DNA from: Acidobacteriota bacterium
Lineage (GTDB): Bacteria > Acidobacteriota > JAAYUB01
DNA length: 64,000 bases
Assembly: GCA_040768985.1 (NCBI GenBank)
Contig: JAXGLX010000002.1
Coordinates: 1,856,637-1,920,636 of the forward strand
Reading direction: 5' to 3'
In this document: positions 1 through 64,000 of the stretch, piece after piece
Layout of the letters: each line of letters opens with the position of its first letter
Numbering within the stretch: position 1 is the first letter of the stretch
Position numbers and translations under genes: made by a program
Notes under the pieces: model-generated
The model's database searches: none
The model's input: the letters and a program-made list of their open reading frames with translations, nothing else
What the model was told of the DNA's origin: nothing

Positions 1-1418
1 CACTCATACACGTTGCCATGGGTGTCGTACAGGCCCCACGGATTGGGCAGTTTCGTCGCCACCGCCGCGGTGGCTCCGGGATCGTTGGCGCAGAACACCG
101 CCGCAGACTCCAGATTCTGGAGCACTCCAGTCACACCACAAAGATCACAGTTTTCGGTGGCTAAGTATGGCTCGTCGATCCAGAATGGCGAAGTCGTGCC
201 CGCCCGGCAACAGTACTCCCACTCGCCTTCGGTCAGCAACCGGTAACCGTCGGCGTCGAAGTCGCAGTAGCACGGCCCGGCGGTGTAGTTGGTGGAGTCG
301 ATGGGGACGGTGAAGCCGGCGTTCGCATAGTAGCACCGGGTCAGCCCCTGCTGCACCGAGAGCAGATTGGCGAACAGCACCGCTTCTTGCCAGGAGACTG
401 ACTGCACCGGATTGTGAATTCCTGATCCGTAGGCGGTATCCGTCGGATCGGCCGGCAGTGCGGGCTGCACCGCCCGCAGGGCCGACCACATCTGTCGGGT
501 CAGCTCGGTGGCCATCACGGCCAGGTTGCGGGTCAGGGTGTGGGTGAATTGATCCTCATCCCCCTGGCGGCACGACTCGCCGGTCGGAGATCCCTGGGTG
601 AACGTGCCCGCCGGGATGTACATCAGGCCGCCCACGATGGAATCGATGACGTATAGATCACCCGGCTGGAGATCCGTCTGCACCGCCGTCGGCGCCGCGT
701 TGAAGAAAACGTGGCGATCGTTGGCCTGGTCCCAGGTGATGGACATGGGAGTCGGAAATACCACCTGATCGCTGCTGATCCGGACCATATCGAAATCGTC
801 GACACCCACCCCCGCCCAGATCCCCTCCGAGATGGAGACCAGCTTGGTGTGGGGGGCGATCGTCATCGGGCCGCTGTCCCCCACCTGGACACCCAGGCGG
901 AATGCCTCGAACCGGACCGCCAGGGATGACTCCAAGGGATTCATCACGGCGATGCCGGTGCCGATGAAATGCTCCTGGATGGTGTTGGGCAGCACGTACT
1001 CCCACGCCAGCGTCTCCTGCATGAAAAACTCGCACAGCGACAGGCTGTCGCCGTAGCGGTACGACAGTTTCGGCCGGACCCGCTCGCTGGCCGCGGTGAC
1101 GGCGCAGGTGCCTTCCACTGCCGCAAGCACGATTTCACCCGGGGCCGGCGAGTAGCCGGGGTCGGCGGGCAGGACCACGCTGGTCGCCGCATGGGCGCCC
1201 ACCGGGTACTCGGTGGATGACACCAACTGTCCGTTGGTATTCCAGATGGTCAGGGTGAAGGTGTGGGGCGCATCGTCGTTGTTGTACACGTCGATGCGGT
1301 TGATCCACGGCGACAGCGCGGTGACATGGGCCCCGTAGTACGTGGCGGCCGCCAGGGGCGCCGCGAGTGCTGTGGCGATGACCACGCTCAGCAGAAACCG
1401 GTGCATTCCGAGTTTCAT
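1..1418 (-). CDS. Formylglycine-generating enzyme (FGE/SUMF1) domain protein, C-terminus cut by window edge; N-terminal signal peptide plus ~200-aa unknown domain
   Basis: Minus-strand frame runs off position 1 and is therefore absent from the ORF track. It translates to ...SVSWQEAVLFANLL...GYRLLTEGEWEYCCRAGTTSPFW...NPWGLYDTHGNVYEW, the hallmark FGE-sulfatase motifs. ATG at 1418..1416 with a GGAGGAGG RBS 9 nt upstream. N-terminus MKLGMHRFLLSVVIATALAAPLAAA is signal-peptide-like. Confidence 0.8.
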   Translation of the reverse strand, partial: MKLGMHRFLLSVVIATALAAPLAAATYYGAHVTALSPWINRIDVYNNDDAPHTFTLTIWNTNGQLVSSTEYPVGAHAATSVVLPADPGYSPAPGEIVLAAVEGTCAVTAASERVRPKLSYRYGDSLSLCEFFMQETLAWEYVLPNTIQEHFIGTGIAVMNPLESSLAVRFEAFRLGVQVGDSGPMTIAPHTKLVSISEGIWAGVGVDDFDMVRISSDQVVFPTPMSITWDQANDRHVFFNAAPTAVQTDLQPGDLYVIDSIVGGLMYIPAGTFTQGSPTGESCRQGDEDQFTHTLTRNLAVMATELTRQMWSALRAVQPALPADPTDTAYGSGIHNPVQSVSWQEAVLFANLLSVQQGLTRCYYANAGFTVPIDSTNYTAGPCYCDFDADGYRLLTEGEWEYCCRAGTTSPFWIDEPYLATENCDLCGVTGVLQNLESAAVFCANDPGATAAVATKLPNPWGLYDTHGNVYE

Positions 1419-1439
1419 AACATGAACCTCCTCCATGAA

Positions 1440-1930
1440 AGGTGAGCTTTGATCGCTCCGCCTGTTGTACCGATTGAAAGATATGATTTGACGTGATTGT
1501 ATTGGGATAAATTTCCAAATGCAATCTTTCGATGAACGATAATGTCGGTGAATGGGTGAATGGGTAAATCGGTGAATGGGTGAGGGTTCGTTCTCGTAAT
1601 CGTAATTCGTAATCGTGATCGTGATCGTGATCGTAATCGTGATCGTCATCGAAGTTCAAGGTGAATGGGTGAATCGGTGAATGGGTGAATCGGGAGACGG
1701 GAGACGGGAGACGGAAGACGAGAGACGGAAAACAGAAAACGTTAGATGAACGGAAAAACCCGAACCGCGAGCCGCGAATCGCCAGCCCCGAACCGCGAAC
1801 CCTGAACCGCGAGCCCCGATTTCCGATGTCCGATGTCCGCTGATCGGGAACGAGCCTCGAGTCCCGAGCCTCGATCACGATTACTCAGTTACTTCCGAAA
1901 TTCTGCCAAAATTTGGCAAAATTATTCACC
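1440..1930. repeat. Composite tandem-repeat block: (GTGAATGG/GTGAATCG)n, (CGTAAT/CGTGAT)n, (GGGAGAC)n, (CGAACCGCGAGCC)n, (TCCGATG)n, GGAACGAGCCTCGAG module, CGATTAC; ends with a copy of the R-end motif ACTCAGTTACTYCCGAAATTCTGCCAAAATTTGGCAA at 1880-1930
   Basis: Tandem short-period arrays are directly visible. The same modules in the same order recur at about 12 other sites in this window. Confidence 0.85.
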
Positions 1931-2260
1931 GGTTTCTTCCCCCCCTGATCGCCCATCCCAACATCGACCGGCACCGTCTCCGCATTCACGACGAAAATAG
2001 CCAGGCGCAGCCCCGCGAACGCGGGGCAGCGCCTGGAAGGCCAAATAGTTGACGCGCCGCGCCCCGGGTACGGGGCGCGAAGAAAGCGTGTCGGCGGACT
2101 CCACGCTTCCCCGCGCCCCTGTTCAGGGGCGCGTCGGGTAAAAATACTCGGCTGTCCAGGCGCTGCCCGGCTGCGCCGGGCTGCGCCTGGCTATTGTCTT
2201 TGAAACTGGACGGGCTTGCCGAAGATCCAGGATCGCGGCACGGAGCTGAAGTTCACCATC

Positions 2261-2545
2261 ATGCCCCTTTGGTTCCGGCTCCGCCGGGTTGGGATCACGA
2301 TTACGATCACGATTACGAATCACGAGCACGAGTACGAGCACGATCAGGCAGCGGGCAGGCGGGAGGTACCGCGAGCGGCAGCCAGGGGCGGTCCGCCACG
2401 ACCCCGCGAGCCCCGAACCCCGAACCGCGAACCCCGATGTCCGCAGCTTGGGAACGAGCCTCGAGTCTCGAGCCTCTAGCCTCGATTCCGATTACGATTA
2501 CTCAGTTACTCCCGAAATTCTGCCAAAATTTGGCAAGATATCTGG
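2261..2545. repeat. Composite repeat block with L-end motif (TTGGTTCCGGCTNCGCCGGNTTRGGATYACGATTACGA) at 2261-2310 and R-end motif (CCCGAAATTCTGCCAAAATTTGGCAA, palindromic core TGCCAAAaTTTGGCA) at 2510-2545
   Basis: The L-end motif is repeated at 4193-4245 (direct) and 43930-43985 (inverted). The R-end motif is repeated at 1880-1930 and 44355-44400 (inverted). The R-end overlaps the 3' end of CDS 2498..4060. Confidence 0.8.
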
Positions 2546-4060
2546 TGATGGCGCGCAACGGTCCGACAAGGCAGGGATGAGGAGGAACTCTTGCAGGGTG
2601 ACACCGGCGGCGATGACTTTACGACCGAGGGCGGTGAGGTAGTACTTGTAGCAGCGGGTGGCTTTGCGAATCAGTCCGCGCAGCCGGAGATTTTTCAATA
2701 GTCGAGACACCTGACTGGTCGTGCCGCCCAGGAGTCGGCGGACGTGACGGTTGCGCAGGCCGTTGACCATGAACTCAGCGCGACCGATGGTGCGCAGGAG
2801 GCGCTGATCGTGAGCGGCGAAAAAGTTCAGTCCGCGATACCGGCGCCCCTGATGGGTGTGCGCGTGCGACAGGTCGTCGAGCCGGCGGGCCCCATCGGTG
2901 GGGTCCTCGAGCTGGGCCAGGAAGTCGAGATAACGGGCGTTGGCCGCCCGCATCACCGGCATCAGTTCGGGCAGCGAATAGATGTGTTTGCGAAAAGGGG
3001 CCTCCTTGCAGACGGTGTGACCGGTCCGCTGTACCACCGGACGGTGGTGCCGGAAGTAGGTGATATCATCGGCCACCGTCTCCACCCGCAAGATGCGGTG
3101 ATGCTTGTCATACATCTTGATGGAGACCGGCCAGAGGGTATGTTTGACACAGGTGCCCTGCGGTCGGGTGACGAACAGGGTGTCCACGGCGCCCTTGGGC
3201 AGATGGGGAAACTGGCGGCCGAAGAATGCCGTCACCCGCTCCGGCTTCGCCGCCAAGATCACCGCGCGCGACAGGTGCTCATAGACCTGGCGCAACGCGG
3301 TCGGATCGCGAAACACGATGTCCGTGGCATACTCCACCTGGGAAACGGACCAGTGATACGTGGTCTCGAACGTCTCCATCACCGGGCAGCAGCGCCGGGC
3401 ATACTCATCGAGCCGGGCATGCAACCGGGCGATCGCCCAGTCGTCCGCCAGCCGCTGCGCCGCGGCATAGTCGGCCACCTGATGGAAGGCGTTGTCCTGC
3501 AGCGTAAACGCCACGCCCGCCGCCGCCAGCCGGTGGGCCAGCCAGGCGTGGCCGTTGAAGCAGACCTGCAGCCGGTACGGGCACCAGGTCGGTACGCGCA
3601 GGTGCAGCAGGCCCAGTTCCGCATCCAGGAAATAGAAATAATAGTGCAGGCACTTGCCGCCCCGCACCGTCAAATAGGGCGCCCCACTCGGGCGGCGGTG
3701 CCGCACCTCGTACGACTCGCAGCGTTCCTCGGCCGACAGAATGCAGACCAGGCCCGGCGTGTCGCCTCGGGCCGCGCGGCGGGCCTGCGCCACCTCTTCC
3801 TTGCGCACGCTGGCCTTCCGGATGAACTCGATCGTCTGCCCGTTCGCCGCGGCCAGCGCCTCCGCGGTCTGTTTGATCCGGTCTCGCAACCCCATCACCA
3901 GCGGCAGATACTCCGTCAGCGGCCGTTGCCGGCTGTGCAGGTAGGCCGCCATCCCGTCCCGGTAGCAGATCGTCGGCAACGTGCCGAAGAGCAGAATCCG
4001 GTCGTAACACGACAGCACGCCGGCAATCTCGTGCGAATAGCGCGTCTGCAGGTTGCTCAT
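2498..4060 (-). CDS. Hypothetical 520-aa protein with a C-terminal winged-HTH-like region; cargo of a repeat-bounded putative mobile unit; family not recognised
   Basis: Long minus-strand ORF with no long competing frame. The last ~13 codons (ILPNFGRISGVTE) are encoded by the R-end repeat that also occurs at two other sites. The basic region LRNRHVRRLLGGTTSQVSRLLKNLRLRGLIRKATRCYKYYLTALG is HTH-like. No DDE, HUH or tyrosine-recombinase signature was recognised. Confidence 0.6.
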   Translation of the reverse strand: MSNLQTRYSHEIAGVLSCYDRILLFGTLPTICYRDGMAAYLHSRQRPLTEYLPLVMGLRDRIKQTAEALAAANGQTIEFIRKASVRKEEVAQARRAARGDTPGLVCILSAEERCESYEVRHRRPSGAPYLTVRGGKCLHYYFYFLDAELGLLHLRVPTWCPYRLQVCFNGHAWLAHRLAAAGVAFTLQDNAFHQVADYAAAQRLADDWAIARLHARLDEYARRCCPVMETFETTYHWSVSQVEYATDIVFRDPTALRQVYEHLSRAVILAAKPERVTAFFGRQFPHLPKGAVDTLFVTRPQGTCVKHTLWPVSIKMYDKHHRILRVETVADDITYFRHHRPVVQRTGHTVCKEAPFRKHIYSLPELMPVMRAANARYLDFLAQLEDPTDGARRLDDLSHAHTHQGRRYRGLNFFAAHDQRLLRTIGRAEFMVNGLRNRHVRRLLGGTTSQVSRLLKNLRLRGLIRKATRCYKYYLTALGRKVIAAGVTLQEFLLIPALSDRCAPSPDILPNFGRISGVTE

Positions 4061-4189
4061 GGGTCACCATCTGAGAGAAAGGAATACTCCGATTATAGGC
4101 GATGTGGACCGCATGGAAAATCCTGCCCGCAAGAGAATACATTCCCGGCCGAACGCCGAGAGGCTGATGATCAGCCTTCGAGATACAGA

Positions 4190-4325
4190 TAATGCTTTTT
4201 GGTTCCGGCTACGCCGGCTTAGGATTACGATCACGATTACGAATTACGAGCACGAGCACCCAACTCCTATCTCCTGTCTCCTCACTGTTCACCGTTCACT
4301 GTTCACCGTTCACCGTTTTACATAG
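4190..4325. repeat. L-end motif copy (4193-4245) followed by CGATTACG array and GGAGATAGGAGA / GTGAACGGTGAACAG arrays
   Basis: Direct repeat of 2261-2310 lying 135 bp upstream of the ATG of CDS 2498..4060; tandem heptamer arrays visible. Confidence 0.8.
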
Positions 4326-4391
4326 ACCTTGCGGGATGCCGGGATTTTAACTATACTTTGCTTTTGAATCGTTGTTGAACGGAGTTTAAAC

Positions 4392-4796
4392 ATGGAACGG
4401 AAGATCCGCGTGCTCATCGCCAAGCCGGGCCTTGACGGCCACGACCGCGGCGCCAAGGTCATCGCCCGGGCGCTGCGCGATGCCGGGATGGAGGTCATCT
4501 ACACGGGGCTGCGCCAGACGCCGGAGCAGATCGTCGCCGCGGCGCTCCAGGAAGACGTGGACGTGATCGGCATCTCCATCCTCTCGGGTGCTCACATGCA
4601 TCTCTTCCCCAAGATCATGGCCTTGGTGAAGGCCAACCAGATGGACGACGTGCTCGTCTTCGGCGGCGGCATCATCCCCGAGGGGGATGTACCCCAGCTC
4701 CAGGCCATGGGCGTGGCCGCCATCTTCCCCCCTGGCACCTCCACCCAGTCGGTGATCGATTTCCTGAAGGAACGCTTCCAGGCCGCCAAGGCCTGA
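4392..4796 (+). CDS. Cobalamin (B12)-binding domain protein (methylmalonyl-CoA mutase C-terminal domain-like)
   Basis: 134 aa; [36 protein letters not shown]...[14 protein letters not shown] matches the B12-binding Rossmann domain with the DxHxxG motif. Confidence 0.85.
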
Positions 4797-4815
4797 GCGC
4801 CGCCCCAAACAGATC

Positions 4816-4857
4816 GCGCCCCGGACAGCGGCAGCCGTCCGGGGCGCTGTGTTTTTG
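4816..4857 (+). terminator. Rho-independent terminator after the B12-binding gene
   Basis: GCGCCCCGGAC-agcggcagcc-GTCCGGGGCGC, an 11-bp stem, followed by TGTGTTTTTG. Confidence 0.65.
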
Positions 4858-4898
4858 CAGGGGCGCCCGCCGCCCGAGCGCGGGCTCCGCCGGCGGCG

Positions 4899-5603
4899 CT
4901 AGCGGCCGCCCTCGGCGAGCATCCGGTGCACCTCCTGGGGGACCGGCCCCTGGGCCCAGAAGCGCAGCTCGGTGATCTCGTCGGGAGCCGAGCGGCCGTA
5001 CTTGTAGAAGATGAGCAGGAACTGGCGGTCGTCGAGGCGGCGGTACTCCTTCAGCGAATCCCATTCCTTCACGAACGCCCGGTCGGCGCACTTGGCCGCG
5101 CCCGTCTCGAAGACGATCTTGTCCTCGCGCAGCACCAGGGTGCCCATGCAGTTGGGCCCGTTGAGGTCCAGCTCGACTTTCAGCCGGTACGGCAGCTCCA
5201 CCGGCTCGGCGGGCTGGCCGGCCGGCGCCATGGCCCGGGGACCCATCCGGCCCTGGATGTAGCCGATGGCGGCCATGTTGTCGGGATTGTCGTCGCGGAA
5301 CTTCAGCACGTACTTCTGCCCCTTGCCGTGCACGGTGTCGGAGAAGAACACGTGGAACTCCCAGGTCGAGTCGAACACGATCCGCTCGATGTTGGCGTAC
5401 TCCCAGATCCGGCCGCAGCCCACGTTCCTGGACTCGAAGATCACCTTGTCGTCGCGCACGATGAGGGTGCCCTGGCACTCGCCGCTGCGGTGGTTGTGCT
5501 CCACCTTGATCTGGTAGAGGGTCTCGGCCAGCGCCGGCGCCGCCAGCACGACGGCGACGAACAGGAGCAGCGCGGCCAGCCGCCAAGTCGCTATCCGATG
5601 CAT
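4899..5603 (-). CDS. Secreted protein with internal ~110-aa duplication, unknown function
   Basis: ATG at 5603 with a GGAGG RBS; signal peptide MHRIATWRLAALLLFVAVVLAAPALA; two homologous halves (YQIKVEHNHRSGECQGTLIVRDDKVIFES... / YRLKVELDLNGPNCMGTLVLREDKIVFET...). Overlapping long ORFs on both strands judged spurious high-GC frames. Confidence 0.6.
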   Translation of the reverse strand: MHRIATWRLAALLLFVAVVLAAPALAETLYQIKVEHNHRSGECQGTLIVRDDKVIFESRNVGCGRIWEYANIERIVFDSTWEFHVFFSDTVHGKGQKYVLKFRDDNPDNMAAIGYIQGRMGPRAMAPAGQPAEPVELPYRLKVELDLNGPNCMGTLVLREDKIVFETGAAKCADRAFVKEWDSLKEYRRLDDRQFLLIFYKYGRSAPDEITELRFWAQGPVPQEVHRMLAEGGR

Positions 5604-5763
5604 GTGTACCTCCAGGTTCAGATGACGTGGTGTCAGGATAGCTCAATCCGGCCGCCGCCGCAAGCGGCCGGCGGCCGCATTTTTCCAATTTGCGGCTAGC
5701 TTTTTAGCCGGGCACCACGTATACCATTCTTTTACGATCTCGATCCGAATGGAGGACCCACCC

Positions 5764-7131
5764 ATGGACGCCTTGGATTTTTTAGCCCAACATGAAGCCG
5801 ACAACCTGGATCAACTCAAGGAACTGCTGCGGATCCCCAGCGTCAGCGCCCAGTCCGAGCACGCCGCCGACACGCGCCGCTGCGCCGGCTGGGTGGCGGA
5901 CCACCTGCGCGGCATCGGCCTGGCGGCCGAGGTGTGCGAGACCGGCGGCCACCCGGCGGTGATCGCCGAGTACCAGGGGCCCGCCGGCGCGCCGACGGTG
6001 CTCGTCTACGGCCACTACGACGTCCAGCCGGTCGATCCGGTGGAGCTCTGGAAAAGCACGCCCTTCGATCCCATTGAGTCGGACGGCTACCTGCTGGCGC
6101 GCGGCGTCACCGACGACAAGGGCCAGTTCTTCACCCACGTCAAGGGCGCCGAAGCGTGCCTCCGCACCGCCGGCGCGATCCCGTGCAGCCTGAAGTTCCT
6201 CATCGAGGGCGAGGAAGAATCCGGCTCCGCCCACCTGAACGCGTTCATCGAGGCCAACCGCGAGCGGCTGGCCGCCGACGTGGTGGTGATCTCCGACGGC
6301 TGCCAGTACGGGCCGGACATGCCCGCCATCAACTTCGGCCTGCGCGGGCTGGCGTTCGTCGAGGTCCGGCTCACCGGCCCCGACCGGGACCTGCACTCGG
6401 GCTCCTACGGCGGCGCCGTGGCCAATCCCGTGAACATGCTGGCCCGGATGATCGGCCAGCTCCACTTCGCCGACGGCCGCATCCGGGTGCCCGGCTTCTA
6501 CGACCGGGTGTACACCGCCACCGCCTGGGAGCGGGAACAGTTCGCCCGGCTGCCCTTCGACGCGAAGGAATACCGGCGCTCCACCGGCGCACCGGCGCTC
6601 TGGGGCGAGCCGGGCTTCACGCCCCTGGAGCGCACCTGGATCCGGCCCACCCTCGACGTCAACGGCATCACCGGCGGCTACCAGGGCGAGGGGGGCAAGA
6701 CCATCATCCCGGCGTGGGCCTCGGCCAAGATCACCATGCGCCTGGTGCCCGACATGACCCCCGAGGACACGGCGGCCAAGCTCGAGGCGTACCTGCGGCA
6801 GATCTGCCCGCCCTCGGTCCGGCTGGAGGTGATCCACCACGGCGGCGCCCCGGCGGTGCAGGTGCCCGTGGACGGCCCCTGGCTCGAAGCGGCCGCACGC
6901 GCGCTCGAGACGGGCTTCGGCCGGCGCCCCTTCTTCACGAAGGAGGGCGGCTCGATCCCGGTGGTGGGCACCTTCAAGTCGGTGCTGGGCATCGACACCC
7001 TGCTCATCGGCTTCGGCCAGCAGACCGACAATCCGCATTCGCCCAACGAGCGGATGCTCATTCGCGATTTCCACCGGGGCTGCCGCACGGCGGTGGCCCT
7101 GTTCCACGAACTGGCCGGCGTGCGCCGCTGA
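5764..7131 (+). CDS. M20 family metallopeptidase (dipeptidase / ArgE/DapE-like)
   Basis: GHYDVQP...DDKG...EGEEESGS...H motifs typical of M20. The ATG at 5764 has a GGAGGA RBS 7 nt upstream; an alternative ATG lies at 5749. Confidence 0.85.
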   Translation: MDALDFLAQHEADNLDQLKELLRIPSVSAQSEHAADTRRCAGWVADHLRGIGLAAEVCETGGHPAVIAEYQGPAGAPTVLVYGHYDVQPVDPVELWKSTPFDPIESDGYLLARGVTDDKGQFFTHVKGAEACLRTAGAIPCSLKFLIEGEEESGSAHLNAFIEANRERLAADVVVISDGCQYGPDMPAINFGLRGLAFVEVRLTGPDRDLHSGSYGGAVANPVNMLARMIGQLHFADGRIRVPGFYDRVYTATAWEREQFARLPFDAKEYRRSTGAPALWGEPGFTPLERTWIRPTLDVNGITGGYQGEGGKTIIPAWASAKITMRLVPDMTPEDTAAKLEAYLRQICPPSVRLEVIHHGGAPAVQVPVDGPWLEAAARALETGFGRRPFFTKEGGSIPVVGTFKSVLGIDTLLIGFGQQTDNPHSPNERMLIRDFHRGCRTAVALFHELAGVRR

Positions 7132-7205
7132 CCGCCGGCGGCCGCACGCTTTGGGCGGAGTCCGCAGGATTCCGTCCGCCACGCAATCTGAAGAGGAGTG
7201 ACGAC

Positions 7206-9461
7206 ATGCGCCAGATTCTGACTGTGTGCCTGATTCTCGCCGGCCTGCTGCTCTCGGCGCCGGCCGCGCCGCAGGGGGCCGAACCGGCCGCCCCGCCGCT
7301 GACCATCGACGAGGTGCTGAGCCCGGCGCACCGGACGGCGTTCCGGCTGCCGTCCTACTACTGGCTCCCCGGCGATCAGATCCTGCTGTTCGATTCCGGG
7401 AAGCCGGGCGCCGAACGCGGCCTGGAGCGCTACGACCCGGCCACCGGCGCGCGCACCCCGCTGCTGGCGGATCCGGCCGCGGCGCTGAAGGGGCTCAACG
7501 AGCTGCTGACCGCCGGCGGAGGGACGGCCGAGGAGCACCTGGGCGAGCCCCTGGAGCTGGACGCCGCCGGGAAGCGGGCCCTGCACCTGATCGCCGACGA
7601 CGTCTTTCTGCAGGACCTGGCCACCGGGGCTTTCCGGCGGATCACGCGCACGCCCGCCGCAGAGGCCGAGCCGCATTTCTCGCCCGACGGCCGGTGGGTG
7701 GCGTACCACCGGGAACACAACCTGTACGTCACCCGGCTCGCTGACGGCAAAGAGCACGCCCTCACCCGCGACGGCCGCGACACCCTGCTCAACGGCACCC
7801 TGTCCTGGGTGTACTGGGAGGAGATCTTCGGCCGGGAGGACCTGGGCTACTGGTGGTCGCCCGACTCCACGGCCATGGTGTACCTCAAGTCGGACGAGTC
7901 GCAGGTGCCGGTCTCCTACTTCCCCGACTACGAGCCGGCCACGCCGGCGGTGCACCGCCAGCGCTACCCCAAAGCGGGCGAGACGAACCCGTCCGTGTCG
8001 GTCTGGCTCGCCGAGGTGCCCGGCGGCAAGGCCCGCCGCGTCGCGTTCGCCGATCCCGAAATCGAGTACGTCGTGCGGGTGCACTGGCTCCCCCACGGCC
8101 GCAGCGTCGCCGTCCAGACCATGAACCGGGCCCAGAACCGCCTGAAGGTCTGGCTGGTGGACCGCCGCCGCGCGACCGCCCGCGTGATCCTCACCGAGGA
8201 GAGCCCCACGGTGGTGAGCATCCACGACGACCTGGCCTTCACCGCCGACGGCGCCCGCTTCGTCTGGGCCTCGGAGCGGGACGGCCGCAACCGGCTGTAC
8301 CTCTATGAGGTCAGCGGGAAGCTGGTCCGCGCGCTCACCCCCGCGAACCTGCTGGTGCGCGCCTCCAGCGGCGTGGCCTGGGTGCGGGGGGGCCTCTGCG
8401 CCCTGGACGAGGCCGGCGGCTGGGTCTACTACACCGCCACCGACGGCGCGCCCATCGCCCCGGCGCTCTACCGCTCGCCGCTGGCCGGTGGTGTCGCCGA
8501 GCGGCTGACCCGGGAGCCGGGCAGCCACCGGGTGGGCTTCAGCCCGTCGATGCAGTACTTCTTCGACGAGCATTCGTCCATGAGCCGGCCGCCGGGGCTG
8601 ACCCTGCGCCGGGCCGACGGCGAGGCGGTGCGCGTCGTGGCGGCGCCGGCCGTGGACCACGCCGCGAAACTGGGGCTGCTGTATCCCGAATTCCTCACCA
8701 TTCCGGCCGAGGACGGCTTCGCGCTGCCCGCGCAGATCCTCAAGCCGGCGGCGCTGGAGCCGGGCCGCCGCTATCCCGTGATCCTCTACGTCTACGGCGG
8801 GCCCAACGCCCCGGTGGTGGGCGACCGCTGGGGCCGCGACCTGCTCATGAACAATCTGCTGGTGCAGCGCGGCTACATCTGGATGGCCGTGGACAACCGC
8901 AGCGCCTCCGGCCTGGGCAAGGCGCTTGAGGACACCGTCCACCACAAGCTCATGAGCGGCGGCGAGGTGGCCGACATCGTGGCCGCCGTGCGCTGGATCA
9001 AGCGCCAGCCGTGGGCGGACCCGGACCGCGTGGGCGTGTGGGGCTGGAGCGGCGGCGGCACGTTCACCGTCCAGCTCATGAGCCAGAGCCGGGAGTTCCG
9101 CGCCGGCATCGCCGTGGCGGGCGTGTACGACTTCCGCTACTACGACTCCGTCTGGGCGGAGCACCTCCTGGGCCTGCCCAAGGACAATCCCGAAGGCTAC
9201 AAGGCCGGCGCGCCGGCCACCTGGGCCAAGAACCTGCACGGCCGGCTGTTCCTCGTCCACGGCCTGGCCGACGACAACGTCCATCCCCAGAACGCCTGGC
9301 GGCTGACCGACGAGCTCATCGCGGCGAAGATCCCGTTCGACCTGATGGTCTATCCGCGGCAGGGCCACGGCATCCGCGCCCCGGCCAGCTACCGGCACCT
9401 GATGACGGCGATGCTGGATTTCTGGAAGAGATGGTTGAAGGGAGAGAACGGTGAACAGTGA
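7206..9461 (+). CDS. S9 family serine peptidase (dipeptidyl-peptidase IV / prolyl oligopeptidase type), secreted
   Basis: Signal peptide MRQILTVCLILAGLLLSAPAAP; DPPIV-like N-terminal propeller region; catalytic GWSGGG (VGVWGWSGGGTF), Asp (HGLADDNV) and His (GHGI). GAGGAG RBS before the 7206 ATG. The upstream part of the 6156..9461 ORF is an in-frame extension over the M20 gene. Confidence 0.9.
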   Translation: MRQILTVCLILAGLLLSAPAAPQGAEPAAPPLTIDEVLSPAHRTAFRLPSYYWLPGDQILLFDSGKPGAERGLERYDPATGARTPLLADPAAALKGLNELLTAGGGTAEEHLGEPLELDAAGKRALHLIADDVFLQDLATGAFRRITRTPAAEAEPHFSPDGRWVAYHREHNLYVTRLADGKEHALTRDGRDTLLNGTLSWVYWEEIFGREDLGYWWSPDSTAMVYLKSDESQVPVSYFPDYEPATPAVHRQRYPKAGETNPSVSVWLAEVPGGKARRVAFADPEIEYVVRVHWLPHGRSVAVQTMNRAQNRLKVWLVDRRRATARVILTEESPTVVSIHDDLAFTADGARFVWASERDGRNRLYLYEVSGKLVRALTPANLLVRASSGVAWVRGGLCALDEAGGWVYYTATDGAPIAPALYRSPLAGGVAERLTREPGSHRVGFSPSMQYFFDEHSSMSRPPGLTLRRADGEAVRVVAAPAVDHAAKLGLLYPEFLTIPAEDGFALPAQILKPAALEPGRRYPVILYVYGGPNAPVVGDRWGRDLLMNNLLVQRGYIWMAVDNRSASGLGKALEDTVHHKLMSGGEVADIVAAVRWIKRQPWADPDRVGVWGWSGGGTFTVQLMSQSREFRAGIAVAGVYDFRYYDSVWAEHLLGLPKDNPEGYKAGAPATWAKNLHGRLFLVHGLADDNVHPQNAWRLTDELIAAKIPFDLMVYPRQGHGIRAPASYRHLMTAMLDFWKRWLKGENGEQ

Positions 9462-9652
9462 AGAGTGAGGAGACAGGATACAGGAGATAGGAGTTTAATG
9501 TATGTTATAGTGTTAAACTTAAGACAGGACTGTGTTCTACTATTTTGTGTGGTTGATTTGCAATTTCGACAGTTTGTATTTTTGACTATGATAAGTTGTA
9601 CTCGATTTAAACACTATTTTTTTTGAATCCGACGACACAGGAGGAATATTTG

Positions 9653-11101
9653 ATGACTAAAATTCTTAGAGTTTTTCCATATTATCTAATTTTCAGTTTT
9701 TTTATTTCTTTCAACTTCTCTCAACAGAATCCTCCCGATCCATATTCATATTATTATCCTGATTCTCTTGGTAATGGTTCATCTGATGGAATAATACAGT
9801 CTCCTGGAAAGGGTTGGGCCGCTTATGTTTCTTGGCAGCCAGATATATTTAGAAGTTACGATGATCTTGAATCAAAATTTGAAACTTTAATTTCTGGCGG
9901 TTGCAATGTATTATACTTAAGGCCTACATGGAAAGAATTCACCAATGATTATGCCCAACTTTGCATTTTCATGCAAAATATTCAAGATTTCAACTCCGGA
10001 AAGAATTTATGGGAAGATAAAATCAAAGTAATTATACGAGTAATGGTCACAAATACTTGCAATGAAGATAATTCTGACTACCCATACTATATTAGCCCTG
10101 ATTCTTTATGGCAGCTTTGCTATAACTCGAGCCCCTGTACTTCCCATACATATTATTTTTGTGGACAAGAAAACGACTATCAGATAAGAGAGCTAAAATA
10201 CACATCTAGTACTGCCAGAGTAGTTTTTCTTGATTATCTATCAAATATCTCAAATTTTCTCGAAGAAAACGGACAAAATGTAATCGCAATTGATTCTGGG
10301 TTCATGGGGGATTGGGGTGAAAACCATTTGCTGATGTATGTGTTCTATGGAAATAATGATTGGAATTCTTTTCTAAGTGCATATTCACTTTGGTTTTCAG
10401 ATTTAATTTGTGCAGTAAATCAATATAATGTAATCGTATTTTCTTGTGCCAACAATCACTGGTACTTTCTGTCTCCTTCAATAGCAAATGATATGTTTTC
10501 GTTAATGAAATCAAAAGGCTTTACATTTCGTAGGGACAGCCCTCCTGAGGTTGATCCCATTGAATTTAACTCGATGTTTACAAATTTCGTTCTCTCCTCA
10601 AGTCCTTCGATGATTGAATGGGATCAAAATGATGGACTATTAAATGATTTCACGTTAAGATATCCAAATTTTTCGCAATTGCAAATGGTACATCATGATA
10701 TAGATGGGTGGGGTTTGGAACCAGCTATTTCTTCTCTTACAGATCCCGACTATTTATTATTTATGAATAAATTGGGATATCGTCTTAGAATCAATCATGT
10801 ACGCTACGTTGTAAAACAAAATTTGTTTATCAATATTAGTAATATAGGCTATGGATTTTGCGTTAATGATATTCGCTTGCTCTTGAAGGTAAAACAGATC
10901 TCGACACAAAATTTCATTGTCTTAAAAACATCAACTGTAACCTCTTCTACAATAAGAACATTGCGCCGCGGAGGAGTTGATTGTCTTGATGTTGGTTTTG
11001 CCTGGCCAACGCGTCCAGTTGGAACTGAACCAGATTTTTATGGCTCTTCGCTTTTTAGTGTGGGTAACGCTATACAAGTCCTGCACTCCTGGTTACGATA
11101 G
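9653..11101 (+). CDS. AT-rich secreted hypothetical protein; 3' end disrupted by the ISL3 insertion
   Basis: ~35% GC. ATG at 9653 with an AGGAGG RBS; the track's 9623 start is TTG. Hydrophobic N-terminus ILRVFPYYLIFSFFISFNFSQQ. From about 10957 the ORF becomes GC-rich read-through into IS sequence. Confidence 0.6.
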   Translation: MTKILRVFPYYLIFSFFISFNFSQQNPPDPYSYYYPDSLGNGSSDGIIQSPGKGWAAYVSWQPDIFRSYDDLESKFETLISGGCNVLYLRPTWKEFTNDYAQLCIFMQNIQDFNSGKNLWEDKIKVIIRVMVTNTCNEDNSDYPYYISPDSLWQLCYNSSPCTSHTYYFCGQENDYQIRELKYTSSTARVVFLDYLSNISNFLEENGQNVIAIDSGFMGDWGENHLLMYVFYGNNDWNSFLSAYSLWFSDLICAVNQYNVIVFSCANNHWYFLSPSIANDMFSLMKSKGFTFRRDSPPEVDPIEFNSMFTNFVLSSSPSMIEWDQNDGLLNDFTLRYPNFSQLQMVHHDIDGWGLEPAISSLTDPDYLLFMNKLGYRLRINHVRYVVKQNLFINISNIGYGFCVNDIRLLLKVKQISTQNFIVLKTSTVTSSTIRTLRRGGVDCLDVGFAWPTRPVGTEPDFYGSSLFSVGNAIQVLHSWLR

Positions 11102-12470
11102 AGCGGCAAGATGGGCTGTGGAAATATGGAAATCCCTGCGCGGACTCCGGGATTCCCACAATTCCACAGCCCCGGCTACGATTACCCCGCTAACCCAGAA
11201 ACCACGTAGGGAACCATCATGCGAGACACGGATTTGTTTCAACTGGCGCTCGGGCTGCTGCCGCCCTGGCTGGTGAAGGACTGCCAGTTCAGCGTGAGCG
11301 AGCAGCGGCTGGACCTGTATATCGACTTCGCCAAGGGCGGGAGCTTCACCTGTGCGGACTGCGGGCAGGCAGGCTGCCCGGCGTACGACACCGAGGAGCG
11401 GACCTGGCGGCATCTGAACTTCTTCCAGCATGAGACGTACCTGCATGCCCGGGTGCCGCGGGCGGAGTGCCCCCAGTGCGGGGTGAAGACGGTGGCGGTG
11501 CCGTGGGCGCGGCCGGGCAGCGGCTTCACGCTGTTGTTCGAAGCGCTGGTGATGACGCTGGTGCGGCAGATGCCGGTGCGGGCGGCCAGCCGGATCGTGG
11601 GCGAGCACGACACGCGGCTGTGGCGGATCGTCCACCACTACGTGGGCGCGGCGCGGGCGCAAGCCGACCTGTCCGGAGTGCGCCGGGTGGGCATCGACGA
11701 GACGGCCAGCCGGCGGGGTCACCACTACATCAGCGTGTTCGTGGATCTGGACCGGGCGAAAGTGGTGCATGTGGCGCCCGGCAAAGATGGCGACACGGTG
11801 GCGAGCTTCGCCGAGGATCTGACCGCCCATGGCGGAGCGGCGTCCCAAGTGGCGGAAGTCTGCATCGACATGTCGCCGGCCTTTCAGGCGGGGGTGCGGG
11901 AGCATCTGCCCGCGGCCCGGATCACCTTCGACAAATTTCACGTGACCCGGCTGCTCAACCAGGCGGTGGACCAGGTCCGGCGGGCGGAGCAGGGCCAGCG
12001 GGCGGAACTGAAGCGGACGCGCTACCTGTGGTTGAAAAACCGGCGGCACCTGACCGTTGGGCAACGGGCCCGGCTGGCCGACCTGGAGGACCGACGGTTG
12101 AACCTGAAAACGGCGCGGGCGTTGCGGCTCCGGGAAAGTTTCCAGGACTTCTACGACCAGCCGCCCGAATGGGCCGGCGCGTACCTGAAGCGGTGGTATT
12201 TCTGGGCCACCCACAGCCGGCTGGCGCCGCTCATTGACGTGGCGCGGACGATTCGGGAGCACCAGGACGGCATCCTGCGCTGGTTTCAAACGCGGGTGAC
12301 GAACGGCTTGCTGGAAGGTATCAACAGCCTGATCCAGGCGGCCAAGGCCAAGGCGCGAGGCTATCGCACCCTGAACAATCTCATGGTCATGGTCTATCTG
12401 GTGGCGGGTAAAATGGACTTTGAAACCTGAGTTAGCCATAGTAATCAGCGAGGAGGCATTTTTATATTTC
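10957..12470 (+). mobile_element. ISL3-family insertion sequence (~1.5 kb) inserted in the AT-rich island
   Basis: ~68% GC block embedded in ~35% GC DNA, carrying the ISL3 transposase gene. Boundaries estimated from the GC transition; a GGCTCTTCGCTTTTTAG end-like motif sits at 11041. TIR/DR not confidently resolved. Confidence 0.65.
11219..12430 (+). CDS. ISL3 family transposase
   Basis: 403 aa. MRDTDLFQLALGLLPPWLVKDCQFS...CADCGQAGCPAYDTEERTWRHLNFFQHETYLHARVPRAECPQCG zinc-ribbon N-terminus and DDE core typical of ISL3. Confidence 0.9.
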   Translation: MRDTDLFQLALGLLPPWLVKDCQFSVSEQRLDLYIDFAKGGSFTCADCGQAGCPAYDTEERTWRHLNFFQHETYLHARVPRAECPQCGVKTVAVPWARPGSGFTLLFEALVMTLVRQMPVRAASRIVGEHDTRLWRIVHHYVGAARAQADLSGVRRVGIDETASRRGHHYISVFVDLDRAKVVHVAPGKDGDTVASFAEDLTAHGGAASQVAEVCIDMSPAFQAGVREHLPAARITFDKFHVTRLLNQAVDQVRRAEQGQRAELKRTRYLWLKNRRHLTVGQRARLADLEDRRLNLKTARALRLRESFQDFYDQPPEWAGAYLKRWYFWATHSRLAPLIDVARTIREHQDGILRWFQTRVTNGLLEGINSLIQAAKAKARGYRTLNNLMVMVYLVAGKMDFET

Positions 12471-12831
12471 GCTTCAGGTTAAGGACAAAAAAACTGGAAC
12501 TTGGGTAGATGTTCCTTGGTCTAATAATAACAATGGTGAAACTTTACCTTCCAAAAATTTAAAGCTCATTTTGTAAGAATATTTGAAAACTAGAAATAAT
12601 TTGGTTTTCAATCATCTGACCAAATTCATCCGAATGCTTGCATTCTCGTCTAAATGTTTATAAAGCAACTTACCTGAATCAAGCTTTGTTCGATGCGTTT
12701 CGTGTACGTCTGCCGATTGGTGGGTAGGCAAAAAATTATCATAGATTTTCCGAGACCCCATTAACATCTCGCATTACGATCATTGTATTTCAAATAGAAG
12801 GGGGTTTGTGGTTAGAGAACATTTTTCAAAT

Positions 12832-14178
12832 TTAAGGATTTTTCATCGCAATGACAAAAAATTCCTCTCCAAGTCCGAGTTTTTGTGCAACCGTTGGCCA
12901 TAGATGTTTGGCATCTTTATCGGAGGAGAAAAAATTGTTGGTTTTTAAATACTTCACATCTAGTTTGGCTTTTTTCAACATATCGAGTAGTTCACTCTTT
13001 GAAAATTCGGTATGATAAAAAAATTTTCCATCAATTTCTTGGTGTATATCTCGTCTTGGTAACCTTTCAGAATTAAATTGCCCCATAAATATTCGATAAA
13101 ACATAACGGGATTTTTAATCATCTTAAAATGTGCCCGATTATTTGTTGTTAAGATTGCTCTGCCCCCTGGACGAAGGACGCGATATATTTCCATCAACCC
13201 AGCTATAGGATCATGAAGATGCTCAAGTACGTCTGTGAAGACAACATAATCAAAAGAATCTGTTGCCAAAGGAATACGCATTGCATTCGCAAGGATGGCA
13301 TCACTGTTGAATAACTTTCGAAAGGCGAGGACGTTGAAATCTTGTGTATCTAACCCGATTAATTGGCAACCATGTTCTTCAAAGAACCTATTAACCTCTT
13401 GATGTGTTATTCCTCCACATCCAAGGCACAGGATACTTTTTCCCTCAAGAGTCATCGACCTCATTTTTTTAAATATTTTATGTAAATATTTCGCCTTTCT
13501 CGATACAAATTTCCGCTGTTCAGTTTCCATTTGCCACGTTTCTTTTTCATCGTTTTCTACATCAAGTTTTAAATCGCGATTCCAACTTTCAAGAAGATTA
13601 AATCCTCCTCCGAAGTGTCTTCTTTCGGAGAGTAATCCGCGTTCACAAAGGTCAGCCAAACGAGACGCATGTGTTCTAAAGTAATTTTCCTTACATATAT
13701 AAAAGTGGTTCGCTGATGCAATCCACGCTCTAAAATACCCCATAATCATGAAGATAACTATACTCGCCAGTGCTATTGTAAAGATGAGAGATGAAAACAA
13801 ATTCAGTTTGAAAAAGAGTACAAATAAAGTGGCAAGTACCAGCGACGAGAGCAGAACGAATCGTTTCTGATTATCACGATAAGTGCGAATTTTATATTTT
13901 AAACTCTCTTCAAAAGCGTCATGTTTTAGAATTCGCCAATTGTTCAAAGTTTTAAAATTTAGCACATTATCTTTGTAATCATGATTCCATAATCGCACAC
14001 AAACGTCATCTTCCAACCAAAGTACGGGTATTTCTTGAAAAATTTTATATTCCAAATGACAAACGGCACATTCCAAGTTAGATCGTTTTTTATTATTGCC
14101 GTCTTCTGCACCATCCTGTTTTACAATTATCATTCCAAGGCAAATCGGACATCTCAATTTAAAAACAAATTCTATCAT
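12832..14178 (-). CDS. Membrane-anchored class I SAM-dependent methyltransferase with N-terminal zinc ribbon (AT-rich, likely horizontally acquired)
   Basis: 448 aa, ~33% GC. CPICLG...CAVCH zinc ribbon, two to three TM segments, C-terminal ILCLGCGGITHQ...DYVVFTDVLEHLHDP...VLRPGGRAILTT MTase motifs I-III. Confidence 0.75.
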   Translation of the reverse strand: MIEFVFKLRCPICLGMIIVKQDGAEDGNNKKRSNLECAVCHLEYKIFQEIPVLWLEDDVCVRLWNHDYKDNVLNFKTLNNWRILKHDAFEESLKYKIRTYRDNQKRFVLLSSLVLATLFVLFFKLNLFSSLIFTIALASIVIFMIMGYFRAWIASANHFYICKENYFRTHASRLADLCERGLLSERRHFGGGFNLLESWNRDLKLDVENDEKETWQMETEQRKFVSRKAKYLHKIFKKMRSMTLEGKSILCLGCGGITHQEVNRFFEEHGCQLIGLDTQDFNVLAFRKLFNSDAILANAMRIPLATDSFDYVVFTDVLEHLHDPIAGLMEIYRVLRPGGRAILTTNNRAHFKMIKNPVMFYRIFMGQFNSERLPRRDIHQEIDGKFFYHTEFSKSELLDMLKKAKLDVKYLKTNNFFSSDKDAKHLWPTVAQKLGLGEEFFVIAMKNP

Positions 14179-14464
14179 TTAGGTATTACTCCGTGAACAA
14201 TTTGATAAATCAAAGTATAAGTTTAGTATATCTTTCAAGCAAGTAATCGCTAATTTTTAGTGGTTTTGTTCAAAACTTCAACCTCTCTTAATACTACTTT
14301 CTTTACATTAAAAAATCAATTTTTCTGTTGATTTGTTGGTTAGACTCACACACTGATAGAATATAGTACATCACGAACAATGCAATCTCACGATGATTCT
14401 CACATAGAGATTGCGCAGTTCGTCCTGGAATGCAACTCGTTTATACCCGATCACGCAAGTTGCA

Positions 14465-14765
14465 TTTCCCGCCCATCCTCCGTAATTCGTAATCGTGATC
14501 GTAATTCGTGCTCGAGGCTTGGGACTCGGGGCTCGAGGCTCGTTTCCAAGCTGCGGACATCGCGGTTCGGGGTTCGGGGTTCGGGGTTCGCGGTTCGGGG
14601 TTCGGGGTTCGCGGTTCGCGGTTCGCGGCTCGGGGCTCGGGGTTCGCGGCTCGGGGCTCGGGCTCGGGGTTCGCGGCTCGGGGTTTTCCGTTCAGCTAAC
14701 GACTTCCGTCTCCCGCCTCCCGATTCACCCATTCACCCATTCACCCATTCACCCATTCACCGGCC
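14465..14765. repeat. Composite repeat block in reverse orientation (CGTAAT, CTCGAGG, CGGACATCG, GGGGTTCGCGGTTCG arrays, GTCTCCC, TTCACCCAT arrays)
   Basis: Same modules as 1440-1930 in reverse-complement order. Confidence 0.8.
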
Positions 14766-14768
14766 GAC

Positions 14769-15347
14769 TCAGCGGCGGGGGAAGCGAGGCTGCCGACGGT
14801 CAGGTCCAGTGCCCCTGGCCCGGTGCGCCGGCGCGGCCTCACGCAGCCGGGAGGACCACTGCCACAGTCCGTTGATGGCGGCCGGCGGGAGGCGGTGGCC
14901 CAGCGCCCGGGCCGCGACGACGAGCTGCCCCCGGTGGTGCGACTCGTGGGACAGGGCGTAGCCGCAGAAGAGGACCGCGTCGCGGGGCATGGCGCCGTAG
15001 ATGAACGGGCTCTTCACGCCGGGAAACGGGCCGCCGTTTGCCAGCCCCGCGTGCAGCAGGCGCTCCACGGCATCGGCGCTCAGGGCCAGGGCCGCGAGGA
15101 CATCGGCCGGCGCGGCCGCGGCGCGGTTCACTTGGCAGGGAACGGCGATCCCGGACGCCGTCGCGAGACTGTTCAGCCAGAGGCAGCGGCAGTTGTGGGG
15201 GTGGGCGGCGATGCTCCGCACGGTGCGGCGGGGCGCGCCGGGCAATCCCAGCGGCCAGAGGTCCGCGGGGAGTTGCTCCACAAGGAACGCGGTGACCCGG
15301 CTGTTGATGCGCCACGCATTCAGGATGGATTCGTGAAGCGCGTTCAT
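14769..15347 (-). CDS. DinB/DinB_2 superfamily protein (HxxxH...HESHHRGQ metal-binding motif)
   Basis: ALSHESHHRGQLVVAARAL motif; ATG at 15347. The C-terminal ~25 aa are encoded by the repeat block, so the true stop is uncertain. Confidence 0.6.
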   Translation of the reverse strand: MNALHESILNAWRINSRVTAFLVEQLPADLWPLGLPGAPRRTVRSIAAHPHNCRCLWLNSLATASGIAVPCQVNRAAAAPADVLAALALSADAVERLLHAGLANGGPFPGVKSPFIYGAMPRDAVLFCGYALSHESHHRGQLVVAARALGHRLPPAAINGLWQWSSRLREAAPAHRARGTGPDRRQPRFPRR

Positions 15348-15453
15348 GCGTTGCTTCCACCTCCAGCTACTGACGGGGTGGCGTCAGGCGCCTCCGGCAT
15401 CTGCGGCCGGGCGCGCGGCGCCGCCAACGGAATGGCTGTGATCGGCCGCGGCG

Positions 15454-15816
15454 TCACGGACCGGCGCGGCGCTCCAGTTGCCAGAGGCCGTGTTCCACGC
15501 CGCCCTGGATGTAGATGGCGAACGTGCCGTGGCCCGGGATCGCCAGCGGCGGATGGGCGATGACGGCGCCGGCGGATGCCGCCGCGGCGACCGCCGCCTC
15601 GATGTCGTCCACGAGCCAGTAGGGCCGCACGATCGGCGTTTCCGACTCGCGCAAAGGCGCCCGGACGCCCACCAGGCCGCCGTCCGGCAGGGCCGCCGTC
15701 CGCGCCTGGCCGAGACCGGGATCGGGCTCGCCGAACCGCAGCCCGTTGGCCGCGGCGTACGCGGCGCATACCGCGTCCACCTCCGGGGTCACGATTTCCA
15801 GGTAATGGATCCGCAT
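15454..15816 (-). CDS. VOC (glyoxalase/bleomycin-resistance) family protein
   Basis: MRIHYLEIVTPEVDAV...HGTFAIYIQGGVEHGLWQ; ATG at 15816 with an AAGGAG RBS. An upstream in-frame ATG at 15915 would add a lipoprotein-like leader (AVLGC). Confidence 0.65.
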   Translation of the reverse strand: MRIHYLEIVTPEVDAVCAAYAAANGLRFGEPDPGLGQARTAALPDGGLVGVRAPLRESETPIVRPYWLVDDIEAAVAAAASAGAVIAHPPLAIPGHGTFAIYIQGGVEHGLWQLERRAGP

Positions 15817-16188
15817 GGTCTGTTCTCCTTGATGGACCTGCCGGTCCGGATCCGTCCGGCCCGGCGTGCAGCCCAGGACGGCTGCAGCAACAACGGCGGC
15901 GAGCATCCAGCGCATGATTCGGCCTCCTTGAAAAACGCAAGACTGCGGCCTGCTCGGCATCGGCGTCAGCAGCGGCCTGACATCAGCATGCCGGGGCGCG
16001 CCGCTAATGATCTGCGTCGTTCAATTGTAGGGCTTCCCTACCGCCGGATCAAGTTCCGAGCATCGGTATCCGCCGGCTGCGCCGGGCGGATGGACGGGGC
16101 CGCATCGCCGCGCCGGCGAATTGCATTTGGGATTGGGCGGACTTTCGGATGATAATACCGTATGCGAATTCCATGACGAGGTGCCGCG

Positions 16189-18057
16189 ATGTCTGAGCGT
16201 CGTTTGAACCGGCGGATTCATTGTCTGGCGGGTGTCCTCGCCGTCGCTGTGGCGCTGGCGGCGGTGGGGCTTTGGATCGCGGCGCCGCGAAGCGCCCACG
16301 CGGCCGAAGCCGCGCCTTCCGTCGGCTTCCGCTTCGAGGGCGCGCAATTCATACTGGACGGCAAGCCGTTCCAGATCCGGGCGGGCGAACTGCACTTCCA
16401 GCGCATCCCCCGGGAGTACTGGCGCGACCGGCTGCTGAAAGCCCGGGCGATGGGCCTCAATACCGTGGGCGCCTATGTCTTCTGGAACGCGCTGGAGCCG
16501 GAGCCGGGCCAGTGGGACTTCACGGGGCCGAACGACGTCGCCGCGTTCGTCCGGGAGGCCGGCGCGGCCGGGTTGCGCGTGCTGCTCCGGCCCGGGCCGT
16601 ACGCATGCGCCGAGTGGGATTTCGGCGGCCTGCCGGCGTGGCTGCTCCGCGTCCCCGACATCCGGGTGCGCTGCTCGGCTCCGCTCTACCTCGAGGCGTG
16701 CGAGCGTTACATCACCCGTCTGGCCGGCGAGGTGCGCGACCTGCAGGCCAGCCGCGGCGGGCCGATTCTCATGGTCCAGCTCGAAAACGAATACGGCTCC
16801 TTCGGCAACGACGCCGCCTACCTGCCGTGGCTACGCGACGCCTGGCGCCGCGCCGGCATCGACGTCCCGTTCTACACCGCCGACGGACCCTGGCCCGCCA
16901 TGCTGGCAGCGGGCACCGTCCCCGGCGCGGCCATCGGACTGGACCCGGCCCACACCGCCGAGCATTTCGCCGCGGCCGAGCGGCTGGGGCGCGGCGTGCC
17001 CGTCTTATGCAGCGAGCTCTACCCCGGCTGGCTCACCCACTGGGGCGAACCGTGGGCCCGCGCGGCCACCGAGAAGATCGCCACCCAGCTCCAGTGGCTG
17101 CTTGAAAACGGCAAGTCGTTCAGTCTCTACATGCTCCATGGCGGCACCAACTTCGGCTTCTGGGCCGGCGCGAACTACTCGGACAAGTACGAGCCCGACG
17201 TCACGAGCTACGACTACGACGCGCCGCTGGACGAGCGGGGCCGGCCCACCCCGAAGTACCACGCCCTGCGCGAGCTGATCCGGAAGCATCTGCCGCCGGG
17301 CGAGACGCTCCCCGAGTTGCCGCCGCCCCTGCCGGCGATCGCGATCCCCGAGCTCCGCCTGGCCGAGGAGGCCTCGCTCTGGACGAACCTGCCGGCGGCG
17401 GAGCGCGCGCTCATGCCGGCGCCCATGGAGTTCTTCTACCAGAACCACGGTTTCATCCTGTACCGGAGCCGGGTGCCGGCGCATGCCAGCGGTCGGCTCA
17501 CTATCACGGAGCTTCACGACTACGCCAATGTCTATCTAGACGGCGCGCTGGCGGCCAGCCTCTTCCGCGGGCTGCACCAGGATTCAATCGATGTCCCCGC
17601 GGTCGATCCGCCCCAGCGGCTGGACATTCTCGTGGAGGGCATGGGCCGGATCAACTACGGGCCGCGCCTCGTCGACCGGAAGGGGATCACCGAGCGGGTG
17701 ACCCTTGGCGGCATGACCGTCATGGATTGGGAAGTCTTCCCCCTCCCCTTCGACGCGGCGTACCTGGCGGCGCTCCGCTTCGGACCGCCTGACCCGGCCG
17801 CCCCGCCGGGCAAATTCTTCCGCGGCGCGTTCAGTTTGGACGCCGTCGGCGACACATATCTCGACATGAGCGGCTGGTCGAAGGGCGTGGTCTGGGTCAA
17901 CGGCCACAACCTGGGCCGGTACTGGAACATCGGCCCCCAGCAGCGGCTGTTCCTGCCGGCGCCGTTCATGAAGCGGGGCGCCAACGAGGTCGTCGTCTTC
18001 GAGTTGCACCGCACCGCCCCCTCGCCTATCCGCGGCATCCCCGACCTCGGGGAGTAG
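16189..18057 (+). CDS. Glycoside hydrolase family 35 beta-galactosidase, secreted
   Basis: 622 aa; signal peptide; MVQLENEYGSFG (the GH35 catalytic ENEYG), GPYACAEWDFGGLPAWL. Confidence 0.9.
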   Translation: MSERRLNRRIHCLAGVLAVAVALAAVGLWIAAPRSAHAAEAAPSVGFRFEGAQFILDGKPFQIRAGELHFQRIPREYWRDRLLKARAMGLNTVGAYVFWNALEPEPGQWDFTGPNDVAAFVREAGAAGLRVLLRPGPYACAEWDFGGLPAWLLRVPDIRVRCSAPLYLEACERYITRLAGEVRDLQASRGGPILMVQLENEYGSFGNDAAYLPWLRDAWRRAGIDVPFYTADGPWPAMLAAGTVPGAAIGLDPAHTAEHFAAAERLGRGVPVLCSELYPGWLTHWGEPWARAATEKIATQLQWLLENGKSFSLYMLHGGTNFGFWAGANYSDKYEPDVTSYDYDAPLDERGRPTPKYHALRELIRKHLPPGETLPELPPPLPAIAIPELRLAEEASLWTNLPAAERALMPAPMEFFYQNHGFILYRSRVPAHASGRLTITELHDYANVYLDGALAASLFRGLHQDSIDVPAVDPPQRLDILVEGMGRINYGPRLVDRKGITERVTLGGMTVMDWEVFPLPFDAAYLAALRFGPPDPAAPPGKFFRGAFSLDAVGDTYLDMSGWSKGVVWVNGHNLGRYWNIGPQQRLFLPAPFMKRGANEVVVFELHRTAPSPIRGIPDLGE

Positions 18058-18464
18058 GCGGCCGATTCACCACCAAGGCACGAAGGGCACAAAGAGATCA
18101 TCACCATTTGTCACTGATCATTTTTCATTGATCAATTGTCATTGGTAATTTTGGATGGTGAATCGGGAGACGTGAGACGGGAGATGTCAGACGGGAAGCA
18201 TCAGACAAACGGGAGGAATCGAACCGCGAAACCCGAACCGCGAGCCCCGATATCCGACGTCCAAAGTCCGATGTCCGGCCAGATCCCGGGTCCCAAATCC
18301 CAGATCCCATCCACAGCATGAACGAACTCTTTTCCAGATAGCCATTAAAATATAAGCAATCAACAATAACCAATAATCCGAAATGCCCAATGAAAAATGT
18401 CAGATGATCAATGACAAATGCATCTCTCTGTGCTCTTCGTGCCTTAGTGGTGAGAAGACCAAAT
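18058..18464. repeat. MITE-like unit: ~85-nt conserved 3'-end element at both ends in inverted orientation, flanking a composite tandem-repeat core
   Basis: 18069-18150 (CACCAAGGCACGAAGGGCACAAAGAGATCATC...GTCACTGATCATTTTTCATTG) versus the reverse complement of 18380-18460, each abutting the stop of one of the convergent genes. The core holds GTGAATCG, GGGAGAC, CGAACCGCGA and TCCGAYG arrays. Confidence 0.8.
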
Positions 18465-18872
18465 TCACTCGCTTGATTTGCGCGTGCGGCCCAGTTCCAT
18501 GGCCCGGACCACGACGAAGGCGATGAGCGCGAAGATGAAAAACACGAGCAGCATCCAGGCCACGCCCTGCATGGCGCCGATCACGGTGCGGTAAACCTCC
18601 AGCACCCAGCGGTCGGTGGTGAGCGCCAGGATCTGCGCATCCTTGCCCGTGCCCATGGGCGAGATGTATTTTTCCAGTTCCCAGATCCGAACGCCGCTGG
18701 AGATGCCGATCACCAGGATGGCGAAATCGAGGTAGCGCTTCCAGGCCACGCTGATCTCGTCGGCCATGATCCGCTGGAGGATGCTGCCGATGGGGCGCTT
18801 GAACACCACCACGAGAACCCCTGAGACCACCAGTGAGATCACAAACGTCACTGCGAGCAGGGTGAGAAACAT
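18465..18872 (-). CDS. Small integral membrane protein (3 predicted TM), unknown function
   Basis: 135 aa, strongly hydrophobic segments; preferred over the overlapping 18400..18930 frame. Confidence 0.5.
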   Translation of the reverse strand: MFLTLLAVTFVISLVVSGVLVVVFKRPIGSILQRIMADEISVAWKRYLDFAILVIGISSGVRIWELEKYISPMGTGKDAQILALTTDRWVLEVYRTVIGAMQGVAWMLLVFFIFALIAFVVVRAMELGRTRKSSE

Positions 18873-19064
18873 GGGACACCTCCCGGAATCGTCGTTCCGC
18901 CGCCGGACACCCGCGACGGGCTGTCGGCATCGGTCACGCGGGTAATTTCAAATTCGGTGCCAGGACGGGAGTTTCACCCAAATCCCCATAAAACAAGGCA
19001 ATGAACGCGGCATCCGTACGGGTGCGGTGTCCGAACGCGTCGATAAGATCACATTAAATGAACG

Positions 19065-19090
19065 TTTGTATACAAAATATGTATATTAAA
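19065..19090. promoter_or_regulatory. AT-rich palindrome TTTGTATACAAA + ATATGTATATTAAA between mrpG stop and the downstream membrane-protein gene; candidate operator/promoter
   Basis: Perfect 12-bp palindrome inside a locally AT-rich patch of a 70% GC genome. Confidence 0.3.
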
Positions 19091-19129
19091 TCCCCGCCCT
19101 GTGCGGCGCTTGTCATAGATGCCGGGATT

Positions 19130-19498
19130 TCATTCGCGCGGGTCTGTGACGCTCTCGTCGTCTCCATCCCGCCGCCGGCATTCGGGCGCGTCTTCGCCGA
19201 AGCGCGTCCCGGGCGCCGGTGGAACCCCCGTGCGGAGCGCCGCCCGGGCCAGCAGGTAGGCAGCGACGGGGTTGGAGAGCAGCAGAAAGACGATCACCGC
19301 TGCGGCCTTCAGCGCCACTTCCGCCGTTCCGAAATGCATGGCGACGCCGAGCAGGATGAGGCCGAGTCCGAGCGAAGCGGCCTTTGAGACGGCATGCATC
19401 CGGTTGTACAGGTCGGGCAGCCGGACCAATCCCAGCGCCGCCAGGAACAGGAAGGCGGCCCCCGCCGCCAGCAGCGCCGCGGCCGTCAGCCCGATCAT
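19130..19498 (-). CDS. mrpG: Na+/H+ antiporter subunit G
   Basis: LPDLYNRMHAVSKAASLGLGLILLG matches the MnhG/MrpG signature. Confidence 0.85.
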   Translation of the reverse strand: MIGLTAAALLAAGAAFLFLAALGLVRLPDLYNRMHAVSKAASLGLGLILLGVAMHFGTAEVALKAAAVIVFLLLSNPVAAYLLARAALRTGVPPAPGTRFGEDAPECRRRDGDDESVTDPRE

Positions 19499-19767
19499 GG
19501 CCGCCCCCCATGCTCCACGTAGCGGGCCGCGGCGACGGTGCCCAGGAACACGAACAGGGCGAGCACCAGCAGGACGTCCAGCAGCACGTCCTCGCCTGAG
19601 GTCACGGCGAACACCCCCGCCAGTCCCGCCACGATCAGCCCGATCAGGTCCAAGGCCACCGCCCGGTCCGGCAGCGACGGCCCACGCAGCAGGCGGAACA
19701 GCGCCAGGATCAGGGACCCCGCCAGGAGGGCCAGGGCCGCCGACACGAGTGCCGCCGCCGGGCTCAT
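19495..19767 (-). CDS. mrpF: Na+/H+ antiporter subunit F
   Basis: Internal ATG at 19767 within ORF 19495..20094; [43 protein letters not shown]; ATGA overlap with mrpG. Confidence 0.8.
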   Translation of the reverse strand: MSPAAALVSAALALLAGSLILALFRLLRGPSLPDRAVALDLIGLIVAGLAGVFAVTSGEDVLLDVLLVLALFVFLGTVAAARYVEHGGRP

Positions 19768-20099
19768 CGCAGCACCTCCAGCACCCGTCGCTCCAGGTTC
19801 CGCCGGATGGAGCGGGCCAGCGCGTCCGCGTCCGCCGCGTACATGGTGTGCACGCACAGCTGCCGGTTGTCGGGCGACAGCTGGACGCTGAACGTGCCCG
19901 GCGTGAACGAGATGAGGTTGGTCACCAGCAGGATCTCCAGGTCGGTCCGCGCCTCCAGGGGCACCATGATGAAACCGGGCGATATCCGCGGCCGCGGCCG
20001 CACGATGTCCGCCGCCACCCGCAGGCTGGACGCGACCACCTCCCAGAGATAGAATCCGATGAATACCGCCGCGAACCAGAGTTTGCGCACCCACCGCAT
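19764..20099 (-). CDS. mrpE: Na+/H+ antiporter subunit E
   Basis: MnhE-like ...LISFTPGTFSVQLSPDNRQLCVHTMYA...; ATG at 20099 just after the mrpD stop. An alternative upstream start at 20138 would overlap mrpD by 35 nt. Confidence 0.75.
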   Translation of the reverse strand: MRWVRKLWFAAVFIGFYLWEVVASSLRVAADIVRPRPRISPGFIMVPLEARTDLEILLVTNLISFTPGTFSVQLSPDNRQLCVHTMYAADADALARSIRRNLERRVLEVLR

Positions 20100-20103
20100 C
20101 GGC

Positions 20104-21594
20104 TCACTCTCCCAGCACGGCCCGGATGTACCCCGCACGGTCCATGAGCTGGTCGCCGGCCCGTTGGGCCAGCTCCAGCAGCGGCTCGGGATACAGGCCG
20201 ACGGCCACCGTGATTGCCGTCAACACCAGCACCGGCACCCACACCGGCGCCCCCAGCGGCCGGACGGCCGGCCCTGCGCCGGCGGCCGCCCCGTCCGGCG
20301 ATTCCTTCCAGAAGGCCTCGAGCCAGATCTTGACCATGGAGAAGAGGGTCAGCAGGCCCACGCCCAGCGCCACGGCTCCGGCCAGCCAGTGGCCGGCCAG
20401 AAAGCAGGCCCGGATCACCACGAACTTGGCGACGAACCCCGACAGCGGCGGCAACCCCGCCAGCGACAGGGCCGACACCAGGAACAGCCCCGACAGGCCG
20501 GGATGCTCCCGCCACAGTCCGCCGAGGCGGGCCAGTTCCTCGGTGCCCCGCAGTCGCTTCACCGCGCCGACCACTAGGAACAGGTTGGTCTTGACCACCA
20601 TGTTGTGCACCATGTAGACCATGACGGCCGCCAGGGCGGCCGGCGTCCACACGCCCAGCCCCAACGTCATGTACCCGATCTGGCTGACGATGTGCACCGC
20701 CAGGATCCGCCGCAGGCCGCCTTGGGCGGCCGCTCCCAGCACGCCCGTGATCATGGTGGCCACCGACAGCACCAGGATGAGCGCGTGGGTTCGGCCCACG
20801 TCCTGGACGAACACCAGGGTGAAGAGCCGGATCAGGGCGTAGACGCCTACCTTGGTGAGCACGCCGGCGAACAGGGCCGAGACCGCCACCGGCGGGGTGG
20901 GATAGGCCGCCGGCAGCCAGTTGAAAAACGGAAAGAGGGCCGCCTTGATCCCGAACGCCGCCAGCAGCAGCGACGCCGACGTCAGCACGACGCCGGTCGC
21001 CGGGTCAGCCGGGATCTTCCGGGCCAGGTCGGCCAGGTTCAGCGTGCCCGTTTTGCCGTACAGCAGTCCGCAGGCCGTCAGGAACATGGCCGAGGCCAGA
21101 AAGTTGATGGCCACGTACTTCACCGCGCCCGCCAGCTGGGCCGGCCGCCGCCCCACCGTCAGCAGGACGAAGGAGGCGATGAGCAGCACCTCAAACCACA
21201 CGTACAGGTTGAACAAGTCGCCCGCCAGGAAGGCGCCCCCGGCGCCCATGAGCAGGACCTGCGCCAGGGGCGGAAAGACAGCGTCCGCCATCAGGTCGTC
21301 CGTGCCCAGCGCGTAGACGCCCACCAGCAGGCCGAGCAGGCCCGTCACCGCGACCATGATGGCCGCGAACAGGTCAGCCACCAGGGCGATGCCGTACGGC
21401 GCCGGCCAGCCGCCCACCGCCAGGACCAGGTGCCCGCCGCCGGCGCAGGCCGCCACCAGCACCAGGCCCGAGCCGCAATGGGCGGCCGCCCCCGCCAGCG
21501 CCAGGATGCCGCGCCACCGCCGGCCGCGGACCAGCACGAGCAGGGCCGCCGCGGCCAGGGGTATGAGGATCGGCGCCGCCAGCCACCCGCTCAC
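20104..21594 (-). CDS. mrpD: Na+/H+ antiporter subunit D (NuoN/NuoM-like)
   Basis: GTG at 21594 overlapping the mrpC stop (GTGA); N-terminus VSGWLAAPILIPLAAAALLVL. The longer ORF upstream of this start is low-complexity, non-membrane sequence. Confidence 0.8.
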   Translation of the reverse strand: MSGWLAAPILIPLAAAALLVLVRGRRWRGILALAGAAAHCGSGLVLVAACAGGGHLVLAVGGWPAPYGIALVADLFAAIMVAVTGLLGLLVGVYALGTDDLMADAVFPPLAQVLLMGAGGAFLAGDLFNLYVWFEVLLIASFVLLTVGRRPAQLAGAVKYVAINFLASAMFLTACGLLYGKTGTLNLADLARKIPADPATGVVLTSASLLLAAFGIKAALFPFFNWLPAAYPTPPVAVSALFAGVLTKVGVYALIRLFTLVFVQDVGRTHALILVLSVATMITGVLGAAAQGGLRRILAVHIVSQIGYMTLGLGVWTPAALAAVMVYMVHNMVVKTNLFLVVGAVKRLRGTEELARLGGLWREHPGLSGLFLVSALSLAGLPPLSGFVAKFVVIRACFLAGHWLAGAVALGVGLLTLFSMVKIWLEAFWKESPDGAAAGAGPAVRPLGAPVWVPVLVLTAITVAVGLYPEPLLELAQRAGDQLMDRAGYIRAVLGE

Positions 21595-21938
21595 GGTCCC
21601 TCCTCCTCGAGCCGGTCGAGGTCCTCCACGCCGGTGGCGTGGTGCATCCGCCAGAGCAGAACCAGGGCGAAGGCGGTGATGCCGAACCCGATGACGATGG
21701 CCGTCAGGACCAGCGCCTGGGGCAGCGGATCCGGATGGGGCGGCGCCAGGGCGGCGGCGCCCTCGGCCACGATGGGCACGCCCCGGGCCGACAGGCCGGC
21801 CGCGGTGAAGATCAGCAGGTTGATGGCGTTGCCCAGCAGGGCGATGCCCAGCACCAGCCGCACCGGGCTCCGGCGGAGGAGCAGGTAGACGGCCACGCCC
21901 GTCAACGCCCCGATGATCACGGCCATCACCAGTTCCAT
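21591..21938 (-). CDS. mrpC: Na+/H+ antiporter subunit C (NuoK-like)
   Basis: 115 aa; MELVMAVIIGALTGVAVYLLLRRSPVRLVLGIALLGNAINLLIFT. Confidence 0.9.
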   Translation of the reverse strand: MELVMAVIIGALTGVAVYLLLRRSPVRLVLGIALLGNAINLLIFTAAGLSARGVPIVAEGAAALAPPHPDPLPQALVLTAIVIGFGITAFALVLLWRMHHATGVEDLDRLEEEGP

Positions 21939-21941
21939 CGC

Positions 21942-22346
21942 TCACTCCTCCATCAGGGCGAACACGATGCTCACGCCCACGCCCAGCACCACCAGGAACA
22001 CGCCCGCATCGAAGATCAGCGGCGTACCCAGGCGGACCCCGCCGGCCCACTCGCCGCTCCACAGCCCGCTCAGGTACGGGCGCCCCAGGACGAGCGCCGG
22101 CAACCCGCTCCCCAGCGCCAGGAGCAGCCCGACTCCCGTCAGCGTGCCGGGGGCGACGCGCAGCCAGCGTTGCGCCGCGGCGACGCCCTCGGCCAGAGCC
22201 AGCAGGGTGAAGGCCCCCGCGGCCACGAGTCCGGCGATGAAACCGCCGCCGGGATCGTTGTGGCCGCGCACCAGCAATCCCAGCGCCCCCGCCAGTTGCA
22301 GGGGCACCAGGATGCGCGCCGCGCCCCGCAGGATCACCGAATTCAT
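21942..22346 (-). CDS. mrpB: Na+/H+ antiporter subunit B
   Basis: C-terminal 134 codons of ORF 21942..24599: [40 protein letters not shown] (MnhB signature); ATGA overlap with mrpA. Confidence 0.8.
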
Positions 22347-24661
22347 GGCGGTCCCTCCTGCGGCGGCCGGCGGCGCTGCAGCAGGTACACCGCCCCGAGG
22401 GCCGCGACCGCCAGCACGGTGATCTCGCCCAGGGTGTCCAGGGCGCGGAAATCCACCAGGATCACGTTCACCACGTTCCGGCCGAACGCGAGGGGCACGC
22501 TGGACCGGGCGTAGAATTCGGAAATAGCGGGCCCCAGCTGGACCTGGAGGGCCTGCCACACCAGGCCGGTCATGGTGATGCCCACGGCCGCGGCGATGCA
22601 CCCGTCGCGCAACCGCTGGCGGCTCGCCGAGAACTCCCGCAACCGCGGCAACCGCCGCAGCACCAGCACGAACAGGATCATGGTCAGCGTCTCCACGAGC
22701 AGTTGGGTGATGGCCAGGTCCGGCGCCCCGTACACCATGTAGAGCAAACTCACGCCGAAGCCGACGCCGCCCAGCGCCAACACCGCCCCCAGGCGCGAGG
22801 CGGCGCGCACCGCCGCCAGGGCCGCCGCCACCACCAGCATGCCCACCACCACCGCCACCGGCGACACGGGGGCGAGCCGGTCCGGACGCGTCCACTGGAT
22901 GTAGCCCCAGGCGCCCCAGGCGGTCGCGGCCACGGCGCCGGCGAGAACGGTGAAGATGTAGCCCCGCAACCGGCCGTGCTGCAGGATCCGGGTCTGGTCC
23001 TTGGCCAGGTCCATCAGCCCCTCCAGCAACTGGCCGTAGATCCGGCTGGGCGTGAACGGCACCGTCAGGGCCAGTCGCTCGCCCAGCCGGCGGACGCGCT
23101 TCCGCATCGCGAACAGGCCGGCACCTACGGCCATCGTGGCCAGGCTCAGCAGCAGCACGGCATTGACGCCGTGCCACAACTTGAGTTCGATTTGCGTCGC
23201 CTGCGCGTGAACGGCGGCCGCGGCCGGCGCGATGACCGGACCGGCCAGCATGCCGGGCATCAGTCCAAACACCAGGCCCAGGACCGCCAACAGGACCGGC
23301 CCGGTCAGAAGCGCCGGCGGGGCTTCGTGCACGGGTGCCCGTGGACGCTTCGGCCGGCCCAGGAACGGCCGGATCCCTACCGTCAGGGCCACCGCAACGT
23401 TGAGCGCGTTGGCCAGCACGCCGGCTCCGAGGATCAACCAGCCGACGCCGGGCGCCTGAAGTTTCGCCTCGTAGAGCAACTCCTTGCCGATATAGCCCAG
23501 CAGCGGCGGGAACCCCGACATCGACAGGGCGGCCAGGCCGGCGGCGACCGCGGTCACGGGCATGCACCGGAACAGACCACCCAGATCCTGGACATTGCGC
23601 GTGCCGGTCTCGTGGTCCACGGCTCCGGCCACCATGAACAGCGCCCCCTTGTACAGCGAGTGCACCAGCAGGATGACCAGAGCAGCTTCCACCGCCATTG
23701 TCGTGTCCAGCCCCAGCAGCAGGACCAGCAGGCCCAGCATGCTCACCGTGGAATAAGCCAGCAGGCGCTTGAGATCGGTCTGGCCCAGCGCCATGAGCGC
23801 GCCCAGCAGCATGGTGGTCACGCCCAGCAGGGTGAGCAGGTAGTGCCATTCCGCGGTGCCGCCCAGGACCGGCGCCAGCCGGGCGAGCAGAAACACACCG
23901 GCCTTGACCATGGTGGCCGAGTGCAGGTAGGCGCTTACCGGCGTGGGCGCCGCCATGGCGCCGGGCAGCCAGAAGTGGAACGGCGCCTGGGCCGACTTCG
24001 TCGCCGCGCCCAGTACCACCAGGATGAGGATCGCCCCGTAGTGGCCGTGCGACCGGATCGATGCCGCCGCGCCGGCGAGCTGGACTATCTCGAAGCTGCC
24101 CCCCGCCAGGCCCAGCAACAGCGAACCGGCCAGCAGCGCCAGTCCGCCGCCGCCGGTCACCAGCAACGCCTGCCGGGCGGCGCTCCGGGTCCCGGCGTCG
24201 GCGTGGTGGAACCCGATGAGCAGGAACGACGCGATGCTGGTGAGTTCCCAGAACACGAACAGCGAGATCAAATCCCCCGCCGTCGACACGCCCAGCATGG
24301 CGCCCATGAAGAGTAGTGTCTGCGCGTAGAAGCGGCCCAACCGCGCATCGCCTTTCAGGTACCCGCCGCCGTAAACCAGCACCAGTGCTCCGATGCCGGC
24401 CACCAGCAGGATCATCAGCAGGCTCAGGCCGTCCACGTACAGGCCCACCCGCAGGCCCAGCGTCGGGGCCCAGTCCCAGCCCGCCGCCTCTGCCGGACAG
24501 CCGGGCCGGACCAGCCGGCCGACGGCCGCCGCGACGACAAGCAGCGGCCAGGCCGCCAACAGCCAACCGGCGCGCGCGCCGGCGCGCCGGTACAGCCACG
24601 GCGCCACCGCTGCCGCCCCGAAAGTGCCCAAGATGAGCCAGGCGAACAACACCGGATGCAA
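22343..24661 (-). CDS. mrpA: Na+/H+ antiporter subunit A (NuoL-like, with MrpB-like C-terminal domain)
   Basis: 772 aa; ...[17 protein letters not shown]..., [32 protein letters not shown]. The start at 24661 is TTG; a GTG lies 3 codons downstream. Confidence 0.85.
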
Positions 24662-25029
24662 CCCGTGCAGTGATGGTATCGGCGGAAGACGGATGGTCGC
24701 CGGACCGGCCGCTCCCGCATTCCGCGCCGATGGCCGCGGGACCCGCGGCGCACGGAGCGGATTATATCATCAAAGTTCCGGCGCAGACACTGAGGGAGAG
24801 GTCAGGAGGGCGGGCGCGTGTCGCGGATGCGAACCGGGGGTCCGTCGCGGTGGGGGGCTCGATCCGCCGCCTGTGGAATGACCGCACCGTTCCGCCCGGT
24901 TGATCGTGCGCCCTGAGCCCAGCCATCGACGTGGACAGTCGCAGAAATTCTCGCTCTGCCATTTAACATGCAACAAAAGGGCCTGGCGTTACGTCATATC
25001 ACCGAACATAATCTTTCGGGGGAATACTC

Positions 25030-26001
25030 ATGCATCCATTCGTTCTGACCGTCCGCCGCACGGCGCTGGCTCTGCTGGCAGCCCTGCTCGTCCTGTCCAC
25101 CGGTTCGCTCCTGGCCGAGGATCCCAAGCCCGCACCGGACATCCCGGCGCTCGCCGCCAGGCACCAGGCGGCCATGGCCGCCGGCGACTGGGCGGCCGCC
25201 GCCAAGGCGGGCGAGGAACTCATCAACGCCGTCGCCCCGCTGCACTATGACACCGCCTACGCCGTCGCCGCCTGCTTCTGCCAGATGGGCCGGATCGAAC
25301 TCGCCTACCAGTGGCTCGAGGAGGCCAAAGGGGCCGGCTACTGGGACGTCTGGTCCATGCGCACGGACACGCGGTTCCAGTCCATCCTCCACGAGGAGCG
25401 GTTCAAGACCATCGCCCGCCAGATGCGCGCCCGCACTTACATTCAGATGCTGGAGCGCCCCGAGCGCGAAGCGTTCCAGAAACCCGACCAGGTCATGGCC
25501 GCGCTGGAGTTCAAGCCGGGGGAGCGGGTGGCCGACGTGGGCGCCGGTTCGGGCTACTTCACGGTCCGGGTGGCCGCGGCCGTGGGCGCCGGCGCCACCG
25601 TCTGGGCGGTGGACATCTCCGAGGAGATGCTCGCTTTCCTGGCCGACCGCATCAAGTGGGAACGCATTCCCAACGTGAAGCTCCACCGGTCGATCCCCAC
25701 CGATCCGCAGCTGCCACCCGCCGCCTTCGACACCATCCTGATGGTGGACACCCTCCATTACGTCAAGGACAAGGCCGCCTACGCCGCCAGACTCCGCGCC
25801 GGCCTCGCCCCGGGCGGGCGCGTGGTCATCATCGACTACACGCCCAAATCCATGGAGGAGCGGCCGTGGGGTCCGCCGCCCGAGCAGCAGTTCTCGCGGC
25901 AGGAACTGGACGCCGCGATGGCCGCCGCGGGCCTGGTGCCGGTCAAGGCGCACGAGTTCCTCACCGAGCAGTACTTCGTCGAGTACGCCGTGAAACCGTG
26001 A
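25030..26001 (+). CDS. Secreted class I SAM-dependent methyltransferase with N-terminal helical (TPR-like) domain
   Basis: Signal peptide; VADVGAGSGYFTVRVA (motif I), AVDISEEML, VVIIDY. Confidence 0.8.
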   Translation: MHPFVLTVRRTALALLAALLVLSTGSLLAEDPKPAPDIPALAARHQAAMAAGDWAAAAKAGEELINAVAPLHYDTAYAVAACFCQMGRIELAYQWLEEAKGAGYWDVWSMRTDTRFQSILHEERFKTIARQMRARTYIQMLERPEREAFQKPDQVMAALEFKPGERVADVGAGSGYFTVRVAAAVGAGATVWAVDISEEMLAFLADRIKWERIPNVKLHRSIPTDPQLPPAAFDTILMVDTLHYVKDKAAYAARLRAGLAPGGRVVIIDYTPKSMEERPWGPPPEQQFSRQELDAAMAAAGLVPVKAHEFLTEQYFVEYAVKP

Positions 26002-26138
26002 CGGCGGCCGGGAATGAGCGGGGTTGATCCGCCGCTCAACCGGCGCCCAAGCCGGCGGACAATTCACACAGATTATTCCGGCTTTTGAAGCCCTGGCGGC
26101 GCTTGTCATGACGCGCGCCGGCCCCCGGTACGATTCCC

Positions 26139-29129
26139 TTGACACCACCGGACCGGACGGCCACAATGAACCTGATGACCGACCCCCGCGATCCGTCGAT
26201 ACCGGTGTCAGCCGGCTATTGTGTGGTGTGCGGCGAGCGCCTGCCCGGGCCGGATTCGGAGAGCTGCCCCGGCTGCGGCGCCGCTGTCCGTCACCCGCTG
26301 GTCGCCCTGCCTGAAACTGAGCTGAGCGATCCGTTCGGGTCCGTTTCCAGCCGTTCCGCCGCCTCCACCACCGCCGAACTCGGCCCCGACGGCTTTTCCC
26401 CGCACGTCATGCCCGAACACGTGGGCCCTTACGAGATCCAGGTGGAACTCGGGCGCGGCGGCATGGGCGTGGTGTACCGGGCGTGGCAGCCGTCGCTCAA
26501 GCGCACGGTGGCCTTGAAAGTGATGCTGGCGGGCGAGTTTGCCGGGGAGCGCTCCGTCCGGCGGTTCATCCGCGAGGCGGAGGCCGCCGCCCGGCTGCGC
26601 CATCCGCACATCGTGTCGATCCTGGACCTCGGGGAGCATGACGGCAAGCCGTTCTTCACCATGGCCTACATCGAGGGGCGGACGCTGGAGCAGGCGATCC
26701 GCGCCGGCTCCATCAGTCTGGCCGACGGCGTGGCCATCGTGGCCAAGGTGGCCGCGGCGGTGGCTCACGCCCACGCCAACGGCGTCATCCACCGGGACCT
26801 CAAGCCCGCCAACATCCTCCTCGACGGCGATGGCGAGCCCCACGTGACCGATTTCGGACTGGCCGCCCAGGCGCGGGAGGCCAGTTCCATCACCGGCACC
26901 GGCGCCGTGATGGGGACGCCCCTTTACATGGCGCCGGAGCAGGTCGCGGGCGCCCGCCACCTTGTGGACGAGCGCACCGACGTCTACAGCCTGGGTGCCA
27001 CGCTGTACCACGTGCTCACGGGCCGCGGCCCCTTTCCCGACGAGGCGGCCGCGCCGGTGCTGTTCTCGGTGCTCACCCGCGAGCCGGAGCCGCCGCGGGC
27101 GCTCCGCCCGGACATCTCCCGCGACCTCGAGCTCATCTGCCTCACCGCCATGGCCAAGGAGCGGGACCGCCGCTATGCTTCCATGACCGAATTCCACGAC
27201 GACCTGGAGCGATTCCAGCGCGGCGAAGCCATCCGGGCCCGGCCGGCGTCGCTCGTCTATCGGCTGGGCAAGCACCTGCGGCGCAACAAGACCGCGGCCG
27301 TCCTCGCCGCATCACTGGCGCTGGTGCTGGCCGCCGCCGGCGGCTGGACTTGGTTTCAGCAGGCCCGGACCTGGTTCGGCTGGGAGGAAGTGTTCCGCGA
27401 CGATTTCGACCGCGACGCCATCGGTCCGGACTACCGACCCAATGACGGGCATTGGGCCATCCGGGACGGTCAGTTGAGGGGTCACGGCATCGGTTACGTG
27501 GACATCAGTCTCGTCCGCCCGTTTCCCGGCAACCTGCGCCTGACCTTTGACGCCCGCATCATCCCGGGCAGCCCGAAGCGTGAGATCGCCGTCTTCCTGG
27601 ACGGCCAGCACCGGGACCGGTCCGGTTACTACTTCGGTTTCGGCGGCGACTACGCCACCACCACCATCGATCGCGACGAGAAGGAGGTGCGGCATGCGCG
27701 GTCCCCCGCCGTGGAGCCCGGGCAGGCCTACCACGTGACGGTCACCCGGCAGAACAACCGGCTGGAGATCGCCGTGGACGGTCGCCTGTTGGCCGGCTAC
27801 CTCGACCCGTTTCCGCTCGATCCCGCCGAGACCGACCGGCTCCGACTCGGGACCTACGACGGCGAGGTGACCATCGATAACCTGCGCATCTACCAGGAGA
27901 GCGTTCCGGAGATGCTCAGCGCCACCGCCGTCGGCGACCGGCTCTTCGACCACGGCCAGACCGCTGCCGCCCGGCGGGAATACGAGCTGGTGGCGCGCAA
28001 CCACGCCGGCAAGGCCATCGCCGGCGAGGCGCGTTTCAAGTCCGGGCTCTGCCTGCTGCTCCAAGGCGACTATGCCGCCGCCCGGACCGAATTCAGCCGG
28101 GTCGCCGCCGCCGGCGCCGATGAAACGTACCGCCGGCTGGCCGACCTCAACCTCGGCGTGGTCCTGCGGCTCGAGGGCCGGCATGAAGAGGCGTTCCGGC
28201 GGCTGCGCGACCTCGAGGGCCGGTGCGCCGATCCCGAAGAGCGGGAGCGCCTGGCCATCGAGCTGCAGCAGCTCAGTCACCAGGCATGGACGCACGGGGC
28301 GCCCGAGAGCGCCCTTCGCTACAACCGCTTCATCATCGACCGGTTCCCCGGAACCGAGATGGCCGAGCGGTCCGAACTGGCGCTGGCCGGGAGCGAATCA
28401 GACGAAACGGTCCGCCGCCGGGAGCTGGATCGTTTTTTAGCGCGCCATCCGCGACCCGGCAAAAACCAGAACAACGCGTACCAACTACTGGCCGGCAGTT
28501 GCCTGCTGCTGGGCGATCCGGCGGCCGCCCTGGCCGTTTTCGAACGGCAAATCGAAGCTTTTCGCGGCATCAACACACGGTTCGCGCTCGGCGCGCTGAT
28601 GGGGAAGGGCCTGGTGCTGGCCGGCCTCGGACGCGGGCGCGACGTCCAGTCAGTCCGGGAGGAGATGCTGGCGCTGCTTCCCGGCGATCCGCTACCTGTC
28701 CGCCAGGCGCGCGAATTGGATGTTTTCGCCGCCCGTCGGCAGGGGGACTCCGTCCGCGCCGTCCGCATTCTGGAGGCGGCGGCGGCCGACGGCTCCATCC
28801 ATCCGACCGAGGAAATGACGCTGGCGCTGTTGTACCGGGAGATGGGCGAAACGGACCGGGCGAACGCGCTGTGGCGCCGGGTCGCGGCCGGCCCACCCAG
28901 TGAAGAATCCAAGGCGGCCGTGCTCTTCCTGGGGGACCGTTCGCCCGACGCGTTCCAGGCGGACGAATCGATCATCTACCCCTACCGCTGTCTCTACCTG
29001 TGGCAGTATCACCGGATGCGGGGCGAGCGGGCCGACGCGCTCGCCCTGGAGTATGCCCGCCAGTCGGCGCCGTTCACTCCGGAGGTCTGCGAGGCCATCC
29101 TGGCGCTGCGACCGCCGGCCGGGCGGTGA
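26139..29129 (+). CDS. Serine/threonine protein kinase: N-terminal zinc ribbon, Hanks kinase domain, TM, concanavalin/LamG-like domain, C-terminal TPR repeats
   Basis: [11 protein letters not shown]...[28 protein letters not shown]; CVVCG...CPGC ribbon; [20 protein letters not shown]. Start at 26139 or 26166. Confidence 0.9.
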
Positions 29130-29152
29130 CCGTGGCTCCCGGCGATCCCGTC

Positions 29153-29833
29153 ATGCGTCCGGCCAGTGACCACTCCCTGCTGGTGGCCTTCGGCGACACG
29201 ATCGCACCGGAGCACCACCTGGCCGTGGTGCGGCTGACGGCGCGGCTGCTTGAGGCGCCACCCTCCTGGCTGCGTGACGTGCATCCCGCCTACAGTTCGG
29301 TGTTGGTGTGGCACGATCCACTGCAGATCGACGCCGGGGCGGCCGCCGAAGCGCTCCGCCGCATCTGGGCCGAGGCGGCCGAGGCGCCGGACCCGCCGGA
29401 ACGGACCGTCGAAATCCCGGTCCTTTACGGCGGCGGCCACGGCCCCGACCTGGCCGACGTGGCGGCCCATTGCGGGCTGACCGAGGCCGAGGTGATCCGG
29501 CGCCACGCCGCCGGAGAATACCGGGTCTACTTCCTGGGCTTCTCGCCCGGTTTCCCTTACCTGGGCGGACTGGACGAGGCACTGGCCACGCCGCGGCTGC
29601 CCACTCCGCGACGGCGGGTGCCCGCCGGCAGCGTCGCCATCGGCGGGAAACAGACCGGCGTCTACCCGGTGGCGTCGCCGGGCGGCTGGCGAATCATCGG
29701 GCGCACGCCGCTGCGCCTGTTCGATCCGGCGCGGACGCCGCCCGCCTGGCTTGCCATGGGTGACCGGGTCCGGTTCACGCCGGTCGACGAGGCGGCGTCC
29801 GCCGCCGCGGCGGGCGGGGAGGCGGCGCCGTGA
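29153..29833 (+). CDS. pxpB: 5-oxoprolinase subunit B (allophanate hydrolase subunit 1 / KipI family)
   Basis: [62 protein letters not shown]. An alternative GTG at 29126 overlaps the kinase stop (GTGA). Confidence 0.85.
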
Positions 29834-30777
29834 GCCGCGTGCGTGTTCTCGAAGCCGGTTTTCTCACCACCGTCCAGGACCTGGGCCGGCCAGGCTGGGC
29901 GCACCTGGGGGTATCCGCTGCCGGCGCCGCCGACGCCATCTCGCTGCGCCTGGGCAACCGGCTGTGCGGCAACGCCGACGGGACCCCGGCCCTGGAGCTG
30001 ACCCTGGTGGGCGGCGCCTTCGCCTTCGAGGGACCGGCGCGGATCGCGCTGACGGGCGCCGATTTCTCCGCGACGCTGGACGGCCATCCGGCGCCGGCGT
30101 GGCTCTTACTGGCGGTCGCGCCGGGCCAGGTCCTGCAGCTCGGCCCCGCCCGAAGCGGCACCCGCGGCTACCTCTGCGTCCGCGGCGGTTTCGCCGTACC
30201 GCCCCTACTGGGGAGCGCGGCCACCCACCTCCTGACCGGAATGGGCGGTCACGCCGGCCGGCCGCTGCGCAAGGGCGACGTGCTGGACATCGGGCCGGCG
30301 GCGGACGCGGACGACGTGCCGATGCGGCGCGTCCCGCCGGACGCTCTGGACCGGCTCTTCCCTGCCGGTCCCTTGCGGGCAACCGCGGGTCCCCAGGCCG
30401 ATTACTTCGGGCGGGCTTCGCTGGACCTGTTTTTCTCCAGCCCGTGGCGCGTGCGCGAGTCGTCGGACCGGATGGGGATCCGCCTGGCCGGCCCCGCGCT
30501 GGAGCGGCGCCGCCCTGACGAGCTCCTCACTGAGGGGATCAGCGCCGGCGCCGTGCAGGTGCCCCGCGACGGCCAGCCCATCGTGCTCCACGTAGAGCAT
30601 CCCACCACCGGCGGCTATCCGAAGATCGCCCACGTGATCACCGCCGACGGCCATCGCCTGGGCCAACTCCGGCCGCGGGACGAGATCCGCTTCGCGCCGG
30701 TGGCGCTGGAGCGGGCCGTGGCGCTGCTCCGGGAGCGGGAGGCGCTCATCGACGCCGCGATCCGGGAGGCCGGATGA
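29830..30777 (+). CDS. pxpC: 5-oxoprolinase subunit C (allophanate hydrolase subunit 2 / KipA family)
   Basis: [39 protein letters not shown]...[26 protein letters not shown]; 4-nt overlap with pxpB. Confidence 0.85.
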
Positions 30778-32027
30778 CACCGGACGCTTCGACACCCTGG
30801 TACCGGGCCGCCACCGCCGTGCAGTGGAAGACGCTGCTGGCCGCCCAGCTTGGCTGGATGCTCGACGCCATGGACGTCATGCTGTACGCCTTCGCCCTGG
30901 GGACGATCCAGCAGGAGTTCGACCTCAGCGGCGCCGGCGCCGGCGCGCTGGCTTCGGTCACGCTGATCACGTCGGCCGCCGGCGGCATCTTTTTCGGCTG
31001 GCTGGCCGACCGGGTCGGCCGGACGCGGGCGCTGATCTACTCCATCCTTGTGTATTCCGTCTGCACGGCGCTCACCGCCACGTCGCGCGGCGTCGCCGAG
31101 CTGGTGTTGTGGCGGTCGCTCGTGGGCATCGGGCTGGGCGGCGAGTGGTCCGCCGGCTCGGTGCTGGTGTCGGAGACATGGCCGGCCGCCCACCGCGGCA
31201 AGGCCATCGGCCTGATGCAGAGCGGCTGGGCCATCGGCTACATCGCCGCCGCGCTGCTCGCCGCCGCCATCCTCCCCGTCTGGGGCTGGCGGGTGCTGTT
31301 CGCCGTCGGCGTGCTGCCCGCCCTGCTGACCCTCTGGATCCGGCGCCACGTGCCCGAACCGGAGGTCTGGCGCGCCGCCGCTCCGGCCGGCGCCCGCGAC
31401 CCGCGGCGCGGCGGGGCGCTGGGCGAGATGTTCCGTCCACCGCTGCGCCGGCCCACCCTGGCGGCCATGATCATGACCACCTGCGTGCTCTTCGCCTACT
31501 GGGGACTGTTCACCTGGCTGCCGTCCTTCCTGGCCGCGCCGCCGGAGCAGGGCGGCGCGGGCCTCGGCATCGTCAAGTCGTCCGGCTGGATCGTGCCCAT
31601 GCAGATCGGGGCGTTTTTCGGCTACACACTGTTCGGCTTCCTCGCCGACCGGCTCGGCCGCCGGCCGGTGTTCGCCGGCTTCCTCATCGCCGCAGCCGTG
31701 CTGGTCCCGGTGTACGGGCAACTGGCGCGCCACGAGCTCGCCCTGCTGGCGCTGGGCCCGCTCATCGGCTTCTTCGGTCACGGCTATTTCAGCGTGTTCG
31801 GCGCCATGCTGGCGGAGCTGTTCCCGACGCGGATCCGCGGCACGGCCCAGGGCATGGTCTACAACGCCGGCCGGGCGGTGAGCGCCCTGGCCCCGTTCAC
31901 CATCGGCGCCCTGGCCGACGCATGGGGCATCGGCAGCGCGCTGGCGCTGACCGCGGCGTTCTTTCTGGCCGGCGCGGCGCTCATGGCATTTCTGCCCGAG
32001 ACGCGGGGGCGGGAGCTGGAGGGGTAG
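30774..32027 (+). CDS. MFS transporter
   Basis: 417 aa, 12 TM pattern; GWLADRVGRTRAL, LWRSLVGIGLGGEW motifs; 4-nt overlap with pxpC. Confidence 0.85.
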   Translation: MTPDASTPWYRAATAVQWKTLLAAQLGWMLDAMDVMLYAFALGTIQQEFDLSGAGAGALASVTLITSAAGGIFFGWLADRVGRTRALIYSILVYSVCTALTATSRGVAELVLWRSLVGIGLGGEWSAGSVLVSETWPAAHRGKAIGLMQSGWAIGYIAAALLAAAILPVWGWRVLFAVGVLPALLTLWIRRHVPEPEVWRAAAPAGARDPRRGGALGEMFRPPLRRPTLAAMIMTTCVLFAYWGLFTWLPSFLAAPPEQGGAGLGIVKSSGWIVPMQIGAFFGYTLFGFLADRLGRRPVFAGFLIAAAVLVPVYGQLARHELALLALGPLIGFFGHGYFSVFGAMLAELFPTRIRGTAQGMVYNAGRAVSALAPFTIGALADAWGIGSALALTAAFFLAGAALMAFLPETRGRELEG

Positions 32028-32470
32028 CATTCACCTCAGAGGGCACAGAGGACGCGGAGAAGATCATTCGTCATTGGTCATTGGTCATTGGTCATTTCTC
32101 ATTGGTCATTGTCAGAGGAGCGATGGGTGAATAGGTGAATGGGTGAAAAGGTGAATGGGAAGAGCTTATTTATTATTGCTCATTGACTATATTTTATTGG
32201 ATATTTAGAGCCGAGTCGGGTTTTGCCGGGATCCGGGAGGCGGGAACTGGGACCTGGGAACCGGGACCTAGGAACTGAAACCCGGGAACTAGGACCTGTG
32301 AGCTGGGGGCGAGATCCAGGCCCCAGAACCAAGGTCCCAGATCCGATATCCGAAGTCCGATATCCGAAGTCCGATGATCGGGAACGAGCCTCGAGTCTCG
32401 AGCCTCGATAACGATGACGAGCACGATGAACTCTCAACCCTCAACCATCAACCATCAACTATCAACCGAT
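32028..32470. repeat. 3'-end conserved element (diverged, GTCATTGG array) plus reverse-orientation composite repeat block
   Basis: 32030-32110 starts at the MFS stop; followed by GTGAATRGG and, in reverse, CTCGAG, TCGGACATCGGAT and GGTTCCCAGGTCC arrays. Confidence 0.75.
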
Positions 32471-32482
32471 GAAAGGTGAACC

Positions 32483-33271
32483 ATGGCCATAACGATCGAT
32501 CTGAACGCGGATGTGGGCGAGCGCCCCGAAGCACTGGCCGACGGCTCCGAGGCCGCACTGCTCCGGCTGGTCACTTCGGCCAACATCGCTTGCGGCGGCC
32601 ACGCCGGCGACGCCGCCACCATGGCCGCGACGGTGCGGCTGGCGCTGGAGTCCGGCACCGCCATCGGCGCCCATCCCGGCTACCCGGATCCCCTGCACTT
32701 CGGCCGGGCGGTCCTCGCCATGGAGCCGGCGGCACTTCGCGCCAGCCTGCTGGCACAGATCCGGGCGCTGGCCGGGATCGCGGCCGCCGCCGGCGCCCGC
32801 CTGGCGCACGTCAAGCCGCACGGCGCGCTCTACAACCTGGCCACGCGTGACGCGGCGACCGCCCGCCTCGTCGCCGAAACGGTGGCGGCGATCGACCCGA
32901 AGCTCGTGCTGGTGGGGCTGGTCGGCTCCGCCCTGCTGGAGGCCGGACGGATGGCGGGACTGGCGGTGGTCGGCGAGGCGTTCGCGGAGCGGCGCTACGA
33001 GGCGGACGGGACGCTGCGCGATCGGTGCCACGACGACGCGTTGGTCCGCGATCCGGCCGAAGCGGCGGCCCAGGCCGTCACCATCGCCCGCGACCGCCGG
33101 GTGACGGCCGTCGACGGCACGGTGGTGCCGGTGGACGCCCGCACGCTGTGCCTCCACGGCGACTCCCCCGGCGCCGTGGTCATCGCCGCCGCGGTCCGCC
33201 AGGCGCTTGAGCGCGCCGGCGTGGTTTTAGCGCCGTTGAGAGTGAACGGAGAGGAGATAGGAGATCGGTGA
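32483..33271 (+). CDS. pxpA: 5-oxoprolinase subunit A (LamB/YcsF family)
   Basis: IDLNADVGE...SANIACGGHAGD...HVKPHGALYN. The last ~9 codons (VNGEEIGDR) are encoded by the repeat array. Confidence 0.85.
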   Translation: MAITIDLNADVGERPEALADGSEAALLRLVTSANIACGGHAGDAATMAATVRLALESGTAIGAHPGYPDPLHFGRAVLAMEPAALRASLLAQIRALAGIAAAAGARLAHVKPHGALYNLATRDAATARLVAETVAAIDPKLVLVGLVGSALLEAGRMAGLAVVGEAFAERRYEADGTLRDRCHDDALVRDPAEAAAQAVTIARDRRVTAVDGTVVPVDARTLCLHGDSPGAVVIAAAVRQALERAGVVLAPLRVNGEEIGDR

Positions 33272-33530
33272 GTCGGTGAATGGGTGAATGGGTGAATCGG
33301 TGAATGGGTGAATCGGTGAATGGGTGAATGGGTGAATCGGTGAATGGGTGAATGGGTGAATCGGTGAATGGGTGAATCGGTGAATGGGTGAATCGGTGAA
33401 TGGGTTGTGAGGGGGATTCATCAATTATGAGAAGACCGATCTCCGATGTCCGATGTCCGATGTCCGATGTCCGCGTCATGGGAACGAGTCTCGAGCCTCG
33501 AGTCTCAATGACGAGCACGATTACGATTCG
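33250..33530. repeat. Composite repeat block: GTGAATGG/GTGAATCGG array (12 units), TCCGATG x4, GGGAACGAGTCTCGAGCCTCGAG, ACGATTACGATTCG
   Basis: Direct reading; same module order as 1440-1930. Confidence 0.85.
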
Positions 33531-33531
33531 G

Positions 33532-34865
33532 GCCAAGTGACGGCAACCGCGGAACGCTTGGGTGCCAGCAACCCCGGAACGGTATAATGCCCTATCGACT
33601 ACTTGCAAGGATGATACGATGGCAAAAAAAACAGCCGGGAGACGCTGCGTCGGCGCATGATTCTTGACATTCGCCGGGGGCGTTCCTATCGGTGGGTAGC
33701 CCAACGATATGGGGTTGGGCTTGCCACCGTAGCGCGTTGGGTGAACCGAACCGATGGTCAGCGGCTGGATCGGACCGACCTGGTGATCGTCGGCGGCCAT
33801 AGGCGGGCGCTGAACCGGACGGATGACGCAATGGAAGAGCGGGTGCTGACCGTTCGCAGCCAGCTGAAACAGTTCAGCGATCTGGGCGAGTGGGGGGCGG
33901 CCGCCATCCGCCAGGAGCTGATGGCGCAGGGGGTGGTGTCGGTGCCGTCGGTGCGGACTATCGGCCGGATCGTGGCCCGGCGGGGGGCGGTGGCCCGGCG
34001 TTACCTATGCGGCGACCGGCGCCGCGGCCGGGTTGGTATCTACCGTCGGTAGCCAGCGGCTGGCTGGAACTGGACAACTTCGACATCGTTGAAGGGTTGG
34101 CGATTCGAGGCGGGCCTGGATTCAGATTGTTCAACGGCATCTCGCTCCACGGAGCCCTGGCGGACACGCATATTCAAGTGTGGGGATTCACCGCCCGAAC
34201 GGTACTGACCGCCTGCCTAGTCCATTGGCGGCGCATGATGCCCCGCCTACGCCCAGTTTGACAATGACAGCCATTCCCGGGGCCGCACAGCCGCCCGGAC
34301 GTCATCAGCCGGGTGATGCGGTTGTGCACGGCGCACTAGGCATCGTGCCGGTGTTTGCGCCACCCGCGAAATGGGCTTCCAGGCCGCCATCGAGCACTAC
34401 AACGGGTTGTGGCCAGGCCAGAGTGTGGCACCGGTTTGTCTATGCCTCACTGGAGGAGGTCAAGCGCAGACGGAACGGTTTCTGACCGCGCGCACCCTGC
34501 AACTGGCTCGCCGCATGGCCGAGGCCCCGGCTCGCCCCGGATCCCATCCACATGGCGACTGGACTTGCAACAACCGCTGCTCGGCCAAGTCATCTTTCTG
34601 CGTCGGAGCGATGACCAGGGCCACGTGACAGTGCTCGGCCGGCGGCTTGCGGTGGATCGCCATTGGGTGAACCGGTTGGTCCGCTGTACGATGGATCTAT
34701 CGAATCAGGAAATCGATTTCTACGGCCTTTCGCGCCGCGATCCCACCGTACAACCCTTGCTGGGACAGGCTCCTTACGTAATCCCCGATAAACGCTTCCA
34801 TGAATAAGCCCGCCAGACAAGGCTTTTCGCTGGGGTGATGTCAGGGTCGGCAGTTTTTTGCGTTC
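33532..34865 (+). mobile_element. Degenerate IS copy 1 (HTH + rve/DDE-type transposase, multiply frameshifted) bounded by ~27-bp imperfect terminal inverted repeats
   Basis: Left end GGCCAAGTGACGGCAACCGCGGAACGC (33532-33560) versus the reverse complement of 34838-34865 (GGCCAAGTGACAGCAACCGCGGAACGC). Frames 33657..34052 (HTH: RWVAQRYGVGLATVARWV), 33890..34261 (LELDNFDIVEG, DDE-like) and 34371..34628 (EHYNGLWPGQS, transposase C-terminus-like) are fragments of one broken gene. Confidence 0.6.
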
Positions 34866-34869
34866 CGCG

Positions 34870-35002
34870 GTTGCTGTCACTTGGCCATTACGAATTACGA
34901 TTACGTCTCACGATCACGACAGCCTTGCCCCCTAACCCAGATCCCCCGTCTCCTATTTCTCCTATCTCCTATCTCTTATCCCCTATCTGACAAGTAGCAT
35001 CA
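34870..35002. repeat. Partial composite repeat (ATTACG array, GGAGATAGGAGA-type array in reverse)
   Basis: tacgaattacgattacg...tctcctatttctcctatctcctatctcttatcccctatc. Confidence 0.7.
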
Positions 35003-36478
35003 CATCGTGCACAAAAAAATAGCATGACATCGTGCACAACAACGGTCGCATATTGCATCACATCGTGCCACCGCCCTCGGTTTTAAGGCCATCAAATAGC
35101 GGGACATCGTGCACACTGATCACTTGGCCCACCGCGCCCGCTCGAACCCACCGATGAAGCGAAGGCAACGGCTCGGTATCATCTCCGCAATAGGAGGTGC
35201 CCATGAGCCAAGAAGAAGACATCCGGCGGCTGGCCGTGGAGCGGGTTCAGCAGGGTGAAAGTGTCCGCTCGGTGGCCACCAGTATCGGCAAGAGTCGGCG
35301 GTGGGTTTATAAATGGTTAGCCCGGCGGGCAAGTGGCGCGGCGGACTGGATGCAGACCCGATCCCGGGCGCCGAAGCGGCCCGCCGTACGCATCGACCCG
35401 GAAACCAAGGTGTTGATTGCGCAAACCCGGCTGGCGTTAGAGCAGACCAAATATGCGCAGAAAGGCGTCATGGCCATCCAATGGGCCTTTCGAAAACAAA
35501 ATCGGCCGGTTCCTCCGGGATGGCAGATCAATCGGGTTCTGAAGAGTCAGGGCTTGGTCCATCAGTCCGTTAAAAAAGAGGCCAAAGGCGTGGCATATCC
35601 CGTCGTCGGGATGGCAGTCCACGGATCGGTGCAGGAGATGGATCTGTGGGGAGCCGCGGTACATTAAAGGCGACGGGCGTTTTTACTCGTTGAATGTGAT
35701 TGATCGACACAGTCACACCGTCTGTCTGAATCCGATTCGAAGCAAAGCCAGACGAAGCCGTCGCCGCTGCCCTGGCCGCGTCTTGGGAACGGATCGGAGT
35801 CCCCGATTATCTCCAGATGGACAACGAGCTGAGTTTCCACGGCTCCAATCGGTATCCACGTTCGTTCGGCCACGTCATCCGCTTGTGTCTGGCGAATCGC
35901 ACCATCGCGGTGTTTGTGCCGATCGGCGAGCCTTGGCGGCAAGGGGTCGTGGAGCGCTTTCATGACGTGTTGGATCGGCTGTTTTTTCGGCAGACCGCAT
36001 TCACTTCATTTCGGCATCTGTGTGCGGAGAGCCGCGTGTTCGGGCGTTTCACAATGCCAGCCACTGCTATTCCCGGTTGAACAGGAAAACGCCCAACATG
36101 GTGAGAACTCAAGACGGCGAGCAGGGCGGACCGCATCAGATTGCGGGTCCGGTTCCGGCTAAAGCGCCGCTGGACTATGGCAGATCTGGCTGGTCCGATT
36201 CATTCGCAGCGATTTGATCCTGGATGTGTTTTCGGAAAAATTCAAACTGCCCAAGGTGGCCCAGTATACGTACGTCGTTGCCAAGATCGATCTCTTGGAG
36301 CAGATGCTGTATGTCTGCGACTCGAACGGGCACATGATCAGCCGGAAGGGATACATCAGATCGTGACTGTGTGCACGATGTGTTGCTATTCGGCCACCCT
36401 TAAAAACTCCCCCCTCGGGGGAGTTGTGCACGATGTTAGTGAACATCGGTCATCAGAAAAGTTGTGCACGATGTGATG
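35003..36478 (+). mobile_element. Degenerate IS copy 2 (same HTH + rve/DDE transposase family, frameshifted) flanked by inverted clusters of a 13-nt repeat CATCGTGCACAA; outer 20-bp TIR TAGCATCACATCGTGCACAA
   Basis: Left: 4 direct copies of ~ACATCGTGCACA at 35003-35125. Right: 3 copies of TTGTGCACGATGT at 36368-36478. Internal frames 35197..35667 (HTH, ...QEMDLWG), 35690.. (YIKGDGRFYSLNVIDRHSH) and 35817..36080 (LQMDNELSFHGS...) reconstruct a DDE integrase-core gene broken by frameshifts. Confidence 0.6.
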
Positions 36479-36529
36479 CTATGCAACACCTATCTCCTAT
36501 CTCCTATCTCCTAATTCTCCGTTCACTGT

Positions 36530-37294
36530 TCACTGTTTACCCGCTATCCGCGGATAGAGCCGGGCGGCGCAGTCGGGGCAGATGCCGTGGCTGAACTCGG
36601 CTTCGGAGTGCTCGCGGATGTACTGCTCCAGTTGGTTCCAGGCGCCGTTGGAGTCGCGGATTTTTTTGCAACTGGCGCAGATGGGAATGATCCCCCGCAG
36701 GGTTCGGATCTCGGCCAGGGCTTTCTCCAGCTTGCCGCAGAGCTCGACCTTCTCCATCTCGGCCGTCTTGCGGCGGGTGATGTCCAGTTGGGCGCCCAGG
36801 GCCCGCAGCGGCCGGCCGTCGGCGCTGCGGGCGACGATGCGGCCCCAGTTGAGGATCCAGCGCCAGCTGCCGTCGCGGAAGCGGAGCCGGTGCTCCACCT
36901 CGAACGCAGGCGTCTCGCCGCACTCGTGGCGGCGCGCCGCCACCTCGACCGCGGGCAGGTCGTCGGGGTGGATCAGCTCCTTCCACGCGGTGGCATGATC
37001 CTCGATGTCGCCGGGCGAATAGCCCAGCATTTTCGCCCAGCTGTCGCTGCGGACCACCCGGCCGGTGGTGAAGTCGTGGTCCCACCAGGCCAGCCCCGCG
37101 CTTTCCACGGCCATGGCCAGGCGCTCCTGCGCGTGGAATGCCTCCTCCAACAGGGCGGGATCGACATCGCCGACCGCCGTGTCAGAGCCGAGTGCCGAAA
37201 CAATGGTTTCGAGCTGGTCCACCCGCGCCATCAGCCGGTCGATTTCCGCCGCCAGCCGTTCCCGTGTGCCTAAAAGGGTCTGCATCCGCCCCAT
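36530..37294 (-). CDS. PAS domain sensor protein with C-terminal Cys-rich module (IPICASCKKIRD...W...YI..HS...FSHGICPDC)
   Basis: N-terminal coiled coil; PAS (WWDHDFTTGRVVRSDSWAKMLGYSPGDIEDHATAWKELIHPDD...WRWILNWGRIV); conserved CxxC...HGICPxC C-terminus; ATG at 37294 with a GAGGAG RBS. Confidence 0.75.
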   Translation of the reverse strand: MGRMQTLLGTRERLAAEIDRLMARVDQLETIVSALGSDTAVGDVDPALLEEAFHAQERLAMAVESAGLAWWDHDFTTGRVVRSDSWAKMLGYSPGDIEDHATAWKELIHPDDLPAVEVAARRHECGETPAFEVEHRLRFRDGSWRWILNWGRIVARSADGRPLRALGAQLDITRRKTAEMEKVELCGKLEKALAEIRTLRGIIPICASCKKIRDSNGAWNQLEQYIREHSEAEFSHGICPDCAARLYPRIAGKQ

Positions 37295-37453
37295 CTCCTC
37301 CCGCGCCGATTCAGCCCGTCACGGCGCCGGATCGCGAAAAGTTGACATGCCGGTCACAAAATCGTCATGTATATGAAAAGCGAAATATACCGCCGCCGAT
37401 GAAACCGTGGCAAGACTTTTTTTCACTGAAAGCACTCCGGCGGCGTCCGCGGC

Positions 37454-37482
37454 GTGACACGGACCGCCCCCTCGGGTACAAT
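37454..37482 (+). promoter_or_regulatory. Sigma70-like promoter GTGACA-N17-TACAAT upstream of the protease / radical-SAM operon
   Basis: -35 GTGACA (37454-37459), 17-nt spacer, -10 TACAAT (37477-37482), ~34 nt upstream of the 37516 ATG, which has an AAGGAGA RBS. Confidence 0.45.
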
Positions 37483-37515
37483 ACCCCCGACACCCCGCCG
37501 CACAAGGAGATCGCC

Positions 37516-38523
37516 ATGACCGATGATGCCCCCGTCAAGATCAAGCAGCCGCCGGTCCTGTTCAGCCAGACCCAGGAGATCATCCAGCGCCTGGCCGGCC
37601 TTCTGGACGGCGTGCTCATCACTTACTGGAACAGCCCCAGCGGCTCGGTCTGCGACAACGACGTCGTCGCCGTCCACCAGATGCTGGAGCGGATCGGCCG
37701 GGTGGAGCGCCTCTACCTCTTCATCAAGTCCGAGGGGGGCGACGGCCAGGCCGCGCTCCGGATCGTCCACCTGCTGCGCCAGTACGCCCGGGAGATCGTC
37801 GCGCTGATCCCGCTGGAGTGCGCCTCGGCGGCCACCATGATCGCGCTGGGGGCCAACGAGCTGCACATGGGACCCATGGCCCACCTCACGGCCATCGACA
37901 CGTCGCTGACGCACCCGCTCTCCCCGGTGGACCGCGACAACGAGCGGGTGAGCGTCAGCCTGGACGAGCTCAAGCGCGTGATCGGGCTGTGGGACCGGGA
38001 GAAGCAGGTGGAGCAGTCCAACCCGTACCAGGCCCTCTTCGCCCACGTGCACCCGCTGGTGATCGGCGCGGTGGACCGGGCCGACTCGCTCTCCATCATG
38101 CTCTGCAAGGAGATCCTGTCGTACCACATCCAGGACGAGGCCACCGCCGAGCGGATCGCCCACACCCTGAACACCCGCTACCCCTCGCACTCGTATCCCA
38201 TCCTGTCCATCGAGGCGCGCCGGCTGGGTCTGGCGGTGCGCGAGCTCGAGCCGGCGGTGCACGATCTGCTCATCGACCTGAACCTGATCTACGCCGAGAT
38301 GGGGCAGCGCGCCGTGACCGACTTCAGCGAGATCCGCAGCCACAACAACGAGATCCTGAACATCATCGAGACGCGCGACGTCCAGCTCTACTTCCAGACG
38401 GACAAGGACTGGTTCTACCGCACCGAGGAGCGCCGCTGGGTGCCGCTCAACGACAACAGCTGCTGGCGCCTCGTGGAACGGATCGACGGCAAGATCCGCA
38501 AGCAGATGTTCCATCTGGCCTGA
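37516..38523 (+). CDS. ClpP/crotonase-fold serine protease (SDH_sah / S49-like family)
   Basis: 335 aa; LYLFIKSEGGDGQAALRIVHLLRQY...ALIPLECASAATMIALGANELHMGPMAHLTAID resembles the GxAASxG nucleophile region of ClpP-fold proteases. An alternative ATG at 37401 lacks an RBS. Confidence 0.6.
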   Translation: MTDDAPVKIKQPPVLFSQTQEIIQRLAGLLDGVLITYWNSPSGSVCDNDVVAVHQMLERIGRVERLYLFIKSEGGDGQAALRIVHLLRQYAREIVALIPLECASAATMIALGANELHMGPMAHLTAIDTSLTHPLSPVDRDNERVSVSLDELKRVIGLWDREKQVEQSNPYQALFAHVHPLVIGAVDRADSLSIMLCKEILSYHIQDEATAERIAHTLNTRYPSHSYPILSIEARRLGLAVRELEPAVHDLLIDLNLIYAEMGQRAVTDFSEIRSHNNEILNIIETRDVQLYFQTDKDWFYRTEERRWVPLNDNSCWRLVERIDGKIRKQMFHLA

Positions 38524-38555
38524 CCGGGCGGGCCGGCCGCCGGGAGCCGACGGAC

Positions 38556-39719
38556 ATGCCGGGGCACCGCTTTCATCTCACCCTCACCGAGCGCTGCAAC
38601 GCCCGCTGCGCCCACTGCTATTGGGACGCGGCCGGCGTCCATCCCGATCCCGGCCTCGATCGCGTGGCGCACATCCTGGCGGAGTTCCGGCGTTTCGGCC
38701 GCGCCCACAGCGAGCGGGGCCGGTCCATCCTAACCCTGAGCGGCGGCGAACCCACCCTGCGCCACGACCTCGAGGCGGTGATCCGCCTGGCCCGGCGGCG
38801 GGGCTTCCGCGTGCGCCTCGTCACCAACGCCATGGCGCTCGACGCGGCGCGGGCCCGGTCGCTGCGGCAGGCCGGCCTGCGGCTGGTCCAGGTGAGCGTG
38901 GACGGGACCGAGGCCGGCACGTTCGAGCGCGTGCGCGGTCCAGGCACATGGGATCCGACGCGGACCGGCATCGAGGCGCTGCGATCCGCGGGGATGTTCG
39001 TGGTGCTGAGCATGGTCCTGCTGCCGGACGTCAACCTGGACGAAGCCCCCCGCCTGCTGGACCTGACCCGGACGCTGGGCGTGGCCGGCGCCAAGTTCGC
39101 CCGGCCGGTCTGCGCCGGTCAGGCCGAACGCCACAGCGCCGCCGGCGCGGCCGACTACTGGGGGGCGTTCCGCCGGATTCTGGAGCACGCCCGGGCCATC
39201 CGCTACCGCCGGCCGTTGCTCCTGTTCGATCCGCTGGCCCATCGCCTGGTTGCCGACCACCCGGAGCTGACCCGCGGCGTGTGGGGACTGGACACCGTGC
39301 TCTGCCGCTGCGAGCGGACCGAGCTCGTGGAGGTCAACGGCGCCACTGGTGACGTGTACTACTGCCGCCTGCGCCACCCGCTGGGCAACCTGGACCGTGA
39401 CGACCTGGTGGGGCTCTGGCGCACCCACCCGGCGCTGGACGCCATCCGCCGCCGCGCGCCCGCCTCGGCCTGCGCCGCCTGCCCCGCGTGGGCGGGGTGC
39501 CGCGGGGGCTGCCCCGCCGTCACCTTCGGCCGAACGGGCGCGGTCGATCGCCAGGACGCCGATTGCCCCGCCGTGGCCGCCCAGTCTGAACCGCCGTGCA
39601 ATCTGCCCGCTGGCGCGTACCCGCGCCCCGCCCGGCTGTCGCTGCCCGCAGCCGCCCGGAGCGCCGGGCGGCTGCTCCGCTCCCTGGCCTTCTACACGGT
39701 GCTGCGCAACCGGGGGTAA
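38556..39719 (+). CDS. Radical SAM enzyme with C-terminal SPASM/twitch Cys cluster (peptide- or protein-modifying maturase type)
   Basis: LTLTERCNARCAHCYW (CxxxCxxC), GGEPTL, C-terminal CRLRHP...CAACPAWAGCRGGCPA...DADCP; 33 nt downstream of the protease gene. Confidence 0.8.
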   Translation: MPGHRFHLTLTERCNARCAHCYWDAAGVHPDPGLDRVAHILAEFRRFGRAHSERGRSILTLSGGEPTLRHDLEAVIRLARRRGFRVRLVTNAMALDAARARSLRQAGLRLVQVSVDGTEAGTFERVRGPGTWDPTRTGIEALRSAGMFVVLSMVLLPDVNLDEAPRLLDLTRTLGVAGAKFARPVCAGQAERHSAAGAADYWGAFRRILEHARAIRYRRPLLLFDPLAHRLVADHPELTRGVWGLDTVLCRCERTELVEVNGATGDVYYCRLRHPLGNLDRDDLVGLWRTHPALDAIRRRAPASACAACPAWAGCRGGCPAVTFGRTGAVDRQDADCPAVAAQSEPPCNLPAGAYPRPARLSLPAAARSAGRLLRSLAFYTVLRNRG

Positions 39720-39930
39720 CGGCCGCCAGTCTTTCACCACAAAGACACGAAGGACACAGAGGAATCCAGTTGTCATTGATCATCTGACATTTTTCATCGG
39801 GCATTTCGGATTATTGGTTAGTAATCGTAATTCGTAATCGTAATCGTGCTCGAGGCTCGAGCACGAATTACGAATTACGAGCACGAAATCCGAAGTCCGA
39901 TATCCGATGTCCGATGTCCGATGTCCGTCC
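39720..39930. repeat. 3'-end conserved element (39725-39815) plus composite repeats (CGTAAT, CTCGAGGCTCGAGC, TCCGATATCCGATGTCCG)
   Basis: CACCACAAAGACACGAAGGACACAGAGGAATCCAGTTGTCATTGATCATCTGACATTTTTCATCGGGCATTTCGGATTATTGGTTA is near-identical to the element at 18380-18464 (reverse complement). Confidence 0.8.
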
Positions 39931-39932
39931 CC

Positions 39933-40592
39933 CTACAGCATCGCCACCAGCACCATCAACACCGTGACCAGCATGGCCGGGTTGTCCAGCCAGCCGGGGA
40001 CGGCTGCTTCCGCTGCGGCCCCGGCCAGGGCCGCGGCGCCGGCGGCGGGCAGCAGCGCCGGCAGGGCCAACCCGTAGCCGAAGTGGCCGCCGATCGTCAC
40101 GATCCCCAGGACGGCTGCTGCGTTGACGGCCGCCCCGACCAGCGACTTGCCTGTCCAGGGGAGACGCGGTCCGCCCAGGCGCCGGCCGGCGATCGCCGCG
40201 GCGGCGTCCCCCCCGCTCATGGCCAGCACCGCCAGCACCAGCTCCGCGCGCCGGCCGGCCAGCCAGGCCCAGCCAAGGGCGAGCAGCGGCCAGACCACCA
40301 CGGCCAGGTAGTAGAGGCCGCGCTCCAGGCGGATGGTCCGCCGGTGGCGCCGCCAGTTGGCTCCCGCATTGCCGGCGAGGATCAGGGCGAGAGCCGGCAG
40401 GAACAACCAGGCCCGCGTCAACCCGTGGACCAGGGGAATCACCCAGACCCCCAGCGCCACGTGGAACACCTTCCGCCCGGCGAACGCCGACAGGCGGCCC
40501 CGCCGGACGACTCCCCCCAGCAGGTCGTGGGTCAACCGCATGCCCGCGAGCCACGCGCCCGCAATGACCAGTTCCCAACCCAGATCGCTCAT
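39933..40592 (-). CDS. Integral membrane protein, CTP_transf_1 (CdsA / dolichol-kinase-like) family candidate
   Basis: 219 aa, ~6 TM; C-terminal SGGDAAAAIAGRRLGGPRLPWTGKSLVGAAVN resembles the cytidylyltransferase family signature. Confidence 0.5.
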   Translation of the reverse strand: MSDLGWELVIAGAWLAGMRLTHDLLGGVVRRGRLSAFAGRKVFHVALGVWVIPLVHGLTRAWLFLPALALILAGNAGANWRRHRRTIRLERGLYYLAVVVWPLLALGWAWLAGRRAELVLAVLAMSGGDAAAAIAGRRLGGPRLPWTGKSLVGAAVNAAAVLGIVTIGGHFGYGLALPALLPAAGAAALAGAAAEAAVPGWLDNPAMLVTVLMVLVAML

Positions 40593-40758
40593 GCCTCCAT
40601 TATGCCAGACGAGACGCCACCCGGCCAGTCGTCTGCCGCCCCCCGGCTGGTCCGGCGCGGTTCCCTTCGAAAATAATTATTTACAAAAATTGCGAAATTT
40701 ATCGCCGGTGCTGTCGATAAATACACTAAAGTAGTGATCCATCCCCCTGGAGGTGCCC

Positions 40759-41982
40759 ATGTCAATAGGTGGTGTCGGAGGAAAAGGTCACATCGACCTT
40801 CCGGAAGGACAACAGCCCCTTGATACCAAGCAGGACATCCAGCAGGCCGCTCCCCAGCAGTTCACCGACGGCATCGTCGGCGCGCAGCAGGTGGCCACGA
40901 ACGTGCTGGATGCAGTGGGCGGGAACCAGCAGGTCGCCCACGGTTCCGTGGAGCAGCTTCAGCTGATGCTCCAGGCGGTGGTCGCCGGCGGCGAAACCCG
41001 CATCCCGGACGAAGACAAGATGCCCAACTACGACCAGGGCAGCACCAACGGCTGCGGCACCACCAGTCTGGCCATGATCCTGAGCTACCTCACCGGCCAG
41101 AACATCACCCAGGCGGACATCGACAAGGCCATCCGCCGCATGGACGTGTTCACCTCGCCCGGCGACCTCCTGGAATTCGCCCGGGACCAGGGGCTGGCGG
41201 CCGAAGGCTACAACAACGGCACCTGGGAGGAGATGAAGGGATTCATCGACCGCGGCCTGCCGTGCCAGGCGCTCATCTCCGCAGACGGCTCCGCCGACCC
41301 CACCAAGCTGCACTACGTCGCCATCACCGGTTACGGCACGGACCCGGCTACCGGCGAGGAGTACGTGATCATGCATGATCCGGCCTCCGGCACCGAGAAG
41401 AACATGCCCATGTCGGAATTCCTGCAGAAGTGGAGCGCCCCGACAGCGGGCTTCGAGAACTACTTCAACGTCTACGGCCCGGATGGCACCGACCTGCCCC
41501 CAAGCCGTTTCGACGGCATCCAGGGCACGTTGTGCTTCTCCGAAGGCTTCGCCAACATGACCAACAATTTGAACCGCCTGTACGACCCCGACAGCGTCGG
41601 CAGCTGGTTCCACGGCCTCATCGGCTTTCCCGGCGGGATCGTCCAGACGGTGGGCGGCGCCATCGGCGGCGGCATTTCCCTGCTGGGCCAGTGGATGAAC
41701 GACGGGGTGGAGGGCATCCCCGTGGTGGAGAACCTGGTCCAGCCATTCGGCGACCTGTTCCACGGCGTCGGCTCCGCCTTCAGCGACGTGGTGGGCGGCT
41801 TCGGCGAGGCGTTCGATTCCTGGGGCCAGGGCTTCGAGGATCTGTTCAGCGGCGACGTCGGCGGATTCTTCAGCGGGATCGGCGAAGGATTGCTGGACAT
41901 CGGCAGCGGCATCGTCGAGGGTGTCGGCGACTTCTTCGGCGGGGTGGCGGATGCAGTGGGCGACTTCTTCAGCGGCTGGTAA
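40759..41982 (+). CDS. Papain-like cysteine peptidase, C39-like domain (Peptidase_C39_2 type) with Gly/Asp/Phe-rich repetitive C-terminal tail
   Basis: YDQGSTNGCGTTSLAMILSYLTG (catalytic Cys context), KLHYVAITGYG (His), MHDP (Asp). C-terminal ~150 aa made of GxxGxxxDxFSG-like repeats. ATG at 40759 with a GGAGGTG RBS. No Sec signal. Confidence 0.6.
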   Translation: MSIGGVGGKGHIDLPEGQQPLDTKQDIQQAAPQQFTDGIVGAQQVATNVLDAVGGNQQVAHGSVEQLQLMLQAVVAGGETRIPDEDKMPNYDQGSTNGCGTTSLAMILSYLTGQNITQADIDKAIRRMDVFTSPGDLLEFARDQGLAAEGYNNGTWEEMKGFIDRGLPCQALISADGSADPTKLHYVAITGYGTDPATGEEYVIMHDPASGTEKNMPMSEFLQKWSAPTAGFENYFNVYGPDGTDLPPSRFDGIQGTLCFSEGFANMTNNLNRLYDPDSVGSWFHGLIGFPGGIVQTVGGAIGGGISLLGQWMNDGVEGIPVVENLVQPFGDLFHGVGSAFSDVVGGFGEAFDSWGQGFEDLFSGDVGGFFSGIGEGLLDIGSGIVEGVGDFFGGVADAVGDFFSGW

Positions 41983-43180
41983 GACCCAGCCGGCGCGCGG
42001 CGCCGCCGTCCTGCTGCTGGTGCTGGCCCTGGGCGTGGCGACTGCCGCGCCACGCCCCACGGCCACGGTCACCGGACGCGTGATGGAAGGGGACGCCTGG
42101 CGACCGCTGGCCGGCGTCACCGTCGCCTGGGACAAGCAGCGCGCCGTCACCGGCGCCGACGGTGCCTACCAGTTGCGGCTGCCGGCGGGCGTGCGCACGC
42201 TGACGTTCTCGGCTCCCGGCCGAGCCGCGGCGCGCAAGCTCGCGGTGATCCGCGATCCGGGCAAGGCCGTCCGGCTGGATGCCATCCTGCCGGCCGCGGG
42301 TCCGGCGCCGCCGCTCCGGCTGGCCCTGAACCGGGGCCTGTTCCTGACCTCCGCCGGCAAGACGCTGCCCGCGGACACCAAGCCCGCCAGTTCCCTCGGC
42401 CTGGCCGATGCCAATGGCAACCAGGACCGGCCGCTCCGGCTGAATCTCCGGGGCTTCAACGCCTGGGCGCCGGTGTGGGCGCCCGGCGGCCGGGCGGTCT
42501 ACTACGGCGTGGACGGCACCTTCCGTAAATCGTCCGACCGCAAGTACCTGGGTGTTTTCCGCCACGAGCCGGCCACGGGCCGGACGGAAGCGGTGCTCCG
42601 CGGCCACGGCATCCGGCACATCGCGCGAAGCCCCGACGGCGCCGCCCTGGCGGCCGCCGGCGAAAAATCCCTCTACGTGCTGGACGCGGCGGCCCATCCC
42701 AACCCCAGCCCGCGCCCGGTCATCTCTCTGGACAGCGCGCGGGGCTGGCTCCTGTCGGTGGCGTGGGGGCCGGCCGATTGGATCTACGTCACGGTGGACG
42801 ACCAGATCCCGCTGGATGAGCGGCGATCCGTCTCGCGGCCGCGCATTGCCCGGGTGCATCCGGACGGTTCCGGGCTGGAACCGCGCTGGGCCGCGGCCGA
42901 GCAGTCCGCCTGCCGGTATCCACTGGCACTGGCGGACGGCGCCGTCCTGTTCGGGCGGCACGCCCTGGATGGCACCGCCCAGGAGATCTGGCTGCGACCC
43001 GCTTCTGAGGAATCCGAGCGGAAGCTCGCCGAGACAGCGCTGCGCCCGGTCTGGCTGGACGCGGCGGGCCGCCGGTTGTATTACATCCACATGCTGGATC
43101 TGCACGTCCGCGACCTGCGGACGGGCGTGGATCTGATCCTGGTCCAGTCCGTGGTGCAGGCGGACTACCGCCGCGACTGA
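41951..43180 (+). CDS. Secreted protein with CarboxypepD_reg-like domain and TolB-like beta-propeller
   Basis: Signal peptide MQWATSSAAGKTQPARGAAVLLLVLALGVATAA; TVTGRVMEGDAWRPLAGVTVAWDKQRAVTGADGAYQL; WD40/TolB-like repeats (SPDGAALAAAG...). The start overlaps the previous gene by ~32 nt. Confidence 0.55.
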   Translation: MQWATSSAAGKTQPARGAAVLLLVLALGVATAAPRPTATVTGRVMEGDAWRPLAGVTVAWDKQRAVTGADGAYQLRLPAGVRTLTFSAPGRAAARKLAVIRDPGKAVRLDAILPAAGPAPPLRLALNRGLFLTSAGKTLPADTKPASSLGLADANGNQDRPLRLNLRGFNAWAPVWAPGGRAVYYGVDGTFRKSSDRKYLGVFRHEPATGRTEAVLRGHGIRHIARSPDGAALAAAGEKSLYVLDAAAHPNPSPRPVISLDSARGWLLSVAWGPADWIYVTVDDQIPLDERRSVSRPRIARVHPDGSGLEPRWAAAEQSACRYPLALADGAVLFGRHALDGTAQEIWLRPASEESERKLAETALRPVWLDAAGRRLYYIHMLDLHVRDLRTGVDLILVQSVVQADYRRD

Positions 43181-43204
43181 TCCGCGCTGAACGGAACGAC
43201 TGCC

Positions 43205-43243
43205 GCTCGCCGCGCGCTAACCCCGCGCGGCGGGCTTTTTTTG
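43205..43243 (+). terminator. Rho-independent terminator (CGCCGCGCG-loop-CGCGCGGCG + T7), overlapping the 3' end of the convergent BLUF gene
   Basis: 9-bp GC stem followed by TTTTTTT on the plus strand immediately after the stop of CDS 41951..43180. Confidence 0.5.
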
Positions 43244-43726
43244 CGTCCCCTTCCGCGCGGGCGCCTTACGGCGCGGCGACGGCTGCTCTGCCGGGCTGCC
43301 GGCCGGCGCAAGGGTCAGCTCGTGCCACGCCGCCCGCTCCAGGACGGCCGTCAGCCCGCTGATGATCTCGCCGTGGCGCATGATCGCCTGGATGATGGCC
43401 TTCAGCGGCTCCAGGCGGAGATCGGTCGCGGTGTCGAGGTCGACCTTCTTCATCTCCCAACCCGGGAACAGCCGCGTCAGATTCCCCTCCTCCACGCGCA
43501 GGGTGAGCACGTCCCGGTGGCGGGGATCGCGCAGGATACGGGAGTACAATTTGTCCAACGCGTCGTCGGGTCCCTCGATGACCTGGAAGAAGACGCCGCC
43601 GGTGGCCATGAGCAGTCCGGTGATGCCGAGCTTCCGGTTTTTGGCGGCCGACTGGGCGGCGATCCGCTCAATGTCGCGGGCGGTCATGGGGGCGGCGAAC
43701 CGGCTGATGTACTTGATCCGTTTCAT
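43217..43726 (-). CDS. BLUF domain blue-light photoreceptor (FAD-binding) with basic C-terminal tail
   Basis: YISRFAAPMTARDIERIAAQSAAKNRKLGITGLLMATGGVFFQVIEGPDDALDKLYSRILRDPRHRDV, the canonical BLUF Y...Q...N...GITG pattern; AAGGAGACGA RBS. Confidence 0.85.
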   Translation of the reverse strand: MKRIKYISRFAAPMTARDIERIAAQSAAKNRKLGITGLLMATGGVFFQVIEGPDDALDKLYSRILRDPRHRDVLTLRVEEGNLTRLFPGWEMKKVDLDTATDLRLEPLKAIIQAIMRHGEIISGLTAVLERAAWHELTLAPAGSPAEQPSPRRKAPARKGTQKKPAARG

Positions 43727-43859
43727 TCTTTCGTCTCCTTAAGTGGTGCTGGCGGTAGCGGCCCGCCGCTCTCTCATTGGATGCCGCCGCGCCGCGCCGG
43801 TCGCAACCGAACCGTTCGCCGCGCGACGTTGCAATGGCAAGAACCCTGTCGGCCATCGC

Positions 43860-44400
43860 CATGGCTCGTTCCCGTAACGCGGACATCGGACTTCGGAAAT
43901 CGGATATCGAATGTCGTGCTCGTAATTGAAATTCATAATCGTAATCGTGATCCTAAGCCGGCGTAGCCGGAACCCATTGATTGAAAGGATCTGGAATTCA
44001 CTCGTCCAATCAGTCGTTCATCGATCGGCCCAGCGCCTGAGACATGCGCACGATCCGCCGGTTGGCAACGTGGAGGTACCGCGAGCGGCAGCGAGCGGCG
44101 CGACAGCCCACTCGGCACGCCTGACCCCAGTTGCCCAACCACTCTGTCCGTGCCGCTTGAATGCCCGTCCGGTCGTCAAAGGGCCAACCATCGCCGCTGG
44201 GTCGGCAACGACACACCCGGTCGCGTGACACGCACTACAGTCAACGTGATGGAATGGTTTCGTGGCGTCGGGACATCAAGGCGGCTGGCCCTTCGCGCCG
44301 CTCGCTGCCGCTCGCGGTACCTCCCGTCTGCCGGCTGCTTGATCATGCTCATGGCTTCAGTCAAAAGATCTTGCCAAAAATTGGCAGAATTTCAGGAGTA
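43860..44400. repeat. Miniature (MITE-like) deletion derivative of the 2.5-4.25 kb unit, inverted: L-end motif at 43930-43985, R-end motif at 44355-44400, and a 31-bp perfect inverted repeat pair (44072-44102 / 44294-44324) inside
   Basis: Reverse complements of the L and R motifs found around CDS 2498..4060. GGAGGTACCGCGAGCGGCAGCGAGCGGCGCG and its exact reverse complement are 191 bp apart. ORF 44161..44784 ends with a degenerate QKILPKIGRISGVTDY copy of the 520-aa protein C-terminus. Confidence 0.75.
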
Positions 44401-44732
44401 ACTGACTACCGGAGACCCGAGGCCGGGCCGCATCGGCTGCCGGTTCCGGCCTCGTCTCAGCCCGACTTCCAATTCCGCTTTTGGCCTGACCCGTCACGGT
44501 GGCGACCCTGTGTTCGCGTGGAGAAGAATTTTCAACTGGCGAAATCGCCTCCAGCCGCGCCGTTCGAGGTGCATCTCCCGCCCATGACAGCAGACAAGCT
44601 TTCCGCCATGTGGTACGATGACCGCATTCCACGTGTTTGTGTTTCTGATCCGGTTTGCGCCTTGGATATATTCGGAGGTTGTATTCTCCATCGCCACGTG
44701 CCGGGATACGATCGCCAACAGAGAGGTGGGCC

Positions 44733-46610
44733 ATGCATCGGTTCATTTGGTTACTGGCGTCGGGCATTCTATTCGTTGGGCTGATTAGCGCGGAATACGA
44801 CTGGAAGGAGAGCCAGAAACTCTGGAAGGAAGTCCAGAAATTGGACAAAAAGTGCCAGAAAGGGGATCGCAAGGCCTGCCTCAAACTCAGCCAGCTCGCG
44901 ATATCCCACCCGGACAACTCCATCCGAGCGATGGCCGCCGTTAGGATCACCGATCAGACGCTGCGGAATCGCCTGGCCCTGGAAGATCCGGACCCCAAAG
45001 TCCGCCGGGCAGCGGTCCGCGGCGTCTCCGACCAGGCGGTGCGGGCCCGGGTCGCGCTGACCGACACGGACGCCGAGGTCTGTGAAACCGCCGTGGAAAA
45101 ACTCACAGACCCGGAGGCCCTGGCACAGTTGGCCATCGATGATCGGCATTCCCTCATGGTCGATGGGCGAGTGCAAAAAACCGCCGTCAAGAACCTGAAT
45201 GATCAGGCGGCCCTGGCCCGAGTGGCCATCGAGTCCAAGATTTGGACGATCCGACTGGCGGCGGTCGAGAAGCTCTCCGATCCGGCGGCTCTGGCCCGCG
45301 TGGCCATCGAGGCAAACGACTTTCGAGGGGAAAATTCCCTGGCCGCGGGCAAGCTGACGGATCCGGCGGCCCTGGCCCGTGTGGCAGTTAAAAGCCCGTA
45401 TCGCAATGTGCGCATCACAGCCGTCAAGAAGATCTCAGACCAGGCGGTCCTGGCCGAGGTGGCGCTCAAGGATACGGACAAAGAAGTCCGTCTGGCCGCT
45501 GTGAAGAAGCTCACCGATCCGGCCGTCCTGGCCGAAGTGGCGCTCAACGATGAAGTCGCGGACATCCGATTGTCTGCCGTAACGAGGCTCACAGATCAGG
45601 CAGTCCTGACAAAGATTGCCCTTGAGGACCCCGCGGCCAGTGTCGGAGTGGCCGCAACGGAAATACTCTGGGACCAGGAAACGCGGGGCCGGGTGGCGCT
45701 CCAGAGCCCCCATGAGGCCGTCCGCCGGGCGGCGCTGCGAAATCTCATCAGCGAAAAGGTCCTGTACCGGGTTGCGCTCGATAGTGACGATGCGTTCGTC
45801 CGCCAGGATGCCACCGAGCGACTCGTCGATCAGGAACTGCTGACACGGCTTGCGGCGGATAGCCGGGACACGGTCGTCCGTCAGGTGGCCGTCGGGAAGC
45901 TCAAAGATGCGACGGTTCTGGCAAGATTCGCCCTGGAAGAACCGGACGAGCAGGTCCGCGCAGCCGCGGTGCGCAACATCACCGATCCGGCGGTGTTGGT
46001 CCAGGTGGCCGCTAAGGACAAGGATCCGATTTTGCGCTGGACAGCGGTCGGCAAATTGGATGATCCGGGTAAGCTGGGCGCGTTGGCAGCCAGGGAAACC
46101 GATCCGATGGTCTGCACCCGGATTCTCAGCCGGTTGCCGGACGCGTCACCCGCGCTGTTGCCGGTGGCCGGAGACCTCAGCCGGTCTGCCCGAAATGCCC
46201 GCGAGGGCATTGCCCGCATCAAGCTCGCCGTCAGGGAACCGCGGGTCCAGATCCGGTGCCCAGGTCTCCAGACGGCTGTCGCGATTGACATCATTGGAGA
46301 GCAATACACCACGATGGGATTAGGCGGCAGGCGGTTATTAATCAGGGGTGAAAAAATTGCCGTCTCACTGCAATGGCAGAATAATCCTCCCGTCCAGAAA
46401 CAATGGCAATCGGCTTTTCCAAAGGATTTTTTGGCGTTGGACGGAGTATTTCCCCGGTTTCAGGAGGCGGATGTAAACGTCGGGGAGCTGCTGGAGGCGC
46501 TACTTCGAGCCGGCGATTTCACCCCGGACGACCTGGCAGAACTGGTTCGATCGAAGATTCCCGAGGTCCGCACCGCCGCACAGAAGCGGCAGACGGAGTT
46601 GACGAACTGA
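44733..46610 (+). CDS. HEAT / PBS-lyase-like repeat protein with N-terminal signal anchor
   Basis: At least 15 repeats of the ~31-aa unit (D..VR.AAV..L.DQAVLARVAL.D.D) following MHRFIWLLASGILFVGLISA; ATG at 44733 with a GAGAGGTGGG RBS. Confidence 0.75.
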   Translation: MHRFIWLLASGILFVGLISAEYDWKESQKLWKEVQKLDKKCQKGDRKACLKLSQLAISHPDNSIRAMAAVRITDQTLRNRLALEDPDPKVRRAAVRGVSDQAVRARVALTDTDAEVCETAVEKLTDPEALAQLAIDDRHSLMVDGRVQKTAVKNLNDQAALARVAIESKIWTIRLAAVEKLSDPAALARVAIEANDFRGENSLAAGKLTDPAALARVAVKSPYRNVRITAVKKISDQAVLAEVALKDTDKEVRLAAVKKLTDPAVLAEVALNDEVADIRLSAVTRLTDQAVLTKIALEDPAASVGVAATEILWDQETRGRVALQSPHEAVRRAALRNLISEKVLYRVALDSDDAFVRQDATERLVDQELLTRLAADSRDTVVRQVAVGKLKDATVLARFALEEPDEQVRAAAVRNITDPAVLVQVAAKDKDPILRWTAVGKLDDPGKLGALAARETDPMVCTRILSRLPDASPALLPVAGDLSRSARNAREGIARIKLAVREPRVQIRCPGLQTAVAIDIIGEQYTTMGLGGRRLLIRGEKIAVSLQWQNNPPVQKQWQSAFPKDFLALDGVFPRFQEADVNVGELLEALLRAGDFTPDDLAELVRSKIPEVRTAAQKRQTELTN

Positions 46611-46650
46611 GGCCAGACAAGTTCAGATCATGGGCGAGGTGAACATCGTG

Positions 46651-48399
46651 ATGAAGCGCTGCATATGGATCATGATTGCCGGACTGGTCTTGAACGCCGC
46701 AGTCTGGGCCGAGGACAAGATTCAGGATGTGGACCAGCTGGCCGCCAAGTGCGCCGCCGGCAATCGGAAAGCGTGCGAGAAGCTCAACCAGTGGGCGCTG
46801 GCCCATACCAATTACACCATCCACTGCCAGGCCATCCGCCGCGCCACCGATCCGTCGGTGTTGGCCGCGGTGGCGCTAAAAGACGAGAGCCGGGAGGCGC
46901 GCAGAATCGCGGTCGAGCGGATCACCGACCAGTCGGTGCTGGCGAAAGTGGCGCTGGAGGATCGGATGGAACTCGTTCGCCGGGCAGCCGTCGAGCGCCT
47001 CTCCGAACCGGCCGCGCTGGTCCGGGTGGCCATTGAAGACGACGACGAAGCGACCCAACTGCTGGCGGTGGCGCGGCTCGACGATCCGGAGGGCCTGATA
47101 CAGGTGGTCAGAGAGGCGAAGACCTGGAATATCCGCAACGCCGCCATCGTGCGGATCACCGATCCGGTGGCAATGGCCCGCCTGGCGCTCGATGCGCCGA
47201 ATCCGGAAATCCGCGAAGCGGCCGTGGAGCGGATCAACGATCCGGCGGTGTTGGCCCGGATCGCGCTCGGTGACCAGCAGCCGGACGTCCGTCGGGCGGC
47301 CGTTGGCCGGATCGATGACCCGGCCGTGTTGGTACGGGTGGCGGCGGAGGACGCCGCGTGGGACGTCCGTCGGGCCGCCGTCGGCCGAATCGACGATCAG
47401 TTGGTGCTGAACCGGATGGCGGCGGAGGATCCAAATTGGAATGTCCGAAAGGCTGCGGCCGGCAAACTGATCGATCCCTCCGTGCTGGCCCGGGTGGCGA
47501 CACAGGATCCGGAACCCTCTGTCCGGGAAGCAGCCGTCAGACGTCTCGACGATCAGACGGTGCTGGCCAAGGTGGCAACCGACGATGCGGTGCCGGCCGT
47601 ACGCGACACCGCCATTGAACGACTCGCCGACAGCGGACTACTGGCCAGCTTGGCGGAGGCGGAGAAATCCATCATCCGCCGCGCCCGGATCATCGCTCGC
47701 ATGTCCGATACCGCACCCCAGTTGGTGGACCTGTCCGGAAACCCCAAACGGACCGCCCGCGACACTCCCGAATGCCTGGCCCGACTCAAACGGGCGACCC
47801 AGGAACCGATTGTCCAGTCCCGGTGCCCCGGCCTGTTTGTCGAGCTGGAGATTGCCGAGATCTCTTCTCGAGGAAAGTACAGCGGAGAGCTGGACGTACG
47901 GGGCGAGACGGTGACTATCGCATTGCGACGGGAACGCGCTCCGGCTGTGAAGATGACGTGGCAGACCTCATTCCCGCCAATATTGGTAGTCCCGGAAACA
48001 GCGCAGACGTGGTTCGTCGACGCAAATGCGGATGGGGGCGCCCTGCTGGCAGAGCTGTTTCGTTCCGGTCCGTTTGCCCATGAGGACCTGTCCGCGCTGA
48101 TGCGCTCCGTGCTGCCCGAAATTCGGGCGGGAGTGGTGGCTTGCCTGTCCGAACCGTCGCTGCTGGCGCGGGTGGCTTTGGAGGATGATGTGCCCAAGAT
48201 CCGCGCCGCAGCCGCCGGGAAACTCACCGATCAGGCGGTGCTGGCCAGGGTGGCACGAACGGATGCCGATTCGGATGTCCGCATCATCGCCATCGAGAAG
48301 CTCGCCGACCCGGCGGTGCTTGACGCGGCGGCAAGCAAGGATCCGGCTCCGGATGTTCGCTCAGCCGCATCACGACGCCTCGCCACCATCCGTCAGTGA
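46651..48399 (+). CDS. HEAT / PBS-lyase-like repeat protein, paralogue of the upstream gene
   Basis: MKRCIWIMIAGLVLNAAVWA signal; shares the KCAAGNRKACEKL motif (KCQKGDRKACLKL in the paralogue) and the 31-aa repeats. ATG at 46651 (GAGGTG RBS) preferred over 46630. Confidence 0.75.
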   Translation: MKRCIWIMIAGLVLNAAVWAEDKIQDVDQLAAKCAAGNRKACEKLNQWALAHTNYTIHCQAIRRATDPSVLAAVALKDESREARRIAVERITDQSVLAKVALEDRMELVRRAAVERLSEPAALVRVAIEDDDEATQLLAVARLDDPEGLIQVVREAKTWNIRNAAIVRITDPVAMARLALDAPNPEIREAAVERINDPAVLARIALGDQQPDVRRAAVGRIDDPAVLVRVAAEDAAWDVRRAAVGRIDDQLVLNRMAAEDPNWNVRKAAAGKLIDPSVLARVATQDPEPSVREAAVRRLDDQTVLAKVATDDAVPAVRDTAIERLADSGLLASLAEAEKSIIRRARIIARMSDTAPQLVDLSGNPKRTARDTPECLARLKRATQEPIVQSRCPGLFVELEIAEISSRGKYSGELDVRGETVTIALRRERAPAVKMTWQTSFPPILVVPETAQTWFVDANADGGALLAELFRSGPFAHEDLSALMRSVLPEIRAGVVACLSEPSLLARVALEDDVPKIRAAAAGKLTDQAVLARVARTDADSDVRIIAIEKLADPAVLDAAASKDPAPDVRSAASRRLATIRQ

Positions 48400-48539
48400 G
48401 CCGCAACGGCGGCCACCCGGACGGAATGTGATTTGAAAGTTTTCGAAGACGGTGACGGTTTTCCGTCCTTCTTCCATTCAGCTACGGGTCTGATTGCTTG
48501 GGACCTGACCACCTCGGCCACATTCACCGATCGAGCTCC

Positions 48540-48600
48540 GGTGTTTGATTGTGCTTCCCCCAATTCACCGATTGACCGATTCACCGATTCACCGATTCAC
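48540..48600. repeat. ATTCACCG array (reverse GTGAATCGG-type) at a convergent gene junction
   Basis: caattcaccgattgaccgattcaccgattcaccgattcacag. Confidence 0.7.
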
Positions 48601-49013
48601 AGCTTCTCAACGGTCAGGTAGTAGTAGCAGGCCGCCGGCCGGCCCTGGTCATCCACGGGTTTGGAAAACCGGTACCGCGACACGGCCTGGGTGAGGGCCT
48701 TGAGCACGCAGCGGGGCACGTCGTCCATCCTGTCCATGTTCAGCATGACGGCGCATTCCACCTCGCCCTGCTCGTCGATGAGGATCTCATAGACCGGCGC
48801 GACCTTGCCCAGCTTGCCCTGGCAGCCCGGCGGACGCTTCACGGGCGAGCGCTCCAGGATCTTCAGGTCGGGAACCGCCTCCGGCTCCAGAATGATCCGA
48901 TCCGGCGATTCGATCATCCCGGTGCAGTGGTGTTTCCGCTCCGGCGGTTCATCCGCGACGGCAACGCCGATAAAAAACACCACCATCAGGAGCAATAGCA
49001 CAATTCGGATCAC
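48597..49013 (-). CDS. Small membrane-anchored protein, possible TonB C-terminal-like domain
   Basis: GTG at 49013 with a GGAGG RBS; N-terminal TM IRIVLLLLMVVFFIGVAVA; C-terminal PVYEILIDEQGEVECAVMLN...LKALTQAVSRYRFSKP is weakly TonB_C-like. Confidence 0.4.
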   Translation of the reverse strand: MIRIVLLLLMVVFFIGVAVADEPPERKHHCTGMIESPDRIILEPEAVPDLKILERSPVKRPPGCQGKLGKVAPVYEILIDEQGEVECAVMLNMDRMDDVPRCVLKALTQAVSRYRFSKPVDDQGRPAACYYYLTVEKL

Positions 49014-49394
49014 GATGCCTCCGTTTTGCCCCAAACACCCTCCACCGGCCGGACGCGGCCGCTTCGGGAGTGTTGACTGACCGGCTATGCCTGTTCGCCC
49101 GCTTCTTCTTGAGGCGCTGTCTCCGGTTGCTCCCCGGCATCCTGCATCTTCTTTTCGAGCCGGCGCTTGCGCTTCTCTTCCTGCTTTTTCTGCCGGGCCA
49201 GATCCTTCTGGCGCTTTTCATGCTTGTAGTTGTTGCGTGCCACCTGCACCTCCTGGGTCTGCGTTCTGTTCAATCGTCGATGGTCGGGTCACACTGTAGC
49301 ACAATGCCTTCCGGGTTTGAAGCAATGAAAGCACCGCGCCCGAACGCGCTAACCAGTGTCCGGCTTGACGAGTATCCCGGTCGGCGGCGCCGCG

Positions 49395-50696
49395 TCACTC
49401 CGTGGCGCCGGCCCGGTTGAGCAGATCGACAATCTCCTCGGTGGAGTGCGCCCGGGCGAACACCAGCAGCGGTCTGCCTTGAGGGTCCCGGATGTTCGGA
49501 TCGGCCCCCTTTTCCAGCAGCCGGGCGACGAATTCCGGCCGTTTCTGCAGGACCGCGTAATAGAGCGCCGGGCGGAGCCGGTCGGGATGCCGGTTGACGT
49601 CAGGAACGGGCTGGTCCAGCACCCGGCCCTTGACCGAGGCGCTCCGGGTGATGAAAAACGTGGCCAGCGCCTCCGGCTGGTCCGCCACCCGGCGGATGAA
49701 CAGGTCCAGCACCTCCGCGTGGACCGGATCGGGCAAGGCGCGGTACTCCACATATTCCACCGCCCGATCGATGGCGGAGTCCAGGGAAGTGGTCACGTCG
49801 TAGATGTGGGCGCCGCGGGCGAGCAGCAGCTCCACGCTTTCCTTGTACCCGGCTCTGCCGGCGCCCTGCCGGACCAGCGTCATCATCGGCGTGACCCGCC
49901 AGTGGTCGTAGGCGTTGGGGTTGACCCCGGCGTCGAGGAGTTTTCGGATATCGTCCACGGCGGCGGACCGGCAGGCGTCAGACAGCGCCTCTTCCGGCCC
50001 TTTGTGTTTGCGGATCGTCGCCAGACCTTCTCCGAAGTGGGACTGCGCCAGCGAAAACGGGGTGTTGTCCGCCAGCCGGCGCTCGAATTCCGCGCCCTTC
50101 ATCTTCTTGGCGTAAACGGTGTTCCCCGTGTCATTCCAGATTCCGGCATCCATCTTCACCAGGTAGTTGTAGTACCCGTTCAGCAGATTGCTCACCAGCG
50201 GATTCCGCCGGTGCTTCTCCAACTCCCGGACATCGAAAAAGGCATACGGATCGGCGCCGCGCTCCAGGAGGAGATCCATGCTGCGGGTGTCGTGTTTGAG
50301 CGTGGCGATCTGCAGCGGTGTCAGCCCGAAGAGCCGTCGGTCAGGATCCGGCGCGGTGTTCAGGAACTCGGCGATGACCGCGTCTCCGAACAGCCGGGCG
50401 TTGAACAGAACGTAGGAATCTTTTGGCTGAAGGGACTGGTCGTGGGCCACCGTCCGCTCGATCCCGCCGGCGTCGCGCACGCGGGCCACAATGAACAGCA
50501 TCAGCAGCTTGTCTTCGGGAGTGGCATCGACGGTCAAAAACTCCTCCAGCAGGGCCTGCCGAAGGATCTCTCCAGCCAACCGGTTCAGGTCAAGTGGCGA
50601 GGACTGGGCCGATGTTCCCTGATCGGCCTGCCGGGCGGTCCCGGCACCCCAGCCGATCAGGCCCAGGATGGCCAGTGTCACGATGATGGTTCTCAT
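49395..50696 (-). CDS. Secreted ankyrin-repeat protein
   Basis: ATG at 50696 with a GAGGAA RBS; signal MRTIIVTLAILGLIGWGAGTA; ANK units (LLLERGADP, LLDAGVNPNAYDHWRVTPMMTL, LLEKGADPNIRDPQGRPLL). Confidence 0.7.
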   Translation of the reverse strand: MRTIIVTLAILGLIGWGAGTARQADQGTSAQSSPLDLNRLAGEILRQALLEEFLTVDATPEDKLLMLFIVARVRDAGGIERTVAHDQSLQPKDSYVLFNARLFGDAVIAEFLNTAPDPDRRLFGLTPLQIATLKHDTRSMDLLLERGADPYAFFDVRELEKHRRNPLVSNLLNGYYNYLVKMDAGIWNDTGNTVYAKKMKGAEFERRLADNTPFSLAQSHFGEGLATIRKHKGPEEALSDACRSAAVDDIRKLLDAGVNPNAYDHWRVTPMMTLVRQGAGRAGYKESVELLLARGAHIYDVTTSLDSAIDRAVEYVEYRALPDPVHAEVLDLFIRRVADQPEALATFFITRSASVKGRVLDQPVPDVNRHPDRLRPALYYAVLQKRPEFVARLLEKGADPNIRDPQGRPLLVFARAHSTEEIVDLLNRAGATE

Positions 50697-50963
50697 GTCG
50701 ATTCTGTTCCTCCCGAACACTCGGCTGCCGCAGTGGCGGATGGATCACCACTGGTATCGGCAGGCTGACGATGATTGCGGACATCATTCTGCCATATCCG
50801 GCGAAAGCTTGAAAAGCGGGAATCGGGGATCGATTGCGGATCACCAGCGGCGGTGCGCAGCCTGCAGGTGTCGCTGGCAATCATCAGCGTCATGCAGAAT
50901 CCCCATATGCCAGGCAAACGGCTTTCCTGTTCGATAAAGCAGTCAGTTCTTGAGCCAGCGCGT

Positions 50964-51845
50964 CTAGCGGGCGACGAGTTCCAGCTTTTTCGTTTCCCAG
51001 GTGTATTGCTTGGGCTCCTTGCCGGGTATTTCGGCGCGCCTCAGTAGGACCACGGGAAATTTCGAACCGGGGGGCGTGTCGAGCGCCGAGAATTGGGACG
51101 CGTTGCGGATGGGGATCCCGTTGATCTGCTGGATGACATCCAGGGCCCGGATCCCGGCCTTGTCGGCGGGCCCGTCGATGGCCACGCTCGTGACCAGGAC
51201 ATATTCCACGCTGGTCTGCCCGAGGTCCTCCGCCTGCTCCGGCGTGAGGTTGTCCACGTATATACCGTAGCTGGGCATCGTGAGCTTCCGGCCGGTGGCC
51301 GCCAGGATGGAGGCCGTGGCGTCCATGAAGTCCCGCGCCGCGCTTTCGGCATCGAAGCAGAATACATAGACCGAGCCGGCGAACATCTTGACGCACCAGT
51401 GAAGCGTGCGGTTCCGCGGCAGCATCGTCCCGACGTTCGGGACGTACCACAGCTCCAAGCGGGTGATGGGTTCCAGCTTGAGCTTGTAAGTGGTCTTCCC
51501 CTCCCCGTCGCCGTTTTTCTGGTACCAGATCGTGTGGAATCGGAGTTCGTCCTTCTTGGGCTTCTTGCGGTCGAGCTTCACCTCGACGGTGTTGGCCAGC
51601 AGCACCGCGTTGTAGTTCTCGGGGATCAGGCAGGCCGGGTGGGACCGCTTGAACAGAGCGGTGAACTGCTCCAGGGTCAGTTGGGTTTTCGGCTCGTGCC
51701 AGAACCGTTGCTGGTCGCTCGGCGCCGGCCACACCTTCTTCTTGCCCGGGATGATGGTGATCTCCTGCTGCGCCAGCGCCGGCGAAGCGTCCGCTACGAG
51801 GCCGGCCAGACAGCACCCTGCGATCAGCCCGAGAAGCAGCATCAT
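50964..51845 (-). CDS. Secreted PDZ-domain protein
   Basis: Signal MMLLLGLIAGCCLAGLVADASPALA; C-terminal PDZ (VLVTSVAIDGPADKAGIRALDVIQQINGIPI). Upstream in-frame extension to 51929 is possible. Confidence 0.65.
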   Translation of the reverse strand: MMLLLGLIAGCCLAGLVADASPALAQQEITIIPGKKKVWPAPSDQQRFWHEPKTQLTLEQFTALFKRSHPACLIPENYNAVLLANTVEVKLDRKKPKKDELRFHTIWYQKNGDGEGKTTYKLKLEPITRLELWYVPNVGTMLPRNRTLHWCVKMFAGSVYVFCFDAESAARDFMDATASILAATGRKLTMPSYGIYVDNLTPEQAEDLGQTSVEYVLVTSVAIDGPADKAGIRALDVIQQINGIPIRNASQFSALDTPPGSKFPVVLLRRAEIPGKEPKQYTWETKKLELVAR

Positions 51846-52060
51846 GCCGCTCCGCCGGCGGAGTCCCTTCCGATCCCCGCGACGAAGAGCTTGTCTCGCG
51901 TCCATGGCACCTCCTGTTGCGACCGCCATCGATTCTCAGGTGAGCAGGTCCGGAACCGTAGATAACCGAATTGTAAATCCTGCCCGCCCCGTTTTTCAAC
52001 CCCCGGCTGCAGGTCGACAACCACGGCCGGGCGGGGCGGCAGGCCGGCACAGAGCCATCC

Positions 52061-52095
52061 AAAAAAAAGAAAAAGTCCCGCCGGATCGGCGGGAC
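52061..52095 (-). terminator. Rho-independent terminator for the 52129..52848 gene
   Basis: GTCCCGCCG-gatc-GGCGGGAC hairpin (52075-52095) with a poly-A run on the plus strand (52061-52074), i.e. a T-tract on the minus strand. Confidence 0.6.
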
Positions 52096-52128
52096 TCTGA
52101 TCGGTTCTGATCCGGTGCGGACGGGCGG

Positions 52129-52848
52129 CTATTTCTCGAACACCTTCTCCACGTCCTGGTACCGGGTGTGCATGGTCTCCAGGGCGGTGTCGATGACCTT
52201 CCAGTCCTCACCGGCCAGCGCCTGGTTCAGTTCGGCGGTGGCGGCGCCGAGCACCTTGAACGCCTCCTTCAGCGCCTCGGTCTTGGCTTCGAACCGCTTG
52301 GGGACGGCCGCGGTCTGGAGCACTTCGCACGCCTTGGCGAGTTCGGCGCCCGAGGCGCGCAGCGCCGCCAGGTCCTTGGCCGGCCACTGGTAGTGGTACA
52401 CCTGGTACAGCACCTGGTGGTAGGCGTCGAGCTCCTTCATCACCGGCCGGACCATGCGCACCAGCCCTTCGTAGCGGGCGTGCAGCTCCTCGGCGGCATC
52501 CAGACAGGGCTGGAGCTCCCCGCCGGCGACGGCCTGCTCGTACTTGGCCACCGCGGCGGCCATGGCCTGGACGCCGGCGTCCCACTTGGCCTGCTTGTCG
52601 CGCAGGATGCCGGGCAGCTTGGCTTTCTCCAACTCGGTCAGGTGCGCCCGGATCTGGGGCGACAGCTCCTTCATCAGGGCCAGGTCCTTGTTGGGCCAGG
52701 CGTTGTGCCACAGCGGGTAGATCACGTCGTGGAACGCGAACAGGGCGGGCACGTCGGACTTGACGTCCGACGGATCGGTGGGGATCGCCCACGCCGCCAG
52801 CATCAGCACGGCGACGAGGCCGAACAGCAGACGGGAACGCGTATTCAT
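52129..52848 (-). CDS. Secreted all-alpha protein of unknown function
   Basis: ATG at 52848 with a GGAGG RBS; signal MNTRSRLLFGLVAVLMLAAWA. The longer track ORF (to 53115) is an unsupported N-terminal extension. Confidence 0.6.
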   Translation of the reverse strand: MNTRSRLLFGLVAVLMLAAWAIPTDPSDVKSDVPALFAFHDVIYPLWHNAWPNKDLALMKELSPQIRAHLTELEKAKLPGILRDKQAKWDAGVQAMAAAVAKYEQAVAGGELQPCLDAAEELHARYEGLVRMVRPVMKELDAYHQVLYQVYHYQWPAKDLAALRASGAELAKACEVLQTAAVPKRFEAKTEALKEAFKVLGAATAELNQALAGEDWKVIDTALETMHTRYQDVEKVFEK

Positions 52849-52993
52849 GAAGCCTCCAGAGGTTTGGTTTGCGGACCTGGATCTTGTGCGGCAGCCCTGC
52901 CGCCCGCCCATTCTAGCCGCCGCGGCCGGTTTGTCAAGGTTCCGGTCGGCGGCAGTCGCGGTTAAGATGCCCGGCCGGCGAAGAAAGACGGTC

Positions 52994-53482
52994 CTACTTG
53001 CGCGCCCGCTCCTCTTTTTCCCGCGCGAAGTCCTTCTCGGCGGCCCGCAGCACCCCCGGCGGGATGCCGGCTTTGCGGGCCAGTTCCTTGAAGTGCGCGA
53101 AATCGTCCTTGGCATCCCGCAAGCGCTGCATGTAGGCGTTGGATGCCAGGAGGCCCTGTTTGTTCCATTCCAGAACGCGGGTCTCCATCTCGTCGATCTG
53201 GGCCAGGTACCCCTTGAACTTCTTGAAGTAGAACTCCTCGTTGGCCGTCCGTTCCGGTCCGCCTGCAGCCGGCGTCATGGTGGTGCCGTCGTAGACGGGC
53301 GCGGCCGCAGGTTCCTTTTTGACCGATTTGAGGTGGTCGTTGGTGATGACCACCGTCGCCTTCTTCTCCTTCGAGTTTTTGCTCTTCCGGGCCACGTCGG
53401 CCACGCTCTGGCCGGACGCGCCGGCCGCCAGCAGCAGGACCAGCGCGGTCAGCGCCGTCGCCCGAAGGCGGGATCTGTTCAT
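52994..53482 (-). CDS. Small secreted Lys/Glu-rich protein, unknown function
   Basis: ATG at 53482 with a GGAGG RBS; signal MNRSRLRATALTALVLLLAAGASG. Confidence 0.55.
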   Translation of the reverse strand: MNRSRLRATALTALVLLLAAGASGQSVADVARKSKNSKEKKATVVITNDHLKSVKKEPAAAPVYDGTTMTPAAGGPERTANEEFYFKKFKGYLAQIDEMETRVLEWNKQGLLASNAYMQRLRDAKDDFAHFKELARKAGIPPGVLRAAEKDFAREKEERARK

Positions 53483-53535
53483 CGCGGACCTCCTGGTTGC
53501 AGCCGTCGCCTCGGCGGACCGGGCACGCCGCCCCG

Positions 53536-54447
53536 TCACCGCGGCAGGGCCGGTTGCCGCTTCAATCGCACCCGGATGTCGAGTCGGGCGCCCTGGCGCG
53601 ACACAACGCCGAACTTTCCCGAATAGTCGGCGAACACCAGCGCCCTGTCCGACCCCTTCAGCACCTTCAGATACGGGTCGAGCTGGGCGACCAGCTTGCG
53701 GAACGCCTCCCGCGCCGCCGCCTCCGACGGGTAGTCGACGCGCATTCGGGTGTAGTCACCGCCCTCGCCGTCGTCGTACCGCGCCACCGCGGCGGTGGCC
53801 GTCCGGCCCAGGCTGAGGATGTTGCCGTCACCGAAGGTGAAGATGGGGCTCATGCCGTACGGGCCCCGGACCAGCCGCAGCGTGTCGGGGAGCTGCCCCT
53901 CGGCCGGCAGCCGCCTCAGCAGGGGCACGGTGGCGTCCGGCGGGAGCCGCCGGGCGATGGCCTGCCCGATCGCGGTCAGCACGGGCCGCAGTTCGCTGCC
54001 GCCGGCCAGGTTGTTGACGATCACCAGGTAGCGGTTCTGCTGGAGCATGAGCTGGTAGGCGTCCACGGTGTGCCGGGCCGGGATGCCGGGATCGCGCTGC
54101 TCCCGCCCGCACTTGGCCAGGTAGATGCCGGCGCCCGCGGCCGGATCGGTCATCCGGTACACCTCCACCGCCAGCTCCGCTGCGTCCTTGTGGAAATGCT
54201 GCAGGGTCAGGGCCTCGAAGCCGAACTCGAGGAACAGCTCGGCGCCCCCGTCGATGTAGTTGTACAACTCGCCGGGGCCGTACACCCGCTGGGTCCCGGC
54301 GCGGGTCCAGCCCGGCGCCGCGCCGTCAGGGGGGATCAGTCCGGGATCGCCGACGGCGCCGGCGGCCGCGGCCGCCAGCCAGAGGAGCGCGATGAGCGCG
54401 CCGACGGCCCGGCCGGAGCCGGGTCGTCGCTCGGTGCAGGTGCGCAT
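53536..54447 (-). CDS. Secreted hypothetical protein
   Basis: ATG at 54447 with a GGAGGTGG RBS (the track start at 54456 is GTG); signal MRTCTERRPGSGRAVGALIALLWLAAAAAGAVG. Confidence 0.55.
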   Translation of the reverse strand: MRTCTERRPGSGRAVGALIALLWLAAAAAGAVGDPGLIPPDGAAPGWTRAGTQRVYGPGELYNYIDGGAELFLEFGFEALTLQHFHKDAAELAVEVYRMTDPAAGAGIYLAKCGREQRDPGIPARHTVDAYQLMLQQNRYLVIVNNLAGGSELRPVLTAIGQAIARRLPPDATVPLLRRLPAEGQLPDTLRLVRGPYGMSPIFTFGDGNILSLGRTATAAVARYDDGEGGDYTRMRVDYPSEAAAREAFRKLVAQLDPYLKVLKGSDRALVFADYSGKFGVVSRQGARLDIRVRLKRQPALPR

Positions 54448-54478
54448 GGGTTCCACCTCCCGCGGACGCTGCCGCGGC

Positions 54479-55684
54479 TCAGAGTTTCACGTACTGGATC
54501 CGGGCCGGATCGGCCACGCCCAGCCCCAGTTTCTCCGCGTAGTGGAGATACTCCGTGTACCGGGGATGTTCGTTGACCGCCACGCCGGCCGCCTTCCGCT
54601 TCTCCACCATGTGCCGGTGCCCGATCATGTCCAGGGCGAAGGGATCGGTGGCGAAGTAGAGCGAGTGCCACGGGTAGACGAACTTGGCGTTCATCATGGG
54701 CCCGTCGTCGTACTGGCCCCGGATGCCGTCGATGATTGAGAGCACCATCTTGTCCCGCACCCACGGCGCGGCGCACACCTCGGTGTTCACCCGGAAGAAG
54801 AGCGGGGCGTGCAGCCGGCCGGTGTTGCAGACGGCGCCGTAGCCGATGTTCTTGGTGACCATGGAGACGCCGTTGCCGGTGTTCTTGAACACGGCGATGT
54901 TGATGATCTTGGTGAGCTTTTCGGTGAGCAGCTTGCCGAAGTAGCTGTACTCGCCGGCGAAGACGTGCTGGTTGAGGTAGAACTCGTCGTCCTTGTAGCC
55001 GCGCACCGCCTTCCCCTCGACCCCCCTGGCGAAGTAGAACGCCTTCGGGTCGAAGTTGGCCTCGCTGACATGGTGGCCCGCCGCGTCGCGCCACTTGGTC
55101 CCTTCTTCGTCCATGGTCTGCAGGCCCACGATGCCGATGCCGGGGAAGCGTTCGGGGGTGTACCGGGCCTCCGTCAGCATGAGATCGAAGCGGTCCCAGA
55201 TGACGATCCGTTCCCGCGGCAGTCCGTTGGCGGTGAGCCACTCGATCACGGCGTCCACCACCTCGTGGCGGGTGTTGATGAGGGGATAGCCCACCGGGTT
55301 GATCTTGATGCCCACGACGTCATCGGGATTGAAGAGCAGCTTGAAGCTGGCCGGCATGTCCTGGCCGGTGAGCCCGGTGATGCCTCGCTGCACCATCTGC
55401 CTGACCACCTCGGCCACCGGCTGGTCGTTGGCCAGGCAGGCGGGATCGGTCACATGGACCACCTTGCCGGGGAAGGGCCCGGGCAACGACCACGGCTTTT
55501 TGGGCACGGCCATGAACTCGGCGATGTTCGTCTCGACTTCCGCCGGCGGCGGCGTCCCCTGGCCGAATGACGGCCGGCCCAGCACCAGCCCGCCGGCGGC
55601 CGCCGAACCGACGCCCAGCGCCTTGACGAATGTCCGCCGCGACAGGCCGCGGTCCGTCGCCCGTCCGTTGTCACGTCCGCTCAT
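54479..55684 (-). CDS. Twin-arginine (Tat) signal protein, DUF362-like family
   Basis: LSRRTFVKALGVGSAAAGGLVLG Tat motif; 401 aa; family assignment from memory of DUF362 architecture (moderate). Confidence 0.5.
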   Translation of the reverse strand: MSGRDNGRATDRGLSRRTFVKALGVGSAAAGGLVLGRPSFGQGTPPPAEVETNIAEFMAVPKKPWSLPGPFPGKVVHVTDPACLANDQPVAEVVRQMVQRGITGLTGQDMPASFKLLFNPDDVVGIKINPVGYPLINTRHEVVDAVIEWLTANGLPRERIVIWDRFDLMLTEARYTPERFPGIGIVGLQTMDEEGTKWRDAAGHHVSEANFDPKAFYFARGVEGKAVRGYKDDEFYLNQHVFAGEYSYFGKLLTEKLTKIINIAVFKNTGNGVSMVTKNIGYGAVCNTGRLHAPLFFRVNTEVCAAPWVRDKMVLSIIDGIRGQYDDGPMMNAKFVYPWHSLYFATDPFALDMIGHRHMVEKRKAAGVAVNEHPRYTEYLHYAEKLGLGVADPARIQYVKL

Positions 55685-55783
55685 GATTGGATGTCCTCCT
55701 CGAAATGAATGCGCGCCCGGTCCGTGACCGGCTCAATCTTTGTACGCAGAAATTCGCGGCCGGGTTCGCGCCGCCGTCCGCGC

Positions 55784-56470
55784 TCAGGCGGGTGGCGCCG
55801 CGGCCGGCGGTCCGCCGGCCGGCGGCGCGGCCAGGTCCTGCCGGCACGACGGGCAGACCACCGCCCCCGACCGGATGAGCTCACCGCACTTGGGGCACGG
55901 CACCCGCCACTCGGTCCCGCGCACGGCCAGCCAGACGCCGGCCAGGACGACCCCGAGGAGCAGCAGGGCCGCGGCCACCGGCACCAGCACGGCCGCCAGC
56001 CCCACCACGCCCGAAAAGCCCGCCTCGCCCAAACTGAACACCTTGCTCAGCCCGTCGTGGACGCCGCCGGTGAGCTCCCGCACCGGCCGGCGGATCCGGT
56101 TGCGCAGGTAGTGCACGCCGGTGGCAGTGGCTCCGCCCAACAGCCCCGAGGCGCCGAGTTCCACCAGGCTCTGGTCCAGCGAGCCCACCACGGCGGCGAA
56201 CGCGATGAAGCCGGCGATGAGCTTCGGCAGGTAGGCGGCCAGGTCGGAGTACTCGCCCAGGTCGGGGTGGGCGTCGATCCAGATTTCGAACACGATGAGG
56301 ACGCCCAGGATCACCAGGACCGTGGGGTCGGCCATCCAGCGGAAGGCGGCCGAGAGCTCGAAGTATTTCGTGTGGTGGAGCAGGCCCAGCAGGAAGACGG
56401 GCACGAATGCCTTGGCGCCCGCGCCGCCGGCCACTCCGAACGCGGTCAGGTATTCCAGCACGTTGGTCAC
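55784..56470 (-). CDS. DUF4126-like integral membrane protein with C-terminal zinc ribbon
   Basis: Multiple TM; C-terminal CPKCGELIRSGAVVCPSC. Confidence 0.5.
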   Translation of the reverse strand: MTNVLEYLTAFGVAGGAGAKAFVPVFLLGLLHHTKYFELSAAFRWMADPTVLVILGVLIVFEIWIDAHPDLGEYSDLAAYLPKLIAGFIAFAAVVGSLDQSLVELGASGLLGGATATGVHYLRNRIRRPVRELTGGVHDGLSKVFSLGEAGFSGVVGLAAVLVPVAAALLLLGVVLAGVWLAVRGTEWRVPCPKCGELIRSGAVVCPSCRQDLAAPPAGGPPAAAPPA

Positions 56471-56534
56471 GGCGTCACCTCCCGGGCCAGGATGCTGCCG
56501 GCATGGTTTGGCGCGGATCCATTATATAACCGCA

Positions 56535-56880
56535 AGCGGGGATCGTGATTGTAAACGTGATCGTAATCGCAATCGTGATCGTAATCGCAATCGTGATCGC
56601 AATCGTGATCGCAATCGCAATCGAGGCTCGAGACTCGAGGCTCGTTCCTGGAACGCGGACATCGGACGTCGGAAATCGGAAATCGGAAATCGGACCTGGG
56701 ACCTGGGTTCTGGGCCCTGGATCACAGAACCCAGATCCACGTACCCATTCACCCATTTACCCATTCACCCATTTACCCATTCACAATTCGAAATGCTCAA
56801 TGACAAATGAAAAATGAAAGATGATCAATGTAAGACTCCTCTCCCGATTCACCTATTCACCTATTCACCCATTCACCTAT
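56535..56880. repeat. Composite repeat block (CGTGATCGTAATCGCAAT array, CTCGAG module, GGACATCGGA, GGAAATCGGA x3, GGACCTGGGA, TTCACCCAT arrays) plus 3'-end conserved element (56780-56830)
   Basis: Direct reading. The minus-sense of 56780-56880 contains TTGATCATCTTTCATTTTTCATTTGTCATTGAGCATTTCG right after the stop of the beta-barrel gene. Confidence 0.8.
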
Positions 56881-57717
56881 TCACCAGATCTTAATCCTAT
56901 AGCTCACCCCCGCGCTGAGCGATGTCTCGGAGACAAACATGCCCTGCACGGCGAACGACCAGCCGTCGCCGAGGTCCACCTCCACGCCCGGCAGCACGGC
57001 GAGGTTCTTCTCGCGGGTGGTCCTGCCGTCGTAAGCGACGGTGATTTCCGGATACGGGGCGTACACCCAGAGGCCGTCCAGGTCGAAGTGGGAGTGGCAG
57101 TAGCCCAGGCCGACATACGGCGCGAACCGTCCGACGGGCCAGACCAGGATTCCTGACGCGCTGGCCTGCCAGTACGTGACTGTGTCATCGGTCGCCCAAC
57201 CGAGTGATTCGGCGGAGCTGCCGTCGGGCGCGTAGACCCAGTCCCCGACATCGCGCGACGTGTAGCGGAGGTATTTCACCGCGGCGATGAGCTCGGGCCC
57301 CGCCGCATGCTTCCACAGCAGGGCCTTGCCGCCCACGTACCAGAGGAACCGACGCCCGACGGTTCCATCCCAGTCGTTGACGCCCGCCTCTTCGCTGAGC
57401 CATCGACCACGGCCCGTCAGGCCGAGGCCGGCGTTGACGTTGACGCGGTCGTGGAGTCCCAGCGCCAGGGTTACGAGGAATTGTTCATCGTCCTCGAATT
57501 TGGCATCCTTCACATCGGTGGCCGAGGAATCGTCCCAGTAGGTCCGGGCCAGTTCGTAGTGCTCGAAATCCTGGAGGAAAATAAATCCGGCCTGCAGCCC
57601 CACCCCCAGATGCCCCTTGGGCACCAGACGGACGGGATTGCCGACGTCCTGGGCGGCGGCGGCAGTCAGGCAGGCGGCACCGATCAGCAGCAACAGCAGG
57701 TGGTGTTTCACGGTCAT
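56881..57717 (-). CDS. Outer-membrane beta-barrel protein
   Basis: Signal MTVKHHLLLLLIGAACLTAAAAQD; alternating amphipathic strands; C-terminal ...SAGVSYRIKIW aromatic terminus. Confidence 0.6.
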   Translation of the reverse strand: MTVKHHLLLLLIGAACLTAAAAQDVGNPVRLVPKGHLGVGLQAGFIFLQDFEHYELARTYWDDSSATDVKDAKFEDDEQFLVTLALGLHDRVNVNAGLGLTGRGRWLSEEAGVNDWDGTVGRRFLWYVGGKALLWKHAAGPELIAAVKYLRYTSRDVGDWVYAPDGSSAESLGWATDDTVTYWQASASGILVWPVGRFAPYVGLGYCHSHFDLDGLWVYAPYPEITVAYDGRTTREKNLAVLPGVEVDLGDGWSFAVQGMFVSETSLSAGVSYRIKIW

Positions 57718-57734
57718 TCTCCTCTCGCGGATCC

Positions 57735-60700
57735 TCAATGGTGCGGGGGCAGGACGGTTTTCACGGCGTAGCCGTGCTTCGGCACCGTCAGCGCCTCATC
57801 CAGCAGGCCGTCCTGGGAGGTGGTCTGGCCCACCCGCCACCAGTTCACGGTGCAATCCGCGTCGTTGGGATTGCAGGCGACGACGGTGTAAAGTTTCTTG
57901 TCCGGATGGTAGAACACCGCCGCGGCCGGCTGGACCACCGCCTTCCCCTGGGCTTGAGAGGCGGCCACGGTCTTGGAGTAGCCGAAGTAAACGGGATCGG
58001 GGGATCCGTACTGGTCCAGCGCCCAGAAGAAGTTGATGAGCTCCACCGGCGTCTGGCGGTCGTCCAGGAAGTTGTTGGCCAGGTTGTTGCGCGACGCCTG
58101 CGTGCCGTCGCAGGTCATGGACCAGATCCACTGCCAGGGCGACAAGCCGTTCTGGCCCTTGAAATCCGGCCGGGGATCTTTGTAAATGGTGGACAGGCCC
58201 AGCAAAGCGCGCATCTGGTTCACCGAGGCCACGTAGGTCTTCAGGCCTGGGTTGCGCGAGTAGTCCCAGCCCTGGGAGGGGATGTCCTTCGTGTTCAGGA
58301 TCTCCAGGGCCGCCTTCTGGAAGGCGCTCCCCCGGACGAAATCGAGCGTATGGGCCGACTGCGGGATCCACCCGTTGTCGCGGGCGCCGAGCGGCATGGC
58401 GTCGCCGTACATCGACTGCTGGATCACCGCCGCCTGGTGAATCTTCATGCTCCAGGCCGTGTAGTTCGCCTTCGTCGCCGTCTCCGGCGTCACGCCCCAG
58501 TACCACCAGCCGGACCAGAAGGTGGTCCCGCGCGTCCAGTAGTTGCCGGCGCTGGGCCCGTCGCAGTTGGCGCTGGGCACCCAGTCGCCGCGGGCTGACC
58601 AGCGGGCTTCACCGGGGGTATAGGTCGGCGTGGAGTACATCTCCTCAGGCACCCGGATCTGGAGGTGGTCCGCCCAGTAGGCCTGGTAGTTGTAAAGCAT
58701 GGTGGTGGCCAGGTACAGCCCGAGGTCCGCCACCGCCTGCCGCCCGGTGGCCTGGCCCCACAGGACCATGGCGGCGAACATCTGGTACGCCTCGCCGAAG
58801 GCGTTGTCGTTCTTCCCCTCCCAGTCGGCGACACCCTGGGTGCCGCTGGCGGAGGGAACGCCGTCGGTCCACGGCTGCCCCAGCCACTGGTCGAAGTAGT
58901 TGAACTTGGTGTAAGTGAAGCCGTCCACGGTCCAGAACTTCTGCGTCGCCGGGATCTGCGCGCTGGCCTGCAGCCCGGGATCGTGGGCCACGGTCATGAC
59001 GAGCTGGTCGATCAGGGTGCCGAAGTGATCCTGGTGGAACATGTCGGTGTACGGATCGTCGGCCAGCGGGGCCTGCCAGGCCGCCTGGCTGGCGGCCATG
59101 GTGAGCCAGCCGTAGTTGTAGTGGTAGTCGGCGAAATGCGAGTTCAACTCGAAGGTGTCCTCCACCAGCCCGGCCAGGTCCGTCGGCTGGGCGATGTAGG
59201 CCAGCCCGCCCCCGGGACCCGCGCCGGTGTTCGCGCAGCCGCTGGGACACACCAGGGCGGTGTTGCCGGGGTAGTAGAGCACGGCGCCGAGATCGGCGTC
59301 GTACATGAAGAACACGGGACAATCCGGGTTCGCCTGGCCCGCCTGGGGGTTGCCGCCGGAGCCCCAGCGCATGGTCGCGCTCTCCCGGGTGGCCAGGTCG
59401 AAAAAGTCATGGATCCCCTGCATGGCGAATCCGAACATCTCCTTCCCGTCATAGGACGGCTTCGACGTGTAACCCCACTGCGGCCGGATGGCGCTGAAGG
59501 CGATGTCCGACGCGGGTTTGCCCACGTCCGCGGACGGCTGCTCGGCCAGCGCCTTCAGGATGGGCAGCGTGGCGGCGATCTTGCGCAGTTGCCCGCCCGA
59601 CTTGTACAGCCCGGCCTGGCCGCCGCCGTCCAGCTCGGTGAAGAGCGGCGGGTACATTTGCAATGCCGCGGTCCAGTCCCAGCAACTCATCCAGTTGATC
59701 ACTTCCCAGACGTGCTTCTTCGTCGTGCTCCCGGGCAGCGTTTCCTGTTCCCCTTCGGCGACGGGCGGCATGTACGGCAGGATGTGGGCCAGAACGTAGT
59801 TGGTTCCGAAGCTCTGGCCGTGAATGGCCTTGAGCGCACCGTGGGCGGTCCAGTACGGGTAGAAGCCATTGTGGACGGTGGGCATCCGCCCCCAGAAGGG
59901 GCCATGCTCGGCTGCCGGATTCACGGGTTTGATCTCCGCCGTGGCCATGTTGCCGGCGAACACCGCCCGGCCCTGGCCGTCGTTGAAATCGTCGTAGTGG
60001 TGGGGCATGAGGCAGAAGACTGTCTCGCTGCCGGCCGCTTCGCCCACGGGGCCGCGGTTGGCGGTGGCGGCGGTGTAGGTCGTGGCCAGAAGGCCCCGAT
60101 CGTGATGAATCGCGTAGGCCACCTGGGTATCCGTGACCGCGTTGAAGGCGAACGGAGCCAGCGCCACCGCCCAGGCGGCGGCGTTGGCGCGCGCCTCGTC
60201 GCGGGTGGGCGCGCGGGCATCGTCGTACGGGTACTCCACCAGGGGCAGGGCGGCGACGACGTAGTGCCACGCCGCTCCGGCCGGCAGGTCCGCCGCCGGC
60301 GACAGGAACACGCCCTGGCTCTCCGAAGTGCCCACCGTCTTGATCTGCGCGGGCACCGCCGTGGTGGTGCCCTTGTCGTAGAACACCGCCATGTACCGGT
60401 AGACGGTGATTTTCGGGTTGGTGCCCAGCGCGTCGGCACCGGCCAGCAGCATCTCCCGGATCTCGAGCAGGTAGCAGCCGAGACCGGCGTTCACCGCCGC
60501 CGTGCGGTCCCCCAGGTCGATGGCGGCGAGCTGCCGGGCCGCCAGGTTGTCGCCGCGCTTGACCACGAACTGCATGCCGTTGCCCGCCGTCCAGCCGGTG
60601 TGGGCGAACCAGGCGAAGGGCGAGCCCTGGGCCATGGTGAGCCGGATCGTCTCCGCGGTCTGTTTTGCCGCGGGCGCCCGCATCTTGGCGGACCGGCGGG

Positions 60701-61385
60701 CCTCGATCACCCGCCCGGCGCCGGGGGGCGGGGCCGGCCGTTCGAGGACCATCTCGATGTCCCAGTCGCCCATCCGGTCGGTCACGGCGTTGTCGGCGAG
60801 CCAGGCCGGCTCGGCGTCGGTGTTCGCGGTCGCGGGATACACCCGCATCAGCGGATAGAACGCGCCCCGGTGGACCATGCCGCGGGTGTGCTTCGTGTTG
60901 GGCCAGTGGTTGTAGGCGGGATTCTCCCAGGTCCCCAAGGTCCCCACCGGCGCGCCGAACTGGAGCCCGGGCCACTCGCCGTACGTCTGGGCCGTGGGAC
61001 GGGTGGTGTTGATGTATTTCAGACCGATGGGTCCGGCCAGCAGGGCGCCCTGGACGAGCTTGTCGGTGGCGTTGTGGTCCCCGTTGTTGTCCACCTTCTG
61101 GTAGTCGGTGACGTTGTTGCCCCACAGCATCCAGCCCGCCCACGAGTGCAGGCGGTCCACCCGCGTGCCGAAGTCGCCCGCCTCCTTCATGTTATCGGTG
61201 ACGGTCGCCGTGTCCACGAAGAACGGCTGCGGATTGATGTTGCGGCTCTTCTCCGGTTTAGTGTGGATGTAGGCGGAACCCGCTTTCACCGGATCCGCCG
61301 CGCGGGGGCCGCCGGCGAGCAGCGCGCACAGCACACCCAGGACGGCGGCTGCCTCCGAAACGCTCCGCAACGAATGACGGTTCAT
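57735..61385 (-). CDS. Large secreted glycoside hydrolase, GH81-like (endo-beta-1,3-glucanase family) candidate
   Basis: 1216 aa; signal peptide; NSHFADYHYNYGWLTMAASQA resembles the GH81 NDHHFHYGYFIYAAA motif. The antisense 917-aa ORF 58665..61418 is rejected as a mirror frame. Confidence 0.5.
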   Translation of the reverse strand: MNRHSLRSVSEAAAVLGVLCALLAGGPRAADPVKAGSAYIHTKPEKSRNINPQPFFVDTATVTDNMKEAGDFGTRVDRLHSWAGWMLWGNNVTDYQKVDNNGDHNATDKLVQGALLAGPIGLKYINTTRPTAQTYGEWPGLQFGAPVGTLGTWENPAYNHWPNTKHTRGMVHRGAFYPLMRVYPATANTDAEPAWLADNAVTDRMGDWDIEMVLERPAPPPGAGRVIEARRSAKMRAPAAKQTAETIRLTMAQGSPFAWFAHTGWTAGNGMQFVVKRGDNLAARQLAAIDLGDRTAAVNAGLGCYLLEIREMLLAGADALGTNPKITVYRYMAVFYDKGTTTAVPAQIKTVGTSESQGVFLSPAADLPAGAAWHYVVAALPLVEYPYDDARAPTRDEARANAAAWAVALAPFAFNAVTDTQVAYAIHHDRGLLATTYTAATANRGPVGEAAGSETVFCLMPHHYDDFNDGQGRAVFAGNMATAEIKPVNPAAEHGPFWGRMPTVHNGFYPYWTAHGALKAIHGQSFGTNYVLAHILPYMPPVAEGEQETLPGSTTKKHVWEVINWMSCWDWTAALQMYPPLFTELDGGGQAGLYKSGGQLRKIAATLPILKALAEQPSADVGKPASDIAFSAIRPQWGYTSKPSYDGKEMFGFAMQGIHDFFDLATRESATMRWGSGGNPQAGQANPDCPVFFMYDADLGAVLYYPGNTALVCPSGCANTGAGPGGGLAYIAQPTDLAGLVEDTFELNSHFADYHYNYGWLTMAASQAAWQAPLADDPYTDMFHQDHFGTLIDQLVMTVAHDPGLQASAQIPATQKFWTVDGFTYTKFNYFDQWLGQPWTDGVPSASGTQGVADWEGKNDNAFGEAYQMFAAMVLWGQATGRQAVADLGLYLATTMLYNYQAYWADHLQIRVPEEMYSTPTYTPGEARWSARGDWVPSANCDGPSAGNYWTRGTTFWSGWWYWGVTPETATKANYTAWSMKIHQAAVIQQSMYGDAMPLGARDNGWIPQSAHTLDFVRGSAFQKAALEILNTKDIPSQGWDYSRNPGLKTYVASVNQMRALLGLSTIYKDPRPDFKGQNGLSPWQWIWSMTCDGTQASRNNLANNFLDDRQTPVELINFFWALDQYGSPDPVYFGYSKTVAASQAQGKAVVQPAAAVFYHPDKKLYTVVACNPNDADCTVNWWRVGQTTSQDGLLDEALTVPKHGYAVKTVLPPHH

Positions 61386-61549
61386 GGATGTCTCCCGGAC
61401 CGAGCGTTAACTGACTGAAACAGCACCTGCTCAACATAGTGACTCGATCCCGGCCGGGATGTCAATTGGATTCCAAAAGGCGGGTGTGAGCGGGATCACG
61501 TAATTCGCCGAATCACCGGTGGGGGATGCCGGTCCGGGGAAAATCGAGG

Positions 61550-61800
61550 CTCAAGTATGGTGACGATTACGATTACGAATGACGATTACGAGCACGACAC
61601 TCGATATCCGAATTCCGATGTCCGATGTCCGATGTCCACGTTACGGGACGAGTATCGAGCCTCGATTACGATCACGATTACGATTACGATTACGATTACG
61701 ATTACGAATTACGAGCACGAATCACGCCCCCGCCGCCCCCCTCCTCACTCCTATCTCCTAACTCCTCACTGTTTACTATTTACTGTTCACTGTTCACTCC
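61550..61800. repeat. Composite repeat block (CGATTACG array, TCCGATG x3, CGAGCCTCGATTACG, GGAGATAGGAG / GTGAACAG variants)
   Basis: Direct reading. Confidence 0.8.
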
Positions 61801-61819
61801 CACAGGCGGGACGCCTGCG

Positions 61820-62005
61820 CTACAGCCAGCGCCAGTCGTGGTGGGTGAAGAGGTACCAGATGACGTAGATCCAGCCCAGCAGCCCGTGCAGCAGCACCCA
61901 CAGGATCGACTTGTTCGCCGTCCACGACATCACCATGGCCAGCGCCGCCCCGAATCCCAGCCCCGATCCGGCCAGGGCGCAGCCCCGCCCTTCTCGTTCC
62001 GCCAT
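61820..62005 (-). CDS. Pmp3/YqaE (UPF0057) family small membrane proteolipid
   Basis: ATG at 62005 with an AGGAGG RBS; MAEREGRGCALAGSGLGFGAALAMVMSWTANKSILWVLLHGLLGWIYVIWYLF. Confidence 0.7.
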   Translation of the reverse strand: MAEREGRGCALAGSGLGFGAALAMVMSWTANKSILWVLLHGLLGWIYVIWYLFTHHDWRWL

Positions 62006-62149
62006 CGCGCCTACCTCCTGATCTGAATGGACCGGCATTCGCCGCGCGGTGACACCGGTGTCAGTCCCCCTGTTTGCCCTTCGCGGGGGGGATATCGGGC
62101 GCGCGCCGCCAACGGGCACATTTCCCGCCGGCGGCGCGCCCTTCGGCAT

Positions 62150-62560
62150 CTATTCGGGCTTGGAGCCGCAACCGCTCCGGCTGGGGCACTGGCTGCAGTC
62201 CGGCTTGGCGGCGGTCTTCCCCTCGGCGGGAACCACCTTCTCCAGCTTCGCGGCGGGGGTCACCGGGGCCAGAGCTTTCAGGATCTCGTCGGGATTGGTC
62301 TTGGCCGTTTCGAAGGTGACCGCGTACTGGCTCTTTTCCTTGTCCACCTTGGCGGCGACGATACCGGTCTTCTCGGCCAGCGCCTTGGACAGCGCCTTCA
62401 CCGTGGCCACCTGGTCCAGACCGGGCACCGCGAACACGGCGGTTTCCTGGGCGACCGCCGGCTTGGCGGCGGGCGTGGCCGTCGTGTCGGCAGCCAGCAG
62501 GCCGCCGGCGACTGCGCCTACCAGAACGGCAAGCACCATGAGTCTAGTCAGCTTCATCAT
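62150..62560 (-). CDS. Secreted small protein with HMA-like (ferredoxin-like) fold lacking the CxxC metal site; C-terminal Cys-rich tail
   Basis: ATG at 62560 with a GGAGG RBS; signal MMKLTRLMVLAVLVGAVAGGLLAA; C-terminus CSQCPSRSGCGSKPE. Confidence 0.5.
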   Translation of the reverse strand: MMKLTRLMVLAVLVGAVAGGLLAADTTATPAAKPAVAQETAVFAVPGLDQVATVKALSKALAEKTGIVAAKVDKEKSQYAVTFETAKTNPDEILKALAPVTPAAKLEKVVPAEGKTAAKPDCSQCPSRSGCGSKPE

Positions 62561-62598
62561 GTCCGCAATCCTCCACATGTATGGTTTATGGGTCTCAA

Positions 62599-63024
62599 TC
62601 ACTTTCCTGTCGCCGGAATCTGATCCCGGGGGATTCCATCCACTTCGACCACACGGTAGACGCCAAACGCCACTTCGCCGGTCTCTTCGTTGTACACCGG
62701 GCTCTCGATGGCCTGGATAATCGCGGCCGGGTCGGTCCGAGTTGGGTCATAGGTCACCTCGGCCCGGTTGCGCGAGGCGAACGCTTCGAATCGTATGATG
62801 CCGGGCGCGCCTTCAAGTTGCACGGCGGCACGCTCGGCGGTATCCACGCAGCGGAGCCCCTCGACCAGCAGGACGGTGGTCCGTTGCCCGGCGGCGCCCG
62901 CCGCCGCGGCGGCGGGCTGAAAATCGCGGGTATAGCTGGGCACGGCCACGAGGCTCGCCGAACCGATTCCGAACAGCGCCAGCACGAGCACAGCCGTGGG
63001 GATCCACCAGGGCGACACTCTCAT
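62599..63024 (-). CDS. Membrane-anchored small protein with HMA-like domain (single Cys)
   Basis: ATG at 63024 overlapping the upstream stop (ATGA); MRVSPWWIPTAVLVLALFGIGSASL; VLLVEGLRCVDTAERAAVQLEGAPGIIRFEAF. Confidence 0.5.
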   Translation of the reverse strand: MRVSPWWIPTAVLVLALFGIGSASLVAVPSYTRDFQPAAAAAGAAGQRTTVLLVEGLRCVDTAERAAVQLEGAPGIIRFEAFASRNRAEVTYDPTRTDPAAIIQAIESPVYNEETGEVAFGVYRVVEVDGIPRDQIPATGK

Positions 63025-63890
63025 CGCCGCACCCCCTCGAGGCGCAGCTCCAGGGCTCCGGCGGCCGGGCAGGCGTGCACGCACTCCAGGCACAGGGTGC
63101 ACTCGCCCGAGCGTACCTGGTCCACTCCGGACACGTCCAGCGAGTGGGGACAGGCCCGGTCGCACGCTCCGCAGCGGGTGCAGGCCGCCTCGGACCGCGC
63201 CAGGCGCATCCGGCCCACCGCCGCCAGCGGCCAGAGCGCCGCGCCGAGCGGGCACAGGTAGCGGCACCAGGCCATGGGCACCAGCAGCGCCGCCGCCAGC
63301 AGCCCCGCCAGCACGGCGTAGCTCCACGGCATCACGTCGTGGCCGTGGAAGCTGAACAGGATGTAGTAGGGGTCATACCCCCGGAAGATCAGCTCCCCGG
63401 TCCGATAGGTGAAGTACAGGATCAGGAGGAGGACCGGCACCCGCAGGAGGCGGAGCCAGCGGTCCGCCGCGCGGGGAGGCTCCAGGCACTGCCGGTACCC
63501 GCCGCCGGGAGAGCGCCCGCTCCGCCGGAAGATGCGCCGGCCCAGGGCGGCCAGACCCTCGCTGACGGTGCCGAACGGGCACACCCAGGCGCAGAATGAC
63601 TTGCGCGCCAGCAAAGTCAATCCCAACAGGGCCAGGAACAGGGTCAGGTTCAGCTCGCCCGCGGCGCAGCTGAACCGCTGGTTGGTGAGGAAGGCGTACA
63701 GCGTTTCGAGTCCGCCAAAGGGGCAGTATTTTTCCACGCTCGTCAGGGACCAGCCCATGGCGAAACGCCAACCGGTCACGACGGCGGCCACGACGATCGC
63801 GATCTGGAAAACACGGCGGGTCAGTTTCAGCATTTTCGGTCCACTGAACCGGCTGTCAGGCACCGGCGAAATGAACCGAAACCGTACCAT
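63021..63890 (-). CDS. NapH/MauN/NosR-type polyferredoxin membrane protein (4Fe-4S binding)
   Basis: FCAWVCPFG, CRYLCPLG, CTRCGACDRACP, CTLCLECVHACP motifs. Confidence 0.8.
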   Translation of the reverse strand: MVRFRFISPVPDSRFSGPKMLKLTRRVFQIAIVVAAVVTGWRFAMGWSLTSVEKYCPFGGLETLYAFLTNQRFSCAAGELNLTLFLALLGLTLLARKSFCAWVCPFGTVSEGLAALGRRIFRRSGRSPGGGYRQCLEPPRAADRWLRLLRVPVLLLILYFTYRTGELIFRGYDPYYILFSFHGHDVMPWSYAVLAGLLAAALLVPMAWCRYLCPLGAALWPLAAVGRMRLARSEAACTRCGACDRACPHSLDVSGVDQVRSGECTLCLECVHACPAAGALELRLEGVRR

Positions 63891-64000
63891 CCGGCATTCA
63901 CTTCGTCAAGTGATTTCGGGCGTTTCCAGCGGCACTTCCCGAATCCCGCCTGCCGCGTCCAGCTCGAACACCGCCAGGGCGCCGGGACCGTCCCCCACCT

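Follow-up and report, generated by a model that had tools for sequence, protein, structure and literature searches.

The window analysed here, a stretch of 64,000 nt from the genome of an Acidobacteriota bacterium, carries on its minus strand an open reading frame of 520 aa, which had already been noted in the original prediction and which lies within a unit of 1,721 bp (Table 1). Based on a comparison with more than 60 related elements, the borders of this unit are the exact points of flank divergence, between CCTAA and SCCGG... on the left and directly after ...ACTAA on the right, and the same borders were found at at least five other insertion sites of the identical element. Two motifs, L and R, had been predicted to recur without the gene. 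Indeed, each occurs three times in the 64 kb: R at 1901-1919, 2518-2536 and 44371-44389 (chance expectation 0.02) and L at 2269-2306, 4199-4236 and 43939-43976 (chance expectation 0.00), with the last site of each on the opposite strand. A looser scan for the hairpin of the left end (LE) returned the same three sites and two one-mismatch matches that are not ends, about 1.6 being expected by chance. L and R are always paired in constant relative order and orientation, which gives one full unit and two gene-less units with refined borders. They are two different sequences, a left and a right end (RE), and not direct repeats of one sequence as first described. A reading of L and R as generic modules of a composite repeat was ruled out, as only three paired ends occur in 64 kb compared with hexamer arrays at at least ten loci.

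Table 1. Features of the insertion sequence, its gene-less partners and their flanks (positions within the window).
Feature	Position	Strand	Description
Full-length element	2498..4218	minus	1721 bp, one 520-aa gene; in gene orientation reads GCCGGCGTAGCCGG...ACTGAGTAA
Putative transposase gene	2498..4060	minus	ORF, 520 aa
Predicted protein domains			N-terminal TBP-like (Rep_trans-like) ~1-355; helical linker 360-425; C-terminal winged helix ~429-492 (residues)
Left end (LE)	4195..4218	minus	5-bp hairpin CCGGC-GTA-GCCGG, then AACCAAAAAG; core of the L motif
Right end (RE)	2498..2541	minus	palindrome TGCCAAAATTTGGCA at 2521-2535, then 25 nt to terminus ...ACTGAGTAA; the R motif
CCTAA target pentanucleotide	4219..4223	minus	directly 5' of LE; belongs to the target, outside the element
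Hexamer array (TCGTRA)n	4224..4259	.	flanks the LE side of the full copy
Equivalent hexamer arrays	2484-2497, 2294-2335, 1870-1880, 43917-43951		
Gene-less unit 1	1881..2288	minus	MITE-like, 408 bp; LE CCCGGCGGAGCCGGAACC and RE; flanking pentanucleotide CCCAA at 2289-2293
Gene-less unit 2	43957..44409	plus	MITE-like, 453 bp; CCTAA at 43952-43956

Both gene-less units share with the full copy only about 27 nt of LE and about 45 nt of RE. Their interiors, each a long inverted repeat, have no relation to the gene or to one another, which rules out the proposed origin as miniature deletion derivatives of the full copy. In unit 2 the LE is identical to that of the full copy, while the RE has two mismatches and the terminus GACTAC. 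A decayed C-terminus of the protein had been read in this unit; it is merely the RE in frame, because the last ~16 residues of the ORF (SPDILPNFGRISGVTE) are read-through into the RE. Homologues end about 16 aa earlier. As single-stranded DNA, units 1 and 2 were predicted to fold with -122 kcal/mol (z = -8.0) and -121 kcal/mol (z = -7.2), respectively. Both are small, have the ends of the element, lack a transposase and carry CCTAA or CCCAA 5' of LE; they are thus MITE-like, non-autonomous partners bounded by the same ends, as had been suggested. Gene-less units with these ends also occur at another locus (L192).

The ends are conserved far beyond this organism. LE is nearly invariant at 63 loci from many phyla (SCCGG-N3-5-GCCGGAACCAAAcAGG) and consists across phyla of a CCGG-stem hairpin, predicted in single-stranded DNA, followed by AACCAAA. 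RE consists across phyla of a covarying hairpin and the terminus ACTAA. This terminus resembles the target; it reads ACTAA in most relatives and AGTAA in the window element, where the terminal TAA doubles as the stop codon of the ORF. The RE stem is kept through compensatory changes: 63% of cells were paired in 35 elements, compared with 29-49% in slid controls, and the observed named-stem count was reached by 0 of 500 shuffles. RNAalifold predicted no structure on ungapped right ends. The end hairpins are short and alone not thermodynamically exceptional (z about -1), and Rfam gave no match in 1500-4600.

CCTAA was found directly 5' of LE in about 60 independent insertions, position -6 and beyond being random. 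That the pentanucleotide is part of the element is contradicted by two observations. First, one copy (L074) interrupts a repeat gene; excising the element and keeping one CCTAA restores the 120-nt period, and the paralogous uninterrupted repeat retains exactly one CCTAA. Second, the junctions of RE to LE at two further loci (L063 and L078) are without CCTAA. A model of CTAA target duplication was excluded, the copies of the window lineage all having CCTAA at the left boundary and GAGTAA at the right one. We found no target-site duplication at the insertion sites of the window lineage or at L074, and no terminal inverted repeats in the comparison with relatives. Together with the lack of a match to any DDE family, this upholds the earlier view that the unit is not a classical DDE insertion sequence.

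In this organism, (TCGTAA)n arrays provide the CCTAA target through a variant unit, TCCTAA, and the at least five insertion sites of the window lineage all read ..TCGTAA T(C)CTAA, element, TCGTAA.... At least 120 metagenome contigs contain TCGTAATCCTAATCGTAATCG without any element. In metagenomes we did not recover the precise empty site of the insertion seen in the window, and the empty-site evidence comprises the paralogous repeat at L074 and TCCTAA array units of a generic kind. The literature was searched for GATTACGA-type repeats with no relevant result. Such arrays flank the unit and lie outside it; they are the context of insertion and provide the CCTAA target.

The protein belongs to a large family, with more than 5000 matches and 6410 representatives at 50% clustering. 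Relatives are nearly all of about 505 aa, lie mostly on contigs of 1.6-2.5 kb, and come from at least ten phyla: Acidobacteriota, Desulfobacterota, Nitrospirota, Planctomycetota, Bacteroidota, Pseudomonadota, Bacillota, Actinomycetota, Spirochaetota and Cloacimonadota. A plasmid of Paraburkholderia phytofirmans OLGA172, a cultured strain, carries one homologue. Five long-read genomes hold three to five copies each at different loci, with 0-3 mismatches per 1600 nt, and the identical window protein was found at at least five different sites. The mobility that had been predicted follows from these copies, and the 1.7-kb unit is a genuine insertion sequence that has moved recently.

Homologues are named "hypothetical protein", "ArsR family" or "MarR family transcriptional regulator" in RefSeq and IMG, and a winged helix-turn-helix (wHTH) is the sole domain detectable by sequence. 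Both facts would suit an ordinary, immobile winged-helix transcription factor gene situated between intergenic repeats. This reading is hardly credible and was refuted by the near-identical copies at several sites per genome and by the interruption at L074; moreover, identical 1.6-kb copies together with their ends lie at unrelated loci, both within genomes and across ten phyla, and the ends are common to units that have no gene.

The many 1.6-kb contigs that consist of just the unit, and RE/LE junctions compatible with circles, might instead indicate a tiny rolling-circle replicon or satellite, plasmid- or phage-like, which is episomal with its own Rep and integrates secondarily, the chromosomal copies being integrated forms. 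The fold and motif described below resemble replication initiators as well. We nevertheless regard such a replicon as improbable. Any multi-copy insertion sequence assembles into unit-length contigs, and copies lie inside long chromosomal contigs at three to five sites per genome. The junction at L063 joins two different units and that at L078 runs on into unique flank, implying tandem insertions and not closed circles. Finally, neither a separate integrase nor a second-strand origin is evident in the 1.7 kb.

We then turn to the protein. In agreement with the original prediction, which had placed it outside the recognisable transposase, nuclease and recombinase families, searches against Pfam, NCBIfam, PHROGs and PADLOC gave weak wHTH matches only, PDB sequence and profile searches gave nothing relevant, and no housekeeping family matched. 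The predicted C-terminal winged-helix DNA-binding domain was recovered by wHTH matches in sequence searches and in fold searches with the modelled structure. Because the wHTH dominated the fold searches with the full-length model, residues 1-400 were modelled separately (pLDDT 89.9). The top match of this model was TBP, consistent with a crescent-shaped, TBP-like beta-sheet domain; no RNase H-like, RuvC-like or other nuclease fold was among the matches, and no internal duplication between the domain halves was detected. Twelve columns are invariant in 95 diverse sequences: D20, R21, E112, Y141, Y143, G150, P161, N169, E243, Y317, R325 and E327. The protein had been taken for cargo of the unit, but it is most likely the transposase itself.

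Rep_trans initiators have an active site composed of Y191 with R189 and K193, the metal ligands D46, D142 and E214, and R212 (PMC4797284). Candidate equivalents can be named in the window family. Its N-terminal Asp strand has D20 in SCYDRILLFGTL, compared with SFDAMTIVGNL of Rep_trans; E243-x3-D247 compares with D142-x3-D146, K315-x-Y317-x-K319 with R189-x-Y191-x-K193, and R325-x-E327 with R212-x-E214. These residues are invariant or nearly so, occur in the same order and lie on predicted beta-strands; D20, E243, Y317, R325 and E327 make up five of the twelve invariant columns. Motif order, spacing and strand location are the basis of these equivalences, and the tyrosine nucleophile is not uniquely assigned, since Y141 and Y143 are likewise invariant. 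At the level of sequence, Pfam PF02486 matched neither the window protein at E <= 1 nor any of the 95 members at E <= 10. Using hhalign against an alignment of ten Rep_trans sequences taken from plasmid records, the probability was 0.5-1.6% and not significant; a sub-optimal alignment, without statistical support, pairs IKMYDK with IRIYNK and D20 with D46. The family profile gave no significant match to a single RepC sequence, and a RepC-seeded protein search returned only relatives more than 80% identical, which were of no use for a profile.

According to its model, the protein looks like a plasmid rolling-circle nickase of the Rep_trans kind. With Rep_trans and MOB_T proteins (pT181 RepC/RepD, RepSTK1, CTXphi RstA, ICEBs1 NicK) it would share, through its candidate residues, the order and spacing of a beta-strand tyrosine between basic residues, the R-x-E on the next strand, the acidic-x3-acidic strand and the N-terminal Asp strand, and also a separate DNA-binding module for a palindrome adjoining the nick site. 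It differs in showing no significant sequence or profile similarity, in its larger domain (~355 aa) with long insertions, and in having a wHTH as DNA-binding module. Furthermore, Rep_trans proteins reside in plasmids, phages or ICEs, whereas the window gene resides in a multi-copy chromosomal element of 1.6-1.9 kb with two specific ends. A close architectural parallel is Rep-Arvir, a TBP-fold nickase fused to a MarR-like wHTH and undetectable by sequence (PMC13107129). In these archaeal rolling-circle initiators (DUF7845; NAR 2026, PMC13107129), as in the architecture predicted here, a catalytic TBP-fold domain precedes a MarR-like winged helix and the relationship to Rep_trans is visible through structure only; both families also have a conserved tyrosine with acidic residues and a cognate DNA hairpin. 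However, Rep-Arvir proteins serve archaeal viruses and plasmids in replication, while the window family comes from bacteria and has the behaviour of an insertion sequence. Pfam DUF7845 did not match the window protein.

One could argue that the same mobile element uses other chemistry, either a metal-dependent hydrolytic or transesterification site of Asp and Glu residues in a novel fold, with DDE-like logic and no tyrosine intermediate, or a protein whose sole part is to recognise the ends, with replication or repair enzymes recruited from the host. The invariant columns include several acidic residues, TBP is not an enzyme, and the homology to Rep_trans is without statistical support at the sequence level. 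We consider this alternative unlikely, as no nuclease fold was among the matches and as the invariant tyrosine with basic residues at -2 and +2 and R-x-E on the next strand is a candidate counterpart of the Rep_trans arrangement. In addition, hairpin ends and a fixed 5' pentanucleotide without target duplication or terminal inverted repeats are the anatomy of a tyrosine-nickase element and not of a staggered-cut DDE element.

This anatomy can be compared with that of IS200/IS605. Both lack terminal inverted repeats and target duplication, have a subterminal hairpin at each end and insert in a single orientation directly 3' of a fixed tetra- or pentanucleotide; they also have in common an RE terminus of similar short sequence, the RE/LE junction, and palindrome-rich non-autonomous derivatives (PATE/MITE). 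In contrast, the TnpA of IS200/IS605 (HUH Y1, "peel and paste") has about 150 aa, so that members of the window family (~505 aa) are three to four times larger; they have no HUH motif or RRM-like fold but a TBP-like fold with a wHTH, the window element has no tnpB, and the end sequences are unrelated. Consistently, there was no Pfam or NCBIfam match to Y1_Tnp. Like IS91, ISCR and Helitrons, the element inserts beside a fixed short sequence without target duplication, its two ends differ (ori-like and ter-like), and tandem or junction forms are possible. Those elements use an unrelated HUH enzyme that has two tyrosines on a helix; short inverted repeats are present in IS91, and Helitrons have a helicase. 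No HUH Y2 Rep transposase was matched in Pfam, NCBIfam or by fold. For IS110/IS1111, neither DEDD_Tnp_IS110 nor Transposase_20 matched in Pfam and no RuvC-like fold was found.

The element might also belong to an insertion sequence family already described, for instance an orphan group of ISNCY, with a transposase merely absent from Pfam and NCBIfam, which do not cover all orphan groups. We judge this very improbable, since NCBIfam, the source of the PGAP models that name transposases, gave no match, the homologues carry the non-transposase names given above, and full-text literature searches turned up no description of the element family. No listed ISNCY group is known to combine the lack of inverted and direct repeats, a length of 1.6-1.9 kb and a CCTAA target. 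Nor did we find a report in the literature of a Rep_trans-like nickase acting as transposase.

Taken together, we propose, with a probability of roughly 60%, that the element belongs to a new insertion sequence family, set apart through Pfam, NCBIfam and the literature, which is moved by a Rep_trans-like tyrosine nickase in the manner of IS200/IS605 or IS91. In this model, window positions 2498-4218 would be an autonomous member of a widespread family with a single protein, the transposase; the element has a subterminal hairpin at each end and inserts in one orientation directly 3' of CCTAA. The transposase would combine a TBP-fold domain of the kind found in Rep_trans initiators and MOB_T relaxases with the C-terminal winged helix, and winged helix and concave beta-sheet may bind the end hairpins. 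D20, E243 and E327 would hold a metal, and Tyr317, between K315 and K319, would nick a single strand, at the left junction directly behind CCTAA and in RE behind the terminal TAA, and become joined to the DNA through a 5'-phosphotyrosine link. Strand transfer would then yield a single-stranded or rolling-circle intermediate with an RE/LE junction, which would re-insert 3' of another CCTAA. The data show the borders of the element, its target, the lack of terminal inverted repeats and target duplication, recent movement in multiple copies, the conserved ends, the fold and the set of conserved residues; we infer what Y317 and the acidic residues do in catalysis, the strand specificity and the single-stranded or rolling-circle intermediate. 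The gene-less units would be mobilised in trans through the same ends.

Transposases are at present assigned to the catalytic classes DDE, DEDD, HUH-tyrosine, tyrosine recombinases, serine recombinases and Cas1. Whether the element founds a new class of prokaryotic transposons is in our estimation evenly balanced; such a class would be an insertion sequence superfamily in at least ten phyla with a TBP-fold, Rep_trans-like tyrosine nickase as transposase, and the widespread intergenic (TCNTAA)n hexamer-array hairpins would serve it as landing pads and, in some MITEs, as cargo. If so, one more transposase class would be added, built on an enzyme fold that has so far been known only from conjugation and from the replication of plasmids and phages, and a second, non-HUH lineage of rolling-circle nickases would also have been recruited for transposition, in parallel to HUH enzymes in IS200/IS605, IS91 and Helitrons. 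The finding would correct a large body of mis-annotation, with thousands of members listed as hypothetical proteins or ArsR/MarR regulators, and account for many breaks in metagenome assemblies from soil, sediment and sludge. Strict CCTAA specificity, minimal ends of 27 and 45 nt and a single-protein machinery make the system directly testable, and it may serve as a sequence-specific tool for single-strand DNA insertion. An unexplained class of intergenic hexamer-repeat hairpins would thereby be linked to transposon biology.

The 520-aa gene of the window belongs, with a probability of about 0.93, to a real family of mobile insertion sequences (IS). The observation originally made in the window was confirmed as a whole: the ORF is real, and its L motif, whose core is the left end (LE), and its R motif, the right end (RE), also recur without it. 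Each motif occurs three times in the window (0.00 and 0.02 expected by chance, respectively), and the two are invariably paired in one relative order, in one 1.7-kb unit with the gene and in two ~0.4-kb units without it. A looser search of the window for the LE hairpin returned the same three sites and two one-mismatch matches that are not ends (~1.6 expected by chance).

Mobility of the unit, as predicted, is supported by near-identical copies at unrelated loci whose flanks diverge sharply at the ends. Five long-read genomes carry 3-5 copies at unrelated loci with 0-3 base differences per 1600 nt, and the window protein is found with identical sequence at at least five different sites. Using a scan of species-representative genomes, we found relatives, often in several copies per genome, in Acidobacteriota, Desulfobacterota, Nitrospirota, Planctomycetota, Bacteroidota, Beta- and Gammaproteobacteria, Bacillota, Actinomycetota, Spirochaetota and Cloacimonadota. 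The family has more than 5000 matches in a protein collection clustered at 90% and 6410 representatives at 50% clustering; almost all are ~505 aa long, and the majority lie on contigs of 1.6-2.5 kb, which is the signature of a multi-copy element breaking assemblies. Elements typically measure 1.6-1.9 kb, and in one neighbourhood genes of IS4/IS5 type, DDE_3 and IS110 form an IS graveyard. Plasmid pOLGA1 of Paraburkholderia phytofirmans OLGA172, a strain in culture, carries a copy with 44% identity and the canonical ends, flanked on either side by a cytochrome c gene.

That copy is annotated as 'ArsR family transcriptional regulator', a source name that homologues share with 'hypothetical protein' and 'MarR family, partial'; the family goes unrecognised as a transposase in NCBI annotation. 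In agreement with the original prediction of an unrecognisable protein with a C-terminal winged helix-turn-helix (wHTH)-like region, Pfam, NCBIfam, PHROGs, PADLOC and PDB sequences gave no match to the window protein except weak winged-helix hits at residues ~430-490, and distant members likewise matched nothing further. Homologues stop ~16 residues short of the C-terminus of the window ORF, implying that its tail is read-through into the RE; the TAA with which the element ends serves as the stop codon of the ORF.

Coordinates of the element, its partners and associated repeats (gene orientation; a slash marks an element boundary; L-numbered contigs lie outside the window)
Feature	Position	Left junction	Right junction
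Full element, minus strand	window 2498-4218	..TCGTGATCGTAAT CCTAA / GCCGGCGTAGCCGGAACC..	..TTGCCAAATTTTGGCAGAATTTCGGGAGTAACTGAGTAA / TCGTAATCGG
520-aa ORF, minus strand	window 2498..4060
Unit 1	window 1881-2288	CCCAA / CCCGGCGGAGCCGG..	..GAGTAA / TCGTGATCG
Unit 2	window 43957-44409	CCTAA / GCCGG..	..TGACTAC / CGGAG
~55-nt repeat, arms in unit 2	window 44040-44110 / 44286-44356
~55-nt repeat, single	window 2336-2390
Composite arrays	window 1540-1880, 14480-14770, 18157-18280, 32107-32430, 33224-33530, 39822-39935, 43863-43951, 48541-48617, 56527-56900, 61556-61800
Gene of 78-nt repeats	window 45000-48300
pOLGA1 copy (L236)	NZ_CP014580.1 about 252.73-254.36 kb	CCTAA / GCCGGACGAGCCGGAACCAAACAGG	TTAGCGACTAA /
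Head-to-tail copies	L078 1-78
Copy abutting RE-bearing unit	L063 1-186
TCGTAATCCTAATCGTAATCG arrays	L120 4044-4109; L126 6015-6100; L152 2082-2135
Intergenic units	L192 1074-1240, 1914-2090, 2440-2620	CCTAA / CCCGGCATAGCCGGAACCAAA	..AAGGGACTAC

The small units had been taken for deletion derivatives of the full copy. This part of the interpretation did not hold, while the mobile unit, its MITE-like partners and the winged helix did: units 1 and 2 have the ends alone in common with the full copy, their interiors resembling neither the gene nor one another, and are non-autonomous partners. Both form long hairpins when folded as single-stranded DNA (z = -8.0 and -7.2, respectively). Because only the ends are shared, the minimal cis sequences comprise ~27 nt on the left and ~45 nt on the right. 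A ~55-nt sequence (..GGAGGTACCGCGAGCGGCAGC..) forms both inverted-repeat arms inside unit 2 and, as a single copy, also lies between unit 1 and the full copy, which makes it a further dispersed repeat of this genome.

Boundaries were determined by aligning copies with different flanks, and the transitions were sharp. The left junction, CCTAA/SCCGG-N3-5-GCCGGAACCAAAcAGG, is nearly invariant in 63 loci, with random bases upstream of CCTAA, and the LE is conserved even where protein identity to the window protein falls to 43-50%. The RE contains, ~25 nt inside the terminus, an imperfect palindrome (consensus TTCTTGCC...GGCAAGAA) and ends in ..TAAGrGACTAA/, beyond which flanks diverge. Its stem is kept through compensatory changes, with pairing in 63% of cells versus 29-49% in slid controls, two-sided changes in 35 cells versus at most 18, and a score reached by none of 500 shuffles. 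The aligned copies lack terminal inverted repeats and target duplications, in line with the original view that this is not a classical DDE IS.

The flanks had been singled out for inspection for such duplications. In contig L074, the element interrupts a gene of 120-nt tandem repeats, and its removal with one CCTAA kept restores the 120-nt period with an exact match to the neighbouring unit GCCATAAACCCTAATGGCACGC. A 4-bp CTAA duplication would fit this locus as well, but is excluded because the left and right sides read CCTAA and GAGTAA, respectively, in every window-lineage copy; unequal tetranucleotides also flank several other elements. In addition, the RE/LE junctions of contigs L078, with two copies head to tail, and L063, where the ACTAA end of a non-coding RE-bearing unit directly adjoins a full copy, read GGGACTAA/CCCGG without CCTAA. 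Together, the L074 period, the unequal tetranucleotides and these junctions show CCTAA to be part of the target, with no duplication on insertion. In L063 and L078, either an ACTAA terminus was used as target or the contigs captured circle-type junctions.

The full-length AlphaFold model (pLDDT 84) matched only winged-helix proteins in the PDB, plus a weak TATA-binding protein (TBP) match. Residues 1-400 modelled alone (pLDDT 89.9, pTM 0.87) matched TBPs (1mp9_B, 5fur_A and 7o4i_O; 8.6, 8.1 and 8.0; 158-167) and the Rep_trans proteins RepSTK1 (4cij_A; 7.6; 171) and RepDE (4cwc_A; 7.2; 166), with no RNase H, HUH, RuvC or recombinase fold among the matches listed. Rep_trans enzymes have a TBP-like fold, and the tyrosine with which they nick DNA becomes linked to it through a 5'-phosphotyrosine bond (PMC13107129; PMC4797284). 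Their nucleophile Y191 lies between R189 and K193, the metal ligands D46, D142 and E214 each come from a separate strand, and R140, A144, D146 and R212 are also conserved (Carr et al., PMC4797284). Aligning 95 diverse family members, down to 25% identity, left only 12 invariant columns (D20, R21, E112, Y141, Y143, G150, P161, N169, E243, Y317, R325 and E327), with K315, K319 and D247 nearly invariant. Five of the 12, all on predicted β-strands, match the Rep_trans constellation in both order and spacing, the candidate equivalents (RepC/RepD numbering) being D20 in SCYDRILLFGTL for D46 in SFDAMTIVGNL, E243-x3-D247 for D142-x3-D146, K315-M-Y317-D-K319 for R189-I-Y191-N-K193 and R325-V-E327 for R212-V-E214.

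Profile-profile comparison with 10 Rep_trans sequences (pT181 RepC and plasmid homologues down to 19% identity) was not significant (probability 0.5-1.6%); the best local alignment, itself not significant, pairs D20 with D46, and an extended one, likewise not significant, pairs IKMYDK with IRIYNK. None of the 95 members matched Pfam Rep_trans. The family thereby parallels archaeal Rep-Arvir, in which a MarR-like wHTH is likewise joined to a TBP-fold domain and the link to Rep_trans is visible through structure alone (PMC13107129). We favour, with moderate confidence, a Rep_trans-like tyrosine nickase as the transposase. Judging by their invariance, Y141 and Y143 could provide a second or alternative nucleophile.

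IS200/IS605, IS91 and other elements mobilised by single-strand tyrosine nickases have a well-established anatomy. The family resembles them: its ends differ from each other and carry subterminal hairpins, a fixed pentanucleotide precedes the LE and has a look-alike at the right terminus, nothing is duplicated, RE/LE junctions occur, and the non-autonomous partners are rich in hairpins. Boundaries, target, copy number and fold are shown by the data; catalysis, strand choice and intermediate we infer as follows: the wHTH and the concave sheet would bind the end hairpins, Y317 would cleave the gene-sense strand at two points, behind CCTAA and behind the terminal TAA, and strand transfer would yield an RE/LE-joined single strand or rolling-circle copy, which would insert 3' of another CCTAA, those within hairpin-forming hexamer arrays being favoured or tolerated. 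Known homes of Rep_trans enzymes are plasmids, filamentous phages and conjugative transposons (PMC13107129, 2026), and our full-text literature searches turned up neither a transposon nor a transposase of this kind. The odds that this is a new catalytic class of transposon are about even, the main residual risk being that ISfinder lay outside the comparison.

Window-lineage copies are always located in GATTACGA-type arrays. Read in hexamers, all their insertion sites are ..TCGTGA TCGTAA TCCTAA (element) TCGTAA.., and the CCTAA target is thus a one-base variant unit of (TCGTAA)n arrays, one module of the composite intergenic repeats of this genome. A Sedimentisphaerales genome has the element at the end of (CCTAATA)n arrays. 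About 60 nt upstream of the LE in the window-lineage contigs L102 and L105 there is a further right end (..GGGAGTAACTGAGTAA), separated from the LE of the full copy by 7 nt (TCATCAT) plus CCTAA, indicating that family units cluster within the same array. Uninterrupted TCGTAATCCTAATCGTAATCG occurs in at least 120 metagenome contigs; only 3 of the 80 loci listed match the LE regular expression and one of these, L192, continues with the AACCAAA of real left ends, so the arrays occur without the element and give it neutral places to land. The metagenomes searched did not yield the precise empty allele of the window's own site.

The composite arrays of the window are intergenic and consist of 6-8-nt tandem units, (GGTGAATG)n, (GGAGACG)n, (CGAACCG)n, (TCCGATG)n, GGGAACGAGCCTCGAG and (TCGTRA)n, in similar order and both orientations; only (TCGTRA)n is linked to the element, as landing site. 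The window also holds a long gene of 78-nt (26-aa) tandem repeats (~19 copies, 60-80% identity; repeat families D4, D5 and D9).

Contigs with TCGTAATCCTAATCGTAATCG (L116-L195) come from soil, peat, sediment and sludge. The sequence usually consists of two inverted arrays, (TCNTAA)n and (TTANGA)n, around a 15-40-nt spacer, giving long intergenic hairpins that look like a widespread repeat class, of which we found no description. L192 contains three intergenic units of one layout: the family LE, a hexamer-array hairpin and a ~50-nt, RE-like tail. These are MITEs of this IS family with the hexamer-array hairpin as cargo, and their layout suggests that the family may spread hexamer arrays.

Follow-up and report, generated by a model that had tools for sequence, protein, structure and literature searches.

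The BOX elements of Streptococcus pneumoniae have the form boxA–boxBn–boxC and the BIMEs of E. coli are mosaics of REP/PU units; in both, the units are 35-60 nt long, and stable hairpins define BOX and REP. BIMEs are, in turn, the target of specialised insertion sequences (IS1397 and ISKpn1). The foldback elements of eukaryotes have tandem-repeat termini, and heptamer repeats known as STRR were reportedly described in cyanobacteria by Mazel in 1990, their units being CCCCAGT, TTGGTCA and CAACAGT. Other tandem arrays of heptamers have been reported: GGGNATC G-quadruplex heptamers occur in Xanthomonas and Nostoc (PMC4692102), TAACTGA repeats in Beggiatoaceae (PMC4679880), and slippage of heptamers is frequent in certain genomes of large size and high GC (Mrázek et al. 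2007, by way of PMC4679880 and PMC4692102). Abundant intergenic heptamer repeats being known from these sources, the unusualness that a first-pass annotation saw in the DNA described here belongs rather to the ordered, dispersed composite which the repeats form. A search of the literature for the composite family, for Acidobacteria repeats and for ordered compound microsatellites, partial in its coverage such that absence is no proof, returned no description, and a composite repeat of this kind would appear to be undescribed in the literature searched.

The element is a dispersed multi-module unit with conserved junctions and recurrent subtypes, and it lies in all types of intergenic gap and in both orientations. 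Unit-family annotation of the window, by which is meant the whole 64-kb stretch of DNA analysed, gives 70 short tandem arrays (2,191 nt, or 3.4% of the whole window) in 15 clusters, at 1545-1884, 2293-2501, 4223-4317, 9446-9493, 14487-14762, 18105-18420, 32062-32467, 33252-33528, 34894-34988, 36489-36537, 39770-39927, 43880-43952, 48563-48600, 56541-56885 and 61563-61798. First-order Markov surrogates generated from the window yield 0-3 arrays, about 2, against the 70 real ones. Called coding sequence holds just 57 array bases, and non-coding DNA is 14% array. Arrays of period 6, 7 and 8 are present at every position that the first-pass annotation had listed, as read with Tandem Repeats Finder and directly, and to this extent its block list is real. 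The list nevertheless took in ordinary upstream DNA (1440-1544) and the ends of a 408-bp mobile element (1885-1930 and 2261-2292), and it overlooked the cluster at 36489-36537. With the units denoted A (GGTGAATS), B (TCGTRA), C (GGGAGAC), D (CGARCCS), E (TCCGAWR), F (CGAGYCT), I (GGGAMCY, a G-quadruplex motif), K (GGAGATA) and L (GTGAACR), and a prime marking the reverse complement, the features of the window are:

1545-1884, plus strand: composite element copy, A5 B10 A4 C5 – spacer – D9 E3 – junction – F3 B'2.
1885-2292, plus strand: MITE1, a 408-bp ORF-less derivative of the 1,721-bp IS, inside the CGATYA hexamer array, with ends TCAGTTACTTCCGAAATTCTGCCAAAATTTGGCAA … GGTTCCGGCTCCGCCGGGTTGG.
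2293-2501, plus strand: left part of a composite element, B'9 – 57-nt spacer – D5 (E1) – junction – F4 B'3.
2502-4222, minus strand: the 1,721-bp IS in a hexamer array; the site is empty in L041/L012.
4223-4317, plus strand: right part of the element of 2293-2501, B'3 – spacer – K'3 L'5, an inverted terminus 74 bp upstream of a B12-binding-domain gene.
9446-9493, plus strand: L3 K4 terminus, the distal end of an element that also includes 14487-14762; the array gives the S9/DPP-IV peptidase gene (7206-9461) its final codons and TGA stop.
14487-14762, minus strand: composite element copy, read on the minus strand as A5 C2 – D19 – junction – F5 B'3; D19 is 18 heptamers GGGGTTC/GCGGTTC on the plus strand.
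18060-18470, plus strand: composite element between convergent genes, (A1) C3 – conserved spacer – D4 E4 I'2, flanked by a 77-nt terminal inverted repeat of CACCACCAAGGCACGAAGGGCACAAAGAG plus a TCATTKR array (18067-18143 versus 18453-18382).
32030-32467, plus strand: composite element, M H7 A3 – spacer – I9 E5 – junction – F3 (B') J5, stopping 15 bp short of the LamB/YcsF start codon; 100% identical in six other assemblies.
33252-33528, plus strand: left part of a canonical element, (L1) K2 A18 – spacer – E6 – junction – F3 B'3, beginning at the LamB/YcsF stop codon; intact in L047/L048.
33529-34886, plus strand: IS#1, about 1.36 kb, inside the B' array, with terminal inverted repeat GGGCCAAGTGACGGCAACCGCGGAACGC and IS481-like HTH ORF fragments.
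34894-34987, plus strand: middle part of the element of 33252-33528, B'4 – spacer – K'4.
34988-36488, plus strand: IS#2, 1,501 bp, inside the K' array, with TG…CA ends, inverted repeats containing GCATCACATCGTGCACAA, a 6-bp duplication CCTATC and an IS481-type HTH/leucine-zipper ORF at 35197-35664.
36489-36537, plus strand: right terminus of the element of 33252-33528, K'4 L'3, overlapping the stop codon of a PAS-domain gene (36530-37294, minus strand).
39729-39927, plus strand: composite block between convergent genes, M H5 – B5 F'2 B' – E6, with a near-perfect hairpin CGTAATCGTGCTCGAG-G-CTCGAGCACGAATTACG and 89% identity to 18367-18459.
43865-43952, minus strand: shortened (truncated) element, read on the minus strand as B'3 – E4 – junction GGGAACGAGCC.
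43953-44405, plus strand: MITE3, a 453-bp ORF-less derivative of the 1,721-bp IS, adjoining the B array on one side only; a homologous copy is in L071.
48563-48600, minus strand: solo A5 array, from which the minus-strand gene at 48597-48995 takes its TGA stop; L007 has a degenerate orthologue.
56541-56885, minus strand: composite element, read on the minus strand as A5 (C1) H6 A5 (I) E6 – junction – F3 B'14; orthologous copies in L010 and L018 differ in module content.
61563-61798, plus strand: composite element, B'6 E5 – junction – F2 B'8 – spacer – K'3 L'5.

Several stretches once listed as separate blocks are parts of the same element. The stretches at 33250-33530, 34870-35000 and 36489-36537 constitute one element cut by two insertion sequences, and those at 2261-2545 and 4190-4325 another cut by the 1,721-bp insertion sequence, the two pieces (2293-2501 and 4223-4317) being contiguous in L041, L012 and L072-L078. 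Likewise, a single element accounts for 9440-9493 and 14465-14765, which are its ends and enclose a 5-kb low-GC island. This island was rejected as an autonomous partner, since it codes for a secreted 500-aa protein and a methyltransferase and for no transposase. The number of independent element sites in 64 kb is 13, which bears out the high density originally proposed.

The left half of the canonical element is (GGTGAATS)n (GGGAGAC)n – spacer – (CGARCCS)n (TCCGAWR)n – 11-nt junction, and the right half, after the junction, is GGGAACGAG(CCTCGAG)n (CGATYA)n – spacer – (TCTCCTA)n (TCACYGT)n. Full-length copies span 300-420 bp, and the intact ones found in relatives (L047, L010, L008, L019, L017 and L071) are commensurate with the size of about 350 bp first suggested. 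The canonical module order recurs in L010, L018, L008, L019, L017, L047/L048 and L071. Its core is fixed as D, E, junction, the GGGAACGAG anchor, F and hexamer array, and both ends consist of inverted GTGAA-type arrays, then GGAGA-type arrays. Each end is therefore G-rich inward and C-rich outward; among 110 block ends read inward, G-rich ones number 49 and C-rich ones 4 (p=7e-11). Many copies have the 8-mer array (GGTGAATS) at one end and the 7-mer array (GTGAACR) at the other, or lack one end, and in the intact copy of L047 the termini share about 25 bp of inverted sequence, GTGAACGGAGA..GGAGATAGGAGAT. The GTGAACAG / GGAGATAGGAGA and GGAGATA modules, initially taken for a variant subfamily, prove to be the far terminus of the same element: in the intact copy of strains L047 and L048, the GTGAACAG/GGAGATAGGAGA terminus lies inverted relative to the GGTGAATG/GGGAGAC end.

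This module order is conserved well beyond chance, as had been claimed. Oriented adjacencies common to blocks reach S=48, against 7.6±2.6 when order and orientation are shuffled within blocks, and 0 of 5000 shuffles reach 48. Moreover, the likeness between copies extends outside the arrays. Collinear alignments join 1660-1884 to 14761-14501 over 261 bp and 33348-33528 to 56784-56601 over 190 bp, and the 28-nt C-to-D spacer (GACGGGAAGCATCAGAYAAAC..) is kept at three non-orthologous sites. The E-to-F junction, TCCGC-N5/6-GGGAACGAG, falls into four recurrent subtypes among 69 anchor copies, and these subtypes are common to unlinked loci and to two species-level MAGs. The conservation of such non-repeat junctions between unlinked copies sustains the original view that descent or copying, and not independent slippage, relates the blocks to one another. 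Both orientations relative to genes are indeed seen, in a ratio of 8 to 6 that amounts to no preference.

Within the arrays, copies range from 2 to 18 with no favoured number, four included, and CTCGAG palindromes lie at regular spacing in the F arrays; neither CTCGAG nor GATC gave a signal of restriction-site avoidance, the observed/expected ratio of CTCGAG in the window being 0.82. A general hairpin or REP-like structure was rejected, as 8 of 10 blocks fold no better than shuffled sequence (z-scores of -3.5 to +2.7, both strands). The two blocks with explicit inverted repeats lie lower, at z = -4 to -9.6, with values of -5.3 and -9.6 for 18060-18470 and of -5.5 and -4.2 for 39729-39927. The window has four canonical G-quadruplex motifs, every one of them inside a block; just 4 of the 15 clusters carry one. 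A gathering-threshold Rfam search and a tRNA scan of the whole window gave no known RNA, and a CRISPR array was rejected on the basis of the 6-8-nt head-to-tail units, the lack of spacers and the empty Rfam search.

The arrays are themselves the site of other mobile elements. Five of the six mobile-element insertions in the window lie inside arrays, and two of these five are polymorphic among otherwise identical strains; both IS#1 and IS#2 are missing from otherwise identical strains. One insertion sequence is specialised on the hexamer array, namely the 1,721-bp IS, which lies in such an array at all insertion sites read. It codes for a 520-aa protein (2501-4060, minus strand), and the TAA stop (2498-2500) and last codon of this gene overlap the flanking array. 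The protein, of about 507-520 aa, appears to comprise two TBP-like repeats and a winged helix, and its acidic residues D20, E112, D189, D247 and D318 are invariant. Apart from the C-terminal winged helix, it matches no Pfam, NCBIfam, PHROG or PADLOC family, and PDB sequence and Foldseek searches returned nothing at E<0.001. IS200/IS605- or IS91-like single-strand transposons were considered for this IS, but these searches gave no HUH tyrosine transposase (Y1/Y2) and no TnpB. The family to which the protein belongs has >5,000 clusters and is without a known transposase fold, and the 1,721-bp IS points to a large unannotated protein family, one likely to be encoded by mobile elements.

This IS has no terminal inverted repeats; its ends differ, each with a conserved subterminal hairpin, and 4 of 5 copies have TTAC as left flank. 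At most sites GTAATC is found on both flanks, and the single filled-versus-empty pair differs by exactly one hexamer; whether this amounts to a duplication is ambiguous, as the target too repeats every 6 nt. There is no target duplication at MITE3 (43953-44405) or in L068; IS#1 duplicates about 3 bp, and IS#2 duplicates 6 bp inside an array of 7-bp units. A copy of MITE1 (1885-2292) with 98.9% identity is present at another site in L033. MITE3, in turn, holds a segment that is 89% identical to the spacer of block 2293-2501, from which it follows that there has been transfer of DNA between blocks and IS derivatives.

The anchor motif was found in just 3 MAGs of 185,579 species genomes, two of them titled Acidobacteria/Acidobacteriota, and related MAG contigs contain dozens of element copies. 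The anchor gave no match in viral contigs, and on this basis a phage origin was rejected, the four viral contigs that carry (GGTGAATS)3 being unrelated, although L044 has an analogous composite made of other units. At strain level, in six assemblies, arrays are 100% identical where their flanks are 99.7-100% identical, the 18-unit array included, and the sole indel found affects the 56.5-kb block, where one assembly of four carries it. At species level, in genomes with about 86-91% nucleotide identity to the window, orthologous gaps differ strongly in module content; orthologous sites are occupied across the genus and partly also in a distant relative. Genomes with 96.7-98.6% identity in shared genes lose synteny at the block that lies upstream of 4392. 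In the distant relative L054 (63% amino acid identity in LamB), a 113-bp foldback of inverted heptamer arrays lies between two genes which, in the window as in L056, overlap by 4 bp, and may, from this comparison of sequences, be an insertion between translationally coupled genes. It is bordered by GATC on both sides, which may belong to a degenerate unit. The closest unlinked copies share 86-89% identity over about 95 bp and no near-identical pair was found, such that there is no sign of recent transposition.

With respect to genes, the median distance from block to stop codon is 9 bp. The suggested co-localisation with gene 3' ends did not, however, emerge as a specific association, the figures for divergent, convergent and tandem gaps being 9, 9 and 14, and many intergenic gaps are without an element. 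A tabulation that placed the A end against 3' ends in the sense direction was dropped, its logic being circular: the outer arrays invariably read GTGAA inward, and a sense-oriented array creates stop codons, which also biases apparent ORF ends. A scan of 30-50 kb, a 20-kb stretch, found no consensus terminators in blocks and one promoter-like match in them, a marginal one (33452-33424, 9/12).

The explanation that best accounts for these features, and which is judged somewhat more probable than its negation, is that the blocks are copies or fragments of one lineage-specific, non-coding, non-autonomous family, a mosaic of the MITE/BOX/BIME kind that changes by slippage and recombination. The family is probably selfish or neutral. 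It would have spread as complete or incomplete elements were copied, the route being transposition in trans or else ectopic recombination for which shared arrays acted as seeds; afterwards the copies would drift through slippage in replication, unequal exchange, truncation and nested insertion. The majority would then be neutral intergenic filler, growing until a stop codon or promoter is met and, being both dispensable and repetitive, offering a safe landing pad and recombination breakpoints. Several points count against this explanation. No target-site duplication is demonstrable for the whole element, the boundaries of which are ambiguous because its ends lie in arrays, and none is clear at the A/L-end flanks. 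No cognate transposase with matching ends was found, and the ends of three IS types inside blocks (the ISL3 copy being left out of the comparison) are unrelated to the element ends. Termini of unlike units would be unusual as transposase-binding ends, and the genus-wide occupied sites fit long residence with gene conversion as well as they do transposition. As regards neutrality, the near-invariant GGGAACGAG(CCTCGAG)n and the strict polarity of the ends could mean selection for function.

One such function, conceivable if on balance unlikely, is that of a bidirectional transcription insulator with Rho-loading arrays facing outward. A Rho-loading (rut) site is C-rich, G-poor, unstructured RNA, and RNA that runs out of an element, whichever way, would end in 40-140 nt of this composition copied from the arrays, (CAUUCACC)n, (GUCUCCC)n, (UAUCUCC)n or (UGUUCAC)n; given this resemblance, read-through and antisense transcription would stop before the neighbouring gene, and the G-rich entry arrays could add pausing via G-quadruplexes or R-loops. 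Consistent with this proposal, the five most C-rich/G-poor 60-nt windows of the plus strand and the six most extreme of the minus strand all lie in blocks, their G count falling to 2-3 per 60 nt, where the genome has about 65% GC. The 49 to 4 polarity of the ends, the closeness of the blocks to stop codons (median 9 bp), the rut-like absence of secondary structure in the arrays, the strong conservation of the anchor and the presence of all four G-quadruplex motifs in blocks point in the same direction, as does the lack of consensus intrinsic terminators in the blocks of the scanned 20 kb, which calls for another mode of termination. This evidence is nonetheless one of composition, and the polarity would arise automatically from inverted GTGAA-type termini. 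Moreover, insertions of 1.4-5 kb are tolerated in mid-element, elements also occupy divergent promoter gaps, many gaps do without one, and module content is not kept at orthologous sites. It is rather unlikely that there are here two linked novelties, domesticated bidirectional Rho insulators and, in the 1,721-bp element of the (GATTAC)n array, a new class of insertion sequence; if true, the former would constitute a class of modular terminators, tunable by slippage, in a lineage of high GC with few consensus intrinsic terminators (in the 20-kb stretch). The anchor, together with the regular CTCGAG palindromes of the F arrays, can also be read as pointing to structural or protein-binding DNA, in which the arrays would be iterated sites for nucleoid or regulatory proteins, or G-quadruplex/i-motif tracts comparable to the GGGNATC heptamers of Xanthomonas and Nostoc, kept in order since the set acts together. 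The candidate quadruplexes may be (GGGTGAAT)4, (GGGAGAC)4 and (GGGAMCY)4; the motifs are confined to blocks (4/4), and GGGAMCY and GGGAGAC resemble the G-rich heptamers of PMC4692102. This proposal is improbable, given that just 4 of 15 clusters contain a canonical motif, that no copy number between 2 and 18 is preferred, that modules are freely lost, swapped or interrupted by IS, that no candidate binding protein was found and that CTCGAG is not avoided elsewhere in the window (observed/expected 0.82).

Two further readings concern how the arrays arose. That they are footprints of repeated IS insertion and excision with 6-bp duplications, the flanking modules having been carried by one-ended or read-through transposition, would agree with the GTAATC on both sides of the 1,721-bp IS at most sites, with the difference of one hexamer between filled and empty site in one comparison, and with the block-spacer-like segment (89%) of MITE3. 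It is decidedly improbable, however, since it fits the hexamer array only, the duplications of IS#2 (6 bp in an array of 7-bp units) and IS#1 (about 3 bp) being of other kinds and MITE3 and L068 having none; hexamer arrays are fixed beside F in elements without an IS, and the other ten unit families and their order are left unexplained. Scarcely credible is the notion that each locus grew its arrays independently by slippage from common seeds, or that the arrays are artefacts of assembly. Heptamer slippage is, to be sure, common in some large, high-GC genomes (PMC4679880, PMC4692102), and short-read contigs do break within the long A array. Against this stand the order statistic that none of the 5000 shuffles reached, the conserved junctions and spacers, and multi-module alignments of up to 261 bp. 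As to artefact, the same arrays are present, base for base, in independent assemblies (JGI, ENA, NCBI and Logan), which come from more than one sequencing centre and sample, and an identical LamB/YcsF protein is listed on a contig of 5,003,342 bp (cluster records, protein entry only). Independent slippage and artefact are, as far as the data allow, refuted.

If the reading of the blocks as one mosaic family of MITE/BOX/BIME-like elements is right, then it describes a bacterial repeat family which is built nearly wholly from ordered microsatellite arrays and yet has termini, junction subfamilies and nested parasites. In other words, it would bridge simple-sequence repeats and MITE/REP-like elements, classes that are usually kept apart. 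In practice, the arrays break short-read assemblies of a wastewater/digester lineage and mark both synteny breakpoints and IS landing sites. The intact, split, truncated and orthologous copies provide a natural series for the rates of 6-8-nt slippage and recombination, and the polar, C-rich-outward ends furnish a concrete hypothesis of Rho-dependent insulation.

In comparison with known systems, the element shares with phase-variable contingency loci the placing of short tandem repeats near genes, but its arrays are strain-invariant, lie mostly past stop codons and have no link to a class of gene. With the STRR heptamers the overlap is confined to one unit, TCATTGG, presumably a rotation of TTGGTCA (STRR2), and the host MAGs carry Acidobacteria/Acidobacteriota titles, not cyanobacterial ones. 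Long simple-sequence repeats (5-11 nt) offer more points of contact, in that they too are mostly heptamer arrays, intergenic, near ORF ends and in large genomes, their length and sequence varying between related species at the same gene pairs, with some units G4-prone. As reported, however, those repeats are single-unit arrays, whereas about ten arrays in fixed order, with unique junctions and inverted termini, make up the present element, and the preference of the GGGNATC heptamers for four units (PMC4692102) is not shared. Like MITEs, the element is non-coding and multi-copy, and at 300-420 bp is under about 600 bp, with subfamilies and, in some copies, inverted termini, and one copy may have inserted between coupled genes in the relative L054; unlike MITEs, it has termini that are often of different unit length and no recent identical copies, and neither target-site duplication nor partner transposase was found. 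Its termini are built of tandem repeats, as in the foldback elements of eukaryotes. From BOX and BIMEs it differs in phylum, in having 6-8-nt arrays as modules, in mostly having no excess structure and in showing no sequence similarity to them. Yet, as with BOX and BIMEs, it is short, non-coding and dispersed between genes in both orientations, its modules keep a fixed order and vary in tandem copy number, and it is the insertion target of a specialised IS.

Clusters of period-6, -7 and -8 arrays lie at all of the positions listed in the first-pass annotation, as found with Tandem Repeats Finder and in agreement with direct reading, and the program gave one extra cluster, at 36489-36537, that is absent from that list. 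Eleven unit families were defined and annotated over both strands (below, a prime denotes the reverse complement and a trailing number the count of units).

Unit families of the arrays
A, GGTGAATS
B, TCGTRA
C, GGGAGAC
D, CGARCCS
E, TCCGAWR
F, CGAGYCT
H, TCATTKR
I, GGGAMCY
J, TCAACCA
K, GGAGATA
L, GTGAACR

The annotation of the window gives 70 arrays in 15 clusters, 2,191 nt in total, against a chance level of 0-3 arrays per first-order Markov surrogate. Only 57 bases of the arrays overlap called coding sequence, and the arrays account for 14% of the non-coding DNA of the window, the GC content of which is ~65% overall and 42% to 74% across 2-kb bins, with its minimum at about 9.5-14.5 kb, in a low-GC island.

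The first-pass annotation had proposed that the intergenic blocks share a module order. With blocks collapsed to module strings, and with order and orientation shuffled within blocks as the null, the sharing statistic for oriented adjacencies, S, is 48, as compared with 7.6±2.6 in shuffles, none of 5000 of which reached 48. The recurrent oriented adjacencies are B–F' (seven times), E–F (five), K'–L' (four), C–D (three) and B'–K' (three). Self-BLAST of the window moreover gives collinear, multi-module alignments of 1660-1884 with 14761-14501 (261 bp), of 33348-33528 with 56784-56601 (190 bp) and of 32313-32427 with 56723-56602 (122 bp, 82% identity). The shared adjacencies and the collinear self-alignments together confirm the proposal. 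The full-length form that recurs in the window and at 38 related loci reads A – C – 50-70-nt spacer – D – E – 11-nt junction – GGGAACGAG + F – B' – spacer – K' – L', in which H, I, J and a degenerate module M (CACGAAGGGCACAAAGAG) are optional.

An intact example is found in two strains, L047 and L048, whose flanks show 100% identity to the window in the compared stretches (the 289-bp block, the 789-bp gene and the 2 kb past 36489). Here, the gap between the convergent LamB/YcsF and PAS genes is 393 bp long and is entirely one element, L1 K2 A18 – E6 – junction – F3 B'8 – K'7 L'3, with the stop codons of both genes placed at its ends and with an inverted sequence of ~25 bp, GTGAACGGAGA..GGAGATAGGAGAT, common to both termini. 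Since this element carries both ends, the GTGAACAG / GGAGATAGGAGA modules, earlier set apart as a variant subfamily, are instead its other end, in inverted orientation. In the window, by comparison, several blocks are pieces of interrupted elements.

Interrupted elements in the window
33252-33528, 34894-34987 and 36489-36537: one element cut into three by two insertion sequences, the counterpart of the intact L047/L048 element
2293-2501 and 4223-4317: one element, interrupted by a 1,721-bp IS; in the related loci L041, L012 and L072-L078 the site is empty
9446-9493 and 14487-14762: the two ends of one element, whose B' and K' arrays are separated by the 5-kb low-GC island

Five of the six IS or MITE insertions of the window sit within arrays.

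IS and MITE insertions in the window
2502-4222: 1,721-bp IS, with an ORF at 2501-4060 on the minus strand; in array
1885-2292: MITE1; in array
43953-44405: MITE3; in array
about 33529-34886: IS#1; in array
34988-36488: IS#2; in array
about 11041-12458: ISL3 copy, the sixth insertion; in the low-GC island, not in an array

IS#1 and IS#2 are different insertion sequences that have hit one composite element, each carrying apparently fragmented ORFs of the IS481 HTH type. Both are missing in L047/L048, where the flanks are identical, which makes them very recent, polymorphic insertions. The low-GC island (about 9500-14480, 42-50% GC, between a B' array and a K'L' terminus) has genes for a secreted 492/500-aa protein, with weak DUF4874/DUF4832 matches, and for a class I methyltransferase; it is split in the window by the ISL3 transposon, and a 96.5%-identical MAG has the island without this copy. 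MITE1 and MITE3 belong to a set of ORF-less derivatives, of 400-460 bp and with the same ends as the 1,721-bp IS, found also in related loci L033 (about 7330-7770), L007 (about 5215-4850) and L071 (3705-4003). The interior of MITE1 (1960-2200) contains GC-rich nested palindromes such as GCCAGGCGCAGCCCCGCGAACGCGGGGCAGCGCCTGG and CGCGCCCCGGGTACGGGGCGCG. MITE3 has an internal inverted duplication, and one of its segments is 89% identical to the spacer of the composite block at 2293-2501, so that DNA has passed between IS derivatives and array elements.

In the ten contigs that were read, all 1,721-bp IS junctions present lie in a B array, (TCGTAA/GATTAC)n, with the form …CGTAAT(T)C|CTAAGCC…AACTGA|GTAATCG…, and with at least four distinct upstream and at least five distinct downstream flanks. 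The ends of this IS are conserved; they differ from one another, form no inverted repeat and each contain a hairpin. In other organisms, homologues with 50% identity have retained CCTAACCCGGCGTAGCCGGAACCAAA at the 5' end, and these copies are located outside arrays; at one of them (L068) no duplication is visible. The 520-aa protein is recorded in 152 blocks of the collection, and its homologue clusters, of which there are more than 5,000, are of about 507 aa and nearly all on 1.6-2.5-kb contigs. Searches for Pfam, NCBIfam, PHROG and PADLOC families gave nothing but a C-terminal winged helix. The AlphaFold model is confident (pLDDT 85, pTM 0.80) and has no PDB match at E<0.001; sub-threshold matches are to MarR-type winged helices, with faint TBP-like ones, and the predicted secondary structure is suggestive of two TBP-like β-α-β4-α repeats. 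This IS may represent an undescribed family, a lead separate from the array elements.

The alternative that the arrays are assembly artefacts does not stand, the same arrays being present in independent assemblies. By exact-protein look-ups, the locus was recovered in JGI, ENA, NCBI-MAG and Logan assemblies. Of four other assemblies, three match the 56.5-kb block exactly and the fourth departs from it by two point changes and one indel; for the 32-kb block and the 18-unit A array, identity is 100% in as many as six. In cluster records, an identical LamB/YcsF protein, matched as protein only, is also on a 5,003,342-bp contig. The arrays are thus real, and are not hypervariable at the scale of near-identical assemblies. 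The long A array is a frequent end point of short-read contigs: in several samples (L049-L053) all of them stop within (GGTGAATS)18, and other contigs, of about 900-950 bp, hold the LamB/YcsF gene alone. Short-read assemblies of this lineage are systematically fragmented by the arrays.

The evidence for shared descent comes from the sequence between arrays. A near-invariant anchor, GGGAACGAG, lies directly ahead of the F array and sometimes of a D array; of 69 anchor-like matches gathered, a few are chance matches within coding sequence. The non-repeat junction 5' of the anchor is of four recurrent types, TCCGCGTTACG, TCCGCATGGCG, TCCGATGATCG and TCCGCAGCTTG, every one of which is found at several unlinked loci and three of which are present in both MAG species. 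A 28-nt C-D spacer is likewise kept, with six or fewer mismatches, at three non-orthologous sites. Such junction types and spacer are the subfamily signatures expected from a copied element, and the earlier proposal of common descent is upheld by them; growth of the arrays by independent slippage, or their origin as artefacts, is effectively excluded.

The 22-nt F-anchor pattern (GGAACGAGYCTCGAGYCTCGAG), scanned over one genome per species for 185,579 species, matches 38 stretches in three MAGs only; a scan of viral contigs found none. Two of the three MAGs bear the title Acidobacteria/Acidobacteriota bacterium and come from a sludge digester and a wastewater set, and the window is ~96.5% identical over 11 kb to one of them and about 86-91% identical to the other. 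The third is titled Verrucomicrobiota and has two matching contigs, one of which (L012) is probably mis-binned from the window's lineage, since it is 98% identical to window 4228-5417.

In orthologous gaps of related species, the element is retained and its content changed. The 56.7-kb site reads A-(C)-H-A-I-E-F-B' in the window versus A-C(10-14)-spacer-D-E-F-B'-L' in two relatives, and the 39.7-kb gap is 200 bp in the window versus 1.1 kb in a relative, with additional modules and a MITE. Window 43806-48567 (4.8 kb) corresponds to 0.5 kb in that relative, a related MAG (L007 324-824), with array blocks at both boundaries; the window segment contains a MITE, a 625/651-aa ORF and a gene for a 589-aa protein, in which 78-bp (26-aa, HEAT-like) units are tandemly repeated at 47151-47447, and its replacement codes for a small zinc-ribbon protein. 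Around the B12-binding-domain gene (L071-L078 versus window 1-4400), shared genes are 96.7-98.6% identical and the upstream DNA is different: L072 and L073 have a different upstream gene, L071 has the window's gene with rebuilt blocks, and the synteny breakpoint is a MITE/B' (hexamer-array) junction between two composite elements. A more distant relative, L054 (LamB 63% aa identity, synteny conserved), has 7-8-nt arrays with different units, including inverted M-like arrays in the orthologous MFS–LamB gap. Its small foldback elements of inverted heptamer arrays lie at 7495-7617, 9820-9975 and 18799-18896; one of these, 113 bp long and made of inverted (TGAACGT)n arrays, is likely an insertion and separates two genes which, in the window and in L056, share a 4-bp overlap. 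Built as they are from different units, the L054 arrays indicate that the phenomenon is older than the genus and that the unit set is genus-level.

On balance, the observations somewhat favour a lineage-specific, non-autonomous mosaic repeat family with microsatellite-like arrays as modules, copied as units and serving largely as neutral filler and landing pad. Such a family would have spread in multi-module units, the copies then diverging through slippage, unequal exchange, truncation and nested insertion; the elements would be mostly neutral, able to grow up to stop codons, and would act as a safe insertion site for IS and as recombination breakpoints. Against this reading, no target duplication was demonstrated for element copies, no partner transposase was found and recent identical copies are absent; much of the spread could be explained by ectopic recombination. 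That the hexamer arrays are IS footprints in origin is very unlikely.

The main functional rival, that the elements are bidirectional Rho-dependent insulators, draws on their composition and position. Arrays A, C, K, L and I are G-rich and C-poor, D, E, F and J are C-rich, and the blocks have a compositional polarity, with 49 of 110 ends G-rich reading inward versus 4 reversed (p=7e-11). On both strands, the 60-nt windows with the most extreme C>G bias are located in blocks. Eight of ten blocks do not fold better than shuffles (z -3.5 to +2.7), the strongly structured ones being only 18060-18470 and 39720-39930 (z from -4 to -9.6), both between convergent genes and with explicit inverted repeats. 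In a scanned 20-kb stretch, the blocks contain no consensus terminators and one marginal promoter-like match. Co-localisation with gene 3' ends, raised in the first-pass annotation, is not borne out as a preference for divergent, convergent or tandem gaps (9, 9 and 14) or for orientation within tandem gaps (8 versus 6), yet the blocks lie at a median of 9 bp from gene 3' ends, as against about 130 bp from 5' ends, and often supply the stop codon, TGA being present in all frames of GTGAA arrays. C-rich outward, unstructured ends at gene boundaries would suit an insulator; kilobase insertions are tolerated, however, and this role is unlikely. A structural, G-quadruplex or protein-binding role, for which it may be said that the blocks contain every one of the window's four canonical G-quadruplex motifs, is distinctly unlikely. 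The mosaic repeat family is the preferred reading.

Modular repeats of variable module number, such as BOX and BIME, exist, and IS that target repeats of this type are known. Within incomplete literature coverage, no published description was found of a dispersed element in which ~ten different short arrays keep a fixed order and the termini are inverted arrays, nor of the present family in Acidobacteriota. An unrelated IMG/VR contig of 44% GC (L044 9364-9772) has a comparable composite, in which (CGTTGTC)n, (GGGTGAAT)n and (GGTCGTT)n arrays show a higher-order periodicity of 23-51 nt; here the 8-mer GGGTGAAT recurs in a very different organism. Intergenic heptamer arrays are described, in two papers that both cite Mrázek 2007 and Mazel 1990, as abundant in cyanobacteria, Xanthomonas, Burkholderia and Beggiatoaceae and as being without known function (PMC4692102, PMC4679880). 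Heptamer arrays as such are familiar from other bacteria; the unusual feature here is that short arrays form a dispersed composite of fixed order.

Follow-up and report, generated by a model that had tools for sequence, protein, structure and literature searches.

We identified a small AT-rich islet in the chromosome of an Acidobacteriota bacterium, located at positions 9499..14480 of the window (the whole analysed stretch of 64,000 nucleotides), which most likely represents strain-variable DNA acquired horizontally by a lineage of ~67-70% GC from a donor with a long AT-rich past. Its cargo consists of two convergent genes, encoding a putative secreted glycosidase-like protein (gene 1) and a zinc-ribbon membrane methyltransferase (gene 2). 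Horizontal acquisition as a whole had already been proposed in an earlier note on this DNA and is supported, with corrections, by the composition of the segment and by sister strains that lack it.

The mosaic tandem-repeat spacer that harbors the islet is flanked by two core genes in convergent orientation, namely a gene for an S9/DPP-IV-type peptidase of 751 aa (7206..9461, plus strand), which was identified from the ORF list and the Pfam families of its counterpart in L001 and is found in all close strains, and a gene for a DinB-family protein of 192 aa (14769..15347, minus strand; Pfam DinB, 3.7e-10). The left half of the spacer (9446..9498, repeat I17) is built of GGTGAAC- and GGAGAYA-type units, includes the stop codon of the peptidase gene, and ends with ...GGAGTTTAA at the left insertion junction. 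The right half (14481..14765) consists of CGTAAT/CGTGAT, CTCGAGG, GGTTCGG/GGTTCGC, and CCCATTCA units. Similar repeat blocks at 33650-36200 are adjoined by other transposase remnants.

Besides the window strain, L001-L008, L017, and L108 carry the islet, with the same junctions in L017 and L108 and identical junctions in at least eight independent assemblies. Two sister strains, L109 and L110, are islet-free and harbor an uninterrupted spacer, the left half running straight into CGTAAT-type units and the right half of the window aligning with the remainder, so that 9446-9498 and 14481-14765 are contiguous there and the window flanks, when joined, re-form their continuous spacer. The flanks of both strains are 94-97% identical to the window (S9 flank at the nucleotide level: 96.5% for L109 and 94.4% for L110), and the DinB gene also adjoins the empty site in L110. 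Instead of the insert, the island-free strains possess 13 bp at the site, AGGCCTTCG[T/A]GCT. Since L109 and L110 lack the segment, its boundaries are known to the base: an AT-rich region had correctly been recognized between 9480 and 14370, but its exact limits are 9499 and 14480, and the repeat block described as bordering it on the right in fact encloses it on both sides. The insert currently measures 4982 bp and had a size of 3558 bp prior to the insertion of an IS element. This comparison with island-free relatives supports horizontal acquisition. No tRNA gene was detected in the window, no direct or inverted repeats were found to flank the islet, and its ORFs comprise just the two cargo genes and the later IS, with none for an integrase. 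As mobility functions, a tRNA site, and flanking repeats are absent, we prefer the term islet to that of a classical island.

Analysis of base composition revealed GC contents of 0.342 (9499-11041) and 0.354 (12458-14480) for the AT-rich parts, compared to a background mean of 0.668 (sd 0.056, minimum 0.51 in 232 windows of 500 bp), corresponding to a z of about -5.7 and bearing out the sharp change from a GC-rich chromosome to DNA of ~35% GC that had been noted before. GC3 was 0.28 in gene 1 and 0.32 in the methyltransferase gene versus 0.89-0.95 in host genes; GC1 and GC2 were low as well, and the FYMINK amino-acid fraction reached 0.35 compared to 0.16-0.19 in host genes. Foreign codon usage, which had been claimed for both AT-rich genes, was confirmed by host-rare codons (used <2 per 1000 in host genes), which made up 18-23% of islet codons but only 0.1% in the S9 gene and 0.5% in the IS transposase gene. 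Tetranucleotide usage deviated likewise, the islet correlating with the host at r = 0.42 and host chunks of the same size at a mean of 0.80 (minimum 0.73). GC1, GC2, and amino-acid usage of the islet genes support a long AT-rich past of the putative donor genome. Genomic islets and islands are recognized by atypical composition and strain-variable presence (PMC2704930); here, deviating composition and codon usage were found together with variable presence between conserved flanks.

The GC-rich stretch inside the AT-rich region (11042..12457, plus strand) is itself an IS element of the ISL3 family with a size of 1416 bp and a GC content of 0.65. Its transposase of 403 aa (11219..12430, plus strand), displaying a zinc ribbon, a helix-turn-helix, and a DDE domain, was assigned via Pfam (DDE_Tnp_ISL3, PF01610, 1.7e-72; also PF13542 and PF14690) and NCBIfam (transpos_ISL3, NF033550, 2.5e-102, 342.7 bits against a cut-off of 180). 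The imperfect terminal inverted repeats (11042-11068 and 12431-12457, 20/27 matching) begin with GGCTCTTCGC and GCCTCCTCGC, respectively, and the element is flanked by an 8-bp target-site duplication, ATTTTTAT (11034..11041 and 12458..12465), which is present as a single copy in IS-free strains. According to ISfinder, ISL3 elements have sizes of ~1.2-1.6 kb, inverted repeats starting with GGCTCTT, and 8-bp AT-rich target duplications. With its size, its GGCTCTTCGC ends, its duplication, and its Zn_ribbon_ISL3, HTH_Tnp_ISL3, and DDE_Tnp_ISL3 domains, the element resembles this family throughout and differs in its setting only, as an element of host-like GC in the sole AT-rich DNA nearby. It was absent from L001-L008, L017, and L108, i.e., from every other islet-bearing strain examined, and the duplication surrounds the IS alone, showing that it arrived after the islet. 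Thus, the ISL3 element, which had been counted among the island cargo, does not belong to it: its transposase gene has a host-like composition (GC3 0.87) and the element interrupts gene 1. A resident ISL3 element preferring AT-rich targets may have been drawn to the islet as the only AT-rich DNA in the vicinity.

Gene 1, assigned by homology and fold prediction, is split by this element into a 5' part of codons 1-463 (9653..11041, plus strand) and a severed 3' part comprising the last 36 codons and the stop (12466..12576, plus strand). In silico excision of the IS yielded an ORF of 499 aa, which equals protein P0001 save one residue (the match being reported as 100%) and occurs intact and essentially identical in other metagenomes and strains. 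The gene of 480 aa previously proposed at 9653..11101 is therefore a secreted-type ORF as stated, its N-terminus being signal-peptide-like, but not the native gene, since the left IS end contributes its last 20 codons. By cutting off the last 36 residues, which are conserved, the insertion has probably inactivated gene 1 in the window strain; gene 2 is intact. Direct observation revealed two independent disruptions of gene 1, caused by the IS in the window strain and by a nonsense mutation together with a frameshift in L004 and L005. A third is suggested by the protein fragment P0032 alone, in which another ISL3-type end occupies the IS insertion site. Gene 1 may thus be dispensable in this host.

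The gene 1 family is very rare: in a set of 1.84 billion representatives, it accounts for seven clusters (50% identity). Searches for sequence relatives in the PDB, even by profile, and for PHROG or PADLOC families resulted in no hits. P0001 matched DUF4874 (18.4 bits, gathering score 30.1, residues 193-235) and DUF4832 (13.7 bits, gathering score 29.2, residues 371-452) below threshold only; across six family members, DUF4832 matched three (best E 2.7e-4) and DUF4874 two. The AF2 model, with a pLDDT of only 65, displayed alternating β/α elements followed by a C-terminal β-sandwich, and its top 30 fold matches were glycosidase barrels (GH14, GH35, GH79, GH1, GH20), albeit with TM-scores of only 0.3-0.38. 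In glycoside hydrolases of clan GH-A, a (β/α)8 barrel carries two catalytic carboxylates, placed after β4 and β7. In the gene 1 family, E322 is invariant, while the putative acid/base Glu of the WGENH motif is replaced by Gln in P0029. DUF4874/DUF4832 proteins (PF16173, PF16116) are uncharacterized, glycosidase-like, and derived from polysaccharide loci and cellulosomes. In the literature, DUF4832 genes were found with Pel loci, and a DUF4874-DUF4832-dockerin protein was described as cellulosomal. The gene 1 family resembles these proteins in the order of the two weak matches (DUF4874 before DUF4832), in the tentatively predicted barrel and β-sandwich, in its putatively secreted nature, in fusions to dockerin, BACON, or FN3 modules, and in polysaccharide-related neighbors, e.g., a PMT_2 glycosyltransferase gene in L097, but with all scores below gathering it forms a separate, very small clade. 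Its nearest relative outside the species, P0028, is 35% identical over the full length, with a gene GC of 0.28 in a genome of 0.33. Other members have a high GC content (P0029, GC 0.60 and GC3 0.70; P0030 and P0033, about 0.65-0.69), and the case of P0029 indicates that members of the family need not be AT-rich.

Gene 2 (12832..14178, minus strand) encodes 448 aa, for which Pfam, profile, and fold analyses revealed a zinc ribbon, a hydrophobic hairpin, and a methyltransferase domain. It is separated from gene 1 by an AT-rich spacer (12577..12831) which, of all parts, differs most from strain to strain (~4.3% divergence) and showed no convincing ORF and no Rfam match. Two short hairpins (around 14382-14414 and around 14428-14470) lie in the AT-rich region upstream of gene 2, which includes the right insert end (14179..14480); promoter-like matches in this region were not significant. 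Judging from sequence and model, the C-terminal domain is a class I SAM-dependent methyltransferase, with 57.1 bits against PF08241 (gathering score 21.2), a model pLDDT of 80.5, fold matches to class I methyltransferases at E 1e-10 to 1e-11, and a motif I, LCLGCGG, that is invariant among its relatives. By its CxxC...CxxC pattern (C10, C37, and C40 invariant, second Cys near-invariant), a profile match to PDB 6zxw_H over residues 3-53 (E 1.6e-8), and a weak PF03966 match in P0004, the N-terminus is a Trm112-like zinc ribbon. A hydrophobic stretch of 52 residues (104-155, Kyte-Doolittle maximum 2.57) is covered by two long helices predicted at 88-124 and 131-179, and the product is accordingly predicted to be a membrane protein with a transmembrane hairpin of putative topology. 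It shares the Rossmann fold, the LGCGG of motif I, and the 6zxw_H-like ribbon with Trm112-like ribbon-fused methyltransferases of the Methyltransf_11 type, which include sugar O-methyltransferases such as RebM and AtmM, and glucose O-methyltransferases are among its best structural matches, but it differs from them in the hairpin between ribbon and catalytic domain and in a family-specific conserved linker (YKDFVLN, LSER-HFGGGE, EQ-AFVSRKA). About seven full-length relatives were found, of which the closest are 37-53% identical and located in high-GC contigs with native or near-native GC.

With respect to function, a glycan-related role of the pair appears plausible. Both proteins may share a single glycan target, either extracellular or on the cell surface; the product of gene 1 would be exported and bind or cleave polysaccharide, and the membrane-anchored, probably cytoplasm-facing product of gene 2 would most likely methylate a sugar or a lipid-linked intermediate. 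A possible, though less likely, alternative is that the cargo has nothing to do with glycans, with the methyltransferase acting on a lipid, quinone, or small molecule and gene 1 encoding a non-catalytic binding or structural protein that is perhaps functionally unrelated. This would fit the generic matches of gene 2 (sub-threshold hits to UbiG, MenG, and BioC, and natural-product O-methyltransferases in the PDB), the candidate catalytic Glu of gene 1 that is not invariant, and the methyltransferase homolog without a gene 1 partner in L015 and L016. Against it stands the recurrence of the pair in a second lineage, L009, in which a gene 2 homolog (41% identical) is immediately preceded by a gene-1-type domain, as well as the gene 1 homolog adjoining two Methyltransf_11 genes in L100. 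A glycan is also favored by carbohydrate-type accessory modules on gene 1 homologs, by the PMT_2 neighbor in L097, and by the L107 gene 2 homolog, which is directly followed by genes for GT2 and GT4-type enzymes and a polysaccharide deacetylase. In addition, the best fold matches of gene 2 include two enzymes that O-methylate sugars, AtmM and RebM.

As to the age of the islet, the window and L017 differed by 2.97% within it, compared to 3.24% in the flank. Because the divergence of ~3% equals that of the flank, the islet has been resident in the population for some time, so that the recent acquisition proposed earlier holds as an acquisition, but its recency needs to be qualified. Both islet genes are under purifying selection (dN/dS of gene 1, 0.21-0.28; of gene 2, 0.21-0.26; of the S9 gene, for comparison, 0.18-0.23). 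Lawrence and Ochman are said to have set out the amelioration framework for acquired DNA. No sign of amelioration was seen in the substitution spectrum of the islet: polarized substitutions, small in number, comprised 23 S>W (~1204 S sites) and 15 W>S (~2236 W sites), from which an equilibrium GC of ~0.26 follows, compared to ~0.50 in the flank (z ~2.2 for the difference in log rate ratios). Regarding the donor, no relative above 35% (gene 1) or 53% (gene 2) identity was found outside the species among ~15 billion proteins, and its lineage is apparently unrepresented in present sequence collections. The low-GC donor claimed before would be in line with gene 1, given P0028 from a 33%-GC genome, but the nearest homologs of gene 2 lie in high-GC genomes, so that no actual donor emerges; a low-GC donor of the islet is suggested on compositional grounds.

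Altogether, we favor a scenario in which ~3.56 kb arrived by illegitimate rather than site-specific recombination in the repeat-rich non-coding spacer between the convergent core genes, replacing 13 bp and bringing a convergent gene pair, each member of which came with an AT-rich upstream region of its own, after which the islet would have been retained under purifying selection and spread among strains together with its flanks. The direction of the event was presumably a gain; the nearest outgroups found do not exceed 57% identity in the S9 protein, the strain tree is near a trichotomy, and the two flanks yield conflicting distances. An old resident segment, actively kept AT-rich by silencing, by low expression via rare codons, or because genes for surface glycans, as is often argued, tend towards AT-richness, and deleted from L109 and L110, appears unlikely. 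Selection for AT-richness would also give the AT-biased substitutions, whose counts are small, and both the purifying selection and the AT-rich gene-1-type domain in L009 (GC 0.39, GC3 0.32) beside a methyltransferase gene at host GC (0.665) would agree with it. On the other hand, the island-free spacers are intact and their 13 bp are not found at either islet end, so that a simple deletion does not account for them, the high-GC family members show that the protein does not force AT-richness, and GC1, GC2, and amino-acid usage reflect a long AT-rich history.

We see only a slim chance that the segment is left over from a prophage, an integrative element, or a composite transposon and owes its delivery to the ISL3 element or to a since lost integrase. 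Such an origin could be suspected from the IS inside the islet, from the plasticity of the locus, L109 having another small gene for a secreted protein in this spacer, and from the transposase remnants by similar repeat blocks further downstream, but the IS is a single copy with a duplication around itself alone and is missing from the other carriers, integrase, tRNA, and att-like repeats are lacking, no relatives were found in 2.9 million viral contigs, and gene 1 matched no PHROG or PADLOC family. A chimera of assembly or binning, in which a low-GC contig was misjoined into a high-GC one, has next to no probability in spite of the extreme GC jump and of the short Logan contigs L003, L005, and L006 beginning and ending within ~120 bp of the islet edges (9381 and ~14500). 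Independent assemblies from different samples and pipelines span both junctions (L001, L002, L004, L017, and L108), a GC-rich IS with host codons and a perfect 8-bp duplication lies inside the AT-rich DNA, and divergence between strains is equal in islet and flank, which refutes this explanation for practical purposes.

Horizontal acquisition from an AT-rich donor places the segment close to known genomic islands, with which it shares the sharp compositional break, foreign codons, strain-variable presence, cargo of surface or secreted type, and a variable intergenic hot spot. It differs from them in carrying two genes only, without integrase, tRNA target, flanking direct repeats, or mobility genes, and in a GC gap of ~33 points (GC3 0.3 vs 0.94) that is near the extreme of usual reports. 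In other phyla, AT-rich xenogeneic islands are silenced by the nucleoid proteins H-NS, MvaT, Lsr2, and Rok, and as AT-rich, unameliorated foreign DNA in a GC-rich chromosome the islet bears a resemblance, though only that, to such islands. Rather speculatively, and with little confidence on our part, the two genes might form a self-contained glycan-tailoring cassette that GC-rich bacteria have received more than once from an AT-rich lineage as yet unsampled, the window lineage and L009 being the two unrelated high-GC hosts seen here, that is kept AT-rich by selection and not by youth, e.g., via a nucleoid silencer or rare codons, and for which the lineage-specific mosaic tandem-repeat spacers would be preferred capture sites. 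As a whole, the islet represents an ordinary type of horizontal transfer, yet an unusually stark one, from a donor that nobody has sampled.

On a 1-kb grid, GC content ranged between 0.57 and 0.74 throughout the window, with two exceptions at 9–11 kb and 12–14.4 kb. At a resolution of 200 bp, it dropped from 0.72 to 0.30 across 9300–9600, returned to 0.64–0.74 at 11200–12300, fell again to 0.30–0.41, and was at least 0.69 past 14500. The two AT-rich parts of the islet between the S9 peptidase and DinB genes revealed GC contents of 0.342 and 0.354 (z of about −5.7 against 232 background windows of 500 bp; mean 0.668, sd 0.056, minimum 0.51). GC3 was 0.28 in gene 1, encoding a putative secreted glycosidase-like protein, and 0.32 in gene 2, encoding a Trm112-ribbon/membrane methyltransferase, compared to 0.89–0.95 in the neighbouring M20 peptidase, S9 peptidase, DinB, and GH35 genes; GC1, GC2, and amino acid usage were likewise shifted from the host. 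Codons rare in the host (fewer than 2 per 1000 in 18 host ORFs) made up 18–23% of the islet codons, the FYMINK fraction of the islet proteins was 0.35 versus about 0.13–0.18 in host proteins, and the tetranucleotide correlation with the host was 0.42 versus 0.80 for equal-sized host chunks. Thus, the AT-rich island with foreign codon usage described in an earlier note was borne out by GC, GC3, and rare codons, and the islet also deviated in the GC and tetranucleotide comparison suggested there.

The flanking S9 peptidase assigned the host to an uncultured lineage of Acidobacteriota. Among genome contigs, JAKQOW010000052.1 (MAG USMO_maxbin.051) came closest, at about 93–96% nucleotide identity, and the next S9 relatives shared 53–57% protein identity. 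Genome and metagenome scans revealed no intermediate relatives for rooting gain or loss, S9 identity leaping from 95–97% to 57%, so that the direction of the event is read from composition and empty-site structure. The close group comprised four kinds of strains, namely the window type together with contigs L001–L008, L017 together with L108, L110, and L109. The islet was present without the insertion sequence (IS) found in the window in L001–L008 (98–99% identical to the window) and in L017 and L108. In L110, the S9–DinB gap of about 180 bp was free of the islet, and L109, also without it, harbored a different small secreted-protein gene after the spacer. This gene (L109, 2770–3297, minus strand) has the mosaic spacer on one side and DinB on the other, and its product of about 175 aa carries a signal peptide (MRKNVLVVVLYVALACAALLG...). 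A comparison with relatives lacking the island, as had been proposed, was therefore possible with L109 and L110, in which the spacer is continuous. Since at least three states occur among strains 94–97% identical, the S9–DinB spacer marks a plasticity hot spot. Short-read contigs from several unrelated samples (L003, L005, L006, L002, and L007) ended at 9381 and at about 14500–14505, just outside the islet; these shared breaks fit graph branching, with islet-bearing and islet-free strains, or repeat variants, coexisting in the samples.

The empty site reads ...GGAGATAGGAGTTTAA-AGGCCTTCG(T/A)GCT-CGTAATTCGTAATCG..., and the occupied site reads ...GGAGTTTAA(9498)|TGTATGTT ... CCCATCCTC(14480)|CGTAATTCG.... 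Once the insert was removed, the window flanks aligned along their length with the empty spacers, differing only in tandem-repeat copy number, so that the insert corresponds exactly to 9499–14480. Prior to IS insertion, the islet had a length of 3558 bp, and 13 bp were replaced midway along a mosaic tandem-repeat block; the repeat block noted earlier on its right is present, but the islet lies inside it. At the termini, neither target duplication nor terminal inverted repeats were detected. No flanking repeats and no integrase-like ORF within or beside the islet were found, nor any tRNA gene in the window. A search of IMG/VR revealed no viral relatives of either gene, and gene 1 had no PHROG family. 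Rfam gave no islet match at E ≤ 0.1 and none across the whole window at gathering scores, and a promoter and terminator scan was uninformative (16 promoter-like sites versus 9.2 ± 3.5 expected in AT-rich DNA).

The GC-rich middle of the AT-rich region was identified as an ISL3 insertion sequence of 1416 bp (11042–12457), displaying imperfect terminal inverted repeats that start GGCTCTTCGC and GCCTCCTCGC (20 of 27 positions matching), an 8-bp duplication (ATTTTTAT) on either side, and a transposase of 403 aa with all three ISL3 domains. Its composition is host-like (GC3 0.87, rare codons 0.5%). As a vehicle of the islet it was rejected, being a single copy with the duplication around the IS alone and missing from the other islet-bearing strains. 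In silico excision of the IS together with one duplication copy joined 9653–11041 to 12466–12576 (plus strand) and yielded a 499-aa ORF, from which P0001, an allele found intact in independent metagenome assemblies, differed by a single residue; gene order in those assemblies was as in the window (M20 peptidase, S9 peptidase, gene 1, methyltransferase). Thus, the ORF originally placed at 9653..11101 is a gene, but a truncated one, its final 20 codons belonging to the IS end. In the window strain, the IS deprives gene 1 of its last 36 residues, among them the invariant D470, N483, and P491. In L004 and L005, gene 1 carries a nonsense codon at position 249 and a 1-bp deletion near the 3' end. 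P0032, a 136-aa fragment from the representative library and counterpart of window positions c. 10810–11060, runs from the gene 1 C-terminus (with small indels) through ATTTTTAT into GGCTCTTCGCTTTTT, followed by sequence unlike the IS of the window. This protein fragment, the sole source here, suggests a second, independent insertion of a different ISL3-type element at the identical ATTTTTAT target in another sample. Gene 1 was damaged repeatedly among the strains, including the P0032 case deduced from protein only, and gene 2 (12832–14178, minus strand, 448 aa), convergent on gene 1, was undamaged in all of them.

The window and L017 differ by 2.97% within the islet and by 3.24% across the left flank, and the closest strains diverged by 1.5% in islet and flank alike. 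Because the islet has diverged about as much as its flank, it is not brand new. The distances of the two flanks gave conflicting strain relationships, which shows that strains of this population have recombined. The dN/dS values (0.21–0.28 for gene 1, 0.21–0.26 for gene 2, and 0.18–0.23 for the S9 gene) show that purifying selection has acted on both islet genes in this host. Substitutions polarised with L017 as the outgroup comprised 23 S>W, 15 W>S, and 12 W>W in the islet and 35 S>W and 14 W>S in the flank; these imply a per-site equilibrium GC of about 0.26 and 0.50, respectively (contrast z of about 2.2 by our own arithmetic). On these small substitution counts, the islet revealed no sign of amelioration.

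Altogether, we are confident that the islet is a short strain-variable segment, gained horizontally, that lacks mobility genes and was later struck by a resident IS; this assessment covers origin and anatomy together, while a glycan-related function is judged separately and less firmly, at about an even chance. The horizontal acquisition put forward in the earlier note was thus supported with corrections, among them that its recency needs qualification. No donor matched in the databases, relatives of gene 1 being at most 35% identical in the exhaustive HMMER search, and the donor taxonomy check proposed before led to a nearest gene 1 relative in a low-GC genome, but not to a donor. The gene 1 family is not inherently AT-rich, as homologues P0029, P0030, and P0033 showed GC3 values of 0.65–0.70 in hosts of 0.61–0.62 GC. 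A homologue encoded at 66.5% GC shares 41% identity with gene 2 (36% GC), whose amino acid usage is shifted accordingly; because of this shift, gene 2 appears to have resided long in an AT-rich genome. The islet is notable for how large the GC gap is, for empty and occupied sites defined to the base, for two rare families with recurrent pairing, and for having no sampled donor.

The N-terminus of gene 1 is signal-peptide-like, the signal peptides of its homologues being clearer, and weak matches to DUF4874 (residues 193–235) and DUF4832 (371–452) stayed below Pfam thresholds. Published work places DUF4832 genes alongside Gram-positive Pel loci and describes a cellulosomal DUF4874-DUF4832-dockerin protein. 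Exhaustive HMMER searching of 1.84 billion representatives revealed seven real clusters at 50% identity, 25–35% identical to gene 1. Word-indexed searching with the single sequence and a 7-sequence profile returned only the self-match, and a sequence search of the PDB gave nothing at E ≤ 10 even with the profile. Homologue P0028 is a stand-alone protein from a 33%-GC genome and adjoins a PMT_2 glycosyltransferase; P0029 carries a dockerin; P0030 carries BACON domains and adjoins two Methyltransf_11 genes; and P0033, stand-alone with 677 aa, adjoins a Sortilin-Vps10/Ig-domain gene. The low-GC contig L097 has the accession GCA_053940225.1. An AF2 model of gene 1 (pLDDT 65, pTM 0.68) displayed an alternating β/α region followed by a β-sandwich, and its best PDB matches were all glycosidase barrels (GH14 β-amylase, GH35, GH79, GH1, GH20) with TM-scores of 0.3–0.38. 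One of the best matches, 8Z47, was considered as a characterised DUF4874 enzyme and dismissed, as it is a plain GH35 β-1,2-galactosidase (PMC11739564); the likeness is therefore at the barrel level only. The gene 1 family may represent an undescribed glycoside-hydrolase-like family.

Gene 2 combines a CxxC...CxxC ribbon (Trm112-like chain match), a 52-residue hydrophobic hairpin, and a Methyltransf_11 domain. The best fold matches of its model (pLDDT 80.5) were the small-molecule/sugar O-methyltransferases AtmM, RebM, MitM, and TleD and one Trm112-activated methyltransferase. As a defence system it was discarded, PADLOC giving only a generic methyltransferase-domain match (mad2, E 5e-6). Full-length homologues are few (37–53% identity), one of them lying directly upstream of GT2, GT4-type, and polysaccharide-deacetylase genes. 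On contig L009, a gene-1-type domain is located immediately upstream of a gene 2 homologue; this is a second, independent instance of the domain being AT-rich within a GC-rich genome. The protein concerned (L009, 1–6825; also L010–L014) exceeds 1773 aa and, like P0031, carries about 11 FN3 repeats N-terminal to the gene-1-type domain. GC falls along its gene from 0.62 to 0.40, the domain itself comprising the C-terminal 540 aa (GC 0.39, GC3 0.32), and the gene 2 homologue directly after it is at host GC (0.665, GC3 0.89). Either a second transfer, out of an AT-rich source, replaced the domain there, or its AT-richness is somehow maintained. Gene 1 and gene 2 are inferred to share a role on an extracellular or surface glycan.

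Mosaic blocks, i.e., runs of different 6–8-nt tandem units in recurring order and both orientations, were found in intergenic positions at 1500–2540, 4200–4311, 9446–9498 with 14481–14765, 18150–18450, 32316–32430, 33224–33530, 39734–39935, 43860–44390, 48540–48610, 56527–56900, and 61550–61725. Units include GGTGAATG/C, CGTAAT/CGTGAT, CTCGAGG, CCGATGT, GGGAGAC, GGTTCGG, GGGACCT, and TGACAAA. Unit types and copy numbers vary between close strains, GGTTCGG runs of the window corresponding to GGACCTG runs in L110, and tandem runs of a similar kind are present in L018 and L111, relatives at 57% identity. Contig L104 was considered as sharing these repeats and rejected, only a short CGATCA run being present. 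We found no published description of such blocks. A unique conserved motif, TCAGTTACTYCCGAAATTCTGCCAAAATTTGGCAARAT, with the palindrome TGCCAAAATTTGGCA, comes after mosaic blocks in three places (1885–1922, 2502–2539, and, inverted, 44353–44390), and GC-rich inverted segments of 50–70 nt lie near two of its copies (2336–2390, 44040–44110, and 44286–44356); a small non-coding element and a regulatory site are both conceivable. Right past the block at 33224–33530, the stretch 33650–36200 shows lower GC (0.58–0.64) and only short broken ORFs, with helix-turn-helix and rve/DDE transposase-like fragments (e.g., MILDIRRGRSYRWVAQRYGVGLATVARWVNR... and ...VPIGEPWRQGVVERFHDVLDRLFF) that are probably decayed IS copies. 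In the coding region at 45950–47438, a 78-nt (26-codon) repeat occurs in five diverged copies (...VRRAAV..RI.DPAVLVRVA...), the product probably being a HEAT/PBS-lyase-like repeat protein.

The islet opens no long-standing question. Few very recent-looking transfers into uncultured Acidobacteriota have base-exact empty and occupied sites together with intact and disrupted alleles, and methods for island detection can be calibrated on it; it also lends itself to studies of the fate of very AT-rich DNA in GC-rich genomes with respect to expression, silencing, and the attraction of insertion sequences. Gene 1 and the membrane methyltransferase form a candidate glycan-modification module, and the islet points to an unsampled donor, an AT-rich lineage absent from the databases that shares habitats with these bacteria.
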